Positions 1-64,000 of a stretch of 64,000 bases of DNA are shown here, piece by piece. This stretch comes from Lachnospiraceae bacterium (GTDB lineage Bacteria > Bacillota > Clostridia > Lachnospirales > Lachnospiraceae): positions 11,100 through 75,099 of the forward strand of contig CAAEWE010000058.1 of assembly GCA_900759665.1 (NCBI GenBank), in the 5' to 3' direction. The notes under the pieces were generated by a model. It made no database searches and was not told the DNA's origin. It saw nothing but the letters and a program-made list of their open reading frames with translations. Numbering within the stretch: the first letter of the stretch is position 1; every line of letters starts with the position of its first letter. The position numbers were made by a program, and so were the translations under genes.

Positions 1-511
1 TGGTATATGCAATCAAGCCTCGTATTTTTCTGTTTTGTGCTTCTGTTATCTTACTCTTATTTCTCTTATTGAACATATCCAATATAAACTGATAATCATT
101 CGTCCCGTCATATCTATTATATTTATTGGGGACAAATGCCCCCTCTTTATATAAAGCATATATTAATTTTTTCGTAAAAAACTTTGAATTTAATTCTATT
201 CGTTCTCCATCTTCTATAGCATGTGCCAATCGGTACATATCTATTTGAATATTAGTTTCATAATCTAAATCGTCTCGTTCAAATTTCTTGATGCATGAAG
301 ATCCTATCGGATATAGTTGTCTACCTGTTTCTCTATTTTTAATCGTAAATAAATATCGCAGATTTTCCTTTCCGCATATGCATTCTGATGTTTGTGTCTC
401 ATCTTCTTGACAACCATCTATCACCCATTCTTGTACCGCTACATCCCAATTATCTATTGTCGATGCATCCAAAACTTTTTTAATCAAATTATTATAATAA
501 GTACTCGCCAT
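1..511 (-). CDS. hypothetical Cys-motif protein, 3' end runs off the window start (N-terminus MASTYYNNLIKKVLD...)
   Basis: Open frame on the minus strand from ATG at 511 to the window edge. GGAG RBS 4-8 nt upstream. Cys pairs (ECICG ... GSSCIKKF) suggest a zinc-binding fold. Not listed in the ORF track, probably because it is truncated by the window. Confidence 0.45.
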   Translation of the reverse strand, partial: MASTYYNNLIKKVLDASTIDNWDVAVQEWVIDGCQEDETQTSECICGKENLRYLFTIKNRETGRQLYPIGSSCIKKFERDDLDYETNIQIDMYRLAHAIEDGERIELNSKFFTKKLIYALYKEGAFVPNKYNRYDGTNDYQFILDMFNKRNKSKITEAQNRKIRGLIAYT

Positions 512-534
512 ATTTATCACTCCCTATATAATTT

Positions 535-890
535 TATAACTCAAACTTCGCACACGAACAACCGGAATCTGCCCATAATGTTTCTTATGTGGCAAAGTTT
601 ACAATATGATTTTTGCCTTTCAAAACGAATGCACCCGGAAGGTTGTAGTCTGGAAATTGACGCAGATCAGTAGGCTTGCTGAAAAGTCTTTGCTTTGCAA
701 TGTTTCGATGAATACGCACCTGAACGACCATGCCTTTCGCGGCGGGCTCAGTTATTTCGGTGGGCACGCTCCCGCTACACTGCCCCGGGTATTCAAGTTC
801 TTAAAGGGCAAAAATCATATTCAACACCTTGAAACATAAGAAACAGTATGGGCATAAGCAATTTTTAGGTGTGCGAAGTTTGAGTTTATA
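535..890. repeat. 355-bp degenerate palindrome (MITE-like or structured element). Arms of about 115 bp flank a ~125-bp centre
   Basis: Left arm 535-650 pairs with the reverse complement of 775-890. The terminal 20 bp match perfectly (ataactcaaacttcgcacac / gtgtgcgaagtttgagttat) and further blocks also match (TGCCCATAATGTTTCTTATGT vs TGCCCATACTGTTTCTTATGT; AATATGATTTTTGCC). Track ORFs 585-767(-) and 606-839(+) are mirror images of each other and are artefacts of the palindrome. Confidence 0.6.
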
Positions 891-901
891 AGTTCAAATA
901 T

Positions 902-1387
902 TTATTCACCGGCTTGTTCTATTGCCATTTTAATTACACGTTCACTGATATAGAAGCCATTATTCCGAATTTGATCAACAGCATCCTTAACAGATATAAT
1001 CACTCCCATTCTTTTAGCCTTCAACAAAACACCTATTGTTCCTGCAACTTTCAATCCTAAATATTTTGCGGTTTTTTTCGCCGCATTATCATCAATAATG
1101 ACCAGATCCGCTTTAGGATCATTCTGTGCAAGAATCATTACATCTACTTCACCGGCATGAAGCTTTGCCTTGTACATCTTTCGATCAGCCACATCCATTA
1201 TCTTTTCAACATGAATCCAATCCCGATTATCTTTTATCTGCAAACAAGCCGAATCCGGTTTTGCTGTCACCTCATCAAACACAGCTTAGGGAATCGTAAT
1301 TTGTCCATAAACTGCTTTTAAAACATTTAATAATCCAGCATTACATAAAGCAATTAATGGTGTTGAGTTCACAATCACTCTAAGCAT
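902..1387 (-). pseudogene. PIN-like DUF3368-family toxin gene interrupted by an in-frame TAA (33 codons, stop, then 126 codons)
   Basis: ATG at 1387 overlaps the upstream antitoxin stop by 8 nt (ATGCTTAG), which is typical TA coupling. It translates to MLRVIVNSTPLIALCNAGLLNVLKAVYGQITIP, then TAA at 1286-1288, then AVFDEVTAKPD... in the same frame. That downstream part is the track ORF 902-1282, which the track starts at a GTG. Confidence 0.6.
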
Positions 1388-1685
1388 TATTCATTTCCTC
1401 CAGAAATTCTTCTTCATCATCAAAATTAAATATTGATACACCATTACTGCTCAAATATTTTATAAATTCCTCTTCTGTCATCCCCGCAATCTGTGCACTA
1501 TATCCTATTGAAATGTGATTTTGAGTATAGAGCATCATTGCAATTGATCTTTTAGCAAAATCATTCGCCTGTTCTTCTGTTATTTTTATGTCATATAATA
1601 CTTCTTCTGGTATTTGTACTGCAATACTACACATATCTAACACCTCCATCCGACAATACTCTGTATTCATTTCTTTCTTAACCAT
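1380..1685 (-). CDS. UPF0175-family antitoxin-like protein
   Basis: The 101-aa product has the UPF0175 signature (IAMMLYTQNHISIGYSAQIAGMTEEEFIKYL). It is translationally coupled to the downstream DUF3368 gene. Confidence 0.6.
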   Translation of the reverse strand: MVKKEMNTEYCRMEVLDMCSIAVQIPEEVLYDIKITEEQANDFAKRSIAMMLYTQNHISIGYSAQIAGMTEEEFIKYLSSNGVSIFNFDDEEEFLEEMNNA

Positions 1686-1714
1686 ATTATACTCAAATAA
1701 AAATCAGATATCAA

Positions 1715-2760
1715 TCAGATCTTTCCGTCCTGTCCGATCAAAACCTTTTTTCCTTCAAAGGCAAAGCCATAATGACGGATCCTGTCTGCTGATATTCTCT
1801 GTGCCAGCAATTCGGCATCATAGTTCTTCTCCATGATCTGGGCTAAAGCCACCCGAACCGTATCCTTTAAAGATTCCCCCTCATCCGGTTCATGCACTTT
1901 AAACTCGATTACAATCGCATCATCCACCTCCGTCACCGGTGTAAGCATCACATCATATCGTCCATATCCACTTTCCCGGTTAGAACGAATCTGATATCTG
2001 TCCCTCAGCTCCACCAGAAGTTCCAGAACAAAGCCGTGATAGAACCTCTCCAGCTGGCTTTTTTCAGAAGGTTTCTTTCCGGTATCAAAGCTGCTGAAAG
2101 TTGCAAGTGCAACATCATTCATATAGATATTCATTTCCTTGAGACTGCCCTTTAACAGTGCCTTCACAAAATAATTATAGTTTGCATCTTTATTTTTAAA
2201 CCATCCCCGGAACATTGTCATAAACATGCTCAATGTCTCAATATTTGTAATATCTCCCATTCCATACTCATCCAGTGCAGCAAAAACTTCCTCCTCGGTA
2301 AAACCGAAACAATCTGCATACAGATTGGAAGTCGTCGTTACGACACGAAGATTATTTAAATCTGAAAAATAGGCTCGGTTAATACCGAGCCATTAGAAGT
2401 TTGCTCCGCAAACTTCACACACTTTGAATACCGGACTCTGGTGATTCCCGTCATAATCGCCCGTTCCAGATAAGGGTTCGTCTTAAAAGACGCATTAAAC
2501 AGACTTCTCACAAAAGACGTAAATTCGTCCCAGTATCCCTGAACATACGCCTCCTGCATTGGAGTATCATATTCATCTAAAAGTATAAAAACTTTCTTGC
2601 CATAATAACGTTCCATCCAGACAGACAAAGTCTTCAATGCATTCTGTGCCATTGTATCATCCATCTGGATCGTGGTACTATTGTATATTTTTCTTTCATT
2701 ATCACTTAATACATTACTCTCTAACAAATATCTGTTTTCTTCATACAGCCTTGCGATCAC
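1715..2760 (-). pseudogene. Remnant of a predicted AAA-ATPase / PD-(D/E)XK (PDDEXK_9) family gene, split into two frames and missing its N-terminus
   Basis: ORF 1715-2260 carries the PDDEXK_9 motif (SGYGRYDVML...AIVIEFKV). ORF 2356-2760 matches the central part of the AAA-ATPase_like domain. They are separated by a 95-nt gap and a frame change. The gap holds a perfect hairpin, GGCTCGGT-TAAT-ACCGAGCC. No N-terminal third exists before the hydrolase gene at 2870. Confidence 0.55.
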
Positions 2761-2869
2761 CTGCTTTCATTTTAGAACTATGCAACTACCATACACTTTT
2801 GTTTCATTATAACGATATTTTCTTCGGGTGACAAGCCTGACCATAACGCATAATTTCACCAAGAACGAA

Positions 2870-3952
2870 CTAATGTCTCTCCAACTTCCGTAAGAAATAC
2901 GCAATATCATGGTATACCCGGAAACGTCCCTTTTCATTCAGAATTTCATGACGCATGCCCGGATACATCCGGAAGGAAACACAATCATAACCGCGTCTTT
3001 TTAAATGCTGTACCGCCTGCAAAAGCTTTTTGCTGCCTCCAAGACATGGATCATCCTCTCCGGATATAAAAAGGATCGGCAGATTGGGATTTCGTACCTC
3101 CCAGCCCTTTCTGTCATAGGTGCTCCGCATCAGCCAAAGCAGGGACTCATATCCATTCAACGTAAATGTAAAGTTGCAAAGGGGATCTTTATTGTACTTC
3201 TCCACCACGGTATGATCGGAACAGATCCAGGCGTGGATCAGCTTTTCTGCCCGGAACGGACGATCAAACATATTGGCAAAGATCCCGTCTGCCAATATAC
3301 TCCTGCTATGGGGATCCTTCATTTTCTGCAACAATTGTATCAATGCAGACCCCAGGGGAGCCATTTGATTTTTGCCGGGGCAGCCACACACAATCAACCC
3401 ATCCAGCTCCCGGTCATATTTTTTCAGATAACAGCGTACCGCCAGCGATCCCATACTGTGTCCCATCATAAAATAAGGCAGTCCCGGATATTGTTTTTTT
3501 ATGATCCGGGTGATCTGATGCAGATCTCTTACCAGAAATCTGCCTCCGTCTTTGCCAAAATATCCAAGCCCTGCCGGAATATCCTGCTTCTTTCCTAATA
3601 CTTTATCCGCATCGGTCGAAGCTGCTTCCCTGCGGCTCGCACCATGTCCCCGGTGGTCATGGATCACACAAAGATATCCTCTCTCTGCCATATATCTCAT
3701 AAACGGCAAATATCTCTCCTTATGCTCGCACATGCCATGGGCTATCTGCAATATGGCTCTGGGATGGGATGGAATCACCATCATGCCCTCTAACGGCATC
3801 CCGTCCTGTGCCGAGGAGATTAAAAAATATTTGCGATGAATGCCCCCCGGCCGCTCTGTTTTATCGGCCCGATACCGGCTTTCAGAAGCTATCATGCTCT
3901 GTCGTCTTCTCTTTGCTGCTGTCCATTTTTTCGTACATCTTTTTTGATTCAT
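2870..3952 (-). CDS. alpha/beta-hydrolase (lysophospholipase / monoacylglycerol-lipase family)
   Basis: HG-box MVIPSHPRAILQIAHGMCEH and nucleophile elbow GHSMGS. Start chosen at M27 (MNQK...) because of AGAGGAGTGG 9 nt upstream. The longer track ORF begins at 4030. Confidence 0.7.
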   Translation of the reverse strand: MNQKRCTKKWTAAKRRRQSMIASESRYRADKTERPGGIHRKYFLISSAQDGMPLEGMMVIPSHPRAILQIAHGMCEHKERYLPFMRYMAERGYLCVIHDHRGHGASRREAASTDADKVLGKKQDIPAGLGYFGKDGGRFLVRDLHQITRIIKKQYPGLPYFMMGHSMGSLAVRCYLKKYDRELDGLIVCGCPGKNQMAPLGSALIQLLQKMKDPHSRSILADGIFANMFDRPFRAEKLIHAWICSDHTVVEKYNKDPLCNFTFTLNGYESLLWLMRSTYDRKGWEVRNPNLPILFISGEDDPCLGGSKKLLQAVQHLKRRGYDCVSFRMYPGMRHEILNEKGRFRVYHDIAYFLRKLERH

Positions 3953-3993
3953 ATGCATCCACTCCTCTATGAATGTATCAATCGCCATGCCTT

Positions 3994-4767
3994 TCACTCG
4001 CATTTTCCGGCCATAGCCTTTGATCTGCATTTCAATGCCGCGATCTCCTCCTGTGTGAGCCTGCGGTATTCGCCCGGTGCCAGATCCGGATCAAGTTCCA
4101 GATTTCCCATACTCAGACGTTTCAGGTAAAGCACCGGATGTTCCACGGCTGCCAGCATTCTTTTGACCTGATGAAATTTTCCTTCACAGATGGAAAGCTC
4201 CAGACAGGACTCGTCCTCTCCCGGATAGCCCGGATCCTCCGGGACCATATCAAGCTCCTTTTTATCCAGACACCGCACCTTTGCCGGCCGCGTCAGCTTG
4301 TCCTCTCCGATATCCACGCCCTTTTCCAGACATTCCACCTCATTATCCCCTAATGTGCCCATAACCCGGACAAAATATGTCTTCCATACATGCTTTCCCG
4401 GAGCCAGCAGCTCATGGGATAATGCTCCGTCATTCGTGATCAAAAGCAATCCTTCCGTATCCTTGTCCAATCTGCCGACCGGAAAGATATCCTTTTTGCT
4501 GCTGTCCGTGATCAGGGACAGTACCGTCCGGCAGGTGTTGTCCTTTGTAGCAGATACCACACCCTGAGGTTTATTCAACATATAGTAAACATGCTTCTCA
4601 TAAGAGATGTTCTCTCCGTCAAACTCCACATTGTCCTCTTCTGTCACCTTCTGCTCCGGCCCCGATGCCAAAGCTCCATTGACAAAAACACGGCCTGATT
4701 TGATGAATTTCTTCACCTCAGACCGTGTTCCCAGGGACATCTGTGCCAAATATTTATCTAACCGCAC
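3994..4767 (-). CDS. pseudouridine synthase, RsuA/RluB family (S4 domain plus PSI synthase core)
   Basis: N-terminal S4 (MRLDKYLAQMSLGTRSEVKKFIKSGRVFVNG) and the catalytic VGRLDKDTEGLLLITNDG motif. GTG start with a GAGGA RBS. Confidence 0.8.
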   Translation of the reverse strand: MRLDKYLAQMSLGTRSEVKKFIKSGRVFVNGALASGPEQKVTEEDNVEFDGENISYEKHVYYMLNKPQGVVSATKDNTCRTVLSLITDSSKKDIFPVGRLDKDTEGLLLITNDGALSHELLAPGKHVWKTYFVRVMGTLGDNEVECLEKGVDIGEDKLTRPAKVRCLDKKELDMVPEDPGYPGEDESCLELSICEGKFHQVKRMLAAVEHPVLYLKRLSMGNLELDPDLAPGEYRRLTQEEIAALKCRSKAMAGKCE

Positions 4768-4786
4768 AATGTTTCCTCACTTAATA

Positions 4787-6226
4787 CTATATTAATTCGT
4801 TGTACATATCTTCATACTTTTTGGCAGAATGATTCCAAGAGAAATCCATTGCCATGCCACGGTCAATGATCTTATTCCACTCTCTCTTGCGATTATAATA
4901 TACATCCTTTGCATAACGGATAGTCGCCAGCATCTCATGCGCATTGTAATTTGCAAAAGAGAATCCGGTTCCCTTACCTTCATACTCATTGTATGGCTCT
5001 ACCGTATCCTTCAAACCGCCGGTCTCGCGGACAATCGGTACCGTACCATAACGAAGGCTCATCAACTGGCTAAGTCCACAAGGTTCAAACAACGATGGCA
5101 TCAGAAATGCATCACATGCCGCATAAATCTTATGGGAACGCTCATTGGAATAGAAAATATTAGCAGAAACTCTGCCATGATATTTCCACTCGAAATGACG
5201 GAACAGGTTCTCATAACGCTCCTCACCGGTACCGAGAACGACAAGCTGTGTATCCTCCGCACAGATCTCCTCGATCACATAATCGATCAGGTCAAAGCCC
5301 TTCTGATCGGTCAGTCTGGAAACAATACCGATCATAAATGTCTTGTCATTCTGATCAAGACCGAGCTCCTTCTGAAGACCTCTCTTGTTCTTGATCTTCT
5401 CCTTACGGAATGTCTTTGCATTGTAATTGGCATAGATCAGAGGATCTGTCTCCGGATTGTACTCCTCATAGTCGAGACCATTTACAATACCACGCAGACA
5501 GTTGCTGCGGGCACGCATCAGCCCATCCAGATGCTCACCGTAAAACGGCATCTTGATCTCCTCTGCGTAGGAATCACTGACTGTGGTTACCATATCCGCA
5601 TAAACGATACCGCCCTTGAGATAATTGGCATCTCCATATGCCTCCAGCTTATCACTGGTGAAATAGTACTCATTCAGTCCCGTGATGTCGATCACCTTCT
5701 GCTTATCCCAGATACCCTGGAACTTCAGATTGTGTATGGTCATGATGGTCTTGATACCATGGTAGAACGAATTATCATTAAAGCTGTCCTTGATATATAC
5801 CGGGATCAGACCTGTCTGCCAGTCATGGCAGTGAATGATATCCGGTCTGAAATCCAGGGAAGGCATTGCTGATAATGCTGCCTTACAGAAAAATGCAAAC
5901 TTCTCAATATCCTCATAAATATTGCCATAAGGATGGAAACCTGCAAAATAGAACTCATTATCAATAAAATAGAAATGAACTCCCTCATACTCCATCTCTA
6001 AGATACCGACATACTGGCTTCTCCATGCCAGATCCATGTAGAAATGCGTCTTGTACTGCATTTTGTCTTTCCACTCCTGTGGAATACATGCGTACTTCGG
6101 AATCATAACACGCACATCATACTCTTTCTTGTTAAAGTACTTCGGCAGCGACCCCACAACATCTGCCAGTCCTCCGGTTTTCACAAATGGAACACACTCG
6201 GAAGCCACGAATAATATGTTTTTCAT
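4787..6226 (-). CDS. glgA: glycogen synthase
   Basis: KNILFVASECVPFVKTGGLADVVGSLP N-terminus and GT-B fold motifs. ATG at 6226 with GGAGGG 6 nt upstream; the track M1 is a GTG. Confidence 0.9.
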   Translation of the reverse strand: MKNILFVASECVPFVKTGGLADVVGSLPKYFNKKEYDVRVMIPKYACIPQEWKDKMQYKTHFYMDLAWRSQYVGILEMEYEGVHFYFIDNEFYFAGFHPYGNIYEDIEKFAFFCKAALSAMPSLDFRPDIIHCHDWQTGLIPVYIKDSFNDNSFYHGIKTIMTIHNLKFQGIWDKQKVIDITGLNEYYFTSDKLEAYGDANYLKGGIVYADMVTTVSDSYAEEIKMPFYGEHLDGLMRARSNCLRGIVNGLDYEEYNPETDPLIYANYNAKTFRKEKIKNKRGLQKELGLDQNDKTFMIGIVSRLTDQKGFDLIDYVIEEICAEDTQLVVLGTGEERYENLFRHFEWKYHGRVSANIFYSNERSHKIYAACDAFLMPSLFEPCGLSQLMSLRYGTVPIVRETGGLKDTVEPYNEYEGKGTGFSFANYNAHEMLATIRYAKDVYYNRKREWNKIIDRGMAMDFSWNHSAKKYEDMYNELI

Positions 6227-6382
6227 ATACACCCTCCATTCAGTTTGTAAACTCCAATGTATGCCACGGATCTTTCTTTTGTCCGTGCACCATATTGTAT
6301 CAATTATACCTTATTTCGCAGCTTGTGAAAAGTGTTTTTTATGAAAAGTTACGTATTTGCATCCGGTATTTCAAAAGACCGC

Positions 6383-7186
6383 TCAGGCACGAAGCTTATA
6401 CTCTAACCGGATCTTATCTGCGATCAATGCAATAAACTCTGAATTGGTTGGCTTTCCTTTACCGGAATTGACCGTATAGCCAAATAATTCTTCAATCGTC
6501 TCCATTCTGCCACGGCTCCATGCCACCTCGATCGCATGGCGGATCGCGCGCTCCACCCGGCTGGAGGTGGTTTTATAATTCCGTGCGATCGTAGGATACA
6601 GCACCTTTGTGATTGCTCCCAGCATTTCATTATCATTGACGGACATAATAATTGCATCCCGAAGATACTGATATCCTTTAATGTGTGCCGGAACACCGAT
6701 CTCATGGATCACGTCCGTAACATCCGACTCCAATGTATCCGCCATGCGTCTATGTTTATTCTCAAAAACCGTATTAATGACCCGCTGTTCCCCGGCCGTC
6801 ATGCTTTTTTCGTTTTGTCCCACAGCACGCACCCGGGATACCACAACTCTCGTATCAAAGGGCTTCAGAATATAATAAGCTGCTCCCAGCCGGAACGCAT
6901 TTTCCGTCACCCGCTCCTGACTCACTGCAGATACCACCACAAATTCCGGCGACATGGTAGGTGCCCCCTTTTTCATCCGTTCCATCACTCCCAGACCGTC
7001 CACCTTTGGCATGATCAGATCCAACAGCACCACATCCGGCCGCAAGGCTGATATTTTACGAAGAGCCTCCTCTCCATCCGACGCCGTTCCTACCACCTCC
7101 ATATCTGTCTCCCGTTCCAGTGCTTCCTTCAGGATCGTTACGATCCGCTTGTTATCATCAACAACTAAAACCTTGATAGCTTCCAT
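6383..7186 (-). CDS. spo0A: sporulation master regulator Spo0A (REC domain plus Spo0A_C)
   Basis: REC domain VLVVDDN...[10 protein letters not shown] and the Spo0A-specific C-terminal helix [27 protein letters not shown]. Start MEAIKV at 7186 with a GGGGAAAGG RBS. Confidence 0.9.
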
Positions 7187-7354
7187 ATCCTTTCCCCTTT
7201 TCCTTGTGCTGTCCCATTTCCGGTACAACGTATCTTCAACACATTTTCCGTGATCCGACCTGTTTCCGTTTCCGCTGTTTCCGGTCTCCTTTCCCACTAT
7301 TTTAGGGCATTGCAAAGAGCATCCGCAAGCCAAATACAACTGCATATTTCGACG

Positions 7355-7392
7355 AAAAAACGGCGGAAGTACAAATTTCCGCCGTTTTCTTC
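7355..7392. terminator. bidirectional rho-independent terminator hairpin
   Basis: AACGGCGGAA-gtacaaat-TTCCGCCGTT, a perfect 10-bp stem flanked by an A-run and a T-run. It lies 3' of the minus-strand histidine kinase gene and upstream of spo0A. Confidence 0.55.
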
Positions 7393-7453
7393 TCCAATCC
7401 TGCGATTATTTTTTATGAAATCTTTTTATCATTTCTAACGTTCAGACCTCTCA

Positions 7454-8794
7454 TCATTCTACATTTGTCTCACGAAAGTACACATACACTGTGGTTCCCT
7501 CGCCCAGCTTACTGCGCAGCTCCAGACGCACATTATCATGAAGCGCAATGATATGCTTCACGATAGCAAGACCAAGTCCGGTACCTCCTGTTGATTTGGA
7601 ACGGCTCTTGTCCACCCGGTAGAACCGCTCAAAGATCCTCTCCTGATCCTTCTCCGGGATACCGATGCCATTATCCTTAACCTCCAGCACGATCCGGTCA
7701 ACCTCACGATATACCGAAACATCCACTCTGCCTCCCGGATTGTTGTAGCGGATCGCATTGTCACAGAGATTGTAGATCAACTCGTCCATCATCTGCCGGT
7801 TTGCCATAACCATCTGCTTCTCGCCGGAGAAGGAAATGCGGACCTGATGCTTCTCTGCTGCCATCTGAAGCATTTCTACGCTGTTGGCTGCCATCTCGCT
7901 GATATCCAGTTCCTCCATGATATCCTCCGTAGTCACATCCAGCTCAGACAAACGAATAATATCATTGATCAGTGTCAGCAGACGATTAGAACTTTTGTGA
8001 ATCTCTTTTGCAAAACGTTGTACATCATCCCCTGTGGCAATGCCATTCTCGATAAGTTCCGAATAGCCGGAGATCGACGTCAATGGTGTTTTCAGCTCAT
8101 GGGAAACATTGGCAGTAAATTCCTGACGCATATTGGCATTTCGGATAATGTCCTCATGCTGGGTTCGTATCGTCGTAACATATGGCTCCAGTTCCTCATA
8201 TACATGATACATGGAAGGTCCTTCCAGATTCTGTGCCAGCTCCTCGATCGGTTTGACGATACTCTTGGTCAGTGCATGGGAAAGCAGAACACATGCTGCA
8301 AACAAAAGGATACTGAGAGCCACAAGTCTTGGCACAGTACTGATCAGAATCCCTGTCATACTGCTTACTTCCTTAGAAATACGGAGCACATTTCCGTTAT
8401 CCAGACGGACAGCATAATAAAATGCACTTTTTCCTATCGTCTGGGAATTACGGACAGCCTGTCCTGTTCCAGTCTTTAAAGCTTCTTTGATCTCCGGACG
8501 GTTTTTGTGATTTCCCATATCCTTTACGTCTGCATAATTGTCACAGATTGCTTTGCCATCCGGTCCCACCAGCGTGATCCGGATCCTTTTGGGTGTTTTC
8601 CTCATATCTGCGTGATCCGGATTAGAAATAATATTCCAGGCATCGGACTCGATCATCACATCAGCAGAAGTCTTCAGGTTCTCTATGACTTCTTTTGTCA
8701 AAACCCCATAAAAGACAGTAGCCGAAAGTGCCACTGTCTCTAAAATAGTGATAAAAGTTAATATAATACATAAAAAATTGATCCGTCGTTTCAT
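7454..8794 (-). CDS. sensor histidine kinase (HisKA plus HATPase_c), PhoR-like by context
   Basis: TM N-terminus, H-box SHELKTPLTSISGYSELI and G-boxes DNGIGIPE...GGTGLGLAIV. Start at M14 (MKRRINF) with GGAGGAAG upstream; the track M1 is a TTG. It sits directly downstream of an OmpR-family regulator and next to pst/phoU genes. Confidence 0.75.
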   Translation of the reverse strand: MKRRINFLCIILTFITILETVALSATVFYGVLTKEVIENLKTSADVMIESDAWNIISNPDHADMRKTPKRIRITLVGPDGKAICDNYADVKDMGNHKNRPEIKEALKTGTGQAVRNSQTIGKSAFYYAVRLDNGNVLRISKEVSSMTGILISTVPRLVALSILLFAACVLLSHALTKSIVKPIEELAQNLEGPSMYHVYEELEPYVTTIRTQHEDIIRNANMRQEFTANVSHELKTPLTSISGYSELIENGIATGDDVQRFAKEIHKSSNRLLTLINDIIRLSELDVTTEDIMEELDISEMAANSVEMLQMAAEKHQVRISFSGEKQMVMANRQMMDELIYNLCDNAIRYNNPGGRVDVSVYREVDRIVLEVKDNGIGIPEKDQERIFERFYRVDKSRSKSTGGTGLGLAIVKHIIALHDNVRLELRSKLGEGTTVYVYFRETNVE

Positions 8795-8814
8795 TCGCAC
8801 ACTTCCTCCATATG

Positions 8815-9492
8815 CTATACCAGATTCATGCAATATCCCACATTACGGACTGTCTTAATGTACTTTCCGGCATCCCCCAGCTTGTGACGCAGGGTTTTAA
8901 TATGCACATCCAGCGTACGGGACTCAATCTCGCAGTTTGCGTGCCAGATATGCTCCATAATACTGTCTCTCGGAAGTACGATCTCCTGGTTCTGTGCGAG
9001 ATAATGAAGCAGCTCATACTCCTTATAGGTCAGCTCTACCGGCTTGTCTTCCACAAATACCTTTCTCTTTTCATCATCGATCACCAGATCCCCGATCCGC
9101 ATAATTTTCTCCGAATCCTGATCTCCCACACGGCGAAGCAGTGCCTTCACACGGGAAACAAGCTCCATCACACCAAACGGCTTTGTCATATAATCGTCAG
9201 CTCCATTGTCCAGCCCCTTGACCTTATCAATCTCCGTGGTTTTTGCCGTCACCATAATAACAGGGATCTTCCTTGTCTCCCGTCTCTCCCGCAGATTTTT
9301 AAGAATCGTCAGCCCATCCTCATCCGGCAGCATAATATCTAACAGGATCAGATCCGGCTTTTTATCCATAAGCTCTCTGGAAAAGGACTTTCCATCAGCA
9401 AATTCTTTGGTCTCGTGACCCGCATTTTTTAATGAAAAGCTCTCAATCTCACTGATATTTTTATCATCCTCTACAATATAAATCAAAGCCAT
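8815..9492 (-). CDS. OmpR-family response regulator (PhoP/PhoB-like by context)
   Basis: REC domain (MALIYIVEDD...LILLDIMLPDEDG) and winged-helix trans_reg_C (LTYKEYELLHYL...VRNVGY). Start at M14 with a GGAAGGCGGG RBS. Confidence 0.8.
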   Translation of the reverse strand: MALIYIVEDDKNISEIESFSLKNAGHETKEFADGKSFSRELMDKKPDLILLDIMLPDEDGLTILKNLRERRETRKIPVIMVTAKTTEIDKVKGLDNGADDYMTKPFGVMELVSRVKALLRRVGDQDSEKIMRIGDLVIDDEKRKVFVEDKPVELTYKEYELLHYLAQNQEIVLPRDSIMEHIWHANCEIESRTLDVHIKTLRHKLGDAGKYIKTVRNVGYCMNLV

Positions 9493-9540
9493 AATTATCC
9501 CGCCTTCCTGATTTTGGAGTAATTGTACCATACAACCACA

Positions 9541-11217
9541 TCAATTAAAATACCCGAAATCCACCGATTCCACGACTGCATCTGCAATATTCACACAGCT
9601 GTTTCCCATACGGTCAATGCTGTGAAGAATCTTATTGAATGAAGACGTCAATGCAGCCTTACATTTACCGGTGCTGACACGCTTCATATGATCTTTGCGA
9701 AGCTTCAGATCCAGCTCCAGCACCTTGTCTCTCTTCTTAATGATCTTTGCCGCCTTATCCTTATCTCCGGTCTCCATAACCTTCAAAGAAGCATCATACA
9801 TATCTCCGATCAGCTTCAGGCTCTTTTCCAGATCCCTTGCCGCATCCTTGGAAAGTACGGACTTTTTCGTTTTCTGTGCTTCCTCCGAAAAGACCGATAA
9901 AATATCACCGCAAAGCAGCGAGATCCGGTTTACATCACTGAGTACATACATAATCCCTGCGGTCTGGGTTGCCTGCTCCTCCGTCAACACACCCGCAGAA
10001 AACAGATTGGTCAGATACTCCGTGATTCTGTCATCCAGACTCTGAACCGTCTGAATCTTCTGCTGCAGCTTCTCCTTATATTCTCTGTCTTTAAGAGAAG
10101 ATACCTCCGCTATCCCCGTGATAATTTCTTTCACAATGCCACTCAGCCGGATCACTTCCTTAGAAACAAGACGAAGTGCTGCTGTCGGCTGGTTGATCAG
10201 ATTATTATCAAGATACATTGGCTGTGATGCCTCTTTCTCTTTCTGGTCTCCCGGTATAATAAACATTACGATCTTTACCAAAAGCCAGATCAGTGGCAGC
10301 CATAAAATAGTCATGATCAGGTTAAATCCTGTATGGGCATTGGCAATCTGCCTGGAGATCACCTCCACCTCCGGTCCCTTCGGGGAAATATACTGTATCA
10401 GCTTTGCATACGGATGGATAAACCAGATAAAGATCAGGCTTCCGCTGATATTAAACATACAATGTGCCAGAGCTGTACGCTTGGCATCCCTGCTCTGTCC
10501 GAGACTTGCCAGTAATGCCGTGATCGTTGTACCAATATTGTCACCTAACAGGATCGGAATCGCTCCCGCCAGGCCAAGGATACTTGCTCCGTTTGGTCCT
10601 GCCTGCTCTGCAAAATTCTGTAAAACCGCAATGGTCGCAGAACTGCTCTGTACAACAAGTGTCATTAATGTTCCCACACAAACGCCCAGGATCGGAATAT
10701 TAGCCACCTTTGCAATCATTGCCGTAAAGACCGGGCTTCCTGCCAACGGCTTCATAACATCTCCCATGGTCTCAATTCCTAAGAAAAGAACACCAAATGC
10801 AAAAACGGTCTGTCCGATGTTTTTCACCTTCTCGGATTTACATAAGAAAGAAACAATAAATCCGGCAAAGATCAGCACATAAATATAGTCGCTGATCTTA
10901 AATGCAATGATCTGTGCTGTCATGGTAGTGCCGATATTAGCGCCTAATATAATAGAAATTGCCTGTGGCAGATTCATCAGACCTGCGCTGACGAATCCAA
11001 TCGTCATAACGGTTGTCGCACTACTGCTCTGTAAAACTGCTGTGGTCAATGCACCTGCCAAAACTCCAAGTATCGGATTTTTTGTCAAAAGTGCCAGAAT
11101 CGATTTCATTTTCTCGCCTGCTGCCTTCTGCAGGCACTCACTCATCATATTCATTCCAAATAGGAATAATGCCAATCCTCCCAATAGTCCAAATGCGATC
11201 TGAACCGAACTATTCAT
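9541..11217 (-). CDS. Na+/phosphate cotransporter (NptA / Na_Pi_cotrans family) with a C-terminal PhoU-like domain
   Basis: Duplicated Na/Pi cotransporter repeats (QSSSATT... twice) and a C-terminal PhoU-like helical region. Start at M13 (MNSSVQ) with GGAGGAAAA upstream. Confidence 0.8.
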   Translation of the reverse strand: MNSSVQIAFGLLGGLALFLFGMNMMSECLQKAAGEKMKSILALLTKNPILGVLAGALTTAVLQSSSATTVMTIGFVSAGLMNLPQAISIILGANIGTTMTAQIIAFKISDYIYVLIFAGFIVSFLCKSEKVKNIGQTVFAFGVLFLGIETMGDVMKPLAGSPVFTAMIAKVANIPILGVCVGTLMTLVVQSSSATIAVLQNFAEQAGPNGASILGLAGAIPILLGDNIGTTITALLASLGQSRDAKRTALAHCMFNISGSLIFIWFIHPYAKLIQYISPKGPEVEVISRQIANAHTGFNLIMTILWLPLIWLLVKIVMFIIPGDQKEKEASQPMYLDNNLINQPTAALRLVSKEVIRLSGIVKEIITGIAEVSSLKDREYKEKLQQKIQTVQSLDDRITEYLTNLFSAGVLTEEQATQTAGIMYVLSDVNRISLLCGDILSVFSEEAQKTKKSVLSKDAARDLEKSLKLIGDMYDASLKVMETGDKDKAAKIIKKRDKVLELDLKLRKDHMKRVSTGKCKAALTSSFNKILHSIDRMGNSCVNIADAVVESVDFGYFN

Positions 11218-11749
11218 AAATTTTCCTCCATCTTCTTTACGTGCTTTTATCAACTCTTCTTTTTTACTTCCTAATCATCATAACAAGCACTTGTAAAGCT
11301 TATATGGGGGTTATGTAAAATGTAAGTAAAAAATTTTACTTCCTTTTCACCACGTTTTTACTTAAGAGGGCACTCCTACCATTCCCGCTATGAAAACTGC
11401 CAACAGGCCCAGCCATCCACGGCTTCGTAATAATTGTGCCTTCGGCTCTGATAATACAAATTCTCCCATATCATCGAATACCAAATTCTTTATTCCAAAG
11501 CCTTCCTCCTTCAATGCCTTTACCAGCACCTCTGCCATTTGGGCATATGGCATCCACACCAATGCCTTTCCTATATTGCCATTTTATTTTCCACTGTACT
11601 TTTAATAGTGCACCCACTTTTTGGATGCCAGGAACTCCTCCCGACCGTATGACGTTGGATAGCTTTTTCATAAAAATCTGCATTCCTTTCTAAGCCTGCG
11701 AACTTTGCTATATCCACAAAATTATGCATTTCATTTACACGCTAAAGTA

Positions 11750-12001
11750 CTATTTTATTGTCCTTTCATTTCCCAGCAATGCAGCCATACCAAAAGCAGC
11801 TCCCGGCAGCAGAGCAAAAACTGCCCCGGCAGCTCCCACGGTATTCTGGTAATTATGACTCCCTGTTCCCAGACAGAAAAGGAGGCCAAACACACATCCC
11901 GCTGCCAGCCAGCGTACCGTATGCATCAGAAGCCATACACCTCCCACTGTCTTTGTCTTCCAATCTGTATGATCTAACATCCATTCATATGCTTTCATCA
12001 T
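11750..12001 (-). CDS. hypothetical small membrane protein (about 83 aa)
   Basis: GGAGGA RBS before MMKAYEW. Two predicted TM helices. It lies between the Na/Pi transporter and phoU. The longer 124-aa track ORF starts further upstream and lacks an RBS. Confidence 0.3.
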   Translation of the reverse strand: MMKAYEWMLDHTDWKTKTVGGVWLLMHTVRWLAAGCVFGLLFCLGTGSHNYQNTVGAAGAVFALLPGAAFGMAALLGNERTIK

Positions 12002-12171
12002 ATCCTCCATTCCGCAGACGCATCGCGTCGAAGGAACCGCGAGCAAAATATCAAATTTTGCTCTGCGAATAAGGCTAATTTGTGACGCCTGCGGCACAAA
12101 TAGCCGTGTGATAAAATACTGCATCAGCAGTATTTTTCACACTGGTTCCTCCTTTTCCTTACCAAAAAACG

Positions 12172-12852
12172 TTACTGTGCCTGATCCTCCGGGATCAATT
12201 TGCCATGTACATGCTCCCCAGTCAGGGAAAAGATTACCCATTCCGAAATATTTGTAGCATGGTCTCCGATCCGCTCAAAATATTTGGCAATCATCAAAAG
12301 ATCAGAAGCCTGTTCTCCACAATCCGGATCCTTATGGATCAGCTGTACCAGCTCTGTCTGCACCTGCCGGAACAGATCATCTACCACATCATCCTTCTCG
12401 ATCACAGCTGCTGCCTGAAGCTGATTGCGGTTTACAAAAGCATCCACACTCCCCACCAGCATCACAGATGTCTCTTTTGCCATGCTCTGAATATGATCCA
12501 GATGCTTGATATACGGCTGATTTTTTTTCAAAAGCATCACAATGATCTCGGAAATATCTGCGGCATGATCTCCGATCCGCTCCATATCCGTGATCATTTT
12601 AAGCGCGGAGGAAATCTGACGGAGATCCCTTGCCACCGGCTGCTGCTGTAGCAGGAGCTTCAGACAGAGACTCTCAATGTCTCTTTCCTGACGGTTGATC
12701 TGCTCATCAGAATCAATGACATATTTTGCCAGATCAATATCCTGTGTTACCAGAGCCTTGATGGTATGCTCAATCGCCTTTTCGATCATGCTGCCCATCT
12801 CGATCAGCTCATCATTTAATTTACTTAACTGTCTATCAAAATGTGTTCTCAT
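12172..12852 (-). CDS. phoU: phosphate transport system regulator PhoU
   Basis: Two PhoU repeats (DMERIGDHAADISE and FERIGDHATNISE). Start at M60 (MRTHFDRQL) with AGAGGTGG upstream. The longer track ORF overlaps pstB. Confidence 0.85.
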   Translation of the reverse strand: MRTHFDRQLSKLNDELIEMGSMIEKAIEHTIKALVTQDIDLAKYVIDSDEQINRQERDIESLCLKLLLQQQPVARDLRQISSALKMITDMERIGDHAADISEIIVMLLKKNQPYIKHLDHIQSMAKETSVMLVGSVDAFVNRNQLQAAAVIEKDDVVDDLFRQVQTELVQLIHKDPDCGEQASDLLMIAKYFERIGDHATNISEWVIFSLTGEHVHGKLIPEDQAQ

Positions 12853-12937
12853 TTCTCTGCCACCTCTTTTTTGAACTTCTTTATTAACAATAGCCTGCTG
12901 TTTTAATATCTCTACAGAATATACACCACAGGCTCCA

Positions 12938-13744
12938 TCATCCGAAACGTCCTGTGATATAATCCTCTGTCCGCTTATCCTCCGGCATAGAAAACAGCTT
13001 CTCGGTATCGTTATATTCCACCATCTCACCCAGCAGGAAAAATGCCGTCTTGCTGGAGATACGGGTTGCCTGCTGCATATTATGGGTTACCATGATAATG
13101 GTGTAATCCTTCTGCAGCTCCAGTGCGAGCTCCTCAATATGAGCGGTAGAGATTGGATCCAGTGCCGATGTCGGCTCATCCATCAGGATCACCTCCGGCT
13201 CCACTGCCAAAGCTCTCGCAATACAGAGACGCTGCTGCTGTCCACCGGACAGACCCAGTGCCGACTTTTTGAGACGATCCTTTAACTCATCCCAGATCGC
13301 CGCCTGACGCAGGGACTTCTCCACGATCGCATCCAGCTTCTGTCTGGAATGAATGCCGTGGGTTCTGGGTCCATAGGCAATATTGTCGTAAATGCTCATT
13401 GGAAATGGATTGGGATTCTGAAATACCATTCCCACTCTCTTCCGGAGATGATTCACATCGATATCTCCGTAAATATTCTCATCACCCAGCATCACCGTTC
13501 CTTCGATCCGGCATCCCTCCACCAAATCATTCATCCGGTTTAAAGATTTCAAAAAGGTACTCTTCCCGCAGCCGGATGGTCCGATAAATGCAGTAATGCG
13601 GTTCTGCGGAATATCAATATTAATATCCTTCAATGCATGAAAACTGCCATAATGAAGATTTAACTTTTCAACATGAAACTTGGTTGCCGCAGATACCGGA
13701 TGCTCCGATGCCTCTACTACAACATTTGAATATACTGTATCCAT
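12938..13744 (-). CDS. pstB: phosphate ABC transporter ATP-binding protein
   Basis: Walker [10 protein letters not shown], signature [15 protein letters not shown] and Walker [12 protein letters not shown], with PstB-like length and ends. Confidence 0.9.
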
Positions 13745-13828
13745 AACTTTTCCTCTTTTCTAAACAAATCTGCTTTTTTATTTATATCAAAACTGCTTGT
13801 GCAGAAAATATGCTGTCTGTCACAATCA

Positions 13829-14695
13829 TCAAATCTTTGATTTCAGCTTATTTGCCAAAATGTTGGAGATAAAATTGATGACGATCACAAATACCAGCAA
13901 TACAACTGCAGTGGCAAATGCCTGATCCGTATGAAGACCTTCCTTTGATAAGTTATACATATGTACGGAAAGAGTTCTTACCGAGGATCCAAAGAATCCC
14001 TTGATCCCGGCATTTACCTTAGGAACTGCTGCCACCGTACCTGCCGTAAAGATCAAAGCGGCTGTCTCTCCCACGATACGTCCGATGGAGAGGATCACAC
14101 CGGAAAGAATTCCCGGTACTGCCGATGGAAGTACCGCCCGGAACACCGTCCGAAGTTTTCCGGCTCCCAGTCCGAAGCTTCCTTCCCGGTAGCTTCTCGG
14201 CACCGCCAGAAGTGCCTCCTCACTGGTTCTCATAATCGTTGGCAATACCATGATCGCCACAGTCAGCGCACCGGATATCAATGAATATCCCATATGAAGT
14301 GCTGTACAGAAAAACAACATTCCGAACAATCCATATACGATTGACGGGATACCTGACAACGTCTCTGCCGTCACCCGGACAAGTCCGACAATTTTATTTC
14401 CCTTCTTGGCATATTCCACCATATAGATCGCTGCAAAGATTCCAAGGGGACCTGCCACCACAATGGCGAGAAGTGTCAACAGCAATGTGTTGATCAGTGC
14501 CGGTAACATAGATACATTGTCTGAATTATACGTCCAGGCAAACAGCTCCGGTGTCAGATGGGGCACTCCTTTTACCAGAATGTAAACAATCAACGATCCC
14601 AGTGCCAGTACCGTGATCACTGCCGACAGGATCGTCAGCAGAAGCACCACCAGAGAACCGGGATGATGGAGATATGTTTTTAATTTCACCTTCAT
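13829..14695 (-). CDS. pstA: phosphate ABC transporter permease PstA
   Basis: Six TM helices and the BPD_transp_1 EAA-loop region (SYREGSFGLGAGKLRTVFRAVLP) of the PstA type. Immediately upstream of pstB. Confidence 0.85.
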   Translation of the reverse strand: MKVKLKTYLHHPGSLVVLLLTILSAVITVLALGSLIVYILVKGVPHLTPELFAWTYNSDNVSMLPALINTLLLTLLAIVVAGPLGIFAAIYMVEYAKKGNKIVGLVRVTAETLSGIPSIVYGLFGMLFFCTALHMGYSLISGALTVAIMVLPTIMRTSEEALLAVPRSYREGSFGLGAGKLRTVFRAVLPSAVPGILSGVILSIGRIVGETAALIFTAGTVAAVPKVNAGIKGFFGSSVRTLSVHMYNLSKEGLHTDQAFATAVVLLVFVIVINFISNILANKLKSKI

Positions 14696-14859
14696 TTTCC
14701 TACATTTCCTTTCTCTATAAAGTCGACCACGTGACCGCCGGCTGCAAAATCAGCCGGCCATGCGATATTCTTTTTGCTGTTCTGCCGATACTGCTTTGTT
14801 TTATCTACAGGCAGCAAATTGATTGAAACTAAAAAATTCCAACAAATAAGAAAAAGCCA

Positions 14860-14945
14860 TCGCTTTATTCACGATGACTTAATCTTAAATTTATGAAGTA
14901 AAATCTGCTATCCTGTTTACGTCAAATCTGTGTAAAATGTCTGTG
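14860..14945. promoter_or_regulatory. Copy A of a duplicated ~85-bp pst promoter-like sequence (TTTACG/TGTGTAAAA Pho-box-like repeats) upstream of pstA
   Basis: CGATGACTTAAT...GTAAAATCTGCTATCCTGTTTACGTCAAATCTGTGTAAAATGTCTGTGAA is about 80-85% identical to 37040-37130 upstream of pstS. It lies 165-250 nt upstream of the pstA ATG. Confidence 0.5.
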
Positions 14946-14951
14946 AAGCGG

Positions 14952-16049
14952 TTACTGGATCCATTTGTATCGTAATTTGTACTCGTTGAGGTACTGATAA
15001 CCCAGATGCTTTTCTCTCTGTAGACGCCCGATCACGATATATGGCATGACGTTCTGTGACTCCGCAAATCTCCGGATCGCTTCTATACTATAATCTCCCG
15101 CATTCACAAATGCCTGATAATCATTACGGTTCATAAGCCTGTCGCCGGCAAACCGATCCGCCGCCTGCTCCTTCTTTCGATCCATTCCATCATCCACAAA
15201 GCTTGCATTCTTACCCAGATCTCCATTTACCAGATGTCCTAATTCATGAAATAGAGAAAACCAGAAAATATCTGCATATGATCCACGAAGTGTCAGTACT
15301 ATTTGATATGTCCCATCACTTTTCTGCGAAATATATCCTTGAACCGGTGCTCCCCGAAAATTGTGAAAAACAGCAAAATCAATTCCATAACCTGCCATAA
15401 CCTGTCTTAAATCTTTTTGGAAATTCGGATCACATTTTCGCATTATCCCTTTAATCTGATCAACTAACTCATCGATCCTTGACGCATCAAATTGCGACTC
15501 AACACTTCTACTATCTGCCATAATCTTGCACATCCTCATCCATGCACCCATAACATATGGATCAACTGCTTTATCTGCCATACGGAATGCCCCCGCTGGA
15601 GCAACCTCCTTCAGATTGGCTAAATTACTGATCTGCAAAGATTTTCTCAGGGATAATATAGAATCCTCCTTCTTTTCTCTCTGCGGAATCCTTCCCTTTT
15701 TCCGCAAATAACTGACAATCTCCTTCAATGATTCCCTTGCCTGCTTTTCCTCCTCTGTGATCGTCATTTCTGCATTATATTCCAGTAATTCAGCATCATA
15801 TCTCGCCTGTAAATTAAGCCAGAAAGACTTTGGTACCCCTAATGCATACTCTAATCCAAATGCAAAGTTGGCTGAGATGTCCTTTTTTCCTGCGATGACA
15901 TTGCTTACATATGCTGCCGAGACCCCCGCTCTCGCTGCCAGTTCCGCCTGTGTAATATTACGTTCTACCAAAATATCTGAAATCGTCTCTCCCGGATGTA
16001 TGATCAGATCACGGGATATACCAGTTTTCTTTACTGCCATGGTAATCAT
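14952..16049 (-). CDS. higA: antitoxin-like protein: HigA-type HTH fused to an ImmA/IrrE (M78) metallopeptidase domain
   Basis: N-terminal HigA signature (IHPGETISDILVERNITQAELAARAGVSAAYVSNVIAGKKDIS...FWLNLQARYD). C-terminal DUF955/M78 domain with HELGH (FHELGHLVNGD). Overlaps the upstream higB-like gene. Confidence 0.7.
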   Translation of the reverse strand: MITMAVKKTGISRDLIIHPGETISDILVERNITQAELAARAGVSAAYVSNVIAGKKDISANFAFGLEYALGVPKSFWLNLQARYDAELLEYNAEMTITEEEKQARESLKEIVSYLRKKGRIPQREKKEDSILSLRKSLQISNLANLKEVAPAGAFRMADKAVDPYVMGAWMRMCKIMADSRSVESQFDASRIDELVDQIKGIMRKCDPNFQKDLRQVMAGYGIDFAVFHNFRGAPVQGYISQKSDGTYQIVLTLRGSYADIFWFSLFHELGHLVNGDLGKNASFVDDGMDRKKEQAADRFAGDRLMNRNDYQAFVNAGDYSIEAIRRFAESQNVMPYIVIGRLQREKHLGYQYLNEYKLRYKWIQ

Positions 16050-16377
16050 TCACTCCTTCCACTTCTATCTCTGTGCATATCATAACTGTATCCTGTACTG
16101 CGTTTGGTTCCAGAATCAACCTGACATGGGGAGCCACATGCAGGGAATATCTTATGTTAGTATATCCCTTTAACTGCTCTGGTTTACCCAGTCCTAAGCT
16201 CAAAAAATCCCCAAAGCACTCTGCCGCTTCCAATCTGTCCATATGTTTTTTGATCGTCCGGACCCATTCCATCGGTAACTTTTTACGCATCATGCTATAA
16301 TCATTAAAGTACTTTTCCACTTTCTTATTTGCGTATGTTATTTTCAACAGCTCACCACCTTTTATACGATTAACCAT
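16009..16377 (-). CDS. higB: HigB-family (RelE-fold) toxin
   Basis: KKVEKYF...LKGYTNIRYSLHVAPHVRLILEP...VEGVNDYH matches the HigB_toxin pattern, including the C-terminal DYH. ATG chosen at MVNRIK; the track M1 is a TTG. Confidence 0.65.
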   Translation of the reverse strand: MVNRIKGGELLKITYANKKVEKYFNDYSMMRKKLPMEWVRTIKKHMDRLEAAECFGDFLSLGLGKPEQLKGYTNIRYSLHVAPHVRLILEPNAVQDTVMICTEIEVEGVNDYHGSKENWYIP

Positions 16378-16541
16378 TTGGTTAATCAATAATAGCAAGT
16401 AATATACTCTATGTCAATAGACAATGAAAAGAGACTGTAAAAACTCATCGAACCAAAAAAACGCCTGATCCGACATTTGCCAAAACAGACGTTCCCTGGT
16501 TAGAGATTATTACCACCTTCTTTTTCCTACAAATACTATTA

Positions 16542-17573
16542 CTATCTCCCATTTCTCGCACAACATGGGGATGCATACAGCTTTCCGTGGGTAAAATAAT
16601 TATAAGATCGGCACCCTGCAGCACATCGATCCGCATACCCACACTCCCTGCACGCCCCCTCTAATAGATCTGGCGTAAATTGACGGTTATAGGAAAATGC
16701 CCCCGGATCGTTCCATATATCATCCAGAGAACGGTCACGAAGATTTCCCTCTATAAAAGCTTCATCATACATGGATTCACATCCACGAACATTCCCCACA
16801 CTGTCAATCCCTATATTCGTGAGTCCCGCACCGCATCCCAGAAAAACTGCCCGTCCGCTGGTATTACCTCTTAATGTTCCCTCTGACTCTGTATAATAAC
16901 CAATATTGTCGGCTATCCCAATGGCAAAGTCAGAGCTTGCAATATGCTCCTCCACAAACCTGATCACACGCTGAAAGTCAATCTCCGTGGAAAAAATACC
17001 ACTGGAAGCATTTCCCATAGGAGAGCATGCCTGTAACTGCCATGCAAAAATCTTTTTGATCCGAAGCAGCTCATACATTTCCTCCAAATGACCGACATTC
17101 CTGCTGTGTAACGTACTGATCACCGATACCGGTATATCATTTTCAACTAATACCTCAAGTGCTTTCATTGCACATTTAAAGCTGCCCTTCTGCCGGAACA
17201 GGTCGTGAACTTCTTCGGGACCATCCAGGGAAATTGCAATAGATTCAATCCCTGTATCTTTTATCTTCGCCAAAGTCTCTTCCGTAAAAAGATATCCATT
17301 TGTAATTATGGATACATTCACATTTCGGTGGGTCAAAGCCTTTGCAATGACCGGCCAATCCTGACGCATAAACACCTCCCCGCCAATCATGGAAACCCTT
17401 TCACAGCCCAGTTCTGCCAACTGCTTCGCAACGTCCAGACACTCCTCTGTCGTTAATTCATTCTCACGGGCAGTCCCCGCCTTTGATCCACAATATTGAC
17501 ATGAAAAACAGCATGCCAGTGTAATCTCCCACACACAGGTACGTAACGGGTAATAATACTCCTCTTTATTCAT
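16542..17573 (-). CDS. radical SAM / SPASM-domain peptide-modifying enzyme (first of two)
   Basis: CxxxCxxC at ACCFSCQYC. C-terminal SPASM/twitch Cys clusters (GCGAGLTN...GCESMY...GACRECGYADRCAAGCRSY). Confidence 0.85.
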   Translation of the reverse strand: MNKEEYYYPLRTCVWEITLACCFSCQYCGSKAGTARENELTTEECLDVAKQLAELGCERVSMIGGEVFMRQDWPVIAKALTHRNVNVSIITNGYLFTEETLAKIKDTGIESIAISLDGPEEVHDLFRQKGSFKCAMKALEVLVENDIPVSVISTLHSRNVGHLEEMYELLRIKKIFAWQLQACSPMGNASSGIFSTEIDFQRVIRFVEEHIASSDFAIGIADNIGYYTESEGTLRGNTSGRAVFLGCGAGLTNIGIDSVGNVRGCESMYDEAFIEGNLRDRSLDDIWNDPGAFSYNRQFTPDLLEGACRECGYADRCAAGCRSYNYFTHGKLYASPCCARNGR

Positions 17574-17594
17574 AGTCCTGTATTCCTTTTACAA

Positions 17595-18383
17595 TTATTT
17601 CAATCGGTTTCTGATACGCTGTAACAAAGAATCCTTTTTCCTGGCATGCATTTCAGGATACCTGCCAGAAAGCCTGCCGGTTTTACCTTTTCCTTCCATT
17701 CGTTCCGGAGACGCATATACACATCTCATCTCTGGTTCCGGAGATGCATATACTTTATCCATTGTCACATCCGGTCTCGGGGATGCGTATACTTTATCCA
17801 TTGTTACATCCGGTCTCGGGGATGCATATACTGCTCCCGTCTCAACCCACATGTCCTTGTCGTATTCGCTGTCCCACACATCACAAAACCGCCACAATGC
17901 GGCCTGCAGCCTTTCTAATTGATAGAATGCAGTCTCCTTCCACTGGCTGTTATTCAGCAACTCCGATGTATTATTTTCGGAATGATCTGCCATATAATCA
18001 CTATAAACCTTCAAAAAATCTCTGGTAAGCTTCGTTGTATCTGCTTCCATCGCCACAATATTGTCAACACATAATTTCAGCTCCAATATCGCGGCATCCG
18101 GCGTATCAGCCCGCCTCTCTAAATATGCTTTCATCTCCTTCAACGGACCAATAATGTCATTCCACATGCCAGAGATATCGGCTGTAATCTGATCGATTCT
18201 CTCAACGTGACCATCAAACGAGTTCTCATTCCCAGCTTCCAGATATCTTCTTTTCAATATATCACAGCATTTGATAAACAGCTTCATTGCCTCTGCCATG
18301 CGTTCATACCTGCTGTCTCTAAATAAGCTGTCCCACTCTGTTTCCATATCCGTTTTCTCCTCGTACTCATTTTCATGTAACAT
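17595..18383 (-). CDS. hypothetical helical protein with a C-terminal run of about 3.5 tandem 13-aa repeats (VYASPRPDVTMDK)
   Basis: The 262-aa ORF ends 22 nt before the rSAM/SPASM start. The repeats are encoded by 39-bp DNA repeats at 17711-17842. Confidence 0.5.
   Translation of the reverse strand: MLHENEYEEKTDMETEWDSLFRDSRYERMAEAMKLFIKCCDILKRRYLEAGNENSFDGHVERIDQITADISGMWNDIIGPLKEMKAYLERRADTPDAAILELKLCVDNIVAMEADTTKLTRDFLKVYSDYMADHSENNTSELLNNSQWKETAFYQLERLQAALWRFCDVWDSEYDKDMWVETGAVYASPRPDVTMDKVYASPRPDVTMDKVYASPEPEMRCVYASPERMEGKGKTGRLSGRYPEMHARKKDSLLQRIRNRLK
17711..17842. repeat. 39-bp tandem repeat, about 3.5 copies, within the coding sequence
   Basis: GGATGCGTATACTTTATCCATTGTTACATCCGGTCTCGG is repeated with 1-3 mismatches per copy. 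Confidence 0.7.
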
Positions 18384-18399
18384 TTCTCAAATCTATTAT

Positions 18400-19902
18400 C
18401 TACTTTCTAGTCCTCACCTTTTTCGTTGTACTCCATTTTCCTGTGACAATTTGATTATTGTTGGCACTGTTTCCATAAGCACATGCCCGAACGCAAATAT
18501 AATAGGTCTTTTTCTTCTTGAGATAAAGTGTTGCTTTCTTTCCCTCTTTCATTGCTACCCCTGCACCCTTAAAGTTCTTTTTGGTAGAGTACAAAATCGC
18601 ATAGAAATCAGCCCCTGCCACCTTCTTCCAGGTAACCTTCACTTTTCCGTGTTTCAATGGAGAAACTTTCTTGATCACCACTTTTCCCGGCTTTGACGGT
18701 ACTTTTTCATTGTCGATATCGACACGCTTCACAGACGATGGGGTTGCTGTCCGTGCCGCCGGTGCATTTGTCACCTGAGCTGCAGGTGTCCCGGTTGGCT
18801 GTGATTCCGTCTGTCCCGGTTTCGATGTCTCTGTTGCCGGCTGTTCCGGTTTTGATGTCTCTGTTGCCGGCTGTTCCGGTCTCGATGTAGATGTCGTATC
18901 CCCCATTGATACCTTTGTATCATCCGGAAGCTGGCTGCCAGAATTGTCCGGAGCCTTCGTCTGCGGAGGCAGTGTCACCTTGCATACCGGTGTCTCAGGA
19001 GCAGCCGGTTCCGGCGTAACCTCTGCCGGTGCCTGACCTGTAGTCGTAAAACTCCTCCTTGCATCCTTAAATTCCTGCCCCTCCACAACTGCATACAGTT
19101 CAAAATAATAGGTTGTTCCCGGAGTCAAAGTCATCTGCATATCATTATTCAGATTGCAGTTATAATTCACATAGCTTGTAGACAAACCACAATTTTCAGA
19201 ATAACTCTTAACCAGATTTCCATTTGCATTGTAAAGATAACATCCTACGGATGAGACCGTATGTTTATCCGGATTCATCACCTTAATATACATTTCCGCG
19301 TTTGTATCCCATACTCCATTTTGATTAAAGTCAGCAAATGTAATATTCGGAGTTGCCGGCTGTGCCGGTGTGTTGCCTGAATAAACCGGACGAATTGCAC
19401 AGGCTAATGCCGATATATTAAACCAGTTCTGAGTACAATAGGACTGATTATTAAAATTCTGATTCACCGCATTAAATCCCACGCTGTCTGCTGATGTAAT
19501 AATACCTACATGACCATACGCTGTCGTGCTGTAGGTACCGCAACTGTAATTCACCTTCCATACCGCAATATCTCCCGGCTGATAATCCCCGTACACTCTG
19601 ACCCATCCCGGCGGCAGTGCATTGGTGATATATGCATTAGCATTTCCTGTAGCATATCCTGCCACACCGAAATAATCATAATAATACTTGATCAGGTCTA
19701 CACACTGATTTCCATAAGCCCCATCGTAATCCAGCCCCTTGCCAATCTGAGCATTCGCCCATGCCACAGCTTCATCCCGCGTTGCGGCTTGCGCTGTCGC
19801 AGAATGACCTGCAAAGCTTCCGCAGATCACACTGGTAACCATAAGGGATACCGTCAAAATTACTGACAGAACCCGGCTTCCTGTTTTCTTTTTCATATGC
19901 AT
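18400..19902 (-). CDS. secreted CHAP-domain peptidoglycan hydrolase with a Thr/Pro-rich repeat linker and a basic C-terminal domain
   Basis: Signal peptide. CHAP Cys/His motifs (GNQCVDLIKYY ... YGHVGII). Three PEQPATETSK repeats. Lys-rich C-terminus. Confidence 0.75.
   Translation of the reverse strand: MHMKKKTGSRVLSVILTVSLMVTSVICGSFAGHSATAQAATRDEAVAWANAQIGKGLDYDGAYGNQCVDLIKYYYDYFGVAGYATGNANAYITNALPPGWVRVYGDYQPGDIAVWKVNYSCGTYSTTAYGHVGIITSADSVGFNAVNQNFNNQSYCTQNWFNISALACAIRPVYSGNTPAQPATPNITFADFNQNGVWDTNAEMYIKVMNPDKHTVSSVGCYLYNANGNLVKSYSENCGLSTSYVNYNCNLNNDMQMTLTPGTTYYFELYAVVEGQEFKDARRSFTTTGQAPAEVTPEPAAPETPVCKVTLPPQTKAPDNSGSQLPDDTKVSMGDTTSTSRPEQPATETSKPEQPATETSKPGQTESQPTGTPAAQVTNAPAARTATPSSVKRVDIDNEKVPSKPGKVVIKKVSPLKHGKVKVTWKKVAGADFYAILYSTKKNFKGAGVAMKEGKKATLYLKKKKTYYICVRACAYGNSANNNQIVTGKWSTTKKVRTRK
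18800..18890. repeat. 30-bp tandem repeat, 3 copies, encoding PEQPATETSK
   Basis: GTCTCTGTTGCCGGCTGTTCCGGTTTTGAT is repeated. Confidence 0.6.
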
Positions 19903-20254
19903 CTTCCTTTCTTTTTACTGTGTGATTTTTGTTTCCATGTCTATTGTAGCACATGGTATTCCACGAAATCTTTCCGTTTTTTTCAGTGTAGCTCTTCGCT
20001 AATTTCACATAGAAGGATTGTTACATTGTCCTTTCCTCCATTTTCAAGGGTATAGATATGATGTAAGAAAAGGTCTTTATTATCTAATGTATTTTGATTT
20101 TTTGTTTCTTTTTTAATTTATACCACATGAGTTTACTATAGTCTGTAAAAAATTTCATATTAGTCCATTGACTAAAAGTGAAAAAAATGGAAAAGTTTTA
20201 TTCCTTTCCATATGATAAACTGTAATAAAAATACTACCGGGAGGAATTAAACAC

Positions 20255-21211
20255 ATGGGATTAATAAATAATTTTATTTTCAACTCAATCAAACAAAAAG
20301 AAGACAATTTCACAAAAATAGTACGTGCTTATGATAATGGCGAAACCTGGGCACAAAAAGAATTTAATAATCTATTAAAAAATGGTGATCAAAATATCCT
20401 ATATCAAATTGACAGTATACGACAAAAAATCTATGCTAATGATGCAAAAAAAAATGATCCAAAAGCAATGTTTTATTATGGTATATCATCTCACGATTTC
20501 AATACATTTATGAGAATGTTAGTTCCATTGGCTGAACAAGGAAATGTAGATGCAATAATTGCCATAGCATCAGAATACTCACTTGGAACCATTACCTCAA
20601 GCAACGCCGAAGAAAGTTTTAAATGGTATTTAAAAGCTGCTCGCCTTGGAGATGTTTCCTCTCAAAATATCGTTGCATTGTCCTATACATGCAATGATGG
20701 ATGTGGCGAAATCAATTACGATAAAGCTTTTCATTGGTATTCTGCCTCCGCCAAACAAAACAATGCCAGTGGTTACTGTGGAATGGCAACCTGCTATGAA
20801 CATTGGCAAGATGAATTGGTCTTTCCACTACACGAAGCCACTTCCGTGCTGCACCAAAGGAATTATTCTGACATTAACGATGCCAGCCTTAAATATGACG
20901 AAAAGCGAATTGATTGTTATGAAACTGCACGGAACTTCATTTCAAACAATGATGAAGCTATCGAAACCTTCTACGGATTAGCAAAAAGCTATGCGTCAGC
21001 CAGCAAACATCTTTCTAATCAGAGCAATATACAAATGGCACAAAAATTGGCTATTTACTACTATTACGTAGCACACGACTGTGGTCACCCATATGGATTA
21101 AAATATGCAAAAGAGATTGCTGACAATAATAATATTTATGTCAATTTCTACAACATTGATGACTGGGCTGAAAAAGAAGGCATCATTACCTCTGAGCATG
21201 TAGAAAATTAG
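20255..21211 (+). CDS. Sel1-like repeat (SLR/TPR-like) protein, AT-rich
   Basis: Repeated A..WY.KAA..G motifs (KWYLKAARLGD, FHWYSASAKQNN). It is the only plus-strand gene in the accessory region and has an AT-rich upstream region. Confidence 0.65.
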   Translation: MGLINNFIFNSIKQKEDNFTKIVRAYDNGETWAQKEFNNLLKNGDQNILYQIDSIRQKIYANDAKKNDPKAMFYYGISSHDFNTFMRMLVPLAEQGNVDAIIAIASEYSLGTITSSNAEESFKWYLKAARLGDVSSQNIVALSYTCNDGCGEINYDKAFHWYSASAKQNNASGYCGMATCYEHWQDELVFPLHEATSVLHQRNYSDINDASLKYDEKRIDCYETARNFISNNDEAIETFYGLAKSYASASKHLSNQSNIQMAQKLAIYYYYVAHDCGHPYGLKYAKEIADNNNIYVNFYNIDDWAEKEGIITSEHVEN

Positions 21212-21216
21212 TAATC

Positions 21217-21257
21217 AAAAGGTCTGAACCACTCAACACGAGTGATTCAGACCTTTT
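21217..21257. terminator. bidirectional terminator between convergent genes
   Basis: AAAAGGTCTGAACCACTC-aacac-GAGTGATTCAGACCTTTTT: a 15-bp stem with an A-run on one side and a T-run on the other. Confidence 0.6.
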
Positions 21258-21281
21258 TACTTATTCCACCGACTATGTTAT

Positions 21282-21719
21282 TTAGCCTTCATTAAACGTT
21301 TCTTGAAATGCTTGTTGAAAAATATCATTCAAGACATCATAAAATGCATGCTCTTCCTTTTGATTTTTAGGTCCTAAAAGTGCTTTTCCAAGAATCCCCA
21401 TCTGCTGAGTTGATACTTCTCTTCTCCAGTTTTTACTGTCTCCAATCATATACTGTGTCAAATAACAACCATTTTCATTATTGTCAAATGCAAACGCATA
21501 TCCGTAATAATCCTTCATATGCATTGTATTATAGATTGTAATACATGGATACACCTTTCCAAGAAGTCCTTTTTTCTTACACTCATCTTTAGCAATCGTA
21601 AGGTTAATTCCATTCATCCTTGCCAATTCTGATATCTTCTGTGCAAACAAATCTAATGAAAAACCACTTCCACAAAATGCTGGATTACCACAAATTCTTT
21701 CATCTAATACTTTAATCAT
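21282..21719 (-). CDS. hypothetical protein (145 aa), last gene of the 11-gene operon
   Basis: Intact ORF with the same AT-rich composition and strand as the operon. No recognisable domain. Confidence 0.45.
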   Translation of the reverse strand: MIKVLDERICGNPAFCGSGFSLDLFAQKISELARMNGINLTIAKDECKKKGLLGKVYPCITIYNTMHMKDYYGYAFAFDNNENGCYLTQYMIGDSKNWRREVSTQQMGILGKALLGPKNQKEEHAFYDVLNDIFQQAFQETFNEG

Positions 21720-21791
21720 TTTTCTTTCGATGTATAAAACATCTGCTCCTTTCTACAAAATATGCTCACTTAAATTAAACAAGTAATTTAA

Positions 21792-21917
21792 TTAATGATC
21801 CTCTCCATATCTTGCTCTAACACAATGCCCACCTTCGCAAGATGAACGATCACTTGCCTCTGTATTAACTTTTACAGACACAACAACTTTTTTGATTTCT
21901 GGTTTTTGATAATTCAT
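21792..21917 (-). CDS. unannotated 41-aa peptide MNYQKPEIKKVVVSVKVNTEASDRSSCEGGHCVRARYGEDH, a candidate RiPP precursor
   Basis: ATG at 21917 lies 17 nt after the rSAM/SPASM stop (21935). AAAGGAGG RBS 9 nt upstream. TAA at 21792-21794. Too short for the track's 60-aa cutoff. Lys-rich N-terminus and a C-terminal C-x4-C-...-Y-G-E-D-H. Confidence 0.45.
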   Translation of the reverse strand: MNYQKPEIKKVVVSVKVNTEASDRSSCEGGHCVRARYGEDH

Positions 21918-21934
21918 AAAGTAATGCCTCCTTT

Positions 21935-23053
21935 CTACGGTTTTGCCAAATTTATCGCCTGTTCAAACGATATTTTATCCTCATAAAATGCCTTTCTTAT
22001 ATGAGCACTTTTACAAGCTTCTGAATCTCTATATTCCGGATTTCCATAAAGTAAATCCATTTCTGCCGGACAAATATCGCAATAATAGATCGACTCGCAT
22101 CCCTTACATTTATATTTATCCGATGCCACCAATTCCCCATATTTCCCAAACTCATCCCAAATCATGTCATAATTGCTTTTTTCCAGTTTTATTCCTCTGT
22201 GTCTTAATTTCATACACGGACACATATTGCCTTGGTAATCAATTACAAAACTATTCATTGCAACATTGCACGAATACACCTTTTCATTTTTTAACAACCA
22301 CTCTATAATCTGATCGTGATTAGATATCTTCTCTCGCGTTCCATTTGTTATCTGTGAGTAATAGTCCTCAAATTCATTCTTAAGCACAATATCCAAAGAA
22401 ATTCGATGGTTTCTTGGATCTTCATTTTTATCAATTGTTGGACAAATATCAAATGTATATACAAAAGGAATATCTAATCTTTCAGCAAGCTTTTTCATAT
22501 CAGTTAATTCTGGCAATGTGATATCAATAATCGGAGACTTCAATGAAATTCTCACACCTGCCTCCCTTATTTTAATACAATTTTCTATGACTCTTTCAAA
22601 CGCATTATGCACTCCTGTAACCTTGTAAAACGTCTCTTCATTTGCACCATATAACGAAATATCTACCAATAATGGAGGATATTTTTTTAATATCTCAATT
22701 AAATTATCAGTAAAAAAATATCCATTCGTAAACAGTTCTACTAGAAATCCTTTTTTCTTAGCATACAAATATATTTTATCAAAATCTTTTCTAGTTAATA
22801 TTTCTCCGCCCGTAAATGTTAAAAAAAGTATCCCTTTATCATATAAAATATCCATTATTTGCACTATTTGTTCATAGGTCATATCCTGTTCGCCATGAAA
22901 ATGCTGCAAATAACAATGTACACAATTAAAATTACATCTTGCAGTAATCTCAAATAAAACGGAGAATGGTTTTCTTTCCCTCATCCATTTTTCTCGCTTT
23001 TCTTCATTAAAATTTAAAATAGTCATATGTAACTTTTCATTAATTTCTTCCAT
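21935..23053 (-). CDS. radical SAM / SPASM-domain enzyme (second of two)
   Basis: CNFNCVHCY (CxxxCxxC) and C-terminal SPASM Cys clusters (CNVAMN...CPCMKL...CKGCESIYYCDICPAE). Start is 3 nt after the PqqD-like gene stop. Confidence 0.85.
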   Translation of the reverse strand: MEEINEKLHMTILNFNEEKREKWMRERKPFSVLFEITARCNFNCVHCYLQHFHGEQDMTYEQIVQIMDILYDKGILFLTFTGGEILTRKDFDKIYLYAKKKGFLVELFTNGYFFTDNLIEILKKYPPLLVDISLYGANEETFYKVTGVHNAFERVIENCIKIREAGVRISLKSPIIDITLPELTDMKKLAERLDIPFVYTFDICPTIDKNEDPRNHRISLDIVLKNEFEDYYSQITNGTREKISNHDQIIEWLLKNEKVYSCNVAMNSFVIDYQGNMCPCMKLRHRGIKLEKSNYDMIWDEFGKYGELVASDKYKCKGCESIYYCDICPAEMDLLYGNPEYRDSEACKSAHIRKAFYEDKISFEQAINLAKP

Positions 23054-23056
23054 CGA

Positions 23057-23338
23057 CTAGCATTCCTCCAAAAAACCTTCCTGTTTTAATGATTCAATAT
23101 AAACTTTAACATCTCTCAATAAGTCTTCTTCCGGAATTTTTTCCGAAATATTCTTCTTTAACGCTTCCACTAGTCCATATGCATTGATTGGTTTTGACAA
23201 CTGTTCCCAAAGGAATTCTCCTATTTCATTAAGTTGATATAAAAAACACTCATCATCAAAATAGTTTTGCGTTGCATCAATTAAAAATATCTCACCATGT
23301 ATATTTCTCTTTATAACATCTTTTCTTCTTGTAATCAT
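23057..23338 (-). CDS. PqqD-family peptide chaperone (RiPP recognition element)
   Basis: 93 aa: IHGEIFLIDATQNYFDDECFLYQLNEIGEFLWEQL...DVKVYIESLKQEGFL matches the PqqD/RRE pattern. Confidence 0.75.
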   Translation of the reverse strand: MITRRKDVIKRNIHGEIFLIDATQNYFDDECFLYQLNEIGEFLWEQLSKPINAYGLVEALKKNISEKIPEEDLLRDVKVYIESLKQEGFLEEC

Positions 23339-23396
23339 ATCGTATGTCTTCCCATTCCCTTTCGCTCAGCACAGCACCTACAATGCTCCACAAAAT

Positions 23397-23849
23397 TTAT
23401 ATATCATCCGCTTCTTCTGGAAGTTCAAACTCTTCTTTATTTAAATTTTCATTTGTCAAGGAAAAAAATTCTTCCTGTTTTCGACCTTCTTGATCTGTAA
23501 TCGTATATTTTCCTATTATTGCATGCGGACGCCAAGTATTTTCCTGATAATAGGGCTCAATTTCAACGTGTACATCATTACCATGCTCTAATTTATTAGC
23601 CCAAGTGTTTTCCAATGTTTTATATGCACTCCTGTTTATAAAACGATTCTGTGCAATCAAATTATCTAATTCGCCACTTCCACCAAACCGGCTTCCGATC
23701 AAATGTCCTCCATCGTCCGCATCGTGCCGAAATACACCTCCCGCTTTTAATTGAGCGGAAGCATTTCTTACTCCCCTTTCTAAATGTAAATCTCCCTCTG
23801 CCAAAACAATCCTGCCGTCATCATCTTTTTCATATGAATATCCATTCAT
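23397..23849 (-). CDS. mini DNA/RNA non-specific endonuclease of the DRGH / beta-beta-alpha-Me type (Endonuclease_NS-like)
   Basis: DDGGHLIGSRFGGSG...NLIAQNRFINRS...LENTWANKLE resembles the DRGH..N..PQ..N..W..E active-site region of Serratia/NucA-type nucleases. Only 150 aa. Confidence 0.5.
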   Translation of the reverse strand: MNGYSYEKDDDGRIVLAEGDLHLERGVRNASAQLKAGGVFRHDADDGGHLIGSRFGGSGELDNLIAQNRFINRSAYKTLENTWANKLEHGNDVHVEIEPYYQENTWRPHAIIGKYTITDQEGRKQEEFFSLTNENLNKEEFELPEEADDI

Positions 23850-23860
23850 TTCATAAGAAT

Positions 23861-24199
23861 TTACCTCATCTTTTTTTTTACATACTCATAAACCTCTGGT
23901 TCTTCATCTTCCCCAATCTCCTCCCACTCATCAAGCATCTGACTTAATTCATCAGAAATATCTTGTTCTTCATAATCTTCTCTGACATCAGATTCCATGT
24001 CCCCAACTTCTTCATATTCCTCTGAAATATCGACTTCATCATCGTAATATTCTGCAACTTCATCATAGTCAATATCACTTGAATCATACTCCACATCTGT
24101 AATATCAAGCATATCATCCAACACTGGAGTATCTACAACATCACTGCCGATATCATCCACATATTCCGTATCAAAACTCATATCATCCATTCTTCTCAT
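23861..24199 (-). CDS. highly acidic Asp/Glu/Tyr-rich protein (112 aa); possible nuclease inhibitor or DNA mimic
   Basis: Over 45% Asp plus Glu. Sits between the ATPase and nuclease genes. Overlaps the ATPase stop by 17 nt. Confidence 0.5.
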   Translation of the reverse strand: MRRMDDMSFDTEYVDDIGSDVVDTPVLDDMLDITDVEYDSSDIDYDEVAEYYDDEVDISEEYEEVGDMESDVREDYEEQDISDELSQMLDEWEEIGEDEEPEVYEYVKKKMR

Positions 24200-26855
24200 C
24201 CCCTTTCCTCTCTTTTGTAAACAAGGTAATCAATTTAATCTTTTCTTTATCATCCATTTTGTATAATCTGTCATTCAACTGAAGTTTTCGAAACAATTTA
24301 ATTCTTACACAAATAACAAATCCTCGATCATCTCTGTACCCCATCGCTGCCATCTTTTTTCCGAAAAGTAACGGAATACTTAAAAAAACACCTCTAATTG
24401 TTCTTTTTCTATCTGCATTCTTATATAATGCATCAACACAAACCGCATAGGCCTCACTGGAAATATATTCTGCATCCGCCTTTATTCTAAAATTACAACC
24501 TTTACCATATAATCCGCACAAATAACACTCTTTATATGGACACAATAACTTTTGTTTATCATCCCAGTAATGCATGAATTTTCTAATCAGATCATTGTCT
24601 ATACTTAATTTAATTTGCTTCTTTTCTCTTATATCCTCCGTCATCACAAGCTGCGGTTTACTAAATGCTGTAGAATAAACATATGCTTCACCAACTTGCA
24701 AACAAGAAAGATTTTCTTCCATTTCTGCATCCATATTGGTACTGTCCGCAATCAGTCTCCGTTCTGATGCCTCCACAAGCCGAAACACAATTTTGGTATC
24801 AGAAGCAGCAATGATATCATGAGTCACTTTTGACGGTGATTGATCCGCAATAATAACACCCGTTCCATACGCCCTGATTTCTTTAAGCATCCTTTGTAAT
24901 GATCTCACTGTTGATGATCCTGCAGAAATATCTGAATTATCTCCTCTCTCTTCTGGTGATAACAGAACATGTGCCTCATCAATCATCAAAACATTCTTGA
25001 GGTTGGTTCCTATACTTGAACTATTTATCTTGGTATATGCACAAACATCAACCAACAATAATGCCATGATCAATGCTTTTTGCTCCATGTTTTCTATGGA
25101 ATTTAGTTCTATGATTGTCGGTCTTGAAATTAAATCTTCAATAGGTATGGTATTGATCGAATCATAAATATTGCTATTCATGTCAATTAAATTCATCAAT
25201 CTCATAACACCTGCTGTTTCCAAATTTGATTTTACATCCTTGCTATAATTTGATGTTTGGAGCAATTTCTTAAATACTATAATAAATTCATGTAAACCAA
25301 ATATAGTAACATCCTTGTCATCAGATGTACTATAATTTTTCCATCCGTATTTCGTATAGCATTGTTGTATAGCGTTTTGGAATAATAAATCTAATGGTGA
25401 TGGCATAGAAAAAGCAGCCATAAATGCACTTACCAAAACAGGTTTATATTGCTCCACCGTAATTCCTTTTAATGGAATAAACGGATTAATGATAAATGGG
25501 GAAACACTAACATTTCCCGGTGTAAAAATTTGTATATCCGGCAATTGTTCTATCAAAGCTCTATACTCTGTCTTAGTCGGTTCGACTATCAAAAACGGAA
25601 TGTTTCTTTCAGCAAGTTGCAACATCAAATTGATAGAAAAGGTTGTTTTGCCGGTTCCTGGCATTCCCACAATCAATACATGCTTTGACAGTATTCTTTG
25701 GTCACATCCAATAGTAACTTTTTTCATATCTGATGATATTAATTGCCCAAACTTTATATTAGAATCACTAATAACCTCTTCTTTTAACTGCTCTCTTTGC
25801 TTTTTATATCTGTTTTCCTCAATGCCAGACATATTTCCATCATAAACCGGCAAACGAAAAAAAGAACTTATCTCTTCAATCGTCATCATCAAGGGAAGTC
25901 GGTACAAATAATTAGAGAGCGGAATATATTTACGAATTTTCATATTTCTATATTTGTGCATTAATAATGCACTCACATTCCATATATAATTAGGAAATTC
26001 ATCGATTATATTGCCGACACTTTTTGATATATCAATACAATTTCCCTCAAAACTACCAATATTACTGTCTCCACCTTTTAAAAGACCAATAATTTTAGCA
26101 GATAAAATAGCACAATCTTCTCTTGTTCCAAAAACCAATAAATTTGACAAAAACATAGGAGCATCCCGATTATCTTTATAATAAGATAATACTTCAAACG
26201 GTTCCTGAGCACATGTATCTTTTAAAAGCTGTCCATTAACAGGTATTCCTTTTGATAATCCTTCCAGTTCAGAACAATGTTGTATTAATATTGTAATTTC
26301 ATTATCATACAATTTTGTTGGTAATATACTAAACGAAATACCACAATTCTCCATCTGACTCAAGGCATTAATCAGAGACGCCAACCCCTCAGTATTATCT
26401 GATGGAATAATCTCTGTATAATAAAATGGACAAACACTAGACGGATTAATAACTACTTTTTCCTTTTTCTCCACAGCATACACCATACTTTTAACATCCT
26501 GTCTCCAAAGGTAATCAAAAGTTTGATGGCAATGTTCTGAGTCCTGACAAGAATATCCAAAATCCGATACTACATTTTGAATGTTATTTATAAGCATTTT
26601 AACGCTTGATACTGCTCCTGTACTTACATTGTCTATCTTTCGCACAACAATATAAATATGTATTTTCGAGGTATATGATTGATTATCAACTTTCTCAGTC
26701 AACCAAATAATTTCATAAGCAACATTCTGATTATCAAGTCTATACAACTCTCCTAAAACATTTTCAAAATCTGAAATTGTGTCTGAGAAAGTAACAATTT
26801 CCAGCATATCAACTGCCAAAAAACGATTGTCTGCTAATTCATACACCTGTACCAT
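24183..26855 (-). CDS. HerA/FtsK-superfamily P-loop ATPase (890 aa) with an unknown ~390-aa N-terminal domain and a C-terminal Cys cluster
   Basis: Walker A VGMPGTGKTT followed by LIVEPTKTEYRAL (HerA-like). Walker B LMIDEAHVLL. FtsK/HerA-type motif VIIADQSPSKV...KIVFRLV. C-terminal CPYKECYLCGLYGKGC. Confidence 0.65.
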   Translation of the reverse strand: MVQVYELADNRFLAVDMLEIVTFSDTISDFENVLGELYRLDNQNVAYEIIWLTEKVDNQSYTSKIHIYIVVRKIDNVSTGAVSSVKMLINNIQNVVSDFGYSCQDSEHCHQTFDYLWRQDVKSMVYAVEKKEKVVINPSSVCPFYYTEIIPSDNTEGLASLINALSQMENCGISFSILPTKLYDNEITILIQHCSELEGLSKGIPVNGQLLKDTCAQEPFEVLSYYKDNRDAPMFLSNLLVFGTREDCAILSAKIIGLLKGGDSNIGSFEGNCIDISKSVGNIIDEFPNYIWNVSALLMHKYRNMKIRKYIPLSNYLYRLPLMMTIEEISSFFRLPVYDGNMSGIEENRYKKQREQLKEEVISDSNIKFGQLISSDMKKVTIGCDQRILSKHVLIVGMPGTGKTTFSINLMLQLAERNIPFLIVEPTKTEYRALIEQLPDIQIFTPGNVSVSPFIINPFIPLKGITVEQYKPVLVSAFMAAFSMPSPLDLLFQNAIQQCYTKYGWKNYSTSDDKDVTIFGLHEFIIVFKKLLQTSNYSKDVKSNLETAGVMRLMNLIDMNSNIYDSINTIPIEDLISRPTIIELNSIENMEQKALIMALLLVDVCAYTKINSSSIGTNLKNVLMIDEAHVLLSPEERGDNSDISAGSSTVRSLQRMLKEIRAYGTGVIIADQSPSKVTHDIIAASDTKIVFRLVEASERRLIADSTNMDAEMEENLSCLQVGEAYVYSTAFSKPQLVMTEDIREKKQIKLSIDNDLIRKFMHYWDDKQKLLCPYKECYLCGLYGKGCNFRIKADAEYISSEAYAVCVDALYKNADRKRTIRGVFLSIPLLFGKKMAAMGYRDDRGFVICVRIKLFRKLQLNDRLYKMDDKEKIKLITLFTKERKGDEKNG

Positions 26856-26861
26856 ACTTTA

Positions 26862-28562
26862 TTAACCTCTCAATCCCTGTATATAATCATCTAATTCGCT
26901 TATTTTATTTACGCATGTTTCATACGTTTCTTTTTGTTTTTCCAAATCAGCAATAAAAGACTCAAGCACCTGTTTTCTTAGAGCAATACCATCATAATTT
27001 TTTTGCTCTTTTTGCAGCATTGGTTTTTTAATAAGTGTCTCAATACTCATAACGACAGCACGATAAATCCCCCATATAATAAGGATTGCTACGCTTGAAA
27101 ACACGCCATCCATTATGCTTTCTGTAACGCAGATATACAATGCCCAAACTATGCATACTATAATTGATAGTCTGAAATCATGAGGTTTCGATAATTTCTT
27201 TATTTTTGGTTTCAGCTCGTTCAGTTGCAACTGCAACATTCTAGTTTCTTCCCTTTTCTGACTTATCTCTGGCGATACATCCCTATATCCTGCATTTTGA
27301 TTTTGATAATAATTCCTCTCATCTTCCGCTTTTCTTATTGCCAGTCTCTTATCCTGCTCTTGTATTCTTCTTGTATATTCTCCCCACTCCTCCTGTATTG
27401 TTTTCGCCTTGTCTGGATTTGCAACCATGATTGCATGTTGTACCATATTTTCCATCTCAGAAGCCAATTTATTATCCAAATGAGTTAAACATTCACTTTG
27501 TACATAAGGTACCCCCCACCATCCACGATAATCTTCCGGATACCTATTTTGCATTTCAACATATAATTCATATGCTTTTTGAGTTTCATTCAGTCTCAAA
27601 AATGTTTCCGCATTGGCTGCTAAGCGGTTCACCTCAGATGTTTCTTCCTTTTGGAGATTCACAGTCTTTGTTTTGCTGTTCTGGATGACATTATTAACGC
27701 CCTCTACCAGATATTCCACATATCCTATTTTGTTCAAATCAAAAGATTGAAATGCAGAAAATTCCATTGGCATTTCATATGGAGATATATTTTTAAAGCA
27801 TGCAATCAGTGTTTTATCCTTATTTTCTTTCTTTAATTCCAAAAAACGAGACCATTCATTCTTCACCCAGGTAGAATTATAATATTCCGTTTTAGTTCCC
27901 AGAACAATCATTACCGTTGCACTCATCAATGCAGCATATATATACGGTTCATACTCTTGTCCAAGCTTACTCTCTAACGATTTTTTGGCAAAAAATGTGC
28001 GGTATCCTGCCTGCTCTAACGAGTTATAAATATTATATGCTATCATGCTGTCTTCCGTTGGCTCTCCATTTTCCATCTTATCTTTATAACAGATAAAGAC
28101 ATCATACGGCTTCTCTTCTTTTACAATTTTAATATATTTATTATAAATCTCGTCAATTTTGGTTGCTTCTTCTTGAAAAACATAAGATTCGTATATATCT
28201 GCATTTTGCAACGCTGCTTTATAATCCGGATCATCAAAAATAGAATGATCCTGTATTCTATGACATGTTGGTTTCCTTTCTCCGCTAATATCATTTACAT
28301 ACTCAATACCATATCGGCTTAAAACCATTCCCCAATGAGCCGCTGAATCTTTATGATCTTCTCGAAGCAAATCATCAAAAACAGATATTGCACCATCAAA
28401 ATCCAGATTTTGTCTTAAAAACGTAGCACGATTAAATAAATTTTCTATTTTGTCCTTATTTTTGGATACAATCATTTTCGAATCACAATACTTGCATGTT
28501 GCTATTGAAGTACTTTCATCAAAATCGATATTCGCTCCACACACCTCACACTTTAATATCAT
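26862..28562 (-). CDS. zinc-ribbon / TIR-domain protein with a C-terminal coiled coil and two TM helices
   Basis: N-terminal CEVCG...CKYCDS. TIR signature YDVFICYKD...EDSMIAYNIYNSLEQAGYRTFF...IYAALMSATVMIVLGTKTEYYNSTWVKNEW. Hydrophobic helices IIVCIVWALYICV and VAILIIWGIYRAVVM. Confidence 0.75.
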   Translation of the reverse strand: MILKCEVCGANIDFDESTSIATCKYCDSKMIVSKNKDKIENLFNRATFLRQNLDFDGAISVFDDLLREDHKDSAAHWGMVLSRYGIEYVNDISGERKPTCHRIQDHSIFDDPDYKAALQNADIYESYVFQEEATKIDEIYNKYIKIVKEEKPYDVFICYKDKMENGEPTEDSMIAYNIYNSLEQAGYRTFFAKKSLESKLGQEYEPYIYAALMSATVMIVLGTKTEYYNSTWVKNEWSRFLELKKENKDKTLIACFKNISPYEMPMEFSAFQSFDLNKIGYVEYLVEGVNNVIQNSKTKTVNLQKEETSEVNRLAANAETFLRLNETQKAYELYVEMQNRYPEDYRGWWGVPYVQSECLTHLDNKLASEMENMVQHAIMVANPDKAKTIQEEWGEYTRRIQEQDKRLAIRKAEDERNYYQNQNAGYRDVSPEISQKREETRMLQLQLNELKPKIKKLSKPHDFRLSIIVCIVWALYICVTESIMDGVFSSVAILIIWGIYRAVVMSIETLIKKPMLQKEQKNYDGIALRKQVLESFIADLEKQKETYETCVNKISELDDYIQGLRG

Positions 28563-28577
28563 CAGTACCTCCCATTA

Positions 28578-29831
28578 TTATAAATCCTTTAATTTTTCTC
28601 GTTCGATTTTGAACTCCTCATCAGTGTATAACCCTTCCTGCCAAGCCATTTTCAAACGTTTTAACCGTTTCATATACTCTTCATCATCAATATGATGCTT
28701 TTCATTGCATGAATTTTCTACTGATGTTTTCAAATGAACCATTCCCGGTATATCATCACCATCCTCGTTGCCGTTGCTAGGGGTTACATTTATATTTGCA
28801 CTATCATTGTCTGTAATCGGTGTCATTAGACTACTTCCTTGAATTTCATTTCCAAAACTACTCATTGTCTGACTAATAAACGGTGCCATCCCCATTCCCA
28901 TTCCAACTCCCATCATGGGTGCACTACTTCTTCCAATGCCTTCATTAGCTGCCGCAATATCCATCACCCCAAATCCTCTTCGCTGATGTTCCGTCATATT
29001 AAGAGTTTTATTAGCAATACTTTGAGCGATTGCATCGCGTTTTTTTATTTCCTCATCTGCTATATGCTCCGTAATTCTGACATTTGCATTGATTGCAGCT
29101 TCTTTTATCCGATTTTTTTCTTCCATATCCAAGAAAGTATTTTGGGACCATAAATGTTTATACATTTGATAATTAGGATCATCATCAGATGCATTGATAT
29201 TATTCACGTATAGATCCACCAATGCTATTCCGTATTCAAACATATAACTGGAAATTGCCTTTTTAAGCTGTTCTGCAATTCCCATTGGATTACTCTCAAG
29301 ATTAAAAATCGAAGTATTTTCTTCTCTTAAAATTGCCGGAAGCCATTGTTTGATGCATGAAATGATGATTCCTTTAAAATATCTCATCATATGTTCCTGA
29401 TCGAATTGCGTCTCCGTTCCAACCAACTTCAATAATATTTTTTTGGAATCCACCACTTTAATACTCATTTCACCGGACGTGCTAATAGCAAATGGCGGCA
29501 AGTTCAGACTTGGATCACTGTATTTTACACCTCCAACTCCCCAATTAATTGCCATTTGTTCCGTCTTATTTACAAAATAAACTTGACAGTGAAATGGCGA
29601 GACCCCATCACTTGGCAAATTGATAAGTTTGTTCAAAATAGGTATATTTTTAGTCTGTAATTTATATGATCCTGGTTGAAATATATCCGTCAACTGACCA
29701 TCTTTAAAAAAAGCTGCTTCTTGTGTTTCATGCACAATTAAGGTCGAATGAGTATTAAAATCTTCTCCCGGAAACTTCCATACGAATGTTCTATTATTTA
29801 TTTCACCTTTTATTACGTCAAATATTAGCAT
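28578..29831 (-). CDS. SPFH/Band-7-like protein of the YdjI (COG4260, 'virion core protein-like') family with a C-terminal SHOCT domain
   Basis: FDVIKGE...FVWKFPGEDF...LIVHETQEAAFFKDGQ...CQVYFVNKTEQMAINWGV follows the YdjI pattern. C-terminal EEYMKRLKRLKMAWQEGLYTDEEFKIEREKL is SHOCT-like. Confidence 0.6.
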   Translation of the reverse strand: MLIFDVIKGEINNRTFVWKFPGEDFNTHSTLIVHETQEAAFFKDGQLTDIFQPGSYKLQTKNIPILNKLINLPSDGVSPFHCQVYFVNKTEQMAINWGVGGVKYSDPSLNLPPFAISTSGEMSIKVVDSKKILLKLVGTETQFDQEHMMRYFKGIIISCIKQWLPAILREENTSIFNLESNPMGIAEQLKKAISSYMFEYGIALVDLYVNNINASDDDPNYQMYKHLWSQNTFLDMEEKNRIKEAAINANVRITEHIADEEIKKRDAIAQSIANKTLNMTEHQRRGFGVMDIAAANEGIGRSSAPMMGVGMGMGMAPFISQTMSSFGNEIQGSSLMTPITDNDSANINVTPSNGNEDGDDIPGMVHLKTSVENSCNEKHHIDDEEYMKRLKRLKMAWQEGLYTDEEFKIEREKLKDL

Positions 29832-29850
29832 ATGTTCATCCTCTTAGATA

Positions 29851-30432
29851 TTATTCAGCCTCAACAGTTAATCCCTCAATTCTTGTTCCATTCATATCAT
29901 GATTCTCCGTCATAAATGTTGTAATTCTCCCCGAATCTGCTGTCGACTCAATAAACACTTTTCCTGCTGCTCCATTAAAATCATTAGCAGTCTCCGATTT
30001 AAAACTTAACGATGCAATGAAATCATCCATTGATGTATATCCTGTAAGTTGCAAAAATGTTTCAACGACCTCTCTTGAATAATAAGAATCTACAATATCA
30101 CCTAAATCGGATAACTCCACAGTTGTGCTCTTAGTTATTGCGCCACTCTGAGCCAGAGAAGAAACAATATCTGTTGTTATGCTGCTTAATATCTGTTGAT
30201 CTTTACTCATACTACTTAATTCATCATACTCTTCATTGTCTCCATAAAGGTCATTATCAATATCACTGATTATTTGTTGATTTGCGGCGTTTTGTTCTGA
30301 TCCACCAGTTTGATTCGATCTACGAGATGTAATGATTCCTGTCGTTACAATTGCAATGCACACTAAAACTGCTGCTCCTAAAATAGCAAGTACAATAATT
30401 TTGGTATTATTTTTCTCTTTCATGTTTTCCAT
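29851..30432 (-). CDS. N-terminally membrane-anchored hypothetical protein (193 aa), first gene of the operon
   Basis: A single TM helix (IIVLAILGAAVLVCIAIVTTGII) followed by a Ser/Thr/Asp-rich domain. 19-nt gap to the next gene. Confidence 0.5.
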   Translation of the reverse strand: MENMKEKNNTKIIVLAILGAAVLVCIAIVTTGIITSRRSNQTGGSEQNAANQQIISDIDNDLYGDNEEYDELSSMSKDQQILSSITTDIVSSLAQSGAITKSTTVELSDLGDIVDSYYSREVVETFLQLTGYTSMDDFIASLSFKSETANDFNGAAGKVFIESTADSGRITTFMTENHDMNGTRIEGLTVEAE

Positions 30433-30925
30433 TTCCTTTCTATCTATTCTTTGTACATTTATACCTCAACTCTTATTCTATCATCCTGCTGTCTTTATTT
30501 TCTTTCCGTTTTTTTCATTATTTAACTATTTTTCTTCTTTTTATATTTCTTATTCTTGTAGAATATAATTTAACAAAACACGTTTAAACCCTGTATTTTT
30601 CAGCATTTAGCAGTGATTTATAATTTTTTTCGTCGCATTATTATACAATTTTTTTAAATTTCAAAAAAAATTGCACAAATTTTCTTATCATATTTTGTCA
30701 ATACTGCCTATTGGATGTTTCCTCACTACTCCCTTACTTCGTCTTTCTTTGTTTATCACGTTAAACCACTTCATTTTATAAACCATTCCTACTAACTGCC
30801 AAACTTCACATATCTTATTGAGTATTTTCCCCATCTCTATAACACAGAATATATCAGTCGTTTGATATATTTATTCTTCTTTCCTATCGTTCTCCCATTT
30901 CTTTCCTTTTTCATTCACGCAAACA

Positions 30926-30970
30926 AAAACTGCCACATATCAACTTCACTCGCTGATATGTGACAGTTTT
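30926..30970. terminator. rho-independent terminator at the GC-normal / AT-rich boundary
   Basis: AAAAACTGCCACATATCA-acttcactcgc-TGATATGTGACAGTTTTT. Terminates the minus-strand gltS / small-gene transcript. Confidence 0.55.
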
Positions 30971-30978
30971 TCACAACA

Positions 30979-31176
30979 TCACTTCTTCCGTATATGCACC
31001 TCCGGAATCGCCACGCTGTCATAGACCACTCCGGGTTTGTGATCTGCTTCCTTCTCCTGCTTCCCCTCTTTGTCCGCCTCCCCTGTCTCATGGGTATGGA
31101 TCTCCGGAATCGCCAGATTTTCATAAGTCAGATCATAATTTTTCTTCCCATCGGTATTTTTCTTTTTTCCAAACAT
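30979..31176 (-). CDS. small 65-aa charged protein with an internally duplicated AIPE(I/V)H motif
   Basis: GGAGGAATGAGAAA-ATG RBS. LAIPEIHTHETGEADKEGKQEKEADHKPGVVYDSVAIPEVHIRKK. DNA repeat CTCCGGAATCGCCA at 31001 and 31103. Confidence 0.5.
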   Translation of the reverse strand: MFGKKKNTDGKKNYDLTYENLAIPEIHTHETGEADKEGKQEKEADHKPGVVYDSVAIPEVHIRKK

Positions 31177-31210
31177 TTTCTCATTCCTCCATTAAATGAC
31201 CCTTGCATCA

Positions 31211-32398
31211 TCAGATAAAATTAATAAAAAATGTAATTACCAGACTGTTTATGAAATCCGCAAACAAGCTTCCCACCAGCGGGATCAGCAGATACGCTTT
31301 GACGGATGTGGTGTACTTTTCGCAGATTGCCTGCATGTTTGCCATGGCATTTGGGGTTGCTCCCATACCAAAGCCGCAGGTTCCTGCCACCAGCACGGCG
31401 GCATCATAATCCCGTCCCATAATGTTAAATTCGATGAAATACGTAAATACGACGATCAAAAAAACCTGAGCCGCAAGCAGAATAAACAGCGGCAGAGCCA
31501 GATCTGCCAGCTGCCACAGCTTCAGAGTGATCATGGCGATTCCAAGGAACAGGGAAAGGGAAATACCACCAAGGTCATTGATCTCACCCATATGGATCGT
31601 AAATTTGCCGGTATACTCTCCAATATTACGAAAAAGTGCCGCAGCAATCATGGCTCCAATATAGATTGGGAAGGTCATTCCTGTCCTGGTCAGGAAATAG
31701 GAAAAGATCGTCCCTAGACCAATCGCAAGGATCAGCTGGAATACTGCCGCCGCGTACATATTGGTATGGCGCTCATGCTTTTCCTCCTCCTCAACCAGAA
31801 GGCTGTCGTCCTCCGGAATAGCTGTTTCCAGAAGATTTCTCTTTTCGATGAGACGTTTTCCCAGCGGTCCGCCGATCAGACTTCCACAGATCAGACCGAA
31901 TGTTGCGGCCGCTGTACAGATCGTCGTTGCCCCTTCAATATTAAAATCCTCGAGAACCGGTCCAAAAGCCCCTGCCGTACCATGACCTCCCACCATCGGG
32001 ATCGAACCGGTACACATACCGATCAGAGGACTAAGTCCCAGTACCTTTGACATTCCTACGGCTACCAGATTCTGCGATATGATCAGCAGGATCACAAGCC
32101 CCAGAAATATCACCAGGGATTTTCCACCGCTTTTTAGCACCTTAAGATTCGCCTGAAATCCCACCGAGGTAAAAAAGAATACCATACAGACCTCTCTGAG
32201 AATATCATCAAAGGAAAACTCCGCAATCCCTGTCACATAACAGATGCATGTAAAAATCGCAAATAAGAGACCTCCTACCACAGGAGCCGGAATACAAAAC
32301 TGCTCCAGAAAATGAATCTTACTTTTTAAATATGCTCCCAGCATCAGAACAAGTACGGCTGCTGCCAGCGTCTGATACATGTCTAACTGAATCTTCAT
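31211..32398 (-). CDS. gltS: sodium/glutamate symporter
   Basis: GltS-like N-terminus MKIQLDMYQTLAAAVLVLMLG and about 10 TM helices. Start taken at M32; the longer track ORF starts at 32491. Confidence 0.75.
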   Translation of the reverse strand: MKIQLDMYQTLAAAVLVLMLGAYLKSKIHFLEQFCIPAPVVGGLLFAIFTCICYVTGIAEFSFDDILREVCMVFFFTSVGFQANLKVLKSGGKSLVIFLGLVILLIISQNLVAVGMSKVLGLSPLIGMCTGSIPMVGGHGTAGAFGPVLEDFNIEGATTICTAAATFGLICGSLIGGPLGKRLIEKRNLLETAIPEDDSLLVEEEEKHERHTNMYAAAVFQLILAIGLGTIFSYFLTRTGMTFPIYIGAMIAAALFRNIGEYTGKFTIHMGEINDLGGISLSLFLGIAMITLKLWQLADLALPLFILLAAQVFLIVVFTYFIEFNIMGRDYDAAVLVAGTCGFGMGATPNAMANMQAICEKYTTSVKAYLLIPLVGSLFADFINSLVITFFINFI

Positions 32399-32517
32399 AT
32401 ACATAACCAAACCTTTCCAAACGTCTGCGCAGTCCGGGCCTTGTGCCAAAACTGCAAAGCGGTCTTTCTCCGCCTTTTTATTTTCAGCCATCCTGCTTTT
32501 GGTGCAGGTGTACGGCT

Positions 32518-33477
32518 TTATGATTCCACCTCCGGCAGATCCACGCCTTCCAGCTTATAATATGCCTCCGCTCCCGGATGAAACGGAATCGTGATTCCTT
32601 TCACTGCATCCTGTGGAGTCAGCTGCAGATTGATGGATGTGGAATACTGAATATCCTTAATATGCTTAAACAGAGAAACCGTCAGCTTCTGTACTGTTTT
32701 TTTCGATAATGTATCGCTTGCCAGCAGCACTGACTGGACACTCAGCGTCTGAATATCCTCGGTCTGTCCGGAATAAGTCCCTGCCGGGATCACATAGTCA
32801 TTGTAAAAGGAATATGCTTTTTTTAACTTCTGACGGCAGTTTTGCGGAATCTCCAAAAGCCGGATATCACATTCCTTTGTCAATTCTTCTATCACTGTAG
32901 TACAAATACCGGCGGTACAAAAAAAGGCATCAATCTTCTTTTCCGCTAACTGATCTGCTGCATCTGTATAATCAAGATTTTTCGTATTTACCAGATTGTC
33001 CGGTAAACCGCACATTTTCAGAATCTGTGTGGCATTCCGCTCTGTGCCGGATTCCTCCTCACCGACACTGATCGTCCTTCCCTCCAGATCATCTAACGAG
33101 GTAATGTCGGAATCTTTCCTTACCACGATCTGACATGCTTCCGGATAAAGACTTGCCACTGCTTTATAACCACGGTATTTTCCGGAATGAAAGCTCCCCT
33201 TTCCGTAATAGGCATCCTCGATCAGATCTGCCTGTGCAATACCAAGCTCAATGTAATTGTCCGAAAGCAGACGTAAGTTTGCGGCAGATCCTGCGGTACT
33301 TTTGACTTTCCAGTGAATCTCCGGTTCATCCTTGGACGCCAGCTCGGTAAATGCATTGGCAAAGGGATAATACATTCCTCCTATGCCCGCCGCACCAAAC
33401 CGGATCTTTTCCTGTCGGCTGCAGCCTGTTGTCATAAAAAGGCACAGACACATCAGAATGGATATTACTCTTTTCAT
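32518..33477 (-). CDS. TAXI-family TRAP-type solute-binding lipoprotein (orphan)
   Basis: Lipoprotein signal ending MTTGCS. TAXI (NMT1_3) pattern RFGAAGIGGMYYPFANAF...LRLL...ELGIAQADL. No DctQ/M-type permease gene is nearby. Confidence 0.7.
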   Translation of the reverse strand: MKRVISILMCLCLFMTTGCSRQEKIRFGAAGIGGMYYPFANAFTELASKDEPEIHWKVKSTAGSAANLRLLSDNYIELGIAQADLIEDAYYGKGSFHSGKYRGYKAVASLYPEACQIVVRKDSDITSLDDLEGRTISVGEEESGTERNATQILKMCGLPDNLVNTKNLDYTDAADQLAEKKIDAFFCTAGICTTVIEELTKECDIRLLEIPQNCRQKLKKAYSFYNDYVIPAGTYSGQTEDIQTLSVQSVLLASDTLSKKTVQKLTVSLFKHIKDIQYSTSINLQLTPQDAVKGITIPFHPGAEAYYKLEGVDLPEVES

Positions 33478-33502
33478 ATATGTGATAACTCCTCTCTTTG
33501 AT

Positions 33503-34831
33503 TTACTTTGGTTCTACTGCATTAGGATAGATCTTCATCAGCTTTGCATCATCATAATAGGTATCGCACCATTGCTGCCATGATGCATTTGCCGTGATCC
33601 CCCTGCTTCTTTCATCATAACGGATCAGTGCCATGCAGGACACGACGATATTACAGCTCATAAACACCACCATTCCCCACACCAGACATTTGCCTGCCAT
33701 GACCGGGATCATCCCGATTCCCTTTTCCACCTTGGGCAGAATAGCTTTAAACCATACAACCGCCGCAATCCCCCAGAAAAAGCAGTACAACAGATTGATC
33801 CTGCCTCCCAGATTAAACGGGATCTTGCTGTAATCCCAGAACACCTTGCCAAAGACCAGCTCGGTAAACACGCTGCAAAGGTATTCATAGGCACCTCCCA
33901 GAAAGGTTCCCACCAGAAACAGAAAACGGTCACTGCGGTTCCGGTACTGATAAAGCATCCACGATACCAGAGCGATCGCCAGTCCCCAGACAATGCTGAA
34001 TGGTCCCCAGACCACACTGCTGCGGCTCATCCAGACTCCGGCGCGCACACGGCAAAAGATCGTCTCTGTGATATCTCCCAGAAACGCTCCGATCAGAAAC
34101 AGACTGACCACTTTATAAAAGCCACATCCCACTGCAAAACGTGGGGGCGAAGTCTGTCCTGATACATTTTCCGGAGTTTTGGCCGCTTTTTTCGCTTTCG
34201 GATATGCCTTATGAATACGCCGGTCCACAAAACCGGCTATGGCGGCACCTAATCTGTCACCTACCTTATCAAGGCCATGTTCTGCCGCCTCCCAACGCTC
34301 CGGATGGCGGCTTTTGCCGGTGAGCAGAAGAAAGGATCCAAGCACGTCCACAAACAGAACTCCCGCCAGAACTAACAGCACGATCCTCATCAGCATACCC
34401 GGAAGCAGAGAGATCAAAGTCAGAAGCAGATAATTGCCCCAATGGACTGCCACATATCCCATGGCACCCCAGATCAGGGAAGCCGTCAGACAGATGTAAC
34501 CGTCCAGATTCCATCTCCTGCCTGAGTAATCCCACCAGCGTACCCCAAACGCCTTCTCGATCAAATGACCGCTGATCCACTCTGCGATCGTGGCGTAGAC
34601 CACCGCAAAAGCAAACAGCCAGAATCCGGTCAGTTCCTGAAGTCCGATGGACATACACACCACCGTAAATCCATAGATCACACAAAAGGGACCGTTTACA
34701 AGACCACGGTTGGCAAACTTCCGCTGTTTTAATGTCGCAAGCACGGTCTCCAGTACCCATCCCCCAAAAGAATAGATAAAAAACAGCCACAATAATTCAT
34801 ATCCGGTAAAATGATGCATAAGCTTCTCCAT
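33503..34831 (-). CDS. tandemly duplicated 'putative ABC-transporter type IV' (CmpB-like / PF06541-like) membrane protein
   Basis: Two homologous halves, each beginning with (F/L)IYSFGGWVLETV / LIGAFLGDITETIF motifs and a multi-TM region. Confidence 0.5.
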   Translation of the reverse strand: MEKLMHHFTGYELLWLFFIYSFGGWVLETVLATLKQRKFANRGLVNGPFCVIYGFTVVCMSIGLQELTGFWLFAFAVVYATIAEWISGHLIEKAFGVRWWDYSGRRWNLDGYICLTASLIWGAMGYVAVHWGNYLLLTLISLLPGMLMRIVLLVLAGVLFVDVLGSFLLLTGKSRHPERWEAAEHGLDKVGDRLGAAIAGFVDRRIHKAYPKAKKAAKTPENVSGQTSPPRFAVGCGFYKVVSLFLIGAFLGDITETIFCRVRAGVWMSRSSVVWGPFSIVWGLAIALVSWMLYQYRNRSDRFLFLVGTFLGGAYEYLCSVFTELVFGKVFWDYSKIPFNLGGRINLLYCFFWGIAAVVWFKAILPKVEKGIGMIPVMAGKCLVWGMVVFMSCNIVVSCMALIRYDERSRGITANASWQQWCDTYYDDAKLMKIYPNAVEPK

Positions 34832-34943
34832 TTCGTTTTTTCGTTTCCTTTGATATTACAAAAAATCAGGCAACATTAACTGTTATTGTATCATTTTTTG
34901 AAAGATAACGCAAAAAAGAGCATTTCCAGATCATGATAACCAA

Positions 34944-34992
34944 CCAAAAAAGATATGCGGGACAACCGGTAACTGTCCCGCATATCTTCGTT
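34944..34992. terminator. rho-independent terminator immediately 3' of pstC
   Basis: On the minus strand: GATATGCGGGAC-agttaccggtt-GTCCCGCATATC followed by TTTTTTGG. Confidence 0.55.
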
Positions 34993-35042
34993 ATGAAAGT
35001 TTCAAGATTATTATGCTGCTGGGTGTTTCTATAAAGCAAACT

Positions 35043-35939
35043 TTATGCATGGGCTTCTCTTTTCTTGAGAAGGGAAAATAAAAGGTTGATGATCAGGATA
35101 AAGACAAAGAGTACCACACCGGTTGCGATCAGTGCTTCTCTGTGAAGATCCGTGGCATACCCCATATCAATGACGATGTTGGCTGTCATCGTCCGGACTC
35201 CGTCGAAGATGGATCCCGGTATTCTCGGCTGATTTCCTGCCACCATGATGACTGCCATGGTCTCGCCAATGGCACGACCAACCCCGAGGATCACTGCCGC
35301 CATGATACCGGATTTTGCCGCCGGCACCACTGTCATAAATACGCTTCGCTCGTGGGTTGCTCCCAGTGCCAGTGCTCCCTGATAATAGGAATCCGGCACC
35401 GCGCGGATCGCGGACTCTGACACATTGATAATGGTTGGCAGTATCATCATACCAAGGAGTACGGATGCTGCCAGAATACTCTGTCCTGTTGTTGTCATAC
35501 CATACTGCATCAGGATCGGCCGGAAGGTGTTACGTACAAACGGTACCAGCACCATCAGCCCAAAGAATCCATATACTACCGATGGAATTCCCGCCAGAAG
35601 TTCTACTCCCGGTTTCAGGATCCTGTACAGCTTTTTCGGACAAAATCTTGCCATAAACACTGCCATCAACAGTCCGATCGGCACTCCCACAATAATTGCT
35701 CCCACCGTAACATAGATACTGCCTATGATCGTTGACAGAATGCCATACAACTGACTCCCCGGCTTCCATTCCGTTCCCAGAAGGAACTCCTTTGCACCGA
35801 TCTTTGCAATTCCCGGCACACCATTGGTAAACAAAAATATACAGATCAGGGCAACCGACAGAATAGAAATACACGCACTGATCAGAAAAACGATCTCCAT
35901 CGCTTTTTCTTTGATATTACTTACCTTTACTCTTTTCAT
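35043..35939 (-). CDS. pstC: phosphate ABC transporter permease PstC
   Basis: EFLLGTEWKP and EAA-loop region ...NVSESAIRAVP...GATHERSVF. Start at M34 (MKRVKV) with AAAGGA upstream. Confidence 0.85.
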   Translation of the reverse strand: MKRVKVSNIKEKAMEIVFLISACISILSVALICIFLFTNGVPGIAKIGAKEFLLGTEWKPGSQLYGILSTIIGSIYVTVGAIIVGVPIGLLMAVFMARFCPKKLYRILKPGVELLAGIPSVVYGFFGLMVLVPFVRNTFRPILMQYGMTTTGQSILAASVLLGMMILPTIINVSESAIRAVPDSYYQGALALGATHERSVFMTVVPAAKSGIMAAVILGVGRAIGETMAVIMVAGNQPRIPGSIFDGVRTMTANIVIDMGYATDLHREALIATGVVLFVFILIINLLFSLLKKREAHA

Positions 35940-36068
35940 TTTGCCATATCCTTTCACGCAATCCGAATTTGTAAATAACCGGCACAGCCCACGGTTTCTG
36001 CTTCTTTTCCGTTTCTGCCATGCCGGCTGCTTCTGCATTACAGATTATGTTTTATCAATATTTTAAGC

Positions 36069-36977
36069 TTACTCTGTCACATCATTCCAGTCTGTCACTT
36101 CACCGGTAAAGATTTTCTTTACCATGTCAGTAGAGATATCCGTACGCTCATTCTGTGTATTCACGATCACTGCGATTCCATCCAGTGCAATTGCCTTGGA
36201 TTCCAGACCTTTATCCTTCTCGCTGTCTTCCAGTTCTCTGGATGCCATACCAATATCACAGGTGCCATCTGCGGCTGCTGTCATACCCGTTGTAGAATCG
36301 CTTTCCTGAATCTCGATCTCAGCCTTTGTATTGACTTTCTTATATGCCTCCGCCAGTTTTTCCATAACAGGTGTTACAGAAGAAGAACCTGCTACCACAA
36401 GCTTTCCGGATTCACCGGAAGTCTTGAATGCCTTTGCGTTATCGACAGAAGTGATATATCCGTTGTCCTCAACAACCTTCTGGCCATCTTCACTCATAAT
36501 ATAGTCAATAAAGTCCTGCGCCAGCTTTCCGGCTTTGCCCTTTGTGGCAATATTGAACGGACGGGAAAGGCTGTATTTTCCATCCTTGATATTGGCTGCT
36601 GTCGGCTCGACACCGTCAACATTGAGTGCCTTTACTGTATCATTCAGGGAACCGGTAGAAGAATATCCGATTGCATACTCGTCACCGGAAACAGTTGTCA
36701 TCATAATCTCTGTACTGTTAGAAATAATTGCATTTGCTGTTGTATTATCCGTTTTGTTGCCATCTGCATCCTTCTCTTCTACGCCGGTAAGCTCTACAAA
36801 AGCACCTCTTGTACCGGAACCATCCTCACGGGATACTACACTGATTGGCTGGCTGGCACTTCCACCGGAAGATGATCCTGCATCAGAGCCTGCATTTCCA
36901 TTGCTGCCACAGCCTGTCATTAGTGCCGCTGCACACATTACACTCATTGCTACTGCCAATAATTTACTCTTTCTCAT
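36069..36977 (-). CDS. pstS: phosphate-binding lipoprotein PstS
   Basis: Lipobox MTGCGS. PBP-like GSGTRGAF... Start MRKSKLL at 36977 with a GAGGA RBS. Confidence 0.85.
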   Translation of the reverse strand: MRKSKLLAVAMSVMCAAALMTGCGSNGNAGSDAGSSSGGSASQPISVVSREDGSGTRGAFVELTGVEEKDADGNKTDNTTANAIISNSTEIMMTTVSGDEYAIGYSSTGSLNDTVKALNVDGVEPTAANIKDGKYSLSRPFNIATKGKAGKLAQDFIDYIMSEDGQKVVEDNGYITSVDNAKAFKTSGESGKLVVAGSSSVTPVMEKLAEAYKKVNTKAEIEIQESDSTTGMTAAADGTCDIGMASRELEDSEKDKGLESKAIALDGIAVIVNTQNERTDISTDMVKKIFTGEVTDWNDVTE

Positions 36978-37039
36978 AATATTGTCCTCATTTCTGCACT
37001 GCATCTTTTCTTATATATTGCTTCATATCCGGCAGTGCA

Positions 37040-37130
37040 CAAAATATAAAGCCACCGTCTTTCGACGATGACTTAATGATAAAATGAGAACGTAAAATCT
37101 ACTATCGTATTTACGTCAAGATTGTGTAAA
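37040..37130. promoter_or_regulatory. Copy B of the duplicated pst promoter-like sequence with Pho-box-like repeats (TTTACACA / TTGACGTAAATA), upstream of pstS
   Basis: About 80-85% identical to 14860-14945. Lies 65-150 nt upstream of the pstS ATG and overlaps the 3' end of the sirC-like gene. Confidence 0.5.
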
Positions 37131-37757
37131 ACCTTTGTGAATTAATTCTTCCATTTCCTGTATGGAAAGTGCTCCGGACTGTTCTCTGCTTTTATGTATC
37201 ACCAGATCATAATACTGCTTTCGCTGCTGTTCTGTCGGAAATGCTTTCTTTACCTGCGGCCGGATCTGCCCCAGCCTTTCATTTAATACCCCGAAATAAT
37301 CCGGGATCTGTCCCTGCAGCTCCTGACGAAGCTTTTTGATCAATGCCGGACTGTTACCACCACTGGAAAATCCGGCTACAATATCCCCCTGTTTCACCAG
37401 AGACGGAAAATAAAAGCTGCATTTTTCCTTATCATCGACCACGTTTACCAAAATCCTCTCCCGACGGCAGTATTCCGATATTTCCCGGTTACACTCCTCA
37501 TTGTCGGTCGCTGCGATCACAAAAAACTTCTGCTCCAAATCTTTTTTTTCATACCCACGGCACAATAGTTTCATCTGTCCGGAATATTTCCCGGTAAGAT
37601 CACGGATTGATTCACATATCTCCAGGGAAACCACAGTTATATTCACACCAAAGGGAAGTAATTCACGAATCTTGCGAAATGCCACATCGCCTCCCCCGAC
37701 CACAAGGCATTCCTTTCCTTCCAGTTCTATAAAAAACGGAAAATACGCCATATTCAT
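37116..37757 (-). CDS. precorrin-2 dehydrogenase / sirohydrochlorin ferrochelatase (SirC / CysG N-terminal-domain type)
   Basis: MNMAYFPFFIELEGKECLVVGGGDVAFRKIRELL Rossmann motif. Start at M49 of the track ORF with an AGAAAGG RBS. Confidence 0.7.
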   Translation of the reverse strand: MNMAYFPFFIELEGKECLVVGGGDVAFRKIRELLPFGVNITVVSLEICESIRDLTGKYSGQMKLLCRGYEKKDLEQKFFVIAATDNEECNREISEYCRRERILVNVVDDKEKCSFYFPSLVKQGDIVAGFSSGGNSPALIKKLRQELQGQIPDYFGVLNERLGQIRPQVKKAFPTEQQRKQYYDLVIHKSREQSGALSIQEMEELIHKGFTQS

Positions 37758-37809
37758 TAACCAGCCTTTCTGCCTGTTTATTTTGAAGCTGTATCCGTGT
37801 TTTACGCAA

Positions 37810-38739
37810 CTAACGCAGGCAGATATATACCACATAAGCGGCATACATGGCAAGCATGGAAATTCCCTCCCAGCGAACCAGCTTCTGCTTTGTCCAGGCA
37901 AAGCAGAGTACGATGATGCTCATAACCACCAGCACAATGATATCTATGATATTTTCCATCTGGAAGACCATTGGATGAATGGCTGCTGCAACGCCAAGAA
38001 CAAACAATATATTAAAGATATTGGAACCGATGACATTGCCCAGTGCCATATCCACCTCATGCTTTCTGGCCGCCACGACAGAAGTAGCAAGCTCCGGCAG
38101 ACTGGTACCAAATGCCACAATCGTCAGACCGATCAGATTCTGGCTCATTCCAAAGGAAGCGGCGATTGCAGAAGTTGCATCTACAACAAGCTGACCTCCC
38201 GCCGCAATGGCTGCTCCACCTCCTACAATATACATAATACACTGCCAGACAGGACGGATCTCATATTCGTCCTCTTCTGCATTTTCGCTTCTAGCCTTCT
38301 GGGCAGACCGGATCATCCAGAGCAGAAAGCCAACAAACAAAACCAGCATAATAAATCCATCCATATGCCCCAATGTCATACCGAACCAGCCAAGAACCAT
38401 CAGAATGACTGCCACGATTACAGAAAATGGAAACTCCCCCGTCAGAGTACTCCGGCTGACTGCCAGTGGACAAAACAAGGTACAAAAGCCACAGACCACC
38501 ATCAGATTAAAGATATTGGAACCCACCGCATTTCCTACCGCTACACCGGTATTACCCGCAATTGCTGCACTGATACTGACCGCACATTCCGGCAGACTGG
38601 TTCCCATGGCCACAATGGTCAGGCCAATGATCAGGGAAGGTACCCGAAGCCGCTTGGCAATGCTGGAACTTCCATCCACAAAAAAGTCTGCTCCCTTAAG
38701 CAGCAAAACAAATCCTACCACTAACAATAAATAATCCAT
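37810..38739 (-). CDS. Ca2+/Na+ antiporter (CaCA / YrbG family)
   Basis: Two alpha-repeats, GTSLPE(C/L)A, one in each half, and about 10 TM helices. Confidence 0.8.
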   Translation of the reverse strand: MDYLLLVVGFVLLLKGADFFVDGSSSIAKRLRVPSLIIGLTIVAMGTSLPECAVSISAAIAGNTGVAVGNAVGSNIFNLMVVCGFCTLFCPLAVSRSTLTGEFPFSVIVAVILMVLGWFGMTLGHMDGFIMLVLFVGFLLWMIRSAQKARSENAEEDEYEIRPVWQCIMYIVGGGAAIAAGGQLVVDATSAIAASFGMSQNLIGLTIVAFGTSLPELATSVVAARKHEVDMALGNVIGSNIFNILFVLGVAAAIHPMVFQMENIIDIIVLVVMSIIVLCFAWTKQKLVRWEGISMLAMYAAYVVYICLR

Positions 38740-38837
38740 TTGATTTTCCTCTTTCTTTCAGCATATGAACAAATCTTATAGCACCAATCATGCTTTGTCA
38801 ATGCGTGAAACAGAGAAATCCTGTATATTGGCAGCAT

Positions 38838-40154
38838 TTAGAGCATATTCTCCAGAAAGGTGGCATAGCCTCTGGTGACATCCCGCACAAACACATGGGT
38901 TACGGCTCCGATACATTTTCCGTTCTGCAGCAGAGGAGCCCCGCTCATTCCCTGTACGATCCCACCGGCCTTCTCAAGTAATTCCGGATCAGTCACATGA
39001 ATCTCCATCCCTTTATTATCTCTAGAGGAAAGATTAATCTTCTCAATCTCCACCTCATATTCCCGCACTTTATCGTCCAACTGACATAATATCGCTGCCT
39101 TTCCCTTTTTTACATCCTGCCTGCATCCCACCGCACAAGATGCTGACTCCCGAAATTTATATTGCTGATTGGAAATGATCCCCGTAATGCCAAGAGACGT
39201 ATTGTTTCGTATCTCCCCCAGCCTGTTCTCTCTGCCCAGCTGAACCAGCCCCGCCAACTGCCCCGGAGTTCCGTTTTTACCTTTCACTACATGATCGATC
39301 TTTGCAGGATATAGTCCTCCATTCTGCAGACGTATCAGCAGTTCCGTATCTGCATCGTTGATTCCGTGTCCCAGTGCCGCAAACTCATTTTCCTCTGTTA
39401 CAAAAGTAAGTGTTCCAATTCCTTCCGTATCCTCCCGCAGCCACGCTCCGATCTGATAAGTTCCGTTTTGTGCCAGAACTGGCGATAATTTTAGTTTTAT
39501 TTTTCTGGAATCTCTTTTGACACCGAGGATCACCTTTCCTGCTCCGCTCTTCTGGATCGCCTTGCTGACATCCCGGATCGTAACCACCGGCTGTCCATTC
39601 ACCTCATAAATATAATCTCCGGTCTGTAGTTTATTGTAGGATGGCATCTTTTGATTTCCTTTGGAAACAGGTATCTTTCCTGTTCCCAGCACCATGAGTC
39701 CATCGGAATGGATATAGAGTCCCACGGCTTTTCCCACCGGCATCACTTTTGCTTCCTTGCGGACATCGATGGTGATCTTTTTGCACGGAATCATCCCAAA
39801 CAGGCGCACCTCTCCCCGCATACTGCCGCATTTCTGTGCAGTCACCGCCAATGGACCTGCCATACTGAACTGAATATGTTTTCCAACCTTCTGTGCATGG
39901 TCAATACTGACCTGTGCTACCTCCACTTCTGTCTGATCCACCCGTACCTGGGTAAAGGGAATCCCAAAATCTATATTTTCGATCCGGTTCTGAAAAAGAA
40001 CGATTTCATCCGGGATACGGTTTCTCATTTCAAAATACCAGTACACCGCAGTAAACGCCACAACAACGATCAAAACTCCCAGCAGACATGACCGGTATAT
40101 CCATTTCTGCCTCTGGGTCATACGATAACTCTGTCTTGTATGTCTGGTATACAT
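38838..40154 (-). CDS. spoIVB: SpoIVB sporulation serine peptidase (PDZ domain plus S55 peptidase)
   Basis: S55 catalytic region ...GMSGAPLLQNGKCIGAVTHVFV... and a PDZ domain. Start at M34 of the track ORF with AAGGAG upstream. Confidence 0.85.
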   Translation of the reverse strand: MYTRHTRQSYRMTQRQKWIYRSCLLGVLIVVVAFTAVYWYFEMRNRIPDEIVLFQNRIENIDFGIPFTQVRVDQTEVEVAQVSIDHAQKVGKHIQFSMAGPLAVTAQKCGSMRGEVRLFGMIPCKKITIDVRKEAKVMPVGKAVGLYIHSDGLMVLGTGKIPVSKGNQKMPSYNKLQTGDYIYEVNGQPVVTIRDVSKAIQKSGAGKVILGVKRDSRKIKLKLSPVLAQNGTYQIGAWLREDTEGIGTLTFVTEENEFAALGHGINDADTELLIRLQNGGLYPAKIDHVVKGKNGTPGQLAGLVQLGRENRLGEIRNNTSLGITGIISNQQYKFRESASCAVGCRQDVKKGKAAILCQLDDKVREYEVEIEKINLSSRDNKGMEIHVTDPELLEKAGGIVQGMSGAPLLQNGKCIGAVTHVFVRDVTRGYATFLENML

Positions 40155-40310
40155 TCCGTCACTCCTTCCATAAAGGTAAAACCAAAGAACATTTATATCA
40201 TTATGATACAAAATGTTCTTTTCTATACGATACCAGTAAAGAATGACGATCATTTACCGCAATATGTTATCCCGATTTACAAATTTATGCGGACAGTATA
40301 AAAAAGCCTC

Positions 40311-41999
40311 TCAGATCCCCAGACTGCTTTTGGCCTGCTCTGCCATCTGCTTCATCTCCGCCGCACTCTCCCTGACAGAATCCGTGATCTCCACGCCTCC
40401 CAAAATCCTTGCCAGCTCATTTACCGATTCATCGGTATTTAACCTGCGGATATCCGTGGAAGTATGATCCCTGTGGCTGCTCTTTTCGATCAGATAATGG
40501 GAATCTGCCATCGCTGCTATCTGTGCCAGATGGGAAATACAGATAACCTGATGTGTATTGCCAATATAGGACATCTTCTCTGCCACCATCTGTGCCGTCC
40601 GTCCACTGATCCCTACGTCGATCTCATCAAAGATCAGCGTCGGTATCTCGTCATGCTGTGCCAGTACTGCCTTCACCGCAAGCATGATCCTGGACAGCTC
40701 TCCTCCGGATGCCGCCTCACCGATCGGCTTCCGGTCCATCCCCGGATTCGTGGAAAGCATAAACTCCACTTCATCCTGTCCATAGCGGTTCATATGTCCC
40801 AGCGGGCGCACTGCAATCTCAAACTGTACCTGCAGAAAATTCAGCTCCTTTAAAGCTTTGACGATCTCCTGCTCCAGTCGCCGGCTGACCTTCCTGCGGA
40901 TCTGCGTGATCTCCTCTGCCAGCCCCTGCAGCTTCTGCTCCTGCTCTGTCAGACGCTGCTGCAGACTCTCCCGGTACTCTGCATACTCCTCATAGCGTGC
41001 CAGCTTCTCCTGAAGCTTCTCCGCATATGCCTGTACCTGTGCCGTTGTAGCTCCATACTTCGCCTTGACGGTACGGATCAGGTCTAACCGGCTCTCCACC
41101 AGGGCAAGCTGCTCTCCTCCAGTCTCAAAATCACTCATATAATCCGAGATATCCCGATTAAAGTCCATCAATAGAGAATCGATCTCCGATAACTGACTGT
41201 AAAACTCCTCCATCTGTGGACTAAACTCCGCCAGCCTGTGAAGAATACGGACACTCTGCCCCAACTGCTCTGCCGCCGTGGCATTGCCCTCCGCGGTCAG
41301 AGAATAAATCTCCCCCAGACCTGACGCAATGGAAGTGGCATTGGACAGCTCTCTGTACTGCTCCTCCAGACGATCCTCCTCGCCATGTACCAGAGCAGCC
41401 TGCTCAATCTCCTCCAGCTCATACTTCATAAAAGAAATCTCCCGGAGACGCTCCTCCTCCGGTATCTCCTGACCGGATAACTCCTGCAAAAGCTCCTGAT
41501 ATCCCCGGTAGCCCTCCTCCATCTGCACCAGACGGTCTCCAAGCTCCTCTCTGGCATAACGGTCCACGATCTCCATATGCTTTGCACTATGAAGAAGAGA
41601 CTGCTGCTCATTCTGCCCATGAATATCGATCATGATATCCGCAATGCGGCGTATCATGGAAAGTGTCACGCTCTCCCCATTGATGCGGTTAACACTGCGT
41701 CCGGCCATGATCTTACGGGAAATAAGGATCTCGTCCTCCTCCATGGATATCCCCATCTCGCGAACCAGCTCCCGCTGCCGCCGTGTATCCGCCCGGAATG
41801 TAAGCTCCACCAGGGCATACTCTGCTCCCTTGCGGATCACGTCCTTGGGGCTTTTCTGACCCAGAGCCAGGTTGATCGATCCGATGATAATAGACTTTCC
41901 TGCACCGGTCTCTCCGGTCAGTACATTGAAATGATCGGAAAAGTCCACCTCCACCTCATCGATGATCGCCAGATTCTTTACATGTAAATTTACTAACAC
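40311..41999 (-). CDS. recN: DNA repair protein RecN
   Basis: N-terminal Walker A LTGETGAGKS, SMC-like coiled coil and C-terminal signature/Walker B. Confidence 0.9.
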   Translation of the reverse strand: MLVNLHVKNLAIIDEVEVDFSDHFNVLTGETGAGKSIIIGSINLALGQKSPKDVIRKGAEYALVELTFRADTRRQRELVREMGISMEEDEILISRKIMAGRSVNRINGESVTLSMIRRIADIMIDIHGQNEQQSLLHSAKHMEIVDRYAREELGDRLVQMEEGYRGYQELLQELSGQEIPEEERLREISFMKYELEEIEQAALVHGEEDRLEEQYRELSNATSIASGLGEIYSLTAEGNATAAEQLGQSVRILHRLAEFSPQMEEFYSQLSEIDSLLMDFNRDISDYMSDFETGGEQLALVESRLDLIRTVKAKYGATTAQVQAYAEKLQEKLARYEEYAEYRESLQQRLTEQEQKLQGLAEEITQIRRKVSRRLEQEIVKALKELNFLQVQFEIAVRPLGHMNRYGQDEVEFMLSTNPGMDRKPIGEAASGGELSRIMLAVKAVLAQHDEIPTLIFDEIDVGISGRTAQMVAEKMSYIGNTHQVICISHLAQIAAMADSHYLIEKSSHRDHTSTDIRRLNTDESVNELARILGGVEITDSVRESAAEMKQMAEQAKSSLGI

Positions 42000-42107
42000 C
42001 GCTTACTCCTTTCTCGCAGTTTACCGCTTCCCTTGTGGAAAGTATAGCATAAAGAAAACGCCTGTTCAAGGCTTTTCTCGAACAGACGTTCTTTTTGTGC
42101 AATTTGA

Positions 42108-45100
42108 CTAATTCAGACTGGTGATGGTAACACGACATGCCATCTTACATCCGTTGACCGTCGCATAGATATATGTGGTACCTACGCTTCGTCCCACAAC
42201 CTTACCATTGACTACCGTTGCTACTCTCTGATTCGATGAGTACCAGGTCGCTGCTGCTGTGGTTCCCTCCACCGTCAATGTCTCGGTATCATACTGGCGC
42301 ATATTCAGGGTACTGCGGTTCAGGGATACGACGTTGACCGCCACGGTCGAGGTGACGCCTCCGTCTGCCAGAATCGTAATGGTACAGTTTCCTGTTCCGG
42401 TCGCTGTTACCGTTCCATTTCCGGATACTTTTGCCACTCTGCGGTTATCCGATGCAAAGGAAATATTATCCGATGTGTTGTTCGGAAGCACGGAGTACGA
42501 CAATTTTGTGGAATCTCCCGGCTTCAGGGTCAGATCCGTCTGTGCAACGACAATGCCGGTTGCCGGAACCTTTTCCGTCACCTTGATCACACAGACTGCC
42601 TTCTTTTTGCCTCCGTCCTTCGTGACTGCAGTGATCTTCGTTTCACCCTCTGCAATACCGCGAACCATACCATCATTCTCCACGGTTGCAATGCTTGTAT
42701 CTGCTGAGCTCCATGTCACATTATGAAGTGTTGTGTTCTTTGGCTTCATGGATACATGCAGTTTTCTGGTACCTCCGACATAGCAGACTGCGTAGTTCGG
42801 TACGATCTGAATGGAGGATGCTCTCTGGATGACACGTACCTTACAGCTTGCCTTCACCTTCAAACGATCTCTTGATACTGCTGTGATCGTTGTCATTCCA
42901 ACCTTTTTCGCCTTAATTTTTCCCTTTTGATTGACGGAAGCAATCTTTTTACGGGAGGTCTTCCAGCGGACAGCCGGTGTCTTTGTATTATTCGACCATA
43001 CATTGACTTTCATGCGGTATGTAGTTCCCACACCCATCCTGATACCTGTTTTTCCTAATTTGACCGTTGTGCGCAGGGTTGCCACGGTCACCTCACAGGT
43101 GGCTGTGACGTTATATCTGGTCAAGGTACAGGAAATTGTACATTTTCCTTTTTTCAGACCTGTCACCTTGCCGTTTTCATTGACCTTGGCAATCGACGGA
43201 TCGGAGCTCTGCCAGGTTGAGGCCGGATCTGCCTCTGCCGGTACGATCACTTTTGTGATAGTGAAGCTCTTGCCCAGTGCGATCTCTCTGGAAGAAGGCT
43301 TCAGAGTCAGGCTTACGCCCTCAATAACGGTTACATTACAATATACAACGATCTTTCCTTCATCGGACTGACAGATAATCGTTGCCGTACCTTTCTTTAC
43401 AGCGGTAACAACACCCTTTTCATCGACTGTCGCAACATCCGGATCAGAAGACTGATACGTTACCTTCTGGTTCGTTGCATCTGCCGGGGTAAATACCGAT
43501 GTGATCTGGAAGGTAGAACCTGTCTCTACCTGCTGATCTGTTGGCGTTACATTAAAACTGATCACATTTACATATGCTTTTAACACCTTCACAGAGCAGG
43601 TCGCAATGATATTACCCTCGACTGACTGACAGATAATGGTCGTATCTCCGATCTCCACACCGGTTACAAGACCATTTTCATCAACCGTTGCGATCTTCTC
43701 ATTGGAACTGCTGTATTTGACCTTCTGATTACTTGCATCTGCCGGAGTAAATACCGGTGTGATATAGAAGGTTTCACCAACACGTACCTGCTGTTCCTTT
43801 GGCTCTACCGTAAAGTCCTGTACCGGCACCGGAGGCGTAACCACGGTTACCGTACATGTTCTGACAAGCTCTCCGTCATCAGAACGGCCAATGATCACTG
43901 CCGATCCCTCGCTGATACCATTTACAACACCATTTTCATCAATGGTTGCAACAGTGTCATCCGAACTGTAAAAATAAACCTTCTGATTGGTTGCATCTGC
44001 CGGATCAAACACTGGTTCTACTGTATAATTATCCCCTACATACAACTCTCTGTGAGCCGGTGTCAGTTTAAAATCAACTGCTTTCACCACAGCCGGTTCC
44101 ACCGTGATCTTACAATAGATCGGATTCCATACCGTTCCCGTGATCGGATCCTTATAAACGGCTCCAATCGACACGCTTCCCTCTGCCACTGCTGTCACAA
44201 GACCGTTGCTGTCAACGGTTGCAATACTTTCATCCGTAGATGACCAGCTCAGATTCTGATACGTTGCCGTCACCGGGTCAAAAATGCTCTCAATCTGGAG
44301 AGTATCTCCTACATGCATAGAAGCATTATCAGGCTTTAACGTGATGTTTTTGGCTGGTACGTCCTGACTGATGACCTTTACCGTACAGGTGACTGCACCT
44401 ACGATACCAAGATCCTCCGGCACACAGGTGATCCATGCTACTTCTCCTGCCTTCAGACCGGTGATATTACCATCGGCATCCACCGATACCACGTTACTGT
44501 TGGTAGATGTCCAGCTTACATTTGTATTTACATGATCAGCCGGATCAAAGATCAACGCGTTCTTTAAGGATACGGTATCTCCCTCTTTGATCTCGTATTC
44601 ATTCTGCGTAAATGACACAGAATTCAGCCGGTTACGGACATGTACTTTAATGATCTTAAAGACAGTTCCGTTTGCTACGGTGATGTTGGCATCTCCCGGT
44701 GCTACTGCGGTGATCGTGCCACCCTGCACCTTGGCAATCTTCTCACTGTCCGTATTCCACAATAATGTACTGTCTGTGGCATCACTTGGTACGATCGTCG
44801 TCTGTACTGTGTACTGGTCACCGGCGATCATATCAATTTCCTCTACATCCGTAATAATGTCTGTGACCGGATTCTTTTTAATATTAATACAACATCTTGC
44901 CACCAGATTATAAGGGTTAAATACCGGTTCTACAGAGATCCAGACGGTGTCCTCTTTCAACAGGGTTACTACACCATTCTCATCAACGGTTGCGATGGAA
45001 GGATCGCTGGTAGTCCATTTCAGCTTTGTATTGGTTGCATTGGATGGAGAATACTTCGCCTTCAGAAATACAAAACCTGCTGACAGATATGTGTCCAGAT

Positions 45101-47066
45101 TCTCCCCCTGTTCAATACTCAGTTCACTGATCGCTGCCGTTACGGTAACACGACAGGTTGCATAGACGTTATTGTCCTTATTTAATACGGTAACGGTCGT
45201 GGTGCCTGTCTTGGTTCCGGCCGTCAGTTTTGCTTTTGTGTTTCCCTGCTGCGGCTCTACCTTTACCATGTCCGGATCTGCAGAGATCCAGGTCAGATTC
45301 TGCTGTCCGCTCAGACCGGAATCCAGATAATCAACACTTCCAACTTCCATCTCAAGCTCTGTACGATCCAGAGGAATCGTCGTTGCTGAGGTGGTTACAT
45401 AAATCTTACAGGAGGCAACTCTTGTAACGGCCTGATCATCGGTCCAGTAAAGACGGATCGTCACCGGACTGTCCGCTGCTGTTTCCTTCTTGGCGGTCAC
45501 TGTCGCATACTGTGCGTTGGAGCTCATAGACACATAAGTCTCATTTTCATCACTGGATTCCCAGCGGAAGGAACTGGAATCTGTATATACTCCGGAACCG
45601 ATAATGCCGGTCAGATCCAGTTTTGAGCCCACTGCCATAGTTGCATTGGAGACATTTAACGAGAAGGTATCCGTTACATTGATCCGGACTTCTACCTCCT
45701 GTCCCTGACTGATCCCCGGAAGTGTCTCCGATGGCAGGGAATTGCATTTCACCCGGTAAACCGCAGTTCCCTTTGCCTCACCGGTAACGATCCATTTCTT
45801 ATAATCTACAGATACCCATTTACCGGAATTATCGACTTCAGAAAGGCTAAAATTGCTGCTCAGACTCTGCTGTGATATATTGAATGCCTCTGCCAGTTCA
45901 TATAAACCGCCGATGTTGACGGTGACATCCTTATCCACAAACTTACCATTAACATCCGCATTAAAATATACCGGCGTGCATCCCAGAAATGTCTCGGAAT
46001 CCTGAGCTGTATCAAAATCGGTGTATGTACCCTTAACGTAGAACATAACAATATACTGTCCTGCTTTGGCATCCATCCGGAATGTATTGGTGGAACTGTC
46101 ATAGACTAAGTTGGCATCGTCACCATTAGTTCCTTTATTTCCCAGAGAATCCCTTACCAGCGTTCTCTTTGTGCCACTTCTCTTGGCAATGACCCAGGTC
46201 ACTTTATCGAGAACACCTTCCAGAGGATTGGAAGAGAATAATGCAGGAATCCATATCCTGTCATTCTTTTCCATGGTAATGATCCTGGAAGAATCGGAAT
46301 CCAGCCTCTCCCCGGAGCTGCTATCCTTGCGGATCTCCGGCCGTACATATACGTCAATGGAATCGTTATATTCGTTTTTGCCATCGTTATATGTAACCGA
46401 CAACTGTGTCTTACCGGCACCTACCGCCATTACCAGAGGCTCTGCCGCTGATCCACTGACACGGATAACGTCTTCATTACTGCTATACCATACGGCATTC
46501 TGACTTGTTGCATCACCAAAGATCAGATTCAGCTTGCCGGTATCTGTCTTGGCATTTTTACCAAGATACAGCGTTTTCCCATAATCCATGACAATGGAAC
46601 GTCTCGAATCACCGGTACGGATCTTTGTCATCTTTGCCGGAGCATCAGAGGACAAAAACTCGTTGATAGAGAAAACCACATCAATGGCCACGTTTCTTGT
46701 CTCCACACTGCCATCCGCATGGGAAATGGTACAGGTCAGACCAACCTTACCCATGTTCTGCACAGAAACACTGACCTGACGTGTATGGGCAGTTGCCGGC
46801 TCTACTGTCAGGATCCCGGTGTTGGCACTGGTCCACTCACATTGGTCTCCGGCTGCATAGTCCGACAAGCCAAAAGTTGCCGTTGCACGACGAAGCTCAT
46901 AGGTACCTGTGATAGGATTACCCTCATCATCGATCACATCATAGTTTGCCGCCATGGATGAACGATTCATCCGATATCCTGTCATCACCAGAAAAACACC
47001 GAAAAATAAAATCAGTATTCCAAGTATCCATGTCCTTTTTTTCATCATCCGGAATCGTTTCTTCAT
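42108..47066 (-). CDS. 1652-aa cell-surface protein with more than 12 tandem bacterial Ig-like (Big_2) domains
   Basis: Signal/TM N-terminus. Reiterated ...SS(D/N)..(V/I)ATVD.NG.VT....G.A.I... Big_2 units. Confidence 0.8.
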   Translation of the reverse strand: MKKRFRMMKKRTWILGILILFFGVFLVMTGYRMNRSSMAANYDVIDDEGNPITGTYELRRATATFGLSDYAAGDQCEWTSANTGILTVEPATAHTRQVSVSVQNMGKVGLTCTISHADGSVETRNVAIDVVFSINEFLSSDAPAKMTKIRTGDSRRSIVMDYGKTLYLGKNAKTDTGKLNLIFGDATSQNAVWYSSNEDVIRVSGSAAEPLVMAVGAGKTQLSVTYNDGKNEYNDSIDVYVRPEIRKDSSSGERLDSDSSRIITMEKNDRIWIPALFSSNPLEGVLDKVTWVIAKRSGTKRTLVRDSLGNKGTNGDDANLVYDSSTNTFRMDAKAGQYIVMFYVKGTYTDFDTAQDSETFLGCTPVYFNADVNGKFVDKDVTVNIGGLYELAEAFNISQQSLSSNFSLSEVDNSGKWVSVDYKKWIVTGEAKGTAVYRVKCNSLPSETLPGISQGQEVEVRINVTDTFSLNVSNATMAVGSKLDLTGIIGSGVYTDSSSFRWESSDENETYVSMSSNAQYATVTAKKETAADSPVTIRLYWTDDQAVTRVASCKIYVTTSATTIPLDRTELEMEVGSVDYLDSGLSGQQNLTWISADPDMVKVEPQQGNTKAKLTAGTKTGTTTVTVLNKDNNVYATCRVTVTAAISELSIEQGENLDTYLSAGFVFLKAKYSPSNATNTKLKWTTSDPSIATVDENGVVTLLKEDTVWISVEPVFNPYNLVARCCINIKKNPVTDIITDVEEIDMIAGDQYTVQTTIVPSDATDSTLLWNTDSEKIAKVQGGTITAVAPGDANITVANGTVFKIIKVHVRNRLNSVSFTQNEYEIKEGDTVSLKNALIFDPADHVNTNVSWTSTNSNVVSVDADGNITGLKAGEVAWITCVPEDLGIVGAVTCTVKVISQDVPAKNITLKPDNASMHVGDTLQIESIFDPVTATYQNLSWSSTDESIATVDSNGLVTAVAEGSVSIGAVYKDPITGTVWNPIYCKITVEPAVVKAVDFKLTPAHRELYVGDNYTVEPVFDPADATNQKVYFYSSDDTVATIDENGVVNGISEGSAVIIGRSDDGELVRTCTVTVVTPPVPVQDFTVEPKEQQVRVGETFYITPVFTPADASNQKVKYSSSNEKIATVDENGLVTGVEIGDTTIICQSVEGNIIATCSVKVLKAYVNVISFNVTPTDQQVETGSTFQITSVFTPADATNQKVTYQSSDPDVATVDEKGVVTAVKKGTATIICQSDEGKIVVYCNVTVIEGVSLTLKPSSREIALGKSFTITKVIVPAEADPASTWQSSDPSIAKVNENGKVTGLKKGKCTISCTLTRYNVTATCEVTVATLRTTVKLGKTGIRMGVGTTYRMKVNVWSNNTKTPAVRWKTSRKKIASVNQKGKIKAKKVGMTTITAVSRDRLKVKASCKVRVIQRASSIQIVPNYAVCYVGGTRKLHVSMKPKNTTLHNVTWSSADTSIATVENDGMVRGIAEGETKITAVTKDGGKKKAVCVIKVTEKVPATGIVVAQTDLTLKPGDSTKLSYSVLPNNTSDNISFASDNRRVAKVSGNGTVTATGTGNCTITILADGGVTSTVAVNVVSLNRSTLNMRQYDTETLTVEGTTAAATWYSSNQRVATVVNGKVVGRSVGTTYIYATVNGCKMACRVTITSLN

Positions 47067-47112
47067 TTTCTTCCCCCGTTCTCAGGAATGCATTGGCGTC
47101 AGCACACGCTAA

Positions 47113-47856
47113 TTACTCATCCCAGTTATGATAAACATCCTGCACATCGTCATCCTCTTCCAGAAGATCCAATGTTCTCTGCAACTGCCTGATATCATTT
47201 TCGTCTGTCAATGTAACATAAGTCTGTGGCAGCATTGTGACCTCCGCACTGGCCATTGGAATTTTTGCTGCCTCAACCGCTTCTCTTACGGCACTGAAAT
47301 CATCCGGAAGAGTAATGATCTCATAGCTGTCCTCTTCCTCTGCAAAATCCTCTGCTCCCGCATCCAGTGCAAGCATCATCAGATCGTCCGCACTCAGAGT
47401 GATATCCGCATCCTCTAACTCCTCTTTGGAAAGGATGATCTGTCCCTTCTCATCGAACATATAAGAGACGCAGCCCTGTGTTCCAACGCTTCCGCTTCCC
47501 TTTGTGAAAGCATTTCTGACATTGCTGGCCGTACGGTTTTTATTGTCGGTAAGAGCCTTTACGATGATTGCCGTTCCGCTTGGACCGTAACCCTCATATG
47601 TAACCTCTTCATAATTTACGGATGCAGCATCACCGGCTGCCTTCTTAATTCCACGCTCAATGGTATCGTTTGGCATATTATTTGCTTTTGCCTTTGCAAT
47701 CACATCACGAAGTCTGCTGTTGTTGGCCGGATCCGGTCCGCCTTCCTTTACTGCAACAGCGATCTCACGGCCAAGGATTGTAAATACTTTTCCTCTTGCT
47801 GCATCGTTCTTTTCCTTCTTGTGTTTGATGTTGGCAAATTTTGAATGTCCTGACAT
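47113..47856 (-). CDS. YebC/PmpR-family transcriptional regulator
   Basis: [26 protein letters not shown]... Start at M22 with an AAAGGAGAG RBS. Confidence 0.85.
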
Positions 47857-47978
47857 AATAAAACTCTCCTTTAATCTTTCTAGCCGGGAATATATCCCGT
47901 AACTTATATATTTTATCACCTTTCACGGTTCCTGTCCACGAAACATTTTTATCCGTTTCATGCCAGTCCGTAAAAAGA

Positions 47979-48848
47979 TCAGTTTCCATTTAACTTATCC
48001 CGCATCTTTTTGTAAAAACTCACACCGGAAAGCTTTACAATCCTTGTCTGATCCTCCGGCACGAGTATTTCCAGACGATCCCCTGTCGAAAGCCCCCTGA
48101 CGGTCCGTCCGTCTACCACAAGCACCGCCGTATCCTCCTGAAATTCTTTGGTCTGGCCAAGCTCCAGCACGATCCGGTCTCTGGCAGAAACCACCAGACT
48201 TCGTTTATTCAGAGAATGGGCACAGATCGGTGTGATCACAGTTGCCTCTGTATCCGGCACCATGACAGGGCCTCCCGCCGACAGGTTATATCCGGTGGAT
48301 CCGGTGGGTGTCGATATGATCAGACCATCTGCACGATAGATATCGGCTAATTCATCATTTATATATACCTTGATCGTGATCAGACGGCATTCCCCACGTT
48401 TACTCACCACCACATCATTCAGGGCATAACATGCTTTTCCGGTCCGTTTCCCCTCTCTGGTCAGACTGTTTTCCCGCAGCATAATCCGGTTCTCAATCGT
48501 ATATCTGTCACCCAGCATCAGATCCAGTGCCCGTTCCAGATTCTGCGGTTCTACTTCTGTGAGAAACCCCACGGTTCCCATATTGATCCCCAGAACCGGC
48601 AGCCTGCTGCGTACCAGGTCGATCGCCGCCTGGATCATGGTTCCATCGCCGCCCAGCACCAATACACATTCCGTCTCCTCCGGAATCTTCTCTGCTTCCG
48701 TATAATGCAGCACTCCCTCCGAGATCACACGGCGGTTTTCCAGAATGCAGCATTTGCCGCCCTTTTGTTCCAGATATTCCTGTATATATAATGCCTTTTG
48801 ATTGCTATCCTCTTTGTCCCTGTTCGTGATCACACAAAACCGCTTCAT
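47979..48848 (-). CDS. nadK: NAD+ kinase
   Basis: GGDGT motif (VLVLGGDGTMIQAA) and NMGTVGFLTE. Confidence 0.85.
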   Translation of the reverse strand: MKRFCVITNRDKEDSNQKALYIQEYLEQKGGKCCILENRRVISEGVLHYTEAEKIPEETECVLVLGGDGTMIQAAIDLVRSRLPVLGINMGTVGFLTEVEPQNLERALDLMLGDRYTIENRIMLRENSLTREGKRTGKACYALNDVVVSKRGECRLITIKVYINDELADIYRADGLIISTPTGSTGYNLSAGGPVMVPDTEATVITPICAHSLNKRSLVVSARDRIVLELGQTKEFQEDTAVLVVDGRTVRGLSTGDRLEILVPEDQTRIVKLSGVSFYKKMRDKLNGN

Positions 48849-48894
48849 AACTGTTCTCCATTTCTGATTCCAGACGCATCACACATTTGCTCTT

Positions 48895-49788
48895 CTATAT
48901 GCTTTCTGTAGATTCTACAGTTGTCTCCGCTGTCTGATCATTCTGCTTTTCCGGATCCTTATCCAGCGTTCCGTGAGCCACAGCCACCGTCTCCCGTATC
49001 AGCCCGTCATAGACTGCACGGAAGTTTTCCTGCAGATCGTTCTCCTCCGGGATCTGATCGGTATTACGAATATACAAAAGATATTCGATATTGCCCTCCG
49101 GTCCCTTGATCGGAGAAAAACTCAGCTCCAGGATCTCAAACCCAATGGAAAGAACATACTTCATGATCTGTTCCAGAACCTCCCGGTGAACCTTCGGATC
49201 CCTGACGACGCCCTTCTTGCCAACCTTTTCCCTGCCGGCTTCAAACTGCGGTTTTACAAGGCAGACTCCCCGCCCTTCCGGCGTAAGAAGAGCTTTCACC
49301 GGCTCTAAAACTTTCTTTAAGGATATAAATGCCACATCCACAGAAAAGAAATCGATCGGATCCTCAATATCCTCCGGTTCCACGTAACGGATATTGGTCT
49401 TTTCCATGGAAACGACCCGTTCATCCTGACGAAGCTTCCAGGCAAGCTGATTGGTTCCCACATCCACAGCATACACCTTTGTGGCACCATTTTGCAGCAT
49501 ACAGTCCGTAAAACCTCCGGTAGAGGAGCCCACATCCATACAGATCAGGTCCTGCAGGGGCACCTTCCACAGATCCACTGCCTTCTCCAGCTTGTATCCG
49601 CCACGGCTCACATACTTCATGGGATTTCCCTTTACCTCAATAGACACATCCTCCTTAAAGGTGCTTCCTGCCTTATCTTCTCTCTGACCATTTACAAATA
49701 CATTGCCCGTCATGATGATTGCTTTTGCCTTTTCTCTGGAAGCTGCAAGATTTCTTTTGACCAAAAGTACATCCAGTCTCTCTTTCAA
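48895..49788 (-). CDS. tlyA: TlyA-family rRNA 2'-O-methyltransferase (S4 plus FtsJ)
   Basis: RLDVLLVKRNLAASREKAKAII... and the SAM-binding motif DVGSSTGGFTD. Confidence 0.85.
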   Translation of the reverse strand: MKERLDVLLVKRNLAASREKAKAIIMTGNVFVNGQREDKAGSTFKEDVSIEVKGNPMKYVSRGGYKLEKAVDLWKVPLQDLICMDVGSSTGGFTDCMLQNGATKVYAVDVGTNQLAWKLRQDERVVSMEKTNIRYVEPEDIEDPIDFFSVDVAFISLKKVLEPVKALLTPEGRGVCLVKPQFEAGREKVGKKGVVRDPKVHREVLEQIMKYVLSIGFEILELSFSPIKGPEGNIEYLLYIRNTDQIPEENDLQENFRAVYDGLIRETVAVAHGTLDKDPEKQNDQTAETTVESTESI

Positions 49789-49796
49789 AACAACAC

Positions 49797-51674
49797 CTAC
49801 GCTTTCCTGTCCTCATCTTCCCAGGACAAAATTTTCTTTGTAATACTTTCCGGATCTAACCCGTACTTTTTCTTGAGCTCTGTCACACTGCCATGCTCGA
49901 TAAACTGATCTGGCAGTGTGATATTTAATACCCGCATTGGTGTTCCTTCATACCATGCGGATACCGCCTCTCCAAAACCTCCATTGTAGACACCCTCCTC
50001 CAGAGTGACTACCTTGGAATGTCTCTCCTTAATTTCCCGGAGTACCTGCTCGTCCAGCGGTTTCACAAAACGCATGTTGACTACCGTGATCTTCTGGCCT
50101 TCTGCCTTCAAATGCTCTCTGACCCACATGGCTGTTTCAACCATGCTGCCCACCGCAAGAATGGCGATCTCCTGTCCACGGCAGATCCATTCTGCCTGTC
50201 CCAGTGCAATCTCCTGCTTGTGATCCTGCAGCCCGTCCCATGCCTCTCCTCTGGAATAACGGACTGCCACCGGTGCATTCAACTCCACCGCAAAACGCAG
50301 CATCTGCCGAAGTTCCCAGCCATTCTTCGGTGCCATGACGGTCATGTTTGGCATACTACAAAGATAAGAGATATCAAAAATACCCTGATGGGTCTCTCCG
50401 TCACTTCCTACCAGACCGGCACGATCTACGGCAAAGATCACCGGAAGAGTACCGATACAAACATCATGAATGATCTGGTCATAGGCCCGCTGCAAAAATG
50501 TGGAATAGATTGCAACCACCGGCTTCAGACCGCCGGCCGCCATACCCGCTGCAAAAGTCACGGCATGCTCCTCTGCGATTCCCACATCAAAGAACCGCTC
50601 AGGATACTTTTCAGCCATTGCTGACAATCCCGTTCCGGAAGGCATGGCTGCCGAAACAGCCACAAGTTCCTCCTTCTCCCCTGCCAGCTCCAGCATTGTC
50701 TCACGGAATATATCCGTATATGTCTCCGGTTTTTCCGCTGTCTGACGGCTGCTGCCATCCTTTACGTTAAACGGTGAGACACCATGAAACAGGGATGGAT
50801 TCTTTTCTGCAGGCCGGTAGCCTTTTCCTTTACGGGTGCACACATGAACGATCACGGCTTCCTTCATCTTGGATGCACTCTGAAACGCTGTAACCATCTG
50901 CCGGATATTGTGTCCGTCAATGGGACCGATATAAGTCAGTCCCATATCTTCAAAGAGCATCCCCGGTATAAAGATCCTTTTGACCAGATCTTTGATCCCG
51001 CGGATCCGGCTGGTCAGCTTGTCCCCCAGATGCGGAAGTTTTGTCAGGGCATTTTCCACCTCTTCCTTTAACTCTGTGTAATTTCCGTTGGTACGGATCT
51101 TTCCCAGGTAGCTGGACATGCCCCCTACATTTTTCGATATTGACATCTGATTATCATTTAATACGATCACCAGATTTGATTTCAGCCTCGCCGCATTGTT
51201 CATAGCCTCATATGCCATCCCCCCGGACAGGGCTCCGTCACCGATCACTGCAAAGATCTTATGATGCTCCTGCCGGATATCCCTCGCCTTTGCAAGCCCC
51301 AGTGCCACACTGATGGAAGTAGAACTGTGTCCGGTATCAAAGGCATCACAGTCACTTTCCGACTGCTTGGGAAATCCGCTCATCCCTCCAAACTGGCGCA
51401 GATGCTCAAATCCTTCCTTTCGTCCGGTCAGGATCTTGTGGGTGTAGGACTGATGCCCCACATCCCAGACAATCTTGTCCTGTGGCAGATCACAACACAG
51501 ATGCAGTGCCATGGTCAGCTCCACAACGCCCAGATTGGACGCCAGGTGGCCTCCCGTGTGACTGATCTTGTGTACCAGAAAATGACGGATCTCCTTTGCC
51601 AGCGGCCGGAGCTCGTCCTTCGTCAGTTCCTTTATATCATTTGGTTTTTCGATTTTATCTAAGATTTCTCCCAC
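49797..51674 (-). CDS. dxs: 1-deoxy-D-xylulose-5-phosphate synthase
   Basis: TPP-binding GDGALSGGMAYEAMNNA and transketolase-like domains; 625 aa. Confidence 0.9.
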   Translation of the reverse strand: MGEILDKIEKPNDIKELTKDELRPLAKEIRHFLVHKISHTGGHLASNLGVVELTMALHLCCDLPQDKIVWDVGHQSYTHKILTGRKEGFEHLRQFGGMSGFPKQSESDCDAFDTGHSSTSISVALGLAKARDIRQEHHKIFAVIGDGALSGGMAYEAMNNAARLKSNLVIVLNDNQMSISKNVGGMSSYLGKIRTNGNYTELKEEVENALTKLPHLGDKLTSRIRGIKDLVKRIFIPGMLFEDMGLTYIGPIDGHNIRQMVTAFQSASKMKEAVIVHVCTRKGKGYRPAEKNPSLFHGVSPFNVKDGSSRQTAEKPETYTDIFRETMLELAGEKEELVAVSAAMPSGTGLSAMAEKYPERFFDVGIAEEHAVTFAAGMAAGGLKPVVAIYSTFLQRAYDQIIHDVCIGTLPVIFAVDRAGLVGSDGETHQGIFDISYLCSMPNMTVMAPKNGWELRQMLRFAVELNAPVAVRYSRGEAWDGLQDHKQEIALGQAEWICRGQEIAILAVGSMVETAMWVREHLKAEGQKITVVNMRFVKPLDEQVLREIKERHSKVVTLEEGVYNGGFGEAVSAWYEGTPMRVLNITLPDQFIEHGSVTELKKKYGLDPESITKKILSWEDEDRKA

Positions 51675-51704
51675 GGTGTTCCCTCATTTCTGTTAATCTA
51701 TGTA

Positions 51705-52622
51705 TTATTTCGTACGGTTGATCAGATATTCGATCAGTTCCTCCAAAAACGGATTTTCCCCGGGAAGCTCCTCCAGAAGCCTTACTGCCTCAAGAGAATA
51801 CTCCTCTACTGCCTGATGGGACTTTTCGATCCCATACAGAGTCACATAGGTTGTCTTTTCGTTCTTTTCGTCACTGTGAACCGGCTTGCCCAGCTCCTGA
51901 GTGGTGCTGGTGCAGTCCAGAATGTCATCCTGGATCTGGAATGCCATGCCGACACTGCGGCCGATCTGCTCCATTTTGTCCAGAGAGACATCATCGGCTC
52001 CTGCCAGTGCCGCTCCCACCATCAGTGCACTTTCCAGAAGGGCACCTGTCTTCAGGGTATAGATAAATTCCAGCACTTCCTTATCCAGAGGCTGTCCGGT
52101 CCGTTCCACATCAACCACCTGACCTCCTACCATTCCGTAAACACCTGCCTTACGGCCAAATATCTGAAATGCCTTCGCTACCGCCTTCAGATCCTTTGTA
52201 TGCCCAAAGCAGTCAGAAGCTGTCTCAAATGCAAAGTTGAGCAGGGCATCTCCCGCAAGAATCCCCATATCCTCACCGTACACTACATGCGTCGTCTTCC
52301 TTCCTCTGCGGTAATCATCATTGTCCATCGCCGGCAGATCGTCATGCACCAGAGAGTAGGTATGTACCATCTCCATCGCAGCCATAAACGGCTCGATCAC
52401 CGCCGGATCACTGCCTCCGAAAAGGCGGTAGGACTCCATCATAAGAATCGGACGGATCCTTTTGCCACCAGCCATCAGACTGTACTCCATGGCATCAAAA
52501 ATAGTCTTTTGCAGACCTTGCTTCTTTGGAAGATACTTTTTAAGGATCTCCTCCACCTCTGCCTGTTTTTTCTGAAATGCTTCCTCAAATATTTTTTGGT
52601 CTTTCATTTTATTCTTCTCCAT
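51705..52622 (-). CDS. ispA: (2E,6E)-farnesyl diphosphate synthase (polyprenyl synthetase)
   Basis: FARM LVHDDLPAMDNDDYRRG and SARM FQIQDDILD. Confidence 0.85.
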   Translation of the reverse strand: MEKNKMKDQKIFEEAFQKKQAEVEEILKKYLPKKQGLQKTIFDAMEYSLMAGGKRIRPILMMESYRLFGGSDPAVIEPFMAAMEMVHTYSLVHDDLPAMDNDDYRRGRKTTHVVYGEDMGILAGDALLNFAFETASDCFGHTKDLKAVAKAFQIFGRKAGVYGMVGGQVVDVERTGQPLDKEVLEFIYTLKTGALLESALMVGAALAGADDVSLDKMEQIGRSVGMAFQIQDDILDCTSTTQELGKPVHSDEKNEKTTYVTLYGIEKSHQAVEEYSLEAVRLLEELPGENPFLEELIEYLINRTK

Positions 52623-52803
52623 TTTCCAAAACGATCAGCTTCTTTTCCACCCGGTCGATGGAATTGCTGCAGTTTTTGATCAGCTTCATGCCCTCTTCAT
52701 ATTTCTTAAAGGAATCCTCCAGTGTCATATCGCCCTTCTGGAGCTGTCCGATAATATCTTCAAGCTGTTCAAAGGATTCCTCCAGCGATACTTTCTTTGC
52801 CAT
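52609..52803 (-). CDS. xseB: exodeoxyribonuclease VII small subunit
   Basis: 64 aa, SFEQLEDIIGQLQKGDMTLEDSFKKYEEGMKLIK. Overlaps ispA as in other Firmicutes. Confidence 0.85.
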   Translation of the reverse strand: MAKKVSLEESFEQLEDIIGQLQKGDMTLEDSFKKYEEGMKLIKNCSNSIDRVEKKLIVLENGEE

Positions 52804-52805
52804 AA

Positions 52806-54017
52806 TCAGCCTCCATTCGTCTGTCTGTTAATGGTATCCACCGTCACGCCCGCCTGTCCGTCCGCAAAAGTCAGCGTCAGATGCTGTCCCTGCTGCAGCT
52901 GCTCCACGGAATCAATGTGACCGCCCTGTTCATCTGCCGTATACGTATATCCGCTCTGCAGCTTCTGCAGTGGAGATAACCCTTTCATTTCCTCCGCATA
53001 AAGTGCCAGCCTGTGCTTCGTCTCCACGAGCTGTTTTTCCATGAGTCCGTGCATTCTGTCCTGACATTCTGCCAGATACAGGCGCTTCTGTTGCAATACA
53101 TCCTCCGGACTTACATGCTGCAAAAGAACCATATATTTCTGTAATTCCAGTTTTCTTACCTTCAAAGTATGATCCATCGACTGCTTCAGATCATACTGGT
53201 ACTCCCGCAGGGCAATCTCCATTTCCCGCCAGGAATAAACTGCCAGCTCCGCCGCTGCTGACGGGGTCGGTGCCCTCATATCCGCCGCATAGTCCGAAAT
53301 CGTCGTATCGGTTTCATGTCCCACAGCAGAAATAACAGGCTTTGAACAATCCGCGATCACTCTCGCCAGTGCTTCATCATTAAAACACCAGAGATCTTCC
53401 ACCGAGCCACCGCCGCGGCCTATGATGATCGTATCCACATCCGTCTTTTCAAAATAACGGATCCCGTCGATCACCGTCTGTGCCGCTCCCTCTCCCTGTA
53501 CCTTTGCGGGATAGAGATAAAGCTGTACATAGGGATTTCGCCGGTACGTTACGTTACAGATGTCCTGGATCACCGCTCCCGTTTCTGCCGTAACAACTCC
53601 GATCCGGAAGGCAAATTTCGGGATTGGTTTTTTTCTTTGTTCGTCAAAAAGCCCCTCTGATAAGAGGCGCTTTTTGAGTTTCTCATATTCTTCGTATAAT
53701 CTGCCCACACCATCCTGAACAATGCTTTGGGCATAAAGCTGATATCTGCCATCTCTCTCAAATACACTGATCCGCCCGGTAACGATCACACTCTGTCCGT
53801 CCTCCAGCGTAAACCCAAGACCCCTGCGCTGGGTAGAAAACATCACGCAGGAGATTGCTGCACCGGCATCTTTCAGTGTAAAATAAATATGACCGGAATA
53901 ATGATACTTACATCCGGAGATCTCTCCCTTCACCTGGATCCCCGAAAGCGTATAATCCTGTTTGAAAAGATTTGCAATATACCGGTTGATCTGAGACACA
54001 GTCACTGCTCTGCTCAT
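52806..54017 (-). CDS. xseA: exodeoxyribonuclease VII large subunit
   Basis: OB-fold N-terminus (VKGEISGCKYHYSGHIYFTLKD) and catalytic core (IIGRGGGSVEDLWCFNDE). Confidence 0.9.
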   Translation of the reverse strand: MSRAVTVSQINRYIANLFKQDYTLSGIQVKGEISGCKYHYSGHIYFTLKDAGAAISCVMFSTQRRGLGFTLEDGQSVIVTGRISVFERDGRYQLYAQSIVQDGVGRLYEEYEKLKKRLLSEGLFDEQRKKPIPKFAFRIGVVTAETGAVIQDICNVTYRRNPYVQLYLYPAKVQGEGAAQTVIDGIRYFEKTDVDTIIIGRGGGSVEDLWCFNDEALARVIADCSKPVISAVGHETDTTISDYAADMRAPTPSAAAELAVYSWREMEIALREYQYDLKQSMDHTLKVRKLELQKYMVLLQHVSPEDVLQQKRLYLAECQDRMHGLMEKQLVETKHRLALYAEEMKGLSPLQKLQSGYTYTADEQGGHIDSVEQLQQGQHLTLTFADGQAGVTVDTINRQTNGG

Positions 54018-54019
54018 AT

Positions 54020-54463
54020 TTACTCCTCCGTGCAGTCCCTGACAACAGAACCAAGCACTCCATTCACAAAAGCCGGAGATTTGTCTGTTCCATACAGCTT
54101 TGCCAGCTCCACAGCTTCGTTGACCGCCACGCCTGCCGGTACATCCTCATCATATCGTATCTCATAAATCGCAAGACGAAGAGCTGTGATATCTGCCTTT
54201 GCAAGGCGCTTTAATGACCATCCGTTAGACTTCTCCTCAATCTGCTGATCGATCTCCTCCAGATGCTCTGCAACTGCATGATATTTCTGATCCAGTTCCC
54301 TGCAGACCTTCTCCAGACTCTCCTCTGTCTCTCCCTCTGCCGCACCATTATGGCAGACCTCTTCCAGATATCTGGAAGCCTGACTGTCAAGCTCCTCTCT
54401 GGAATAAAAATCCAGCAGAAACAGCATTTTAAATAAATGTTCCCTGACCTTTTTTCTTGTCAT
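54020..54463 (-). CDS. nusB: transcription antitermination factor NusB
   Basis: REHLFKMLFLLDFY... with the typical 147-aa NusB length. Confidence 0.9.
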   Translation of the reverse strand: MTRKKVREHLFKMLFLLDFYSREELDSQASRYLEEVCHNGAAEGETEESLEKVCRELDQKYHAVAEHLEEIDQQIEEKSNGWSLKRLAKADITALRLAIYEIRYDEDVPAGVAVNEAVELAKLYGTDKSPAFVNGVLGSVVRDCTEE

Positions 54464-54485
54464 GTTTTGTACCTATACCTTTAAA

Positions 54486-54866
54486 TTAGTTTTCATCCAG
54501 TTTAACACCGGCAATGCGGACATTTACCTCCGATACAGAAAGCCCTGTCATATTCTCGATCTGCTGGCTCACTCTCTCCTGCACCTGTCCGGACACCTCC
54601 GGGATACTGTAGCCGTAATTTACCACAACCATCATATCCACACGCACGATACCGCCCTCCATCAGGATCTTTACTCCCTTGGAAAGATTTTTCATACCCA
54701 GCTTGCCGATCAGTTCATTGGTGATATTCCCGGCCATAGAATATACGCCATCTATCTCTGTGGCTGCCAATGCAGCGATTGCAGCAACAACATCCGAAGC
54801 GATCTTTACCTCGCCCAGTTCCTTTTTCTTCGTAATATATTCTCTCGAAGTCTGTTCCTTTGACAC
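54486..54866 (-). CDS. Asp23/Gls24-family (alkaline shock protein-like) protein
   Basis: IASDVVAAIAALAATEIDGV... Asp23 signature. Position matches yqhY. Confidence 0.8.
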   Translation of the reverse strand: MSKEQTSREYITKKKELGEVKIASDVVAAIAALAATEIDGVYSMAGNITNELIGKLGMKNLSKGVKILMEGGIVRVDMMVVVNYGYSIPEVSGQVQERVSQQIENMTGLSVSEVNVRIAGVKLDEN

Positions 54867-55004
54867 GGCACACTACCTCCTTTGTTCTTTTTATAAAATA
54901 TTGCCAATTATTCTAGTTTATTATACCAAATCTCATTATATTTGCAAGCAGACTTCGCGATTTTGTGTTACCGGACAAGGGATGCCTTCCGGCACACCAA
55001 TTTT

Positions 55005-55640
55005 TCACTTTACTGCCACCGGTGTGATCACAATATTGTCGGCGGATATTTTGGTTTTGCGGGTGACAATGTCCGTGATCTGGGCAAGCTGCTGCTGTGT
55101 CAACTCTCCCGCATTCACAATGACATCGGCACTTCCCTTTTCGATGCTGACCACGGAGTCCGTAAAGCCCTTTGCCTCCAGCATCAGCTCTGCCGCACTC
55201 TCCAACCGGGCATCCTGTGTAAGCTGTGCAACCTGATCAATGGCACTTTTTTTATCCTTAGATGCGATCTTATCATTATTGATAATATTCATTAAGGTTT
55301 CCTTATTTTTGGCACGGCTCTGTTCTCTGGACAATCTGGCAGAAGAAAAATAATCTGCCCCCAGGGAATTGGATACCATGACTGCTTCTCCCGGATTTTC
55401 CTCAGATGCCGACTTTAATTCTCCACTGTCTGCCACGGTATAATCGCTTCCTTCCTCCTCGGCAGAAATATCCAGTGTTGTATCTGCCGGTGCCGCCGTC
55501 TGTTTCCCACTGAGAGACATAACACTTTTTAAACCATTTTTATCAATCTCCTGTCCAGTAAAATTTAAATATCCTGCCACGGCAATGAGCACCGCGAGGG
55601 CTGTAATGATTAGTTGATTTTTTCCTGCAAACTTTTTCAT
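55005..55640 (-). CDS. spoIIIAH: stage III sporulation protein AH
   Basis: TM N-terminus, Ser/Ala/Glu-rich linker and YscJ/FliF-like C-terminal domain. Last gene of the spoIIIA operon. Confidence 0.75.
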   Translation of the reverse strand: MKKFAGKNQLIITALAVLIAVAGYLNFTGQEIDKNGLKSVMSLSGKQTAAPADTTLDISAEEEGSDYTVADSGELKSASEENPGEAVMVSNSLGADYFSSARLSREQSRAKNKETLMNIINNDKIASKDKKSAIDQVAQLTQDARLESAAELMLEAKGFTDSVVSIEKGSADVIVNAGELTQQQLAQITDIVTRKTKISADNIVITPVAVK

Positions 55641-55682
55641 AGGATCCCATTCCTTTCCATATTCTGAACCGCATATTTCCTG

Positions 55683-56330
55683 CTACTTCGGACTACCCAT
55701 TTTCATTACTTTAATCTTATGTGGCTCTATAGGAAATAATGCCTCAACCGCCGCAATTATTTCCGAATCGATCACGCCGCTGCCTGCCCCCTGTGCCACC
55801 ACAAGCACTCCCTCCACCTGTGGAGACTGCACCTGTACCACAAAAGGCTCCTTTCCATCCTCGCCCACAAGCACCGGCTCCGTTTTCGAGCTGCCCTGGG
55901 TCTGGTTTCTTGTACCGCCGGTACTGTCGGACTCACGGGACGTACTGCTTGTATGATCCTCCTGCTGCAGGGTGCGTTTTTCCTCGGAGGAGGCGATCGT
56001 CAACATTACATCCACCTCCCCGATCCCTTCCACCTTGGACAACAGCCTCTCCAGTTCTTTTTCCTGTTCCCCGGCATATTGCTTCATTGCCTGTGCCGCC
56101 GTATCCTGTACAGTCTGCACGGTTGTTTCTTTCTTTGTACCATTTTTCGTACTGTCCTTTTTTACGGACATGCTCCCCGACGGAAGGGACAGGATCAGAA
56201 GAAACACTCCCGCCATAAAAATGATCACAAGCTTTGATAAACCGATTTCTTTCCAGTTTACAGTTTTTTTCTTTCCGGCGTTATCCTGTCGTTTCAGACC
56301 TTCTATTAATTTTCTCCATTTTTCCTCCAT
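55683..56330 (-). CDS. spoIIIAG: stage III sporulation protein AG
   Basis: N-terminal TM and C-terminal ring-building-motif domain ...VEGVLVVAQGAGSGVIDSEII... Confidence 0.75.
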   Translation of the reverse strand: MEEKWRKLIEGLKRQDNAGKKKTVNWKEIGLSKLVIIFMAGVFLLILSLPSGSMSVKKDSTKNGTKKETTVQTVQDTAAQAMKQYAGEQEKELERLLSKVEGIGEVDVMLTIASSEEKRTLQQEDHTSSTSRESDSTGGTRNQTQGSSKTEPVLVGEDGKEPFVVQVQSPQVEGVLVVAQGAGSGVIDSEIIAAVEALFPIEPHKIKVMKMGSPK

Positions 56331-56914
56331 ACAATCACCTTCTTTTCCGGAAGTTCATATTTTTTGCAGATCTTTTTTCTTAATTTTGCCGTCCCCGCAT
56401 CAGTTACCTTCTGTCCTCCCTGCAACACTTTATTTCCTACGACGATCCGGTCTACAGAGATCTTTCCCGGATCCTTGTATACTGATGTCTGTAACGTTTC
56501 CTGCCTTAAAACGATCTGTATCTTCTCAAGACCGGGCTCCCCCTTGTGATCCCCGGAAAACTTCACCTTAACCTTCAGGGATTTTTCTCCTTCTTCCTCC
56601 GCCATCCGGCTAATTTCCTTCTCCAGCTCCTCCTGGCATTTTTTCAGCATGACCGATTCCAGTTTTCCGTCTGCCAGTCTGGTCTCCTGTTTTAACCGGG
56701 TCATCTCCTCCCGGAATATCCTCTCCTCCAGAAACTTTCCGATCGTGTCACTGTCCGATATTCGGGACAGTACTGGACTGATGCACAAAACGATCAGGAT
56801 CATTCCTCCCACAAAACGGAATATCTCCCGGAAACCTTCTCTTGCCACCAACCCCTGCAGGATATTGATCATAAAAACATATACAAGAATATTCTGAATC
56901 ATCTGACGGATCAT
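56306..56914 (-). CDS. spoIIIAF: stage III sporulation protein AF
   Basis: Two N-terminal TM helices followed by a soluble domain; operon position. Start taken at MIRQMIQ. Confidence 0.65.
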   Translation of the reverse strand: MIRQMIQNILVYVFMINILQGLVAREGFREIFRFVGGMILIVLCISPVLSRISDSDTIGKFLEERIFREEMTRLKQETRLADGKLESVMLKKCQEELEKEISRMAEEEGEKSLKVKVKFSGDHKGEPGLEKIQIVLRQETLQTSVYKDPGKISVDRIVVGNKVLQGGQKVTDAGTAKLRKKICKKYELPEKKVIVWRKNGEN

Positions 56915-56948
56915 CCGGTTTCCTTCCTTTCCTATAATCTGCTGACCT

Positions 56949-58061
56949 TTATGTCGTAAAGGCACTGATCACCGCAATAGATGAAATAAACAAAAGAGCC
57001 CCCACGCCAACGGTGTAAATATACAGATCCACCGCTTTGACAGCTCCACTGAGTCCCCGGATCAGTCCGGGATCCGACACCGGCTGCAGAACGGCAGCTG
57101 CCACCTGCAAAAGGATCCTGCTTACCACCATCTGCAGCAAAGGAACAGCACAAAGAAAAAATACTGCGATCACTCCTGCCACCCCTACCGCATTTTTTAC
57201 CAGCTTACCGGCACATAACACGGTCTGGAGCACAGAGTTCACGGAATTGCCAACTCCCGGAATGGCACCCCCCATGCGTACGATAGACATATTTTTCACC
57301 TCTGCACTGACCGGGATGATCAGTCCCTGTATTACATTCACGCCCATCATCAGACCAAAGACGGTTTTGACTCCAAACCGGACTCCGTCCCGGATCAGTT
57401 CTGCCATTTTGGAAAACATGTCTTCCCCTGACAGCTGATTTACTATTTCCAGAAAGAAATACAGATGGATCGCCGGCAGAGCAAGACCAACCATAAGCCA
57501 GTCCACCACCATGATCATTGCCAGGGCAAACTCATAATATGCCCCTGCTGCCACCCCGCCCTGGGTAAAGGACAGGCTGATAAAAAACGCCGGTATCATA
57601 ACCTTTATAAATGCCAGCAGGTTTTCTAACGTCTGTGCCGCCAGCTCCGCCACCTGCAGAAACGATGTCGCCAGGATCGAGAAAAATAACAGATATACAA
57701 TATAGTAAGCTGTCTTTGCCACTTCTTTCCCCTGCAGAATTCTGGAAAAATTCGAAAATACCGCTCCTGCCAGAGCCACTGCCAGGAGCGAAACAAACAT
57801 TTTTCGATCCTGGGTAAAGGATGAAAACAGCAATTCCTGAAAGGAGCTTTTCAGACCTGCAAAGGTATCTGTTTTTCCATTTTGAATCAATCCCTGAACC
57901 GTATCGGCAAAACCAAAGCTGCGTTCTCCCATGATCTGATCCATCATCTGCTGGATCTGGTCACAGGATAACCCGTCCATCAGACTGTGATAAAGCTCCA
58001 TATCCTGTCCGGCATCCACACTTTCCTGCACACCCATAAGCTTCCTCCCCTCTGTGGTCAC
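56949..58061 (-). CDS. spoIIIAE: stage III sporulation protein AE
   Basis: Polytopic membrane protein with the SpoIIIAE pattern (…VGVGALLFISSIAVISAF). Confidence 0.8.
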   Translation of the reverse strand: MTTEGRKLMGVQESVDAGQDMELYHSLMDGLSCDQIQQMMDQIMGERSFGFADTVQGLIQNGKTDTFAGLKSSFQELLFSSFTQDRKMFVSLLAVALAGAVFSNFSRILQGKEVAKTAYYIVYLLFFSILATSFLQVAELAAQTLENLLAFIKVMIPAFFISLSFTQGGVAAGAYYEFALAMIMVVDWLMVGLALPAIHLYFFLEIVNQLSGEDMFSKMAELIRDGVRFGVKTVFGLMMGVNVIQGLIIPVSAEVKNMSIVRMGGAIPGVGNSVNSVLQTVLCAGKLVKNAVGVAGVIAVFFLCAVPLLQMVVSRILLQVAAAVLQPVSDPGLIRGLSGAVKAVDLYIYTVGVGALLFISSIAVISAFTT

Positions 58062-58447
58062 ATTCCTGCCGGCACGAAACGAATCAACACATCAAACAAG
58101 GATGTAAGCACCGGCAGACTGACTGCTAACAGCATCAGCTTCCCATAAAATTCAATCTGTCCGGCAACTGCAGCATATCCGGCGTCCCGGCAGAGATTTG
58201 CTCCCAGCTCCGCCATATAAGTGACAGCGATCATTTTAAACAATACCTTTATATATATACTGCCATTTCCCAGATACGCCTGCAGACTTTTCAGATAAGA
58301 CAACAGATCCCGTATCCTCCATACTGCCAGAGCACTGATTATCAGACAGGATGTCAGGATCAGAAGCATACTGAACTCGGCCTTGTCCTTCTTTAAAGGA
58401 ATCGCCAGAAGGACTGCCATGATCCCGATCATCACAACTTTTTCCAT
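58058..58447 (-). CDS. spoIIIAD: stage III sporulation protein AD
   Basis: 129-aa four-TM protein. Start overlaps the AE stop. Confidence 0.75.
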   Translation of the reverse strand: MEKVVMIGIMAVLLAIPLKKDKAEFSMLLILTSCLIISALAVWRIRDLLSYLKSLQAYLGNGSIYIKVLFKMIAVTYMAELGANLCRDAGYAAVAGQIEFYGKLMLLAVSLPVLTSLFDVLIRFVPAGM

Positions 58448-58508
58448 GTCTTTCCCTGCCTTTCCTAAAATCCGCCTACGCCAGGCATCGTTTTCTGCTC
58501 TTTCCGGA

Positions 58509-58703
58509 TCAAAGCGTAAATAACTCCTGGATGGAACGAAACAGTTCCAATATGTATGGGATCACCCACAAAAGCACCAGGATCAGACCCGACAAGCTTA
58601 CCAGAAACGCCTGTTCCTCTCTTCCGGCATGCTTTAATACCTGCCCCAGCACAGAAACAAGAATTCCCACCGCCGCGATCCGAAAAATCAAATTTATGCT
58701 CAT
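58509..58703 (-). CDS. spoIIIAC: stage III sporulation protein AC
   Basis: 64-aa two-TM protein, MSINLIFRIAAVGILVSVLGQVLK. Confidence 0.75.
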   Translation of the reverse strand: MSINLIFRIAAVGILVSVLGQVLKHAGREEQAFLVSLSGLILVLLWVIPYILELFRSIQELFTL

Positions 58704-58717
58704 TTATTCCCGCCTTT

Positions 58718-59251
58718 CTACAATAGTAATATCACCGTAAAGATTCCCCCTGTGATTCCGACCAGCCGACAGACCCTTGCCTGTGAGTCATACTGCATTT
58801 CCGCCTCCGCAAGCTGCCGTCCGAGTCGTTTCTGCAGAACCTGCAGCGTCTGAAGCTGCGTCTGGCGGTCCAGCGTTCCCAGATGCTTTCCTGTTTCCTT
58901 CCACAACATAAGATCCTCCTTGTCCATCCACCGGGCAGCCGGACTCTGCTCTGCCTTTCTGTCCCACAACCGGTACAATGTCTCCTCCTGATCCCCACCG
59001 GTTTCCATTCCCATTTCCCGGAAAAATGACTGGAAATAATCTGTTTTTTCTGCCAGTCTCTGAAAGATTTCCACGATATCAGCCCCGGCATACTCAATCT
59101 CTCCATACAAAAAGATCAGCACCTGCTCCAGCTCCCGCAGAATATTGATCCGCTTTTTCTTTCTTCCTGCCATCCATATGCCACAGCCGCAGCCTCCGGA
59201 AAAAACCAGGATTCCCCCGACGATCTTACATATGATCCGCAGCAGATTCAT
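58718..59251 (-). CDS. spoIIIAB: stage III sporulation protein AB
   Basis: N-terminal TM, GspF-like helical domain; operon position. Confidence 0.7.
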   Translation of the reverse strand: MNLLRIICKIVGGILVFSGGCGCGIWMAGRKKKRINILRELEQVLIFLYGEIEYAGADIVEIFQRLAEKTDYFQSFFREMGMETGGDQEETLYRLWDRKAEQSPAARWMDKEDLMLWKETGKHLGTLDRQTQLQTLQVLQKRLGRQLAEAEMQYDSQARVCRLVGITGGIFTVILLL

Positions 59252-60216
59252 GTTTCCACCTCCATCACCGAAGGATGCACCAGATACGTCCCCCGTTCAT
59301 CAAAGATCGCCTCCACCTTTCCGATGTCCTGTGCAGATAACAGCACATAACGCTGGAACACCTTTTCCCGCACTAAAGCTCCAAGAATTGGCTTTTTACG
59401 TATCTCTTCCATACTTCTGCCATGAACCGTTGCCAGTATCTTCACACCACAGTTCATCACATATTCCAGCGCCTCCACATCCTCCCGGAAGCCGATCTCG
59501 TCCACTGCGATCACCTTCGGCGACATGGAACGGACTAACATCATCATACCTTCTTTTTTGGGACAGCAGTCCAGAATATCTGTCCGGTATCCCAGGTCAT
59601 TCTGCGGTTTTCCCTGATAACAGGCACCCAGCTCCGACCGTTCATCCACAACCCCCACGTTAATCCCCCTGCGTCCGTTCCCTCCATTGGATAACTGCCG
59701 GATCAGATCCCGCAGCAGAGTTGTTTTGCCACACCTCGGCGGAGAAATGATCAGGGTATGATAAATACTTTCCCCATCCACCAGATACGGGAGAACCTTG
59801 TCTCCACAGCCGATCATCTGATGTGCCAGACGGATATTGATAAATGATATGTAACGCAAATTTTTTACCTGCTCCTTCTCCAAAATGGTCTTACCTGCCA
59901 CCCCCACACGATGTCCCCCCTGAATGGTAATAAACCCCTGCCTGAGTTCCTCTTCAAAGGCATACATGGAATAATTGCTGATACGTTCCATGGTTTCTTT
60001 CACATCCTGTCTGCTGACCATGACAGGATCTGTCATTTTCTGCCCAAGCCCTCCATTCTTTTCCACAAAAAATTCCTGCCCCCGGTACACCACCATAAGC
60101 GGTGCATCCGCCCGGAGCCTGATCTCCTGCAGATCCTTAAAATCAATCTCCAGACATTCCAGCTTTTTTCGTATCTGACCGGCAATGACCCGAAGCACTT
60201 CATTCCGCTGTCCCAT
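59248..60216 (-). CDS. spoIIIAA: stage III sporulation protein AA (secretion-ATPase-like)
   Basis: Walker A ISPPRCGKTT and Walker B GVVDERSE. Start at M34 of the track ORF with GGGGGTGAAG upstream. Confidence 0.85.
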   Translation of the reverse strand: MGQRNEVLRVIAGQIRKKLECLEIDFKDLQEIRLRADAPLMVVYRGQEFFVEKNGGLGQKMTDPVMVSRQDVKETMERISNYSMYAFEEELRQGFITIQGGHRVGVAGKTILEKEQVKNLRYISFINIRLAHQMIGCGDKVLPYLVDGESIYHTLIISPPRCGKTTLLRDLIRQLSNGGNGRRGINVGVVDERSELGACYQGKPQNDLGYRTDILDCCPKKEGMMMLVRSMSPKVIAVDEIGFREDVEALEYVMNCGVKILATVHGRSMEEIRKKPILGALVREKVFQRYVLLSAQDIGKVEAIFDERGTYLVHPSVMEVET

Positions 60217-60425
60217 CACTTCACCCCCGTTCTTTTTCAATATATGTATGGGACAGGCAGATATTCCAAAATATTCACGAAATGTTCCCAAAACTTTCAT
60301 TGCAAATCCCATCAAAATGTAATAAAATAAAACTATGTGAGGTGAAAAAAAACCTCAACAAGGAACATTGTTTCCATACAATGTTATTTACGAAAAATAA
60401 AGAGAAGAAAGGATGATAAACAACA

Positions 60426-61916
60426 ATGGAAAACATGCCAAAAATGAAAATCGGTATTGTTGCAGTAAGTAGAGACTGTTTCCCAGAGTCACTTTCTGTA
60501 ACAAGAAGAGAAAACCTTGTCAAAGCATACGCTGACAAATATGATGCAGAGGACATCTACGAGTGCCCGATCTGTATCGTAGAGAGTGAGATCCACATGG
60601 TACAGGCTCTGGAGGACATCAAGAAAGCAGGATGTAACGCACTCTGCGTATACCTTGGAAACTTCGGTCCTGAGATCGCTGAGACACTTCTCGCAAAGCA
60701 TTTCGACGGTCCTAAGATGTTCGTAGCTGCTGCCGAGGAGACTTCCGCAAATGGCGGTCTTGTTCAGGGCAGAGGCGATGCATACTGTGGTATGCTTAAT
60801 GCAAGCTACAACTTAAAGCTTCGTAATGTAAAGGCTTACATCCCTGAGTATCCGGTAGGAACTGCTGAGGAATGTGCAGATATGATCCATGATTTCCTTC
60901 CGATCGCTAAGGCTGTATATGCTTTAAGCAATCTGAAGATCATCAGCTTCGGACCACGTCCGCTGAACTTCCTTGCATGTAACGCACCGATCAAACAACT
61001 CTACAATCTGGGCGTTGAGATCGAGGAGAACTCTGAGCTTGATCTGTTCGAGGCATTCAACAAGCACGCGGACGATCCACGTATCCCTGACGTTGTAAAG
61101 GATATGGAGGCCGAGCTTGGTGCAGGCAATAAGAAGCCTGAGATCTTAAACAAGCTGGCTCAGTATGAGATCACACTTCTTGACTGGATCGAGGAGCACA
61201 GAGGATATCGTAAGTTCGTTGCACTTGCCGGAAAGTGCTGGCCTGCATTCCAGACACAGTTTGGATGCGTTCCCTGCTACGTAAACAGCCGTCTTACCAA
61301 GATGGGTATCCCTGTTTCCTGTGAGGTTGATATCTATGGTACACTCAGCGAGTTTATCGGTACTGTTGTCAGCAATGATGCCGTTACTCTTCTGGACATC
61401 AACAACACCGTACCTTCTGATATCTACAACGAGGATATCAAGGGCAAGTTCGATTATACACAGAAGGATACCTTCATGGGCTTCCACTGTGGAAATACCG
61501 CTTCTACCAAGCTTTCCTTCTGCGAGATGAAGAACCAGATGATCATGGCCCGTTCTCTTCCGGTGGAAGTTACAAACGGTACCCTCGAAGGAGATATCGT
61601 TCCAGGAGATATCACATTCTTCCGTCTGCAGAGCACTGCTGATGCAAAGCTCCGTGCTTACATTGCAAACGGTGAGGTTCTCCCTGTTAAGACACGTTCC
61701 TTTGGTTCCATCGGTATTTTTGCGATCAACGAGATGGGTCGTTTCTACCGTCACGTACTGATCGAGAAAAACTTTCCTCATCATGGTGCTGTTGCGTTCG
61801 GTCACTTCGGCAAGCAGCTCTATGAGGTATTCAAATACATCGGTGTTGATGTTGAGGAGATCGGCTACAACCAGCCAAAGGGTGTTCTGTACAAGACAGA
61901 GAATCCATTCTCATAA
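60426..61916 (+). CDS. L-fucose / L-arabinose isomerase-family protein (short FucI-like form, 496 aa)
   Basis: MKIGIVAVSRDCF... N-terminal sugar-isomerase domain and a C-terminal fucose-isomerase-like fold. Directly upstream of xylulokinase. Confidence 0.55.
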   Translation: MENMPKMKIGIVAVSRDCFPESLSVTRRENLVKAYADKYDAEDIYECPICIVESEIHMVQALEDIKKAGCNALCVYLGNFGPEIAETLLAKHFDGPKMFVAAAEETSANGGLVQGRGDAYCGMLNASYNLKLRNVKAYIPEYPVGTAEECADMIHDFLPIAKAVYALSNLKIISFGPRPLNFLACNAPIKQLYNLGVEIEENSELDLFEAFNKHADDPRIPDVVKDMEAELGAGNKKPEILNKLAQYEITLLDWIEEHRGYRKFVALAGKCWPAFQTQFGCVPCYVNSRLTKMGIPVSCEVDIYGTLSEFIGTVVSNDAVTLLDINNTVPSDIYNEDIKGKFDYTQKDTFMGFHCGNTASTKLSFCEMKNQMIMARSLPVEVTNGTLEGDIVPGDITFFRLQSTADAKLRAYIANGEVLPVKTRSFGSIGIFAINEMGRFYRHVLIEKNFPHHGAVAFGHFGKQLYEVFKYIGVDVEEIGYNQPKGVLYKTENPFS

Positions 61917-62121
61917 TCAGAACCGGTACATCATTTGATCGAAATTTCCAGAGATTTCAGGAATTGACCGGCAGATCACTGCAGAACAATTCCGAACTCT
62001 TGATAAAGCTGGAGCGGCGGCATCATGCCGTCGCTCTTTTCTATTATTATATAAGTCCGGAGAGGCTTCTCCGCTTATATTTCCAATCACTAACAACATA
62101 ACCACAGAAAGGATATTATCT

Positions 62122-63651
62122 ATGAATTATTTAATTGGTATTGATTTAGGTACTTCCTCCACCAAAACTGTTCTCTTTGATGAAAAGGGTACCGTAATTG
62201 CCTCTGCAGGCAGGGATTACCCTCTCTACACCCCCAACAACGGATGGGCAGAGCAGAAGCCGGAGGACTGGCGTGATGCTGCCCTTGAGACCATTGCAAA
62301 GGTGATTAAGGATTCCGGCGTCGCTGCGGACGACATCAAGGGCTTAGGTATCTCCGGCCAGATGCATGGTCTTGTTATGCTGGACGAGGCAGGCGAGGTG
62401 ATCCGTCCATCCATTATCTGGTGCGACCAGCGTACCGGGAAAGAATGCAGGGAGATCACCGAGAAGGTTGGAGCAAAGCGTCTGATCGAAATCACTGCAA
62501 ACCCAGCCCTGACCGGTTTTACTGCTTCTAAGATCCTCTGGGTCCGCAACCATGAGCCGGAAAATTATGCAAAGTGTAAGCACATCCTCCTCCCTAAAGA
62601 TTATGTCCGTTACGTCCTGACCGGTGAGTTTGCAACAGAGGTATCTGACGCTTCCGGTATGCAGCTTCTGGACGTGCCAAAACGTCAATGGTCTGACGAG
62701 ATTCTAGAGAAGCTTGATATTGATAAGAGCCTCCTTGCAAAGGTTTATGAGTCCCCTGAGGTAACCGGTACCATTCTTCCGGAAATCGCGAAAAAGACAG
62801 GACTTTCCACTTCTACAATTGTAGTCGGAGGTGCAGGAGACAATGCGGCTGCCGCAGTGGGAACCGGTGTTGTTGAGGATGGAAAAGCATTTACCACCAT
62901 CGGTACCAGCGGTGTTGTATTTGCTCATTCCAGTGATATCTCCATTGATCCAAAGGGACGTGTTCATACTTTCTGCTGTGCTGTACCGGGTGCATGGCAC
63001 GTTATGGGTGTTACCCAGGCTGCCGGATATTCTCTGGCATGGTTCCAGGGCAACATCGGTACCGAATATGCCCACAAAGCAGAGGAGCAGGGCTGCTCTT
63101 CCTTTGATCTGATCAATGCCGATGTATTAAAAACTCCGATTGGGGCAAACCGTCTGATCTATCTCCCATATCTGAACGGAGAGCGTACTCCGCATCTGGA
63201 TGCCAACTGCCGTGGTGTCTTCTTCGGTCTTTCCAGCATGCATACCACTGCAGATATGGCTCGTGCCGTTATGGAAGGGATCAGTTACTCTCTGACAGAC
63301 TGCAACGATATCATCCGCGAGATGGGTATCAATGTCACCGAAATGATGGCATGCGGCGGTGGTGCCAAGAATGCTGTTCAGCGTCAGATGATGGCAGATA
63401 TGTTCGGCTGTGATGTAAAGACCGTAACCGCTACGGAAGGACCTGCTCTCGGTGTTGCAATCCTTGCCGGTGTCGGTGCCGGTATCTACGACAGCGTAGA
63501 GGATGCATGCCGCAAGATGATCCATACCGATCCTGAGAAGGAATGTCATCCGGATGCTGCCGCTACTAAGGAGTACGACAAATTCCATCAGCTTTACAAG
63601 AAGCTTTATGATGATCTGAAGGATGATTATCAGATACTTGCAAATCTGTAA
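62122..63651 (+). CDS. xylB: xylulokinase
   Basis: FGGY N-terminus MNYLIGIDLGTSSTKTVLFDE, GISGQMHG and the C-terminal FGGY_C domain. Confidence 0.85.
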   Translation: MNYLIGIDLGTSSTKTVLFDEKGTVIASAGRDYPLYTPNNGWAEQKPEDWRDAALETIAKVIKDSGVAADDIKGLGISGQMHGLVMLDEAGEVIRPSIIWCDQRTGKECREITEKVGAKRLIEITANPALTGFTASKILWVRNHEPENYAKCKHILLPKDYVRYVLTGEFATEVSDASGMQLLDVPKRQWSDEILEKLDIDKSLLAKVYESPEVTGTILPEIAKKTGLSTSTIVVGGAGDNAAAAVGTGVVEDGKAFTTIGTSGVVFAHSSDISIDPKGRVHTFCCAVPGAWHVMGVTQAAGYSLAWFQGNIGTEYAHKAEEQGCSSFDLINADVLKTPIGANRLIYLPYLNGERTPHLDANCRGVFFGLSSMHTTADMARAVMEGISYSLTDCNDIIREMGINVTEMMACGGGAKNAVQRQMMADMFGCDVKTVTATEGPALGVAILAGVGAGIYDSVEDACRKMIHTDPEKECHPDAAATKEYDKFHQLYKKLYDDLKDDYQILANL

Positions 63652-63691
63652 ACCATATGACAATCTGTTAAAAATACCAAAGAAAACTTTT

Positions 63692-63727
63692 CAGTGCAGC
63701 AGTATAACTGTTGCACTGTTTTTTATT
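63692..63727. terminator. rho-independent terminator 3' of xylB
   Basis: CAGTGCAGCAG-tataa-CTGTTGCACTG followed by TTTTTTATTGTTTT. Confidence 0.5.
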
Positions 63728-63820
63728 GTTTTGTATATTTTTTGACACAGCCCTTTAAAGTGTTTATACTATTAAAATAGATTTTTATTTTGTGGTTAGA
63801 ATTTTTAAAAGGAATGATCT

Positions 63821-64000
63821 TATGAAGGAAATGGAAAAAATATCAGAGGATGAATACCTCACCTGTGAACGTCGTCACGTCTTTTTTGTGTTAATGGGAG
63901 TCGCCGGATTTTTCGGTGCATTTACCTACTCGATCCGCGGAGGCATTTTCTGTAACGCACAAACCGCCAACTTTGTTTTATTTGCCATGGCTCTGGGCAA
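63821..64000 (+). CDS. YoaK/DUF1275-family membrane protein, 5' part only (runs off the window end)
   Basis: MKEMEKISEDEYLTCERRHVFFVLMGVAGFFGAFTYSIRGGIFCNAQTANFVLFAMALG matches the DUF1275 N-terminal pattern. Preceded by an AGGAA RBS. Confidence 0.5.

Follow-up and report, generated by a model that had tools for sequence, protein, structure and literature searches.

Probable lineage-specific duplication of a PHO-box promoter/terminator module accompanying the split of the pst operon in a Lachnospiraceae bacterium

The window analyzed here, i.e., the whole 64,000-nucleotide stretch of the Lachnospiraceae bacterium contig CAAEWE010000058.1, carries the phosphate transporter genes pstS, pstC, pstA, and pstB, together with phoU, in two blocks on the minus strand. 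The blocks are separated by a gene island, and each is preceded by a copy of the same sequence, referred to below as copy A (before pstA) and copy B (before pstS). The features of the locus are as follows:

7454-8833, minus strand: histidine kinase gene (HisKA by Pfam; best NCBIfam match PnpS/PhoR, 248 bits against a cutoff of 400)
8815-9531, minus strand: OmpR-family response regulator gene (Pfam; best NCBIfam match PhoB, 234 bits against a cutoff of 296)
9541-11253, minus strand: Na/Pi-cotransporter-PhoU gene
11277-11330, minus strand: third Pho-type promoter, TTTACT-N5-TTTACA-N15-TTTACA-N9-TATGAT, before the Na/Pi-cotransporter-PhoU gene
12172-13029, minus strand: phoU (bounds of the open reading frame; TIGR02135, 217 bits, cutoff 130)
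12938-13744, minus strand: pstB, ATPase (TIGR00972, 413 bits, cutoff 343)
13829-14695, minus strand: pstA, permease (TIGR00974, 269.5 bits, cutoff 193)
14844-14947, minus strand: copy A, module upstream of pstA (repeat, pattern matches, hairpin, nhmmer 105.9 bits, orthologues)
14952-34831, minus strand except for one open reading frame: island between the operon halves (Pfam, GC profile, PADLOC)
34949-34989, minus strand: strong intrinsic terminator, 54 nt past the pstC stop codon (19 pairs, 7 of them G-C, and a T tract)
35043-36038, minus strand: pstC, permease (TIGR02138, 303.7 bits, cutoff 196; 76-81% identical to PstC of L007-L009)
36069-36977, minus strand: pstS, lipoprotein phosphate-binding protein with PstS2-type domain order (start ATG at 36977, GAGGA ribosome-binding site)
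37039-37141, minus strand: copy B, complete promoter/terminator module upstream of pstS (repeat, pattern matches, hairpin, nhmmer 89.1 bits)

The preliminary description of this DNA had named pstS and a pstA-pstB-phoU block, and these assignments hold by NCBIfam, with PstS scoring just below the cutoff of its family model (200.1 against 206.6 bits) and being collinear with the PstS2 structure PDB 4h1x (E = 1.7e-68). The odd order of the Pfam and NCBIfam matches along pstS, which could be mistaken for a rearrangement of the gene, is the PstS2-type circular permutation, present family-wide and in PDB 4h1x, and is unrelated to the split. The phoU family profile matches from residue 63 only, and the true start of phoU therefore probably lies downstream of the pstB stop codon. 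The regulator and kinase genes (spanning 7454-9531) both score under the curated NCBIfam cutoffs; the order pst-phoU-(NaPi)-regulator-kinase is kept in the relatives carrying the pair, across many related loci, which supports its assignment as a candidate PhoP/PhoR pair reading the boxes described below.

Comparison with related loci places the split on the phylogeny. None of the 5 close loci that cover the region upstream of pstA (L001, L002, L004, L005, and L006; PstA identity at least 93%) has pstC before pstA, L003 being uninformative on this point since it starts inside pstA. In nearly all loci from L007 on (PstA identity at most 84%), pstC directly precedes pstA, in some with the overlap TAATG; the exceptions are L031, which underwent an independent split, and L062, which starts within pstA. 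The window's pstA lacks about 15 N-terminal codons present in relatives, where the gene overlaps the pstC stop codon. Judging from this distribution, the arrangement of pstSC apart from pstAB-phoU is derived and specific to the clade that carries copy A. Within this clade, PstS is 96-100% identical, compared with 70-76% to the sister lineages L007, L008, L009, and L043; together with the values for PstC (above) and PstA (83-84% to sister lineages), this is consistent with vertical descent of all 3 proteins. The terminator behind pstC would end the pstS-pstC transcription unit, and its 19-bp stem implies that pstA cannot be read from the promoter in copy B and needs a promoter of its own. In one metagenome contig (L101), pstA is broken off after codon 13. 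A 9-mer found both after pstC and before pstA, CTTTATAGA, is not kept in L004, L005, or L006 and was treated as chance.

The island includes genes for a CmpB-like protein, a TAXI binding protein, gltS, a CHAP protein, a radical-SAM/SPASM protein, and, adjoining copy A, an HTH protein with an M78 domain, whereas its low-GC core encodes TIR, HerA-like, SPFH, nuclease, and radical-SAM/PqqD proteins. All are on the minus strand, pointing towards pstA, with the sole exception of a Sel1-repeat open reading frame on the plus strand (20255-21211), and a Pfam search of the island reading frames of at least 80 aa revealed no integrase, transposase, or other recombinase. Between strains, the island ranges from 8.1 to 31.4 kb, and copies A and B lie 8-31 kb apart. 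Its frame is kept: one end carries the CmpB-like gene and the other, in most genomes, an HTH-M78 remnant, and the content in between varies. Thus, the operon is indeed split, as first described, but by a strain-variable island rather than by one fixed insertion.

Aligned globally over the whole module, copies A and B (14844-14947 and 37039-37141) are identical in 84 of 107 columns (78.5%), the longest uninterrupted match being 13 nt. Comparison of the window with itself, which had been proposed as a check, recovered the two copies as an ungapped direct repeat of 77 nt and 79% identity (14871-14947 and 37065-37141), confirming that the sequence is present both upstream of pstS and upstream of the orphaned pstA. 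Compared with the original estimate of about 85 bp and 80-85% identity, the module is longer (about 100 nt) and its copies less similar; the consensus string given at the time is the plus-strand reading, whereas functionally both copies are read from the minus strand, like every pst gene here. The 28-nt degenerate core TTGACGTAAANANGATAGNAGATTTTAC and the three-box pattern each have 2 exact matches in the window, compared with 0.00 and 0.01, respectively, expected from dinucleotide shuffles. An nhmmer profile of the module matched the window strongly at copies A and B only, and a weak match in the pstA-pstB spacer (13766-13809, 7 bits) proved on inspection to be without boxes. Across 130 loci, the same profile yielded no strong matches other than A- or B-type copies, except for one extra copy, A', in L115. 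Many dispersed copies in relatives would have marked a generic repeat; all 50 metagenome matches lie before either pstA (type A) or pstS (type B), and a dispersed intergenic repeat of the REP or MITE kind was rejected in view of these 2 contexts and the 2 copies in the window. Copy A orthologues are carried by 35 metagenome loci, and 8 contigs contain both copies, in direct orientation and 10.4-31.4 kb apart.

Both copies have the same internal layout, as follows:

Copy A, minus strand, boxes: TTCACA 14947-14942; TTTACA 14936-14931; TTGACG 14925-14920; TTTACT 14902-14897
Copy A, minus strand, -10 element: TAAGAT 14887-14882
Copy A, minus strand, hairpin and adjoining T tract: 14880-14854 and 14853-14844
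Copy B, minus strand, boxes: TTCACA 37141-37136; TTTACA 37130-37125; TTGACG 37119-37114; TTTACG 37096-37091
Copy B, minus strand, -10 element: TATCAT 37081-37076
Copy B, minus strand, hairpin and adjoining T tract: 37074-37049 and on to about 37039

Three TT(C/T/G)AC(A/G) boxes, separated by N5, recur at an exact spacing of 11 bp; the fourth 11-bp slot holds a poor box (AGGATA in one copy, ACGATA in the other). A GATAG(C/T)AGA element lies between box 3 and a fourth, TTTAC box, 23 nt after box 3, and exactly 9 nt past this fourth box stands a TAnnAT -10 element, which in copy A matches at 4 of 6 positions only. The hexamer 17 nt upstream of the -10 element, read from the sequence, matches TTGACA at 2 of 6 positions and represents a weak -35 element. 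PHO boxes have been defined as several direct TT(A/T/C)ACA-like hexamers with a periodicity of about 11 bp on the coding strand (PMC11870197), and both copies display direct hexamers of this periodicity, a -10 element with a weak -35 element, and a location upstream of Pho-regulon genes. The resemblance of the TTTAC(A/G) direct repeats to Firmicutes PhoP boxes, pointed out previously, is therefore borne out by the 11-bp spacing, but the hairpin that forms part of the module had gone unmentioned.

This hairpin comprises 10 base pairs + TTTCTTATTT in copy A and 11 + TATATTTTGT in copy B, with predicted stabilities of -12.4 kcal/mol (z = -4.2) and -15.7 kcal/mol (z = -6.0), respectively. Stem and T tract lie 72 nt (A) and 42 nt (B) past the stop codon of the upstream gene; for copy B, this is a cysG-N-like gene whose stop codon (37116-37118) sits within box 3. 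Both are stable stem-loops that run straight into a T tract behind a gene and thus qualify as putative intrinsic terminators. Transcription from the predicted start would weaken them to -5.7 (A) and -6.8 (B) kcal/mol. No Rfam model reached its gathering score anywhere in the window. A riboswitch, small RNA, or Rfam leader was rejected, given that a permissive scan of both copy regions (E up to 1) returned only 2 low-scoring hits, to unrelated families and located outside the module on the other strand, the better of which reached 20 bits (threshold, 50).

The layout box-N5-box-N5-box-N7-GATAGYRGN-TTTACN-N9/10-TAnnAT is collinear with the 11 tabulated outgroup pstS promoters from Lachnospiraceae (at least 11 match), in most of which, as in A, B, and the A orthologues, TAnnAT follows the last box by 9-10 nt. 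Yet the identity between copies A and B (78%) far exceeds that of either to these promoters (47-65%), and in the 42 columns not conserved among the outgroups the two copies agree at 71-79%, whereas their agreement with outgroups averages 34% and peaks at 45%. The hairpin, AAGTCATCG...CG(A/G)TGGCTT, 26-27 nt long plus the T tract, is common to A and B and absent from the outgroups compared; in the outgroups L007, L008, and L035, an upstream terminator is located just before box 1 or overlaps it. The third Pho-type promoter of the window shares with A and B the boxes alone and thus serves as an internal example of resemblance limited to the motif. Given the mutual identity far above that to outgroups and the hairpin common to both only, A and B are paralogous copies of a single ~100-bp module consisting of a PHO-box-type promoter and a terminator-like hairpin.

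Variation around copy A shows which parts are kept. Its orthologues, among them those of L001, L002, L004, L005, and L006, retain in at least 4 sequence lineages the boxes, TAnnAT (as TAAGAT or TATGAT), and the hairpin, while the DNA upstream of box 1 exists in at least 6 different versions and the spacer from the hairpin to the pstA ribosome-binding site ranges from ~20 to ~150 nt. Such retention of the parts amid turnover of both flanks suggests that selection acts on the module. L115 offers a natural control: a 0.9-kb cassette lies between two copies, A' and A, and copy A', which no longer stands before pstA, has lost the -10 element (CAGGAA) and kept the hairpin. In the independently split locus L031, where pstSC, pstA, and pstB-phoU are separate, a Pho-type promoter precedes each fragment, and the extra promoters are 47% identical to the locus's own pstS promoter, no nearer than to those of other species.

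Taken as a whole, these observations are best explained by a lineage-specific duplication of the PhoP-type promoter/terminator module that accompanied the operon split, and we consider this account likely. The earlier suggestion that a promoter was duplicated to serve pstA-pstB-phoU after the split is thus supported by the collinear promoters, the paralogy, the clade-confined split, the terminator behind pstC, and the restriction of the module to two contexts. The ancestor of the Jutongia huaianensis clade, to which this gut bacterium belongs, would have had a normal pstS-pstC-pstA-pstB-phoU operon with one such promoter. The break presumably occurred between the pstC stop codon and the first ~15 pstA codons, DNA gathering in the gap would have given rise to the present strain-variable, defence-gene-rich island, and the segment from box 1 through the T tract would have been copied to the front of pstA. 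The duplication appears to lie at the base of the clade, a placement for which the L004-type and L006-type species contribute the evidence of copy A alone. Downstream of copy A, neither a remnant of pstS or pstC nor a significant match to the pstS leader is present, so that a tandem duplication followed by deletion would have left no visible trace. A version of that history with homology extending past the T tract was rejected, as the 5 A-to-pstA spacers aligned locally with the B leader no better than shuffled sequences did (17-203 of 500 shuffles scored equally well).

The copied promoter probably keeps both halves of the operon under one control. Under phosphate limitation, the PhoP-like regulator encoded at the locus would bind the 11-bp-periodic TT(N)AC(N) boxes of both copies and bring RNA polymerase to the weak -35 and TAnnAT -10 elements, so that pstS-pstC and pstA-pstB-phoU would be induced together as separate transcripts. 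The hairpin and T tract, beginning 2 nt past the -10 element, would most likely terminate transcripts arriving from upstream, namely those of the cysG-N-like gene at copy B and of the island genes at copy A, and thereby insulate the pst genes. The Pho-dependent start is predicted within the 5' arm of the hairpin (~14875 for A and ~37069 for B); a transcript starting there would lack the full stem and escape termination.

The position of the hairpin also admits a different role, in which transcription would start upstream of it and the hairpin and U tract would form a leader terminator that halts most transcripts of both pst units, with read-through modulated under phosphate stress, or else would act as a 5' stabilizer. 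The hairpins are strong and terminator-like, they are kept with their T tracts in both paralogues and all orthologues amid scrambled flanks, and the start site is a prediction. Nevertheless, we regard attenuation as unlikely: cross-species footprinting puts the end of the -10 element 1 nt from the stem, so that a start 6-8 nt further on would lie inside the 5' arm; the hairpin retained by A' after the loss of its -10 element is a better fit to a terminator for the upstream gene; at copy B, the upstream gene, with its stop codon inside box 3, has no other terminator; and Rfam contains no matching leader family. It is highly improbable that copy A is an inert relic, serving as a terminator only or not at all, with pstA-pstB-phoU transcribed from another promoter or decaying. 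Its -10 element is weak in the window, and the pstA gene is cut short in L101, but the boxes and TAnnAT persist in all A orthologues despite the turnover on both sides, and A', the one copy not before pstA, is the one that did lose its -10 element. Moreover, each of pstA, pstB, and phoU is intact and exceeds the curated cutoff of its family, and there is no other good sigma-70-like site between 14844 and 14695.

The resemblance of A and B might instead be a by-product of the split. The repeats could be att-like scars of a site-specific or Campbell-type integration of the island at the pst promoter, akin to the alternative proposed at the outset that they are the ends of the insertion event. 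They do bracket a variable, defence-rich, and partly low-GC island, their upstream homology edge is sharp and always falls at box 1, and the cassette of L115 again lies between two copies. As an att pair, however, they find no support, since no recombinase was found among the island reading frames of at least 80 aa and the repeats would enclose pstS-pstC, whose products are as close to those of sister lineages as PstA and PstB are and which therefore look vertically inherited rather than like cargo. The 78.5% identity, with no run longer than 13 nt, leaves no identical core, variable content within a conserved frame points to turnover in the gap rather than to a single mobile unit, and an empty site, with the promoter followed directly by pstA, was found in no genome examined; we thus consider integration scars very unlikely. 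Still harder to credit is that A and B arose as independent Pho promoters, alike only through the demands of the same regulator and sigma factor. Boxes and spacing are indeed common to the family's Pho-regulon promoters, and the extra promoters of L031 are no closer to their own pstS promoter than to others, but neither the 71-79% identity at free-to-vary positions (34% to the 11 outgroups), nor a hairpin of 26-27 nt with its T tract that all outgroups lack, nor the boxes-only match of the third promoter in the same genome would be expected in that case.

On the duplication account, the locus makes visible something that is rarely seen. Breakage of operons by insertion is already known, but how orphaned genes retain their regulation can seldom be read from sequence; here, an ancestral phosphate-starvation promoter and terminator appear to have been copied before the downstream half, allowing a transporter that needs all four of its parts still to be switched on from both halves together. 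The comparative data amount to a natural deletion map, in which island turnover has worn the flanks back as far as box 1 upstream and the T tract downstream, delimiting a minimal module, and the redundant copy A' exhibits the expected decay of the -10 element. This is a neat evolutionary case, neither a new class of element nor a new mechanism; it flags the pst locus of gut Lachnospiraceae for recurrent operon splitting and island gain and, on the practical side, offers a well-defined candidate PhoP promoter in a poorly studied gut genus with a cultured type strain. The B-to-A duplication, the A' and A copies around the L115 cassette, and the promoters before each L031 fragment raise the speculative and rather doubtful idea that the module is a self-contained cassette, copied repeatedly as islands and cassettes enter Pho-regulated operons of Lachnospiraceae. 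If so, the pst locus would be a tolerated landing pad for defence islands, its regulation rebuilt by copy-and-paste of the module, and copying might proceed by homology-facilitated illegitimate recombination with pstA as anchor.

Among known systems, the attL/attR pairs of genomic islands likewise flank strain-variable, partly low-GC, defence-gene-rich DNA as direct repeats, but here neither a recombinase (among island reading frames of at least 80 aa) nor an identical core was found, identity is only 78.5%, and vertically inherited pstS-pstC is bracketed as well. As in compact terminator-promoter junctions, a G+C-containing stem and T tract stand at the usual position of a terminator, here 42-72 nt past the upstream stop codon; unlike in those junctions, the terminator lies downstream of the -10 element of the next gene instead of upstream of the promoter. 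The promoter part is akin to the Firmicutes PHO-box promoters of Bacillus subtilis and Lacticaseibacillus paracasei pstS, in which 11-bp TT(N)AC(N) hexamers replace a good -35 element, with a recognizable -10 element, pst genes downstream, and a PhoP/PhoR-like pair nearby; the L. paracasei boxes tttacacaatctttaca... (PMC11870197) differ little from boxes 2-3 of copy B, TTTACACAATCTTGACG. Unlike in those promoters, the module described here, known from sequence, has three good boxes, a conserved GATAGYAGA element, a fourth box 23 nt on, and a hairpin 2 nt past the -10 element, and it occurs twice for the genes of one operon. Finally, in a survey of operon evolution, 11 of 66 dead operon pairs were split with their halves nearby, which was put down to insertion (Price, Arkin and Alm 2006, 'The Life-Cycle of Operons', PMC1480536). 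The pst locus conforms to this pattern, a conserved operon having been split with its halves remaining near each other, and island turnover has since concentrated in the gap. Whereas that survey left the route of retained co-expression unidentified, the copying of a regulatory region before the downstream fragment suggests what such a route can look like.

Every gene of the pst region in the window is coded on the minus strand, with pstS-pstC and pstA-pstB-phoU each preceded by a module of promoter and hairpin (copies B and A, respectively) and with ~20 kb of other genes between the terminator that follows pstC and copy A.

The pst region, in minus-strand order
37901 to 37116, minus strand: Na/Ca-exchanger gene and cysG-N-like gene
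37141 to 37039, minus strand: copy B
36977 to 36069, minus strand: pstS
36038 to 35043, minus strand: pstC
34989 to 34949, minus strand: 19-pair terminator
14947 to 14844, minus strand: copy A
14695 to 13829, minus strand: pstA
to 12172, minus strand: pstB and phoU
11330 to 11277, minus strand: third Pho-type promoter, TTTACT-N5-TTTACA-N15-TTTACA-N9-TATGAT
11253 to 9541, minus strand: Na/Pi-cotransporter gene fused to a PhoU domain
9531 to 7454, minus strand: OmpR-type regulator and histidine kinase, then spo0A

The two copies form a direct repeat, with 79% identity across 77 ungapped nucleotides and 84 of 107 columns identical (78.5%) over the full module, and each degenerate core pattern has exactly two matches in the 64 kb, where about zero are expected. 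The repeat noted in the preliminary description, an 85-bp element with 80–85% identity, is thus real, but the module is slightly longer and slightly less similar than these figures. In minus-strand reading, both copies begin with three hexamers, boxes 1 to 3 (TTCACA-N5-TTTACA-N5-TTGACG), followed by 7 nt, GATAG(C/T)AGA, TTTAC(T/G), 9 nt, and a -10 element, TA(A/T)(G/C)AT. One nucleotide further lies a hairpin of 10–11 pairs, AAGTCATCG...CG(A/G)TGGCTT, with stabilities of -12.4 and -15.7 kcal/mol in A and B (z = -4.2 and -6.0), and then a T tract.

The pstS promoters of intact relatives are collinear with A and B from box 1 through the -10. Over 78 aligned nucleotides, A and B are 78% identical, whereas each shares 47–65% identity with 11 such outgroup promoters from Lachnospiraceae; at the 42 columns where the outgroups differ among themselves, A and B agree at 71–79%, compared with 34% on average (45% at most) between them and the outgroups. 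A whole-module profile assigns 89–106 bits to A and B copies and 7–24 bits to outgroup promoters, where it spans the box-to--10 part alone except in L035, whose hairpin downstream of the promoter appears on inspection to be unrelated. Among the promoters compared, the A/B hairpin is present only in A and B, and the third Pho-type promoter of the window has only the boxes in common with them. Collectively, these results indicate that A and B are lineage-specific paralogues, in line with the promoter duplication suggested earlier; that they are separate Pho promoters which arose without duplication fails to account for either the identity at non-motif columns or the common hairpin. The duplicated segment begins at box 1 and ends with the T tract; beyond it, copy A is followed by sequence with no significant resemblance to the pstS leader and by no remnant of pstS or pstC.

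By a PstA-based scan in which each species was represented by a single genome, the window belongs to the Jutongia huaianensis group of Lachnospiraceae (PstA identity of 100% to L001 and L002 and 98% to type strain NSJ-37, L005). Copy A precedes pstA in all 5 scorable loci with PstA identity of at least 93% (L001, L002, L004, L005, and L006), and pstC is absent upstream of pstA in these loci, which show that region; L003 begins within pstA and is not scorable for it. From L007 onward (PstA identity ≤84%), pstC lies immediately 5' of pstA, in some loci with stop and start overlapping as TAATG, and PstA has ~15 additional N-terminal codons compared with that of the window; the exceptions in gene order are L031, which is independently split, and L062, which begins within pstA. 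Given that PstS, PstC, PstA, PstB, and PhoU all share 70–86% identity with their counterparts in the closest lineages that have an intact operon, both halves derive from one ancestral operon, and the split is a derived, clade-specific state.

The pst genes also vary in other respects. The only pstS of the window (36069–36977) encodes a protein with PstS2-type domain order, collinear with PDB 4h1x (S. pneumoniae PstS2, E = 1.7e-68) and circularly permuted relative to canonical PstS, e.g., 4gd5, with residues 192–300 aligning to positions 38–146 and residues 40–171 to positions 148–272. This order is common to all Lachnospiraceae PstS matches. L083 and the L006-type metagenome loci have a second pstS-like gene, 38–41% identical, placed after phoU and before the Na/Pi gene (L006, 12947–13690; L083, 3338–4105; also L084, L090, L095, L120, and L129); L006 itself stops short of the Na/Pi gene. 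L092 and L099 are mosaic: they match the window at ~90% identity across copy A and the first two-thirds of pstA, and at only 72–74% (nucleotide level) in the pstA 3' end, pstB, and phoU, a drop that points to a recombination breakpoint inside pstA (window ~14030) and to DNA imported from a divergent lineage.

A metagenome scan with a pattern fitting both copies returned 50 loci, typed by sequence as A (36) or B (14). pstA comes next in 32 of the type A loci; in three others the contig ends too early, and in L101 pstA is broken off after 13 codons. Type B loci have the Na/Ca-exchanger and cysG-N-like genes in front, and pstS comes next in 13, the contig of the other ending too early. None of the 50 matches places the module in a third context. 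Thus, rather than being dispersed in relatives, as a generic repeat would be, the module is confined to two contexts and is not such a repeat. In L101 (9631–12512), the DNA past copy A and the 13 pstA codons is unrelated, with a tRNA-like stretch and then a gene resembling pyruvate kinase; the contig may come from a strain that has lost pstA-pstB-phoU or may be a metagenomic chimera.

On 8 contigs, both copies are present in direct orientation, 10.4, 24.9, 25.0, 25.0, 25.5, 25.5, 30.0, and 31.4 kb apart; one further contig implies ~8.1 kb, and the distance in the window is 22.2 kb. The range of ~8.1–31.4 kb among contigs indicates that the split is fixed in the clade while the content of the gap is turning over. 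The gap in the window (14952–34831) combines genes of normal GC content with a low-GC block (core ~19500–31000; GC 0.31–0.37 versus ~0.45 outside).

Genes of the gap
23397 to 23849: NS_2 endonuclease, low-GC block
24183 to 26855: HerA/mad8-like ATPase, low-GC block
26862 to 28562: TIR protein, low-GC block
28578 to 29831: SPFH protein, low-GC block
within the island: two radical-SAM genes with weak pVip matches, and PqqD; radical-SAM genes are represented in the low-GC block

Next to copy A lies an HTH+M78 gene with a product similar to component B of PD-Lambda-2 (PD-Lambda-2_B, E = 9.5e-29). Judging by its genes, the sequence that separates the pst halves resembles a variable island of the defence type. 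Two island ORFs, one of 262 aa and one with a CHAP domain, host in-frame tandem repeats, 3 x 39 nt (17726–17842) and 3 x 30 nt (18796–18885). Elsewhere in the window, an inverted repeat (538–623 and 801–886; 86-nt arms, 79% complementary, 177 nt apart) has related pieces at the end of L004 (15–200) and in L089 (9077–9201), suggesting a small repeated or mobile element.

The preliminary description had also considered that the repeats could be the ends of the insertion, i.e., att-like recombination repeats bounding an integrated element. This explanation is very unlikely: no recombinase was found among the ORFs of at least 80 aa in the gap, A and B have no identical core (longest identical run, 13 nt), the vertically inherited pstS-pstC would sit inside the supposed element, and island turnover takes place within a conserved frame. 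Nor is copy A likely to be an inert relic devoid of promoter function. At least 6 different upstream DNAs adjoin its orthologues, each at the same point, box 1; in most genomes, this upstream DNA is what is left of the HTH-M78 gene, a piece of its 3' end. On the other side, the distance from the T tract to the ribosome-binding site of pstA ranges from ~20 to ~150 nt, over sequence that cannot be aligned between lineages. What is retained between these changing flanks, the boxes, TAnnAT (TAAGAT or TATGAT), and the hairpin, points to selection on the module and argues against a relic, as does a control provided by one strain, L115. Here, a third copy, A', ~90% identical to A, lies 1 kb upstream of it (A' 3236–3342 and A 4229–4335, motif-oriented; 4471–4367 and 3478–3375 on the opposite strand of the stored locus), the two flanking a small cassette that carries a perfect promoter of its own (TTGACA-17-TATAAT). 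A' is no longer the copy in front of pstA. It has lost the -10 (CAGGAA); its boxes are kept, with one extra nucleotide between the first two, and its hairpin is intact, directly 3' of a 912-codon gene. This pattern would be expected if the -10 counts only before pst genes while the hairpin serves the upstream gene.

We therefore consider a duplicated, functional promoter the probable explanation for copy A. Phosphate limitation would activate the kinase/regulator pair encoded downstream, whose best family matches are PhoB and PnpS/PhoR, below curated cutoffs, and whose position after pst-phoU is conserved in relatives that have the pair. By binding the boxes in A and B alike, the regulator would turn on pstS-pstC and pstA-pstB-phoU in parallel, co-transcription of the two being ruled out by the 19-pair terminator after pstC. 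Because a single nucleotide separates the -10 from the stem, a start 6–8 nt downstream would lie inside the 5' arm; the hairpin remnant left in that case (-5.7 or -6.8 kcal/mol) is not flush with the T tract. A Pho transcript starting there would keep only the remnant and should escape termination, whereas transcripts arriving from upstream would contain the whole hairpin and be terminated. In copy B, the stop codon of the upstream gene lies inside box 3, so that the hairpin is the only terminator available to that gene. An attenuator or 5' stabiliser, with the real start upstream of the stem and the hairpin acting on the pst transcript itself, seems unlikely to us.

The duplicated promoter could have been copied either by tandem duplication followed by deletion or ectopically during the insertion. 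Homology-facilitated illegitimate recombination, with pstA as the anchor, is a speculative mechanism with which the A'-cassette-A arrangement of L115 would be consistent. Splitting is found outside the clade as well. In L031 (UMGS1550), an unrelated member of Lachnospiraceae, the order is pstS-pstC, a MATE-like gene, pstA, 8.6 kb of DNA, and pstB-phoU, and each of the three pst fragments is preceded by a complete Pho-type promoter (6560–6640, 9860–9970, and 19395–19470). These promoters are no nearer to each other than to those of other species (47% between the pstA and pstS promoters). In Lachnospira loci (L012, L013, L015–L018, L032, L035, L036, and L046), pstB does not follow pstA. Hence, pst splitting, with each fragment behind a Pho promoter, recurs in the family; judging from sequence, its origin by duplication is still legible only in the clade of the window.

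Operon death by insertion is documented, and split pairs stay partly co-expressed (PMC1480536). New here are the route, in which the split comes with a copy of the operon's ancestral control module, and the position of the terminator, which is unusual in lying downstream of the -10; in outgroups L007, L008, and L035, by contrast, the upstream terminator precedes box 1. The element itself is a predicted PhoP-type promoter fused to a predicted intrinsic terminator, both well-known kinds, and its hexamers and 11-bp period agree with the published Firmicutes PHO box.

Follow-up and report, generated by a model that had tools for sequence, protein, structure and literature searches.

A conserved 41-residue peptide gene next to a PqqD-like chaperone and a radical-SAM/SPASM enzyme in gut Firmicutes: probable precursor of a modified peptide

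Several described systems combine a short ribosomal peptide with a radical-SAM (rSAM) enzyme of the SPASM type. In SCIFF/ranthipeptide systems (TIGR03974, CteB, PapB) a short Cys-containing precursor, highly conserved across Clostridia, is matured by an rSAM/SPASM enzyme that carries two auxiliary clusters; these systems do without a protease or exporter of their own. Sactipeptides (AlbA/subtilosin, SkfB/SKF, StsB, RumMC) arise by the action of an rSAM/SPASM enzyme, guided by a RiPP recognition element (RRE), on Cys-containing cores, and for sacti- and ranthipeptide synthases the conserved residue is the substrate Cys. In mycofactocin (MftA/B/C) and PQQ (PqqA/D/E) maturation the PqqD-family chaperone is a protein of its own, the enzyme is again of the rSAM/SPASM type, and the short peptide ends in a conserved region that contains a Tyr. 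Compact operons with a short precursor encode streptide (SuiA/SuiB) and the other RaS-RiPPs of streptococci; the cross-link partners are Lys and Trp in streptide, and Arg and Tyr in ryptide. Tandem peptide copies are typical for RiPP precursors, and Y-x-x-P-x-L is the leader motif recognised by lasso-peptide RREs. Apart from the substrate residues and cross-link partners, the features named here for the SCIFF, sactipeptide, cofactor and streptide systems are shared by the locus described below.

In this work we analyzed a window of 64,000 nucleotides from a Lachnospiraceae bacterium (GenBank assembly GCA_900759665.1, contig CAAEWE010000058.1, positions 11,100 to 75,099), in which a PqqD-family gene, an rSAM/SPASM gene and a 41-aa ORF follow one another in this order on the minus strand. 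The operon and its end comprise the following features.

23338..23057, minus strand: PqqD-family RiPP recognition element, a discrete chaperone gene of 93 aa (Pfam PF05402)
23053..21935, minus strand: radical-SAM/SPASM peptide maturase, 372 aa (Pfam Radical_SAM, conserved Cys, AF2 model)
21927..21934, minus strand: Shine-Dalgarno sequence AAAGGAGG of the peptide gene (read from the sequence)
21917..21792, minus strand: probable precursor peptide of 41 aa, MNYQKPEIKKVVVSVKVNTEASDRSSCEGGHCVRARYGEDH (conservation, coding-type selection)
21282..21719, minus strand: c9 accessory protein, 145 aa, the last gene of the operon
21217..21257, unstranded: hairpin with 18-nt arms, 94% complementary, with T-runs next to it on both strands (inverted repeat I3 and sequence)

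All three ORFs of the module were found at these positions. The TAG stop of the rSAM gene (plus-strand coordinates 21935-21937) abuts AAAGGAGG (21927-21934), which is followed by a 9-nt spacer (21918-21926) and the ATG, so that the gap between enzyme and peptide is 17 nt; the preliminary description of this DNA, which had reported a complete small ORF at this distance with a near-consensus RBS and a 9-nt spacer, agrees with both coordinates and sequence. Each of the 23 distinct peptide genes has a strong GGAGG-type RBS, 6-10 nt 5' of its start codon. The same description called the peptide unannotated, which holds in that it has no functional annotation or family match; however, the identical 41-aa product has already been called by gene callers on 40 public contigs, NCBI assemblies among them, and the homologue from Clostridium stratigraminis is an NCBI "hypothetical protein". 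The gene c9 is transcribed as a fourth gene with the unit in this window, and the hairpin is a bidirectional terminator which ends both the operon and a convergent Sel1 gene. The region gave no Rfam match, and an RNA element there was rejected.

A scan of genome contigs with the single rSAM sequence gave one locus, and the wider set of loci came from a metagenome scan with an alignment as the query. A homologous peptide was found 3' of a homologous rSAM gene in 41 of the 45 eligible gut-metagenome loci; these peptides comprise 22 distinct sequences, which align in a single register. Of the remaining four loci, three have the peptide after a second rSAM gene and one has a disrupted copy. In a soil clade the peptide is 3' of the rSAM gene in 24 of 26 loci, and the short precursor is thus both adjoining to and co-conserved with its maturase, as in RRE-dependent RaS-RiPPs. 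A PqqD homologue is present in 55 fetched loci, directly upstream of the rSAM gene in nearly all of them. The PqqD-like RRE, the rSAM/SPASM enzyme and the peptide gene form a conserved three-gene unit. The peptide gene shows a median dN/dS of 0.16 and a pooled pN/pS of 0.28; synonymous sites are saturated and stops abound in the other frames. Constraint is stronger in the core (0.21) than in the leader (0.33). Lack of conservation had been named beforehand as a finding that would refute the reading as a RiPP precursor; the ORF is instead conserved in both clades. Judged from these sequences the peptide ORF is a true gene, and its conservation next to the same enzyme in dozens of loci, together with purifying selection, is far beyond chance.

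The peptide divides into a leader of about residues 1-24, which is Lys-rich and contains Y3-x-x-P6-x-I8 and a beta-strand-like KVVVSVKV, and a core of about residues 25-41 with the sequence S-C27-E-G-G-H-C32-V-R-A-R-Y37-G-E-D-H. Invariant in the gut peptides are the Y-x-x-P-x-hydrophobic leader motif, S-C-x-G-G-x-C and an aromatic residue at +5 from the second Cys; a few outliers lack the latter (P0163, P0166), a point against the RaS-RiPP reading favoured below. Across 15 protein clusters Y3, K5, P6, S26-C-E-G-G-H-C-V33 and Y37 do not vary, and the tail after the Tyr does (G/S/E/R, Q/E/G, D, then H/Y/P/N). Precursors are duplicated in tandem in loci L026-L028, and in another (L022) the peptide is located after a second rSAM. 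A zinc knuckle formed by C27, H31, C32 and H41 was considered and rejected, since H31 and H41 are replaced in other copies (Q/R and Y/P/N/Q). The soil clade, whose rSAM is about 30% identical and which is embedded in exopolysaccharide loci, retains the leader as Y-x-x-P-x-V, the two Cys and a Phe at +5. The leader motif and the two-Cys-plus-aromatic core common to both clades suggest that gut and distant soil clades belong to a broader and so far unrecognised superfamily.

The PqqD-like protein matches Pfam PF05402 (PqqD) with E=2e-8 and 34.9 bits, above the cutoff of 23.4, and it stands adjacent to the maturase, one of the two arrangements (fused or adjacent) of a PqqD-like RRE in the RRE-dependent RaS-RiPP class. 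Its top NCBIfam match is the lasso-peptide PqqD chaperone, with 24.6 bits and below the cutoff of 80.

The enzyme matches Pfam Radical_SAM with 91 bits, and its rSAM cluster motif C40-x3-C44-x2-C47 (C40-N-F-N-C44-V-H-C47), which is of the CX3CX2C class, is invariant among 18 homologues. In the same 18 homologues seven SPASM Cys, those expected of the SPASM class, are also invariant, spaced as C262-x12-G-x4-C280, C316-x2-C319-x5-C325-x2-C328 and C347. The proposals of a PqqD-like RRE and of a SPASM enzyme are thus both borne out, the latter although Pfam SPASM reaches 17.3 bits and not the gathering score of 21.5, which taken by itself counts against the assignment; PF13186 is recorded for many homologues. 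A search at E<=1e-20 gave 431 rSAM homologues, which come from Blautia, Anaerostipes, Clostridium and Lachnospiraceae and include some clusters of about 200 sequences; in Candidatus Clostridium stratigraminis the rSAM is 68% and the peptide 78% identical. Profile searches placed the enzyme under the cutoff of every NCBIfam family among the 25 best hits. For the maturases of Cys-containing peptides these were AlbA (70.8 vs 850 bits), SkfB (60.5 vs 300), StsB (49.5 vs 625) and PapB (54.6 vs 340), and for cofactor maturases MftC (58.6 vs 265) and PqqE (66.6 vs 381); the SCIFF maturase is absent from these 25 hits. The distance from all characterised thioether-forming families (AlbA, SkfB, PapB) is an observation against a thioether. 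The AF2 model of the enzyme (pLDDT 86) fits the fold of SPASM enzymes, its top PDB matches being the RiPP maturases SuiB, SkfB, anSME, CteB and PqqE. Among solved structures SkfB is the nearest in sequence (E=6e-12) and the fourth in fold, and the top structural match is SuiB (TM 0.64, identity 16%), which makes a C-C bond and in this respect also speaks against a thioether.

The match to SuiB bears on a variant of the same RiPP system, in which the enzyme would make a C-C or C-O cross-link on Y37, as in streptide, ryptide and three-residue cyclophanes, and the Cys would have another role (a disulfide, metal or cluster binding). Both clades keep the +5 aromatic, with R/K-x-R/K before it in the gut peptides (R-A-R-Y), as such a link might lead one to expect, but the basic residues are lost in the soil clade (N-A-V-Q-F) where both Cys are universal, there is no KxxxW or other known cyclophane motif, and models of the WgkB, YhhB, AmcB and GrrM type score no better than the thioether families. 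We regard this variant as unlikely. By analogy with the known synthases, our best guess is thioether cross-linking of both Cys, keeping in mind as a further point against it that there are only two, compared with 3-6 in typical sacti- and ranthipeptides.

With the peptide ORF conserved beside a PqqD-like chaperone and an rSAM enzyme in gut Firmicutes, it very probably encodes the precursor of an enzyme-modified peptide, and we consider a RaS-RiPP precursor with candidate thioether chemistry the likely reading. This reading, already put forward in the preliminary description for the adjacent RRE and rSAM/SPASM enzyme, has gained support from conservation, selection and the RBS. The RRE would bind the N-terminal leader as a beta-strand through Y3-x-x-P6-x-hydrophobic and so present the C-terminal core to the rSAM enzyme, which would cleave SAM at its CX3CX2C cluster and abstract a hydrogen atom from a core residue, with the two auxiliary SPASM clusters presumably used in forming intramolecular cross-links. 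Thioether bridges may then run from C27 and C32 to carbons of nearby residues. C32 would probably be joined to the +5 aromatic Y37 or to residues close to it, so that the C-terminus would form a small knot. The second rSAM/SPASM enzyme that some relatives encode may modify the peptide further.

The layout resembles MftB/C/A and PqqD/E/A in that the PqqD-like protein is separate from the rSAM/SPASM enzyme and the short peptide has a very conserved C-terminal core. Together with the missing exporter, this would also suit the precursor of a small redox cofactor, whose Tyr/Glu/Asp tail would be excised after cross-linking. This is very improbable: the MftC and PqqE scores given above are low, and the peptide has no match to MftA or PqqA; none of the recurring partners is a peptidase, oxidoreductase or glycosyltransferase; the tail past the Tyr varies; and the module sits in an accessory island that was horizontally acquired and in variable neighbourhoods of conflict type, not among metabolic genes.

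The island and its Sel1 gene are defined as follows.

20255..21211, plus strand: Sel1-repeat protein, 318 aa, convergent neighbour in the low-GC island (Pfam Sel1, 40.9 bits)
19969..30517, unstranded: low-GC island of 10.5 kb flanked by an exact 17-nt direct repeat, TCTTTCCGTTTTTTTCA (GC content and repeat D8)

The copies of D8 lie at 19969-19985 and 30501-30517, and GC content is 31-35% within the island compared with 43-50% outside. Beside the module the island carries genes for Endonuclea_NS_2, an acidic 112-aa protein, HerA-like, TIR and SPFH proteins and a 193-aa protein; it is horizontally acquired and composed of conflict-type genes. When an island-free "empty site" was sought by way of the flanking glutamate symporter only island-bearing contigs were recovered, and searches for a plasmid, phage or viral-contig origin gave zero matches in three collections. 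In PADLOC-DB 2.0 none of the module proteins matched a curated defence system: the peptide and PqqD had zero matches, the rSAM only generic rSAM matches to pVip (61 bits), and c9 a weak match to one candidate model (PDC-S26, E=0.0043, 14 bits). The neighbouring genes matched HerA/mad8, TIR, IetA, PD-T4-6/mad6 and pAgo-associated models. In independent lineages the module recurs near HerA-like, TIR, SPFH, IetA-like AAA+, Hsp70-like, FHA, Schlafen-like and kinase genes.

Recurrent accessories of the module are the c9-family protein (145-169 aa, unknown fold), Sel1-repeat proteins and sometimes a second rSAM/SPASM of peptide-maturase type (Clo7bot, CefB, PapB-like). A 161-aa protein at the c9 position in loci L003-L012 was considered as a distant c9 homologue and rejected (hhalign probability 0.9%). 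No protease or transporter recurs across the module neighbourhoods examined and there is no leader-cleavage motif; for a secreted RiPP the lack of cleavage motif, peptidase and transporter is unusual and weighs against the RiPP reading. That toxin- and defence-like genes surround the module and that c9 and Sel1 proteins recur nearby could also be read as a real small gene which is not the rSAM substrate, namely a small toxin, antitoxin or regulatory peptide belonging to the island, with rSAM and PqqD acting on c9, Sel1 or another protein. We give this hardly any credence: the peptide alone accompanies the rSAM in essentially all loci, compared with about 9/16 architectures for c9 and 8 of about 16 for flanking Sel1/TPR proteins, its RRE-type leader motif persists down to 30% enzyme identity, and its tandem copies are those of RiPP precursors. 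For a RiPP precursor, the absence of a dedicated protease or exporter means that the product may work within the cell at its full length, or may depend on host functions for processing and export, with the c9 and Sel1-repeat proteins as candidate binding, immunity or receptor partners. It is possible, if rather doubtful, that the module of PqqD, rSAM, peptide and c9 is part of conflict or anti-phage islands and does not make a secreted bacteriocin. Given that the module has neither protease nor exporter genes, the modified 41-mer would then remain intracellular and serve as effector, inhibitor or signal, read out by c9 and/or Sel1/TPR proteins; such a role would account for the recurrence of the module beside HerA-like, TIR, SPFH and other conflict genes.

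The peptide has no family match in Pfam or in NCBIfam at E<=0.1, consistent with the earlier statement that it is not SCIFF, PqqA, MftA or a curated sactipeptide, and the curated peptide-maturase families of NCBIfam and Pfam include neither it nor the enzyme. We take the two together to be a new family in the established class of RRE-dependent radical-SAM RiPPs. Literature searches (CEGGHC motif, gut rSAM RiPPs with PqqD, Sel1, phage defence) found no description of it; it may be listed in the supplement of a compendium of RRE-associated rSAM enzymes (PMC10288494). The module is common in human-gut Firmicutes and its core is almost invariant across genera, yet it stands outside every curated family, and with its three or four genes it is compact and lends itself readily to tests in the search for a new rSAM modification. 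Its missing export and processing genes, and the defence-type islands in which it repeatedly lies, make it conceivable that a RiPP here has an intracellular role.

The locus can be set against each of the known systems in turn. Compared with SCIFF and the ranthipeptides, whose CteB is among the structural neighbours of the enzyme, the RRE is a separate PqqD gene and not an N-terminal domain, the precursor lies downstream of the enzyme, and the peptide has two Cys compared with the six in about 45 residues of SCIFF, to which it has no sequence similarity by NCBIfam; the enzyme falls outside the SCIFF, PapB and QhpD maturase families and the precursor lacks the C-x3-D/E spacing. Unlike the sactipeptide systems, the module encodes neither an ABC transporter nor an immunity gene or protease, its peptide lacks the 3-4 Cys of a hairpin-type array and their distal acceptors, and the enzyme scores far below the cutoffs of the sactisynthases (AlbA, SkfB, StsB, RumMC and others). 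The cofactor systems differ in that the module is in an accessory island and the peptide ends in Y-G-E-D-H, without the C-terminal Val-Tyr of MftA or the E-x3-Y of PqqA; the enzyme does not reach the cutoff of MftC or PqqE, the peptide has no PqqA match, and neither mftD/E/F nor pqqB/C/F genes are found nearby. From streptide the locus is set apart by the low identity to SuiB, the lack of KxxxW, the discrete RRE and the absence of an Rgg/SHP regulator or exporter. The lasso peptides (B1 RRE) have a cyclase and a B2 protease which are absent here, and the RRE score is well below their cutoff; the likeness to them is one of recognition only and not of class, the best NCBIfam match of the RRE being their chaperone and the leader Y-x-x-P-x-(I/V/L) mirroring their own motif.

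The gene layout in the window, from which the preliminary description had proposed a candidate RiPP precursor beside an RRE/rSAM pair, was described accurately: ORFs, order and spacing were all found as stated. With the addition of c9, an accessory protein gene at the end of the operon, the unit contains at least four co-directional genes rather than three:

23338..23057, minus strand: PqqD-family ORF, 93 aa, 3 nt gap to the 372-aa ORF
23053..21935, minus strand: rSAM/SPASM ORF, 372 aa, TAG stop
21917..21792, minus strand: peptide ORF, 41 aa, ATG start, MNYQKPEIKKVVVSVKVNTEASDRSSCEGGHCVRARYGEDH
21719..21282, minus strand: c9 ORF, 145 aa, 72 nt beyond the peptide ORF
21217-21257: hairpin with an 18-bp stem and T-runs, at the operon end and the end of the convergent Sel1-repeat gene
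20255..21211, plus strand: Sel1-repeat gene, convergent with the operon

The sequence AAAGGAGG abuts the rSAM TAG stop, and a spacer of 9 nt separates it from the ATG start codon of the 41-aa ORF. When the peptide/c9 junction was examined, the sole terminator-like site (21847-21827) was located within the peptide ORF, with none in the intergenic gap.

Five lines of evidence establish that the 41-aa ORF is a real gene, and the RRE, the rSAM/SPASM enzyme and the precursor constitute a conserved unit under purifying selection. The peptide has no NCBIfam match at E<=0.1 and no meaningful one in Pfam. A word-indexed protein search identified homologues in 15 clusters, and the identical 41-aa sequence occurs on 40 contigs, NCBI assemblies among them. 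Alignment of the 15 clusters showed that Y3, K5, P6, K10, K16, V17, A21 and D23 are invariant, as are the core S26-C27-E-G-G-H-C32-V33 and Y37. When 1.84 billion representative proteins were searched with a profile, only about 17 clusters came back, all of short peptides, and the family is thus small and specific. Among the species-representative genomes the only relative is Candidatus Clostridium stratigraminis, which has a gene order identical to that of the window, with a 68% identical rSAM and a 41-aa peptide, MSYKKPEIKKIEVSIKVNSDASDRSSCEGGHCVKARYGQDH, whose gene overlaps the rSAM stop. A metagenome scan with rSAM alignment gave 79 loci; a homologous peptide gene lies directly 3' of the rSAM in 41 of the 45 gut-type loci with sufficient downstream sequence, and at three loci (L022, L024, L045) the peptide gene is separated from the first rSAM by an inserted second rSAM. 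Among 23 distinct nucleotide versions of the gene, synonymous sites were saturated (pS 0.73, pN 0.21), median dN/dS was 0.16, variation was highest at the third codon position, and stops numbered 79 and 112 in the other two frames. Constraint is tighter in the core (codons 25-40; ratio 0.21) than in the leader (0.33). A GGAGG-type Shine-Dalgarno site is found 6-10 nt 5' of every copy. At one locus (L006, 4373-4624) a rearrangement has truncated the peptide gene after residue 22 and created an in-frame fusion with an unrelated Cys-rich ORF; this natural precursor knockout retains intact PqqD and rSAM genes.

Pfam places the 93-aa protein among the PqqD-family RREs (34.9 bits, above cutoff), and its top NCBIfam match, below cutoff, is the lasso-peptide PqqD chaperone. 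Lasso-peptide RREs bind the leader motif Y-x-x-P-x-L; the N-terminal half of the peptide family reads Y-x-x-P-x-(I/V/L)-x-x-(V/I/M), with an alternating, beta-strand-like stretch, KVVVSVKV, after it. In the C-terminal half the core motif is S-C-x-G-G-(H/Q/R)-C with an aromatic residue five residues on, in the context C-V-R-A-R-Y, or C-E-R-E-R-F in a 49%-identity subclade. Three loci carry two differing precursor genes in tandem behind a single rSAM, such as MHYSKPDIKKIVVDVKVNMNASQTGSCAGGQCVKTRYAQDP and MKYESPEIREIVVSVQVNANASELSSCDGGHCVKARYSGDN (L026, 7143-7408; L027/L028, about 7140-7403). The 372-aa protein has a radical-SAM core (91 bits) and a Pfam SPASM match slightly below the gathering score; C40-x3-C44-x2-C47 and the full seven-Cys SPASM signature are invariant across 18 homologues of 50-70% identity. 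An AlphaFold model built from that alignment is confident (pLDDT 86), and its closest solved folds are the RiPP maturases SuiB and SkfB and the SPASM enzyme BlsE, followed by anSME, MoaA, CteB and PqqE, the whole set at 14-20% identity; by sequence the closest solved structure is SkfB (E=6e-12). Sixty-seven NCBIfam rSAM families match the enzyme, and among the matches listed all are far below cutoff: AhbD, the top match (91 against 500), AlbA (71/850), PqqE (67/381), SkfB (60/300), MftC (59/265) and PapB (55/340). A cofactor-type reading of the PQQ or mycofactocin kind is unlikely, with PqqE and MftC both far below cutoff. The plasmid, phage and IMG/VR collections contain no relative of the rSAM.

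A distant high-GC clade of soil metagenome loci (L055-L080) corresponds to no curated family, and its rSAMs are only about 30% identical to that of the window. The soil peptides are longer (55-60 aa, e.g. ...RRPYEPPAVIEVFVDPAKDMLVACAPGKLPSTGTQACNAVQFT) and have their two Cys 12 residues apart, in the pattern ...PYEPPAVIEVFVDPAKDMLVAC...C-N-A-V-Q-F-T, and they retain Y-x-x-P-x-V, the two Cys and a Phe at +5. Of all the evidence, the persistence of the leader motif and of the two Cys plus aromatic at such rSAM identity argues most strongly that the enzyme acts on this peptide; the alternative, that the peptide is not its substrate, is unlikely. The same persistence singles out the Cys and the aromatic position as the residues probably important for function. 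The soil module, which includes a PqqD gene, adjoins a 293-aa protein weakly similar to HprK and a 568-aa protein with a C-terminus like that of an S26 signal peptidase. Judging from sequence, it lies within polysaccharide loci, its neighbours resembling polysaccharide-export and sugar-nucleotide genes.

We consider it likely that peptide, RRE and rSAM together form a RiPP-maturation system. The RRE would bind the leader via Y3, P6 and hydrophobic positions, and the enzyme would next install intramolecular cross-links in the C-terminal core. In substrates of SPASM maturases conserved Cys usually mark thioether (sactionine or ranthionine) formation; our preferred guess is that C27 and C32 form thioethers and that the +5 aromatic region serves as an acceptor, a chemistry to which we give a little less than an even chance within the RiPP-maturation reading. 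The conserved aromatic residue could instead itself carry a C-C or C-O link, which seems rather improbable, and the remaining weight falls on other reactions such as epimerisation. Since no protease or exporter is encoded, the product of maturation may stay a full-length 41-mer.

Neighbouring ORFs clustered over all loci resolved into about 16 distinct gut architectures, among which no recurrent protease or transporter was found. In nine of them c9 is present, either 5' of PqqD or 3' of the peptide (12 members confirmed by HMM), and eight contain Sel1/TPR-repeat proteins; c9 and Sel1 proteins are candidate partners. In several loci of the 49%-identity subclade (L029-L054) c9 is replaced behind the peptide gene by a conserved 106-114-aa protein with no NCBIfam match, which, judged by its sequence, appears to have one N-terminal hydrophobic segment, possibly membrane-spanning, and a Cys-rich C-terminal domain. 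A second, peptide-maturase type rSAM/SPASM of 417-428 aa occurs in four architectures (L014, L017, L022/L024/L045, L026), with top matches to Clo7bot, TIGR04463, CefB, geopeptide and PapB-like models, all below cutoff. It shares the cluster with the first rSAM, which in L022 it separates from the peptide gene; this arrangement suggests that two rSAM enzymes act on some members of the family. A HerA-like ATPase (885-890 aa) is found in three architectures.

The other neighbours of the module are typical of conflict/defence islands, and in the window they include TIR, SPFH, a HerA/mad8-like ATPase and an Endonuclea_NS_2 nuclease next to a very acidic protein. These belong to a co-directional array upstream of the module, an array that may by itself constitute a defence or toxin system:

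23397-30432, minus strand: array of six genes, namely
193-aa protein with no assigned function
SPFH/Band_7 protein, 417 aa
TIR_2 protein, 566 aa, weak TPR match
HerA/DUF87-like ATPase, 890 aa, best PADLOC match mad8
very acidic protein, 112 aa
stand-alone Endonuclea_NS_2 nuclease, 150 aa
19969-19985 and 30501-30517: exact 17-nt direct repeat TCTTTCCGTTTTTTTCA, bracketing the island

The module, together with the Sel1, nuclease, HerA-like, TIR and SPFH genes, lies inside a 10.5-kb low-GC island (GC 31-35% versus 43-50% in the flanks) within which no integrase was found. Its position is identical in every examined contig of this gut species (e.g. GCA_902470585.1), and no island-free site was found among them. 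A glutamate symporter gene flanks one side and a block of CHAP, second RiPP cluster and HTH-M78 genes the other, with a phosphate-transport operon beyond. In C. stratigraminis (L001) SPFH and HerA-like genes are also beside the module, which is intact although its HerA-like neighbour is only a fragment; the module is therefore independent of that ATPase. Single gut loci have as neighbours an IetA-like AAA+ ATPase (L009), a Schlafen/AlbA_2-like protein matching pAgo-associated models (L023), a PD-T4-6/mad6-like kinase (L016), an 870-aa Hsp70-like protein (L027), or FHA and NrdG-like proteins (L013). By such guilt by association the module could be part of a conflict/anti-phage island and act via an intracellular modified peptide, which we regard as doubtful.

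The RiPP cluster in the flank is a second, unrelated candidate pair with host-like GC content:

16542-18383, minus strand: second candidate RiPP pair

Its 343-aa rSAM/SPASM has nif11-class maturase 3 as top NCBIfam match (234 bits, below the 725 cutoff) and is preceded by a 250/262-aa protein with four C-terminal VYASP(R/E)P... motifs, which a 39-nt tandem repeat (17739-17832) encodes. The motifs number three in other strains, and the pair is absent from some.

This extremely conserved family is abundant in the human gut, and it is compact, testable and set in an unusual context; one more rSAM RiPP family will, all the same, be no surprise to a RiPP specialist. In the literature searched, the core motif is unmentioned and the family undescribed, and PMC10288494, a compendium of about 15,000 RRE-associated rSAMs, may list it as uncharacterised. 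By NCBIfam scores and sequence motifs the system falls outside SCIFF/ranthipeptides and the characterised sactipeptide families as well as mycofactocin, PQQ and streptide; every sequence-level feature of the generic RRE-dependent rSAM/SPASM RiPP class is present; we rate it as a putative new precursor and enzyme family inside this known class.

Follow-up and report, generated by a model that had tools for sequence, protein, structure and literature searches.

A membrane-anchored TIR protein encoded beside a YdjI-type SPFH protein in a widespread family of loci in gut Clostridia

SPFH oligomers organise or sequester a membrane-anchored enzyme in several settings, such as HflK/C-FtsH, stomatin/NfeD and flotillins. 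In the YdjGHI (SamGHI) system of B. subtilis, the SPFH protein YdjI lacks a TM segment and is brought to the membrane by YdjG/H (PMC8581546); it ends in a zinc ribbon (PMC11237479, PMC8581546). YdjG, whose N-terminus reads MIISYKCPNC in a primer table (PMC8581546), contains two zinc ribbons, an NTF2-like (YpeB-related) domain and a TM segment (PMC11237479). When SamI/YdjI is lost, SamG-SamH signal constitutively (bioRxiv 10.64898/2026.02.06.704340). Another system relevant here is SIR2-HerA, in which an NADase is gated by a HerA-type ATPase (PMC11514289).

The window, by which we mean the whole 64,000-nt stretch of DNA analysed, holds an operon on the minus strand that runs from a gene for a 193-aa protein through SPFH, TIR, ATPase and acidic-protein genes to a nuclease gene (Table 1). 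The three open reading frames reported in a first-pass annotation, those for the 193-aa, SPFH and TIR proteins, are indeed present on this strand. The operon extends past the TIR gene, however, and the genes for the VirB4/HerA-like ATPase, the acidic protein and the nuclease were absent from that annotation. According to the ORF list for the window, the first four genes are separated by gaps of only 19, 15 and 6 nt, and a promoter-like TTGAAA-16-AATAAT sequence (30664-30637) lies upstream of the 193-aa gene. The locus forms a low-GC island, with 33.6% GC versus 44-48% in the flanks. Its neighbours in the window include transporters, RiPP-type radical-SAM genes and a CHAP protein.

Table 1. Coordinates of the operon genes and their features within the window
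Feature	Position	Strand	Details
193-aa protein	29851..30432	-	First operon gene; one TM segment at residues 12-30 (hydropathy)
417-aa SPFH protein, Band_7_1 (YdjI type)	28578..29831	-	PF13421, E 2e-37, residues 17-215
SHOCT-like bihelical C-terminal tail of SPFH protein	28581..28688	-	DDEEYMKRLKRLKMAWQEGLYTDEEFKIEREKLKDL
566-aa membrane-anchored protein	26862..28562	-	Zn-ribbon, TPR, TIR, TPR, coiled coil, TM hairpin, coiled coil
N-terminal Zn-ribbon of TIR protein	28464..28562	-	C5, C8, C23, C26
TIR domain	27693..28106	-	Residues 153-290; Glu236 codon 27855-27857
Hydrophobic helical hairpin	27042..27176	-	Residues about 463-507; hydropathy, AF2 helices 464-480 and 483-565
890-aa VirB4/HerA-clade P-loop ATPase	24183..26855	-	Starts 6 nt after TIR gene
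112-aa acidic protein	23861..24199	-	42% Asp+Glu; start overlaps ATPase stop by 17 nt
150-aa stand-alone Endonuclea_NS_2 domain	23397..23849	-	PF13930, E 1e-29; 11 nt downstream of acidic protein

The SPFH protein matches Band_7_1, the family to which we take YdjI to belong, and so bears out its earlier description as a neighbour of SPFH, and specifically YdjI, type. It has no hydrophobic segment that could serve as a TM segment of its own. Among its 3,561 homologues, the closest bear SHOCT or C-terminal double zinc ribbons. The same description had the protein ending in a SHOCT domain. This is borne out only in part: the tail reaches 11.7 bits against SHOCT (PF09851), below the Pfam cut-off of 27, but it can be aligned column by column with homologues that pass, among them a 40% identical protein from locus L004, in which the corresponding stretch reaches 36.5 bits.

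The 566-aa protein matches Pfam TIR_2 over residues 155-277 (E 8e-14; 52.6 bits versus a cut-off of 28), and the TIR (flavodoxin-like) fold is present in its AF2 model (mean pLDDT 86.6), as expected of the complete TIR domain first proposed. Pfam and the model also show helical/TPR repeats together with a long coiled coil, and the two TM helices of the initial account are found as a hydrophobic hairpin, with hydrophobic segments at the equivalent place in 115 of 120 homologues. The hairpin is a membrane anchor; both termini, and hence all soluble parts including the TIR domain, are predicted to be cytoplasmic. The catalytic Glu, which had been singled out as a point to check, is present at its position in helix alpha-C (W-x-x-x-E). 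This residue, Glu236 (W232-V-K-N-E-W), presumably corresponds to E642 of SARM1, with which hhalign aligns it. All 118 homologues retain Glu236 and, around it, the motif W-x-x-N-E-W-x-R without change. Such strict conservation of a catalytic-type Glu and active-site motif argues for enzymatic activity, and cleavage of NAD+ is the predicted activity.

The ribbon cysteines are kept in 116/116 homologues that cover these columns (118 aligned, two gapped). An HMM of TIR-protein N-termini also matches the N-termini of 24 members of a 28-member family, F4, and those of a Zn-ribbon-LRR_5 family. In related loci, the gene slot of the Zn-ribbon protein can be occupied by F4 (664-aa Zn-ribbon helical-repeat proteins without TIR), Zn-ribbon-LRR_5 or Zn-ribbon-TIR-ankyrin proteins. 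Because the ribbon is common to non-TIR proteins of the same slot, we presume it to be a docking module.

How far does the operon resemble YdjGHI, to which it had been likened? Both have a TM-less Band_7_1-type SPFH protein adjoining a membrane protein with an N-terminal zinc ribbon. The YdjG-like CxxC...CxxC ribbon is real, but YdjG's second ribbon and NTF2-like domain are replaced by TPR-TIR-TPR, so that one ribbon and the C-terminal anchor are what is shared. Instead of the C-terminal zinc ribbon of YdjI, the window SPFH protein has the SHOCT-like tail, whereas sister SPFH proteins of the same module have double zinc ribbons at the C-terminus. No operon protein matched PspA_IM30, and the TPM domain of YdjH was found neither in the 193-aa protein nor in a 4-TM protein (gene family F2) that is usual in related loci and absent from the window. 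The ATPase, acidic protein and nuclease are extra relative to YdjGHI. Given the lack of PspA, of a TPM protein and of the NTF2-like domain of YdjG, we rejected membership in YdjGHI; the resemblance is architectural only. As for the 193-aa protein, it does carry one N-terminal TM segment, but it is no conserved component. It matched no Pfam or PADLOC family, and phmmer placed its homologues in the window and one other locus (L005) only. It is probably lineage-specific and unlikely to be a core component.

The SPFH-TIR pair itself is broadly conserved. An SPFH gene is carried by 61 of 79 TIR-anchored metagenome loci, and the 18 without one are all on truncated contigs. Sixteen TIR-anchored loci are flanked by 4 kb or more in each direction; in all of them (16/16) SPFH lies within 3 genes, in 14 on the same strand, and these loci usually also hold the 4-TM protein. 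Clustering at 90% identity divides the SPFH proteins of TIR-anchored loci into 24 clusters. This conserved pairing is what a scaffold-client relationship predicts. At 90% clustering we found >4,000 TIR homologues and >3,500 SPFH homologues, often multi-copy per locus. The arrangement is a large, widespread family, very common in human-gut Clostridia, rather than a one-off. TIR paralogues occur in tandem arrays of 2-5 with divergent C-termini, and many cross the membrane once, with 200-1100 aa predicted to lie outside, including DUF6273, RCC1 or TPR domains. PADLOC matched no component of the module at a meaningful level, its only matches to the TIR protein being weak ones of Aga_TIR and PDC-S66, and no description of the SPFH-TIR module was found in PADLOC or the literature searched. 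The pairing is apparently new to the literature.

Known TIR proteins provide a further point of comparison. Thoeris ThsB, TIR-SAVED, TIR-STING, SPARTA, SpbK and AbTir have the same fold and a Glu at the catalytic position, and activation by oligomerisation is the mode to be expected here, as in bacterial TIR defence effectors. None of these proteins is SPFH-paired or Zn-ribbon-led, however, and the window TIR protein is integral to the membrane. The operon contains no ThsA, SAVED, STING or Argonaute partner, and none of its proteins matched Thoeris in PADLOC. The SPFH proteins of HflK/C-FtsH, stomatin/NfeD and flotillins differ in being self-anchored and of other subfamilies; the client in the window would be the TIR protein.

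Our tentative reading is that the locus may be one form of an undescribed membrane module that is widespread in gut Clostridia, in which an SPFH-organised, membrane-tethered TIR NADase would act in defence or conflict. The core would consist of a YdjI-family SPFH protein and one or more Zn-ribbon-led, membrane-anchored proteins. The soluble SPFH protein would oligomerise at the cytoplasmic side of the membrane, dock the TIR protein by its Zn-ribbon end and keep the TIR domains separate and inactive. A trigger close to the membrane, e.g. phage entry or envelope damage, might then free or cluster the TIR domains, which would assemble and cleave NAD+, leading to growth arrest or abortive infection. 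Restraint of a Zn-ribbon membrane partner by an SPFH protein has a precedent in SamI/YdjI, and gating of an NADase by a HerA-type ATPase has one in SIR2-HerA. The ATPase, polyacidic partner and nuclease of the window could be an add-on sensing or effector arm. Arrays of TIR paralogues, the low-GC island, and defence-gene and integrase neighbours are traits typical of conflict systems; scattered neighbours of related loci include DISARM, type I R-M, AbiEi and STAND genes and integrases. One caveat is that the DISARM adjacency (22 loci) represents a single lineage, with DrmB >95% identical, and hence the defence-island evidence is thin. Moreover, the abundance and multi-copy state of the module in gut Clostridia might just as well reflect a physiological function at the membrane.

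One such function would be signalling of envelope stress or membrane homeostasis in the manner of SamGHI/YdjGHI, with the SPFH and Zn-ribbon membrane proteins sensing the state of the membrane or cell wall. Long paralogues, many of them single-pass, would sense through their variable extracellular C-terminal domains, and TIR would be a signalling element (nucleotide messenger or oligomerisation platform) rather than a suicidal NADase. The SPFH family and the combination of a soluble SPFH protein with a Zn-ribbon TM protein are as in YdjGHI (PMC8581546; PMC11237479; bioRxiv 10.64898/2026.02.06.704340), some related operons include inserted Hsp70- and DnaJ-C-like genes, and members of this abundant family are encoded on chromosomes and hardly ever by phages or plasmids. 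Yet the window contains no PspA, TPM protein, linked transcription factor or two-component system, and no linked gene that would read a TIR-made signal or act on it. The strictly conserved catalytic-type Glu and active-site motif also speak against this function, and housekeeping stress systems seldom show a patchy distribution or sit in a low-GC island. On balance, we consider a stress-signalling role unlikely.

The ATPase of the window raises other comparisons. It has an N-terminal domain of ~350 aa, a C-terminal Cys cluster, and intact, invariant Walker A (GMPGTGKT at 397) and Walker B (MIDEAH) motifs. The protein matches DUF87 in Pfam (E 2.6e-11) and mad8/HerA/DndH models in PADLOC. Foldseek recovered TrwK/VirB4 (E 1e-16) and HerA (1e-14), as well as DndH-C and the HerA chains of SIR2-HerA and DUF4297-HerA. 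TrwK/VirB4 of R388 is the best full-length fold match, at a TM-score of only 0.33, and sequence similarity to VirB4 is confined to the P-loop domain. Scores against the NCBIfam HerA_antiphage models are 53.4 and 41.4 bits, versus cut-offs of 800 and 850, and those against CedD/HerA are far below the cut-offs. As in SIR2-HerA (Nezha) and DUF4297-HerA, the gene of a HerA-clade hexameric-type ATPase, here with intact Walker motifs, lies beside that of an NAD+-consuming, degradative-type effector (TIR, 6 nt upstream). The window effector differs in being TIR rather than SIR2 and in being membrane-anchored, and it is accompanied by extra SPFH and acidic partners. Unlike anti-phage HerA, the ATPase has extra N- and C-terminal domains, and the similarity is at the level of fold only. 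Unlike those systems, too, most TIR-SPFH modules have no ATPase: it occurs in only 9/79 TIR-anchored metagenome loci. Conversely, among the ATPase-anchored loci, which come from about 68 species, 49 extend 5 kb or more upstream, and SPFH occurs in 42/49 of these.

The 112-aa protein is the short form of an acidic-leader family paired with the ATPase. An acidic protein follows the ATPase in 39/57 loci, and the ATPase–acidic pair is conserved; members of the family have an M-x-D-E-F-D-type N-terminus in common. Long forms have varied C-termini, e.g. an HExxH metallopeptidase or a recurrent DWPPDYGDV-type end, and are followed in related loci by small conserved genes that could encode immunity proteins. 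In loci L027 and L030, the Zn-ribbon slot ahead of the ATPase gene holds a separate protein (gene family f51) that combines a colicin-DNase/WHH domain with an extended acidic tail at its C-terminus. The window encodes its acidic part and its nuclease in two different genes; acidic leaders with variable C-termini are seen in related loci. Nuclease and acidic protein are conserved jointly only in the 8 closest loci. Endonuclea_NS_2 domains are common in polymorphic toxins, and the nuclease is a candidate effector or toxin of this sub-variant.

Polymorphic acidic-leader proteins next to an ATPase resemble secretion substrates more than defence parts. The ATPase-bearing variant might be a toxin-delivery or secretion apparatus for interbacterial antagonism, in which the ATPase would recognise and translocate proteins with polyacidic leaders and polymorphic toxin C-termini, the toxin being the separate nuclease in the window and metallopeptidases elsewhere. 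The SPFH, 4-TM and Zn-ribbon proteins would form or regulate a membrane platform. The match to the T4SS protein TrwK/VirB4, the translational coupling of the acidic gene to the ATPase gene, the possible immunity genes and the Endonuclea_NS_2 domain all fit this scheme. However, HerA-clade defence ATPases match almost as well as VirB4, and an ATPase so rare among TIR-anchored loci cannot explain the core SPFH-TIR pair. The operon encodes no channel, coupling protein, pilin or WXG-like substrates, and no T4SS partner (VirB3/6/8/10, VirD4) was found among its proteins, the VirB4 fold match being the only one. No immunity gene for the window's nuclease was identified among the operon proteins, and the TIR domain is topologically cytoplasmic by hydropathy and the AF2 model. 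Overall, we regard a secretion function as improbable. That the SPFH and TIR genes are functionally unrelated, mere neighbours in a low-GC island, is hardly credible: the 193-aa neighbour is indeed not conserved, but conserved synteny across 24 SPFH clusters and the short gaps in the window effectively refute the idea.

A more novel reading, which we judge quite unlikely, is that these genes define a bacterial membrane immune apparatus of a new kind, with two parts. Transmembrane TIR receptors, encoded in diversifying tandem arrays, would dock through their zinc ribbons on a cytoplasmic SPFH cage. Each receptor would have cytoplasmic Zn-ribbon-TPR-TIR parts, to which many paralogues would add one TM helix and a large variable ectodomain (DUF6273, RCC1). 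In the window variant, this apparatus would be coupled to a VirB4/HerA-like motor engaging the polyacidic, DNA-mimicking leaders of polymorphic toxins. If the receptor part is true, bacteria would possess outside-in sensing in the style of Toll-like receptors.

This analysis brings to light an uncharacterised family of VirB4/HerA-like ATPases with polyacidic partner proteins. The module also offers a concrete system for studying the effect of Band_7_1/YdjI-type SPFH proteins on Zn-ribbon partners, and it bears on how a membrane could gate TIR oligomerisation. Should the proposed SPFH-organised TIR NADase prove correct, SPFH (flotillin-like) scaffolds would gain a new class of client, TIR NAD+-cleaving enzymes, and bacterial TIR immunity would have a membrane-integral branch.

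The TIR protein and its SPFH neighbour lie in a compact minus-strand gene row within an island of low GC content (∼33.6% over 20255–30900, compared to 44–48% in the flanks). Gaps between the first six genes of the operon are 19, 15, 6, –17 and 11 nt, and the row then continues on the same strand with genes for a PqqD-like and a radical-SAM/SPASM protein and with ORFs of 41 and 145 aa. No known regulatory RNA was found in the operon and its leader, and a promoter/terminator scan returned one upstream promoter-like site and nothing further informative. The first-pass annotation had confined the unit to the 193-aa, SPFH and TIR genes, missing the ATPase, the acidic protein and the nuclease. The functional unit in the window reaches through these to ∼23397, and the 193-aa gene is peripheral.

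Several other features were noted in the window. Directly downstream of the nuclease, the PqqD-like protein (93 aa), the radical-SAM/SPASM enzyme (372 aa) and the 41-aa ORF (MNYQKPEIKKVVVSVKVNTEASDRSSCEGGHCVRARYGEDH) resemble the maturation genes and precursor peptide of a RiPP system; the window has one further radical-SAM/SPASM gene. An HTH_3/Peptidase_M78 regulator and a CHAP-domain protein sit beside the low-GC island and may be mobile-element remnants at its other edge. The island's lower edge holds a Sel1-repeat protein on the opposite strand. A 65-aa ORF is followed by a hairpin with a T-run, located between the gene for a glutamate symporter and the promoter of the operon.

Features of the operon and its surroundings, with window coordinates
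Feature	Position	Strand	Description
193-aa protein	29851-30432	-	First in gene row; one N-terminal TM helix
417-aa protein (SPFH protein)	28578-29831	-	Band_7_1 SPFH domain, E 2e-37; no TM helix
566-aa protein (TIR protein)	26862-28562	-	TIR_2 at residues 155-277, E 8e-14, and a TPR
890-aa protein (ATPase)	24183-26855	-	DUF87/HerA-type P-loop
112-aa protein (acidic protein)	23861-24199	-	42% Asp+Glu; overlaps ATPase stop
150-aa protein (nuclease)	23397-23849	-	Endonuclea_NS_2, E 1e-29
PqqD-like protein, radical-SAM/SPASM enzyme, 41-aa ORF	21792-23338	-	
Sel1-repeat protein	20255-21211	+	318 aa
CHAP-domain protein	18400-19902	-	500 aa
Second radical-SAM/SPASM gene	16542-17573	-	
HTH_3 + Peptidase_M78 regulator	14952-16049	-	ImmA/IrrE-type
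65-aa ORF	30979-31176	-	Internal repeat (AIPEIHTHE / AIPEVHIRK)
Hairpin + T-run	~30920-30965		

We modeled the TIR protein with AlphaFold2, based on 48 homologues (mean pLDDT 86.6). From N- to C-terminus, the model contains a small β ribbon (residues 1–33), TPR-like helices, an α/β domain (153–290), more TPR-like helices, a long coiled coil, a hydrophobic hairpin (∼463–507) and a last helix of 60 residues. The α/β domain and the TIR_2 match together bear out the TIR fold proposed in the first-pass annotation. All 116 homologues that cover the columns of the four ribbon cysteines have them (118 were aligned, two of them gapped), and the motif W232-x-x-N235-E236-W237-x-R239 is invariant in 118/118. 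A W-x-x-x-E spacing is known from SARM1 and plant TIRs, and that of the TIR protein matches it; hhalign aligned E236 with the catalytic E642 of SARM1. TIR domains with this glutamate cleave NAD+ upon oligomerization. By fold and by catalytic residue, the domain qualifies as a putative member of the NADase class.

The order ribbon, TPR, TIR, TPR, hydrophobic segment is shared by more than 4,175 database relatives, so the arrangement represents a large conserved family and is not a singular case. Tandem arrays of 2–5 TIR paralogues are frequent in loci anchored on this family. In the long paralogues, of at least 740 aa, one strong TM helix usually precedes 200–1100 residues with DUF6273, RCC1 or TPR, an order that would place a variable part outside the cell and the TIR domain in the cytoplasm. 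The TIR protein of the window is a short form, with a TM hairpin but neither an ectodomain nor the 4-TM partner protein F2. Examples of long paralogues predicted to be single-pass are L112:10001-13153, L090:10001-13192, L132:2173-4941 and L115:9815-14746, with predicted outside parts of DUF6273 or RCC1 repeats. DUF6273 has been reported as a target of diversity-generating retroelements (DGRs) in Faecalibacterium prophages (PMC11792537). We searched all long paralogues for A-biased template/variable repeat pairs indicative of DGR diversification and found none, the only repeats being internal tandem ones of ∼114 nt and similarity between paralogues; diversification of the DUF6273 ectodomains by a DGR was therefore rejected.

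The SPFH protein is of the YdjI-type subfamily (Band_7_1). Its best 120 relatives, among which YdjI is absent, have at the C-terminus either a SHOCT domain or double zinc ribbons, and zinc ribbons are found also on longer SPFH relatives in related loci. YdjI itself has been described as carrying a C-terminal ribbon in addition to its band-7 domain (PMC11237479, PMC8581546). The tail of the window protein scores 11.7 bits against SHOCT (cut-off 27), although it can be aligned column for column with homologues above the threshold; hence it is SHOCT-like, and the earlier statement that the protein ends in a SHOCT domain was slightly too strong. With a TIR fold, an invariant glutamate and an SPFH neighbour all in evidence, the original observation stands.

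To quantify the association, we annotated 79 metagenome loci anchored on the TIR family, using HMMs built for this analysis. An SPFH gene is present in 61 of these, F2 (conserved, ∼230 aa) in 48, and the ATPase in only nine. All 18 loci that lack SPFH are truncated contigs. Where at least 4 kb is available on both sides, SPFH lies within three genes of TIR in 16/16 cases, on the same strand in 14/16. The SPFH proteins of the TIR-anchored loci form 24 clusters at 90% identity. These data directly show that linkage between SPFH and Zn-ribbon-TIR genes is near-obligate.

We similarly analyzed 76 loci anchored on the ATPase; a related system occurs in ∼68 species, mostly Clostridia, with some Coriobacteriia, Bifidobacterium, Bacteroidales, Treponema and Chloroflexi. 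Gene order is kept: SPFH, F2 (optional), Zn-ribbon protein, ATPase, acidic protein. Of the 49 loci that have 5 kb or more of upstream sequence, 42 contain SPFH. The Zn-ribbon slot is held by the TIR protein in ∼40% of loci, and otherwise by F4 (a 664-aa helical-repeat protein without TIR), Zn-ribbon-LRR_5, Zn-ribbon-TPR or Zn-ribbon-TIR-ankyrin proteins. Because an HMM built on residues 1–40 of the TIR family also matches the N-termini of the F4 and LRR proteins, the ribbon is the module common to them, presumably for docking. Walker A and B motifs of the ATPase are intact and invariant. Its model (pLDDT 72) best matches TrwK/VirB4 over the full length (E 1e-16, TM 0.33), followed by archaeal HerA, the DndH C-domain and the HerA chains of SIR2-HerA and DUF4297-HerA; the protein falls far under the curated cut-offs of named HerA families. 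Acidic proteins across loci share an M-x-D-E-F-D-type start and are either short (92–181 aa) or long with differing C-termini, for example an HExxH metallopeptidase, the long forms being followed by small conserved genes. The window and the eight relatives closest to it have a separate 150-aa nuclease after a short acidic protein. In two loci, the slot protein upstream of the ATPase combines a colicin-DNase/WHH domain with a long acidic tail at its C-terminus.

Some variants of the ATPase-bearing loci carry additional genes. In Oscillospiraceae (L033, L034, L037, L044, L057 and others; e.g. L034:15407-18776), the extra conserved genes encode two paralogous proteins of ∼580 and 533 aa whose TM segments are C-terminal, a protein of ∼60 aa and an AAA+ ATPase (PADLOC IetA-like, E 6e-32). 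HExxH metallopeptidases with an acidic leader, and small genes after them, are present as well, making an uncharacterized cluster of at least 10 genes. Some operons have insertions between the SPFH, TIR and ATPase genes that encode either DnaJ-C-terminal/CXXCXGXG-like proteins or an Hsp70-like ATPase bearing a SHOCT tail itself (L003:8036-9283, L004:11826-12482, L004:15584-16141), which hints at chaperone-type regulation. Bacillaceae loci L073–L080 were left out as a different, dynamin-linked system: their ∼1,040-aa ATPase relatives are ∼30% identical over the P-loop domain, and the conserved cluster, with two dynamin-like GTPases plus a pair of unknown proteins, appears to form an uncharacterized system of its own.

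SPFH proteins form large membrane-associated oligomers that organize clients. Tentatively, we favour an SPFH-organized TIR NADase acting in conflict. The SPFH oligomer would dock the Zn-ribbon of the TIR protein below the membrane and restrain it, until a membrane-proximal event allowed TIR domains to assemble and consume NAD+. This model draws on what is seen directly (domain identities, conserved catalytic-type residues in the TIR protein and ATPase, membrane anchoring, operon packing, near-obligate linkage to SPFH), on cleavage by TIR oligomers, on SPFH oligomerization and on the YdjI precedent. In B. subtilis, the membrane proteins YdjG/H recruit soluble YdjI/SamI, loss of which leaves YdjG/H constitutively signalling (PMC8581546; bioRxiv 10.64898/2026.02.06.704340). 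The ATPase arm could act as HerA does in SIR2-HerA, sensing DNA and gating an NADase (PMC11514289), in which case the polyacidic protein would be a DNA-mimic plug; it could just as well export acidic-leader toxins.

Arrays of paralogues whose sensor-like C-termini diverge, the location in a low-GC island and the patchy taxonomic spread point to conflict or defence over housekeeping. Occasional DISARM, type I R-M, AbiEi, STAND and integrase neighbours at related loci do so weakly, as the DISARM adjacency traces to a single lineage (DrmB >95% identical in 22 loci) and was down-weighted. Carriage by phages or plasmids was considered and dropped: tblastn gave no match in phage or plasmid collections, and IMG/VR yielded just 4 matching contigs out of 2.9 M. 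A role in stress signalling is rated less likely than the conflict model, and toxin export, for the variant bearing the ATPase, is given the same lower weight. Very little weight is left for a coincidental pairing of SPFH and TIR.

Comparison with published domain descriptions shows that the resemblance to YdjGHI is one of outline, a TM-less Band_7_1 SPFH protein adjoining a Zn-ribbon membrane protein. Four of five testable defining features are missing: the SPFH protein has no ribbon, the Zn-ribbon protein lacks the YdjG architecture, and there is neither a TPM protein nor pspA. Given this, the module should not be classed as a YdjGHI member. The partners of the TIR protein seen here recur in none of the known TIR systems (Thoeris, CBASS/Pycsar TIR effectors, SPARTA, SpbK). 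PADLOC and NCBIfam yielded no match for the SPFH, F2, F4, paired F5, acidic or 193-aa proteins, PADLOC having no model for the first three or the acidic proteins. Full-text searches, which covered the body of openly available papers, turned up nothing relevant tying SPFH proteins to TIR domains or anti-phage defence. The central idea of the first-pass annotation is thus largely vindicated, once corrected for family size, YdjGHI membership and extent of the unit. What is new is a variant arrangement, assembled from known kinds of parts.
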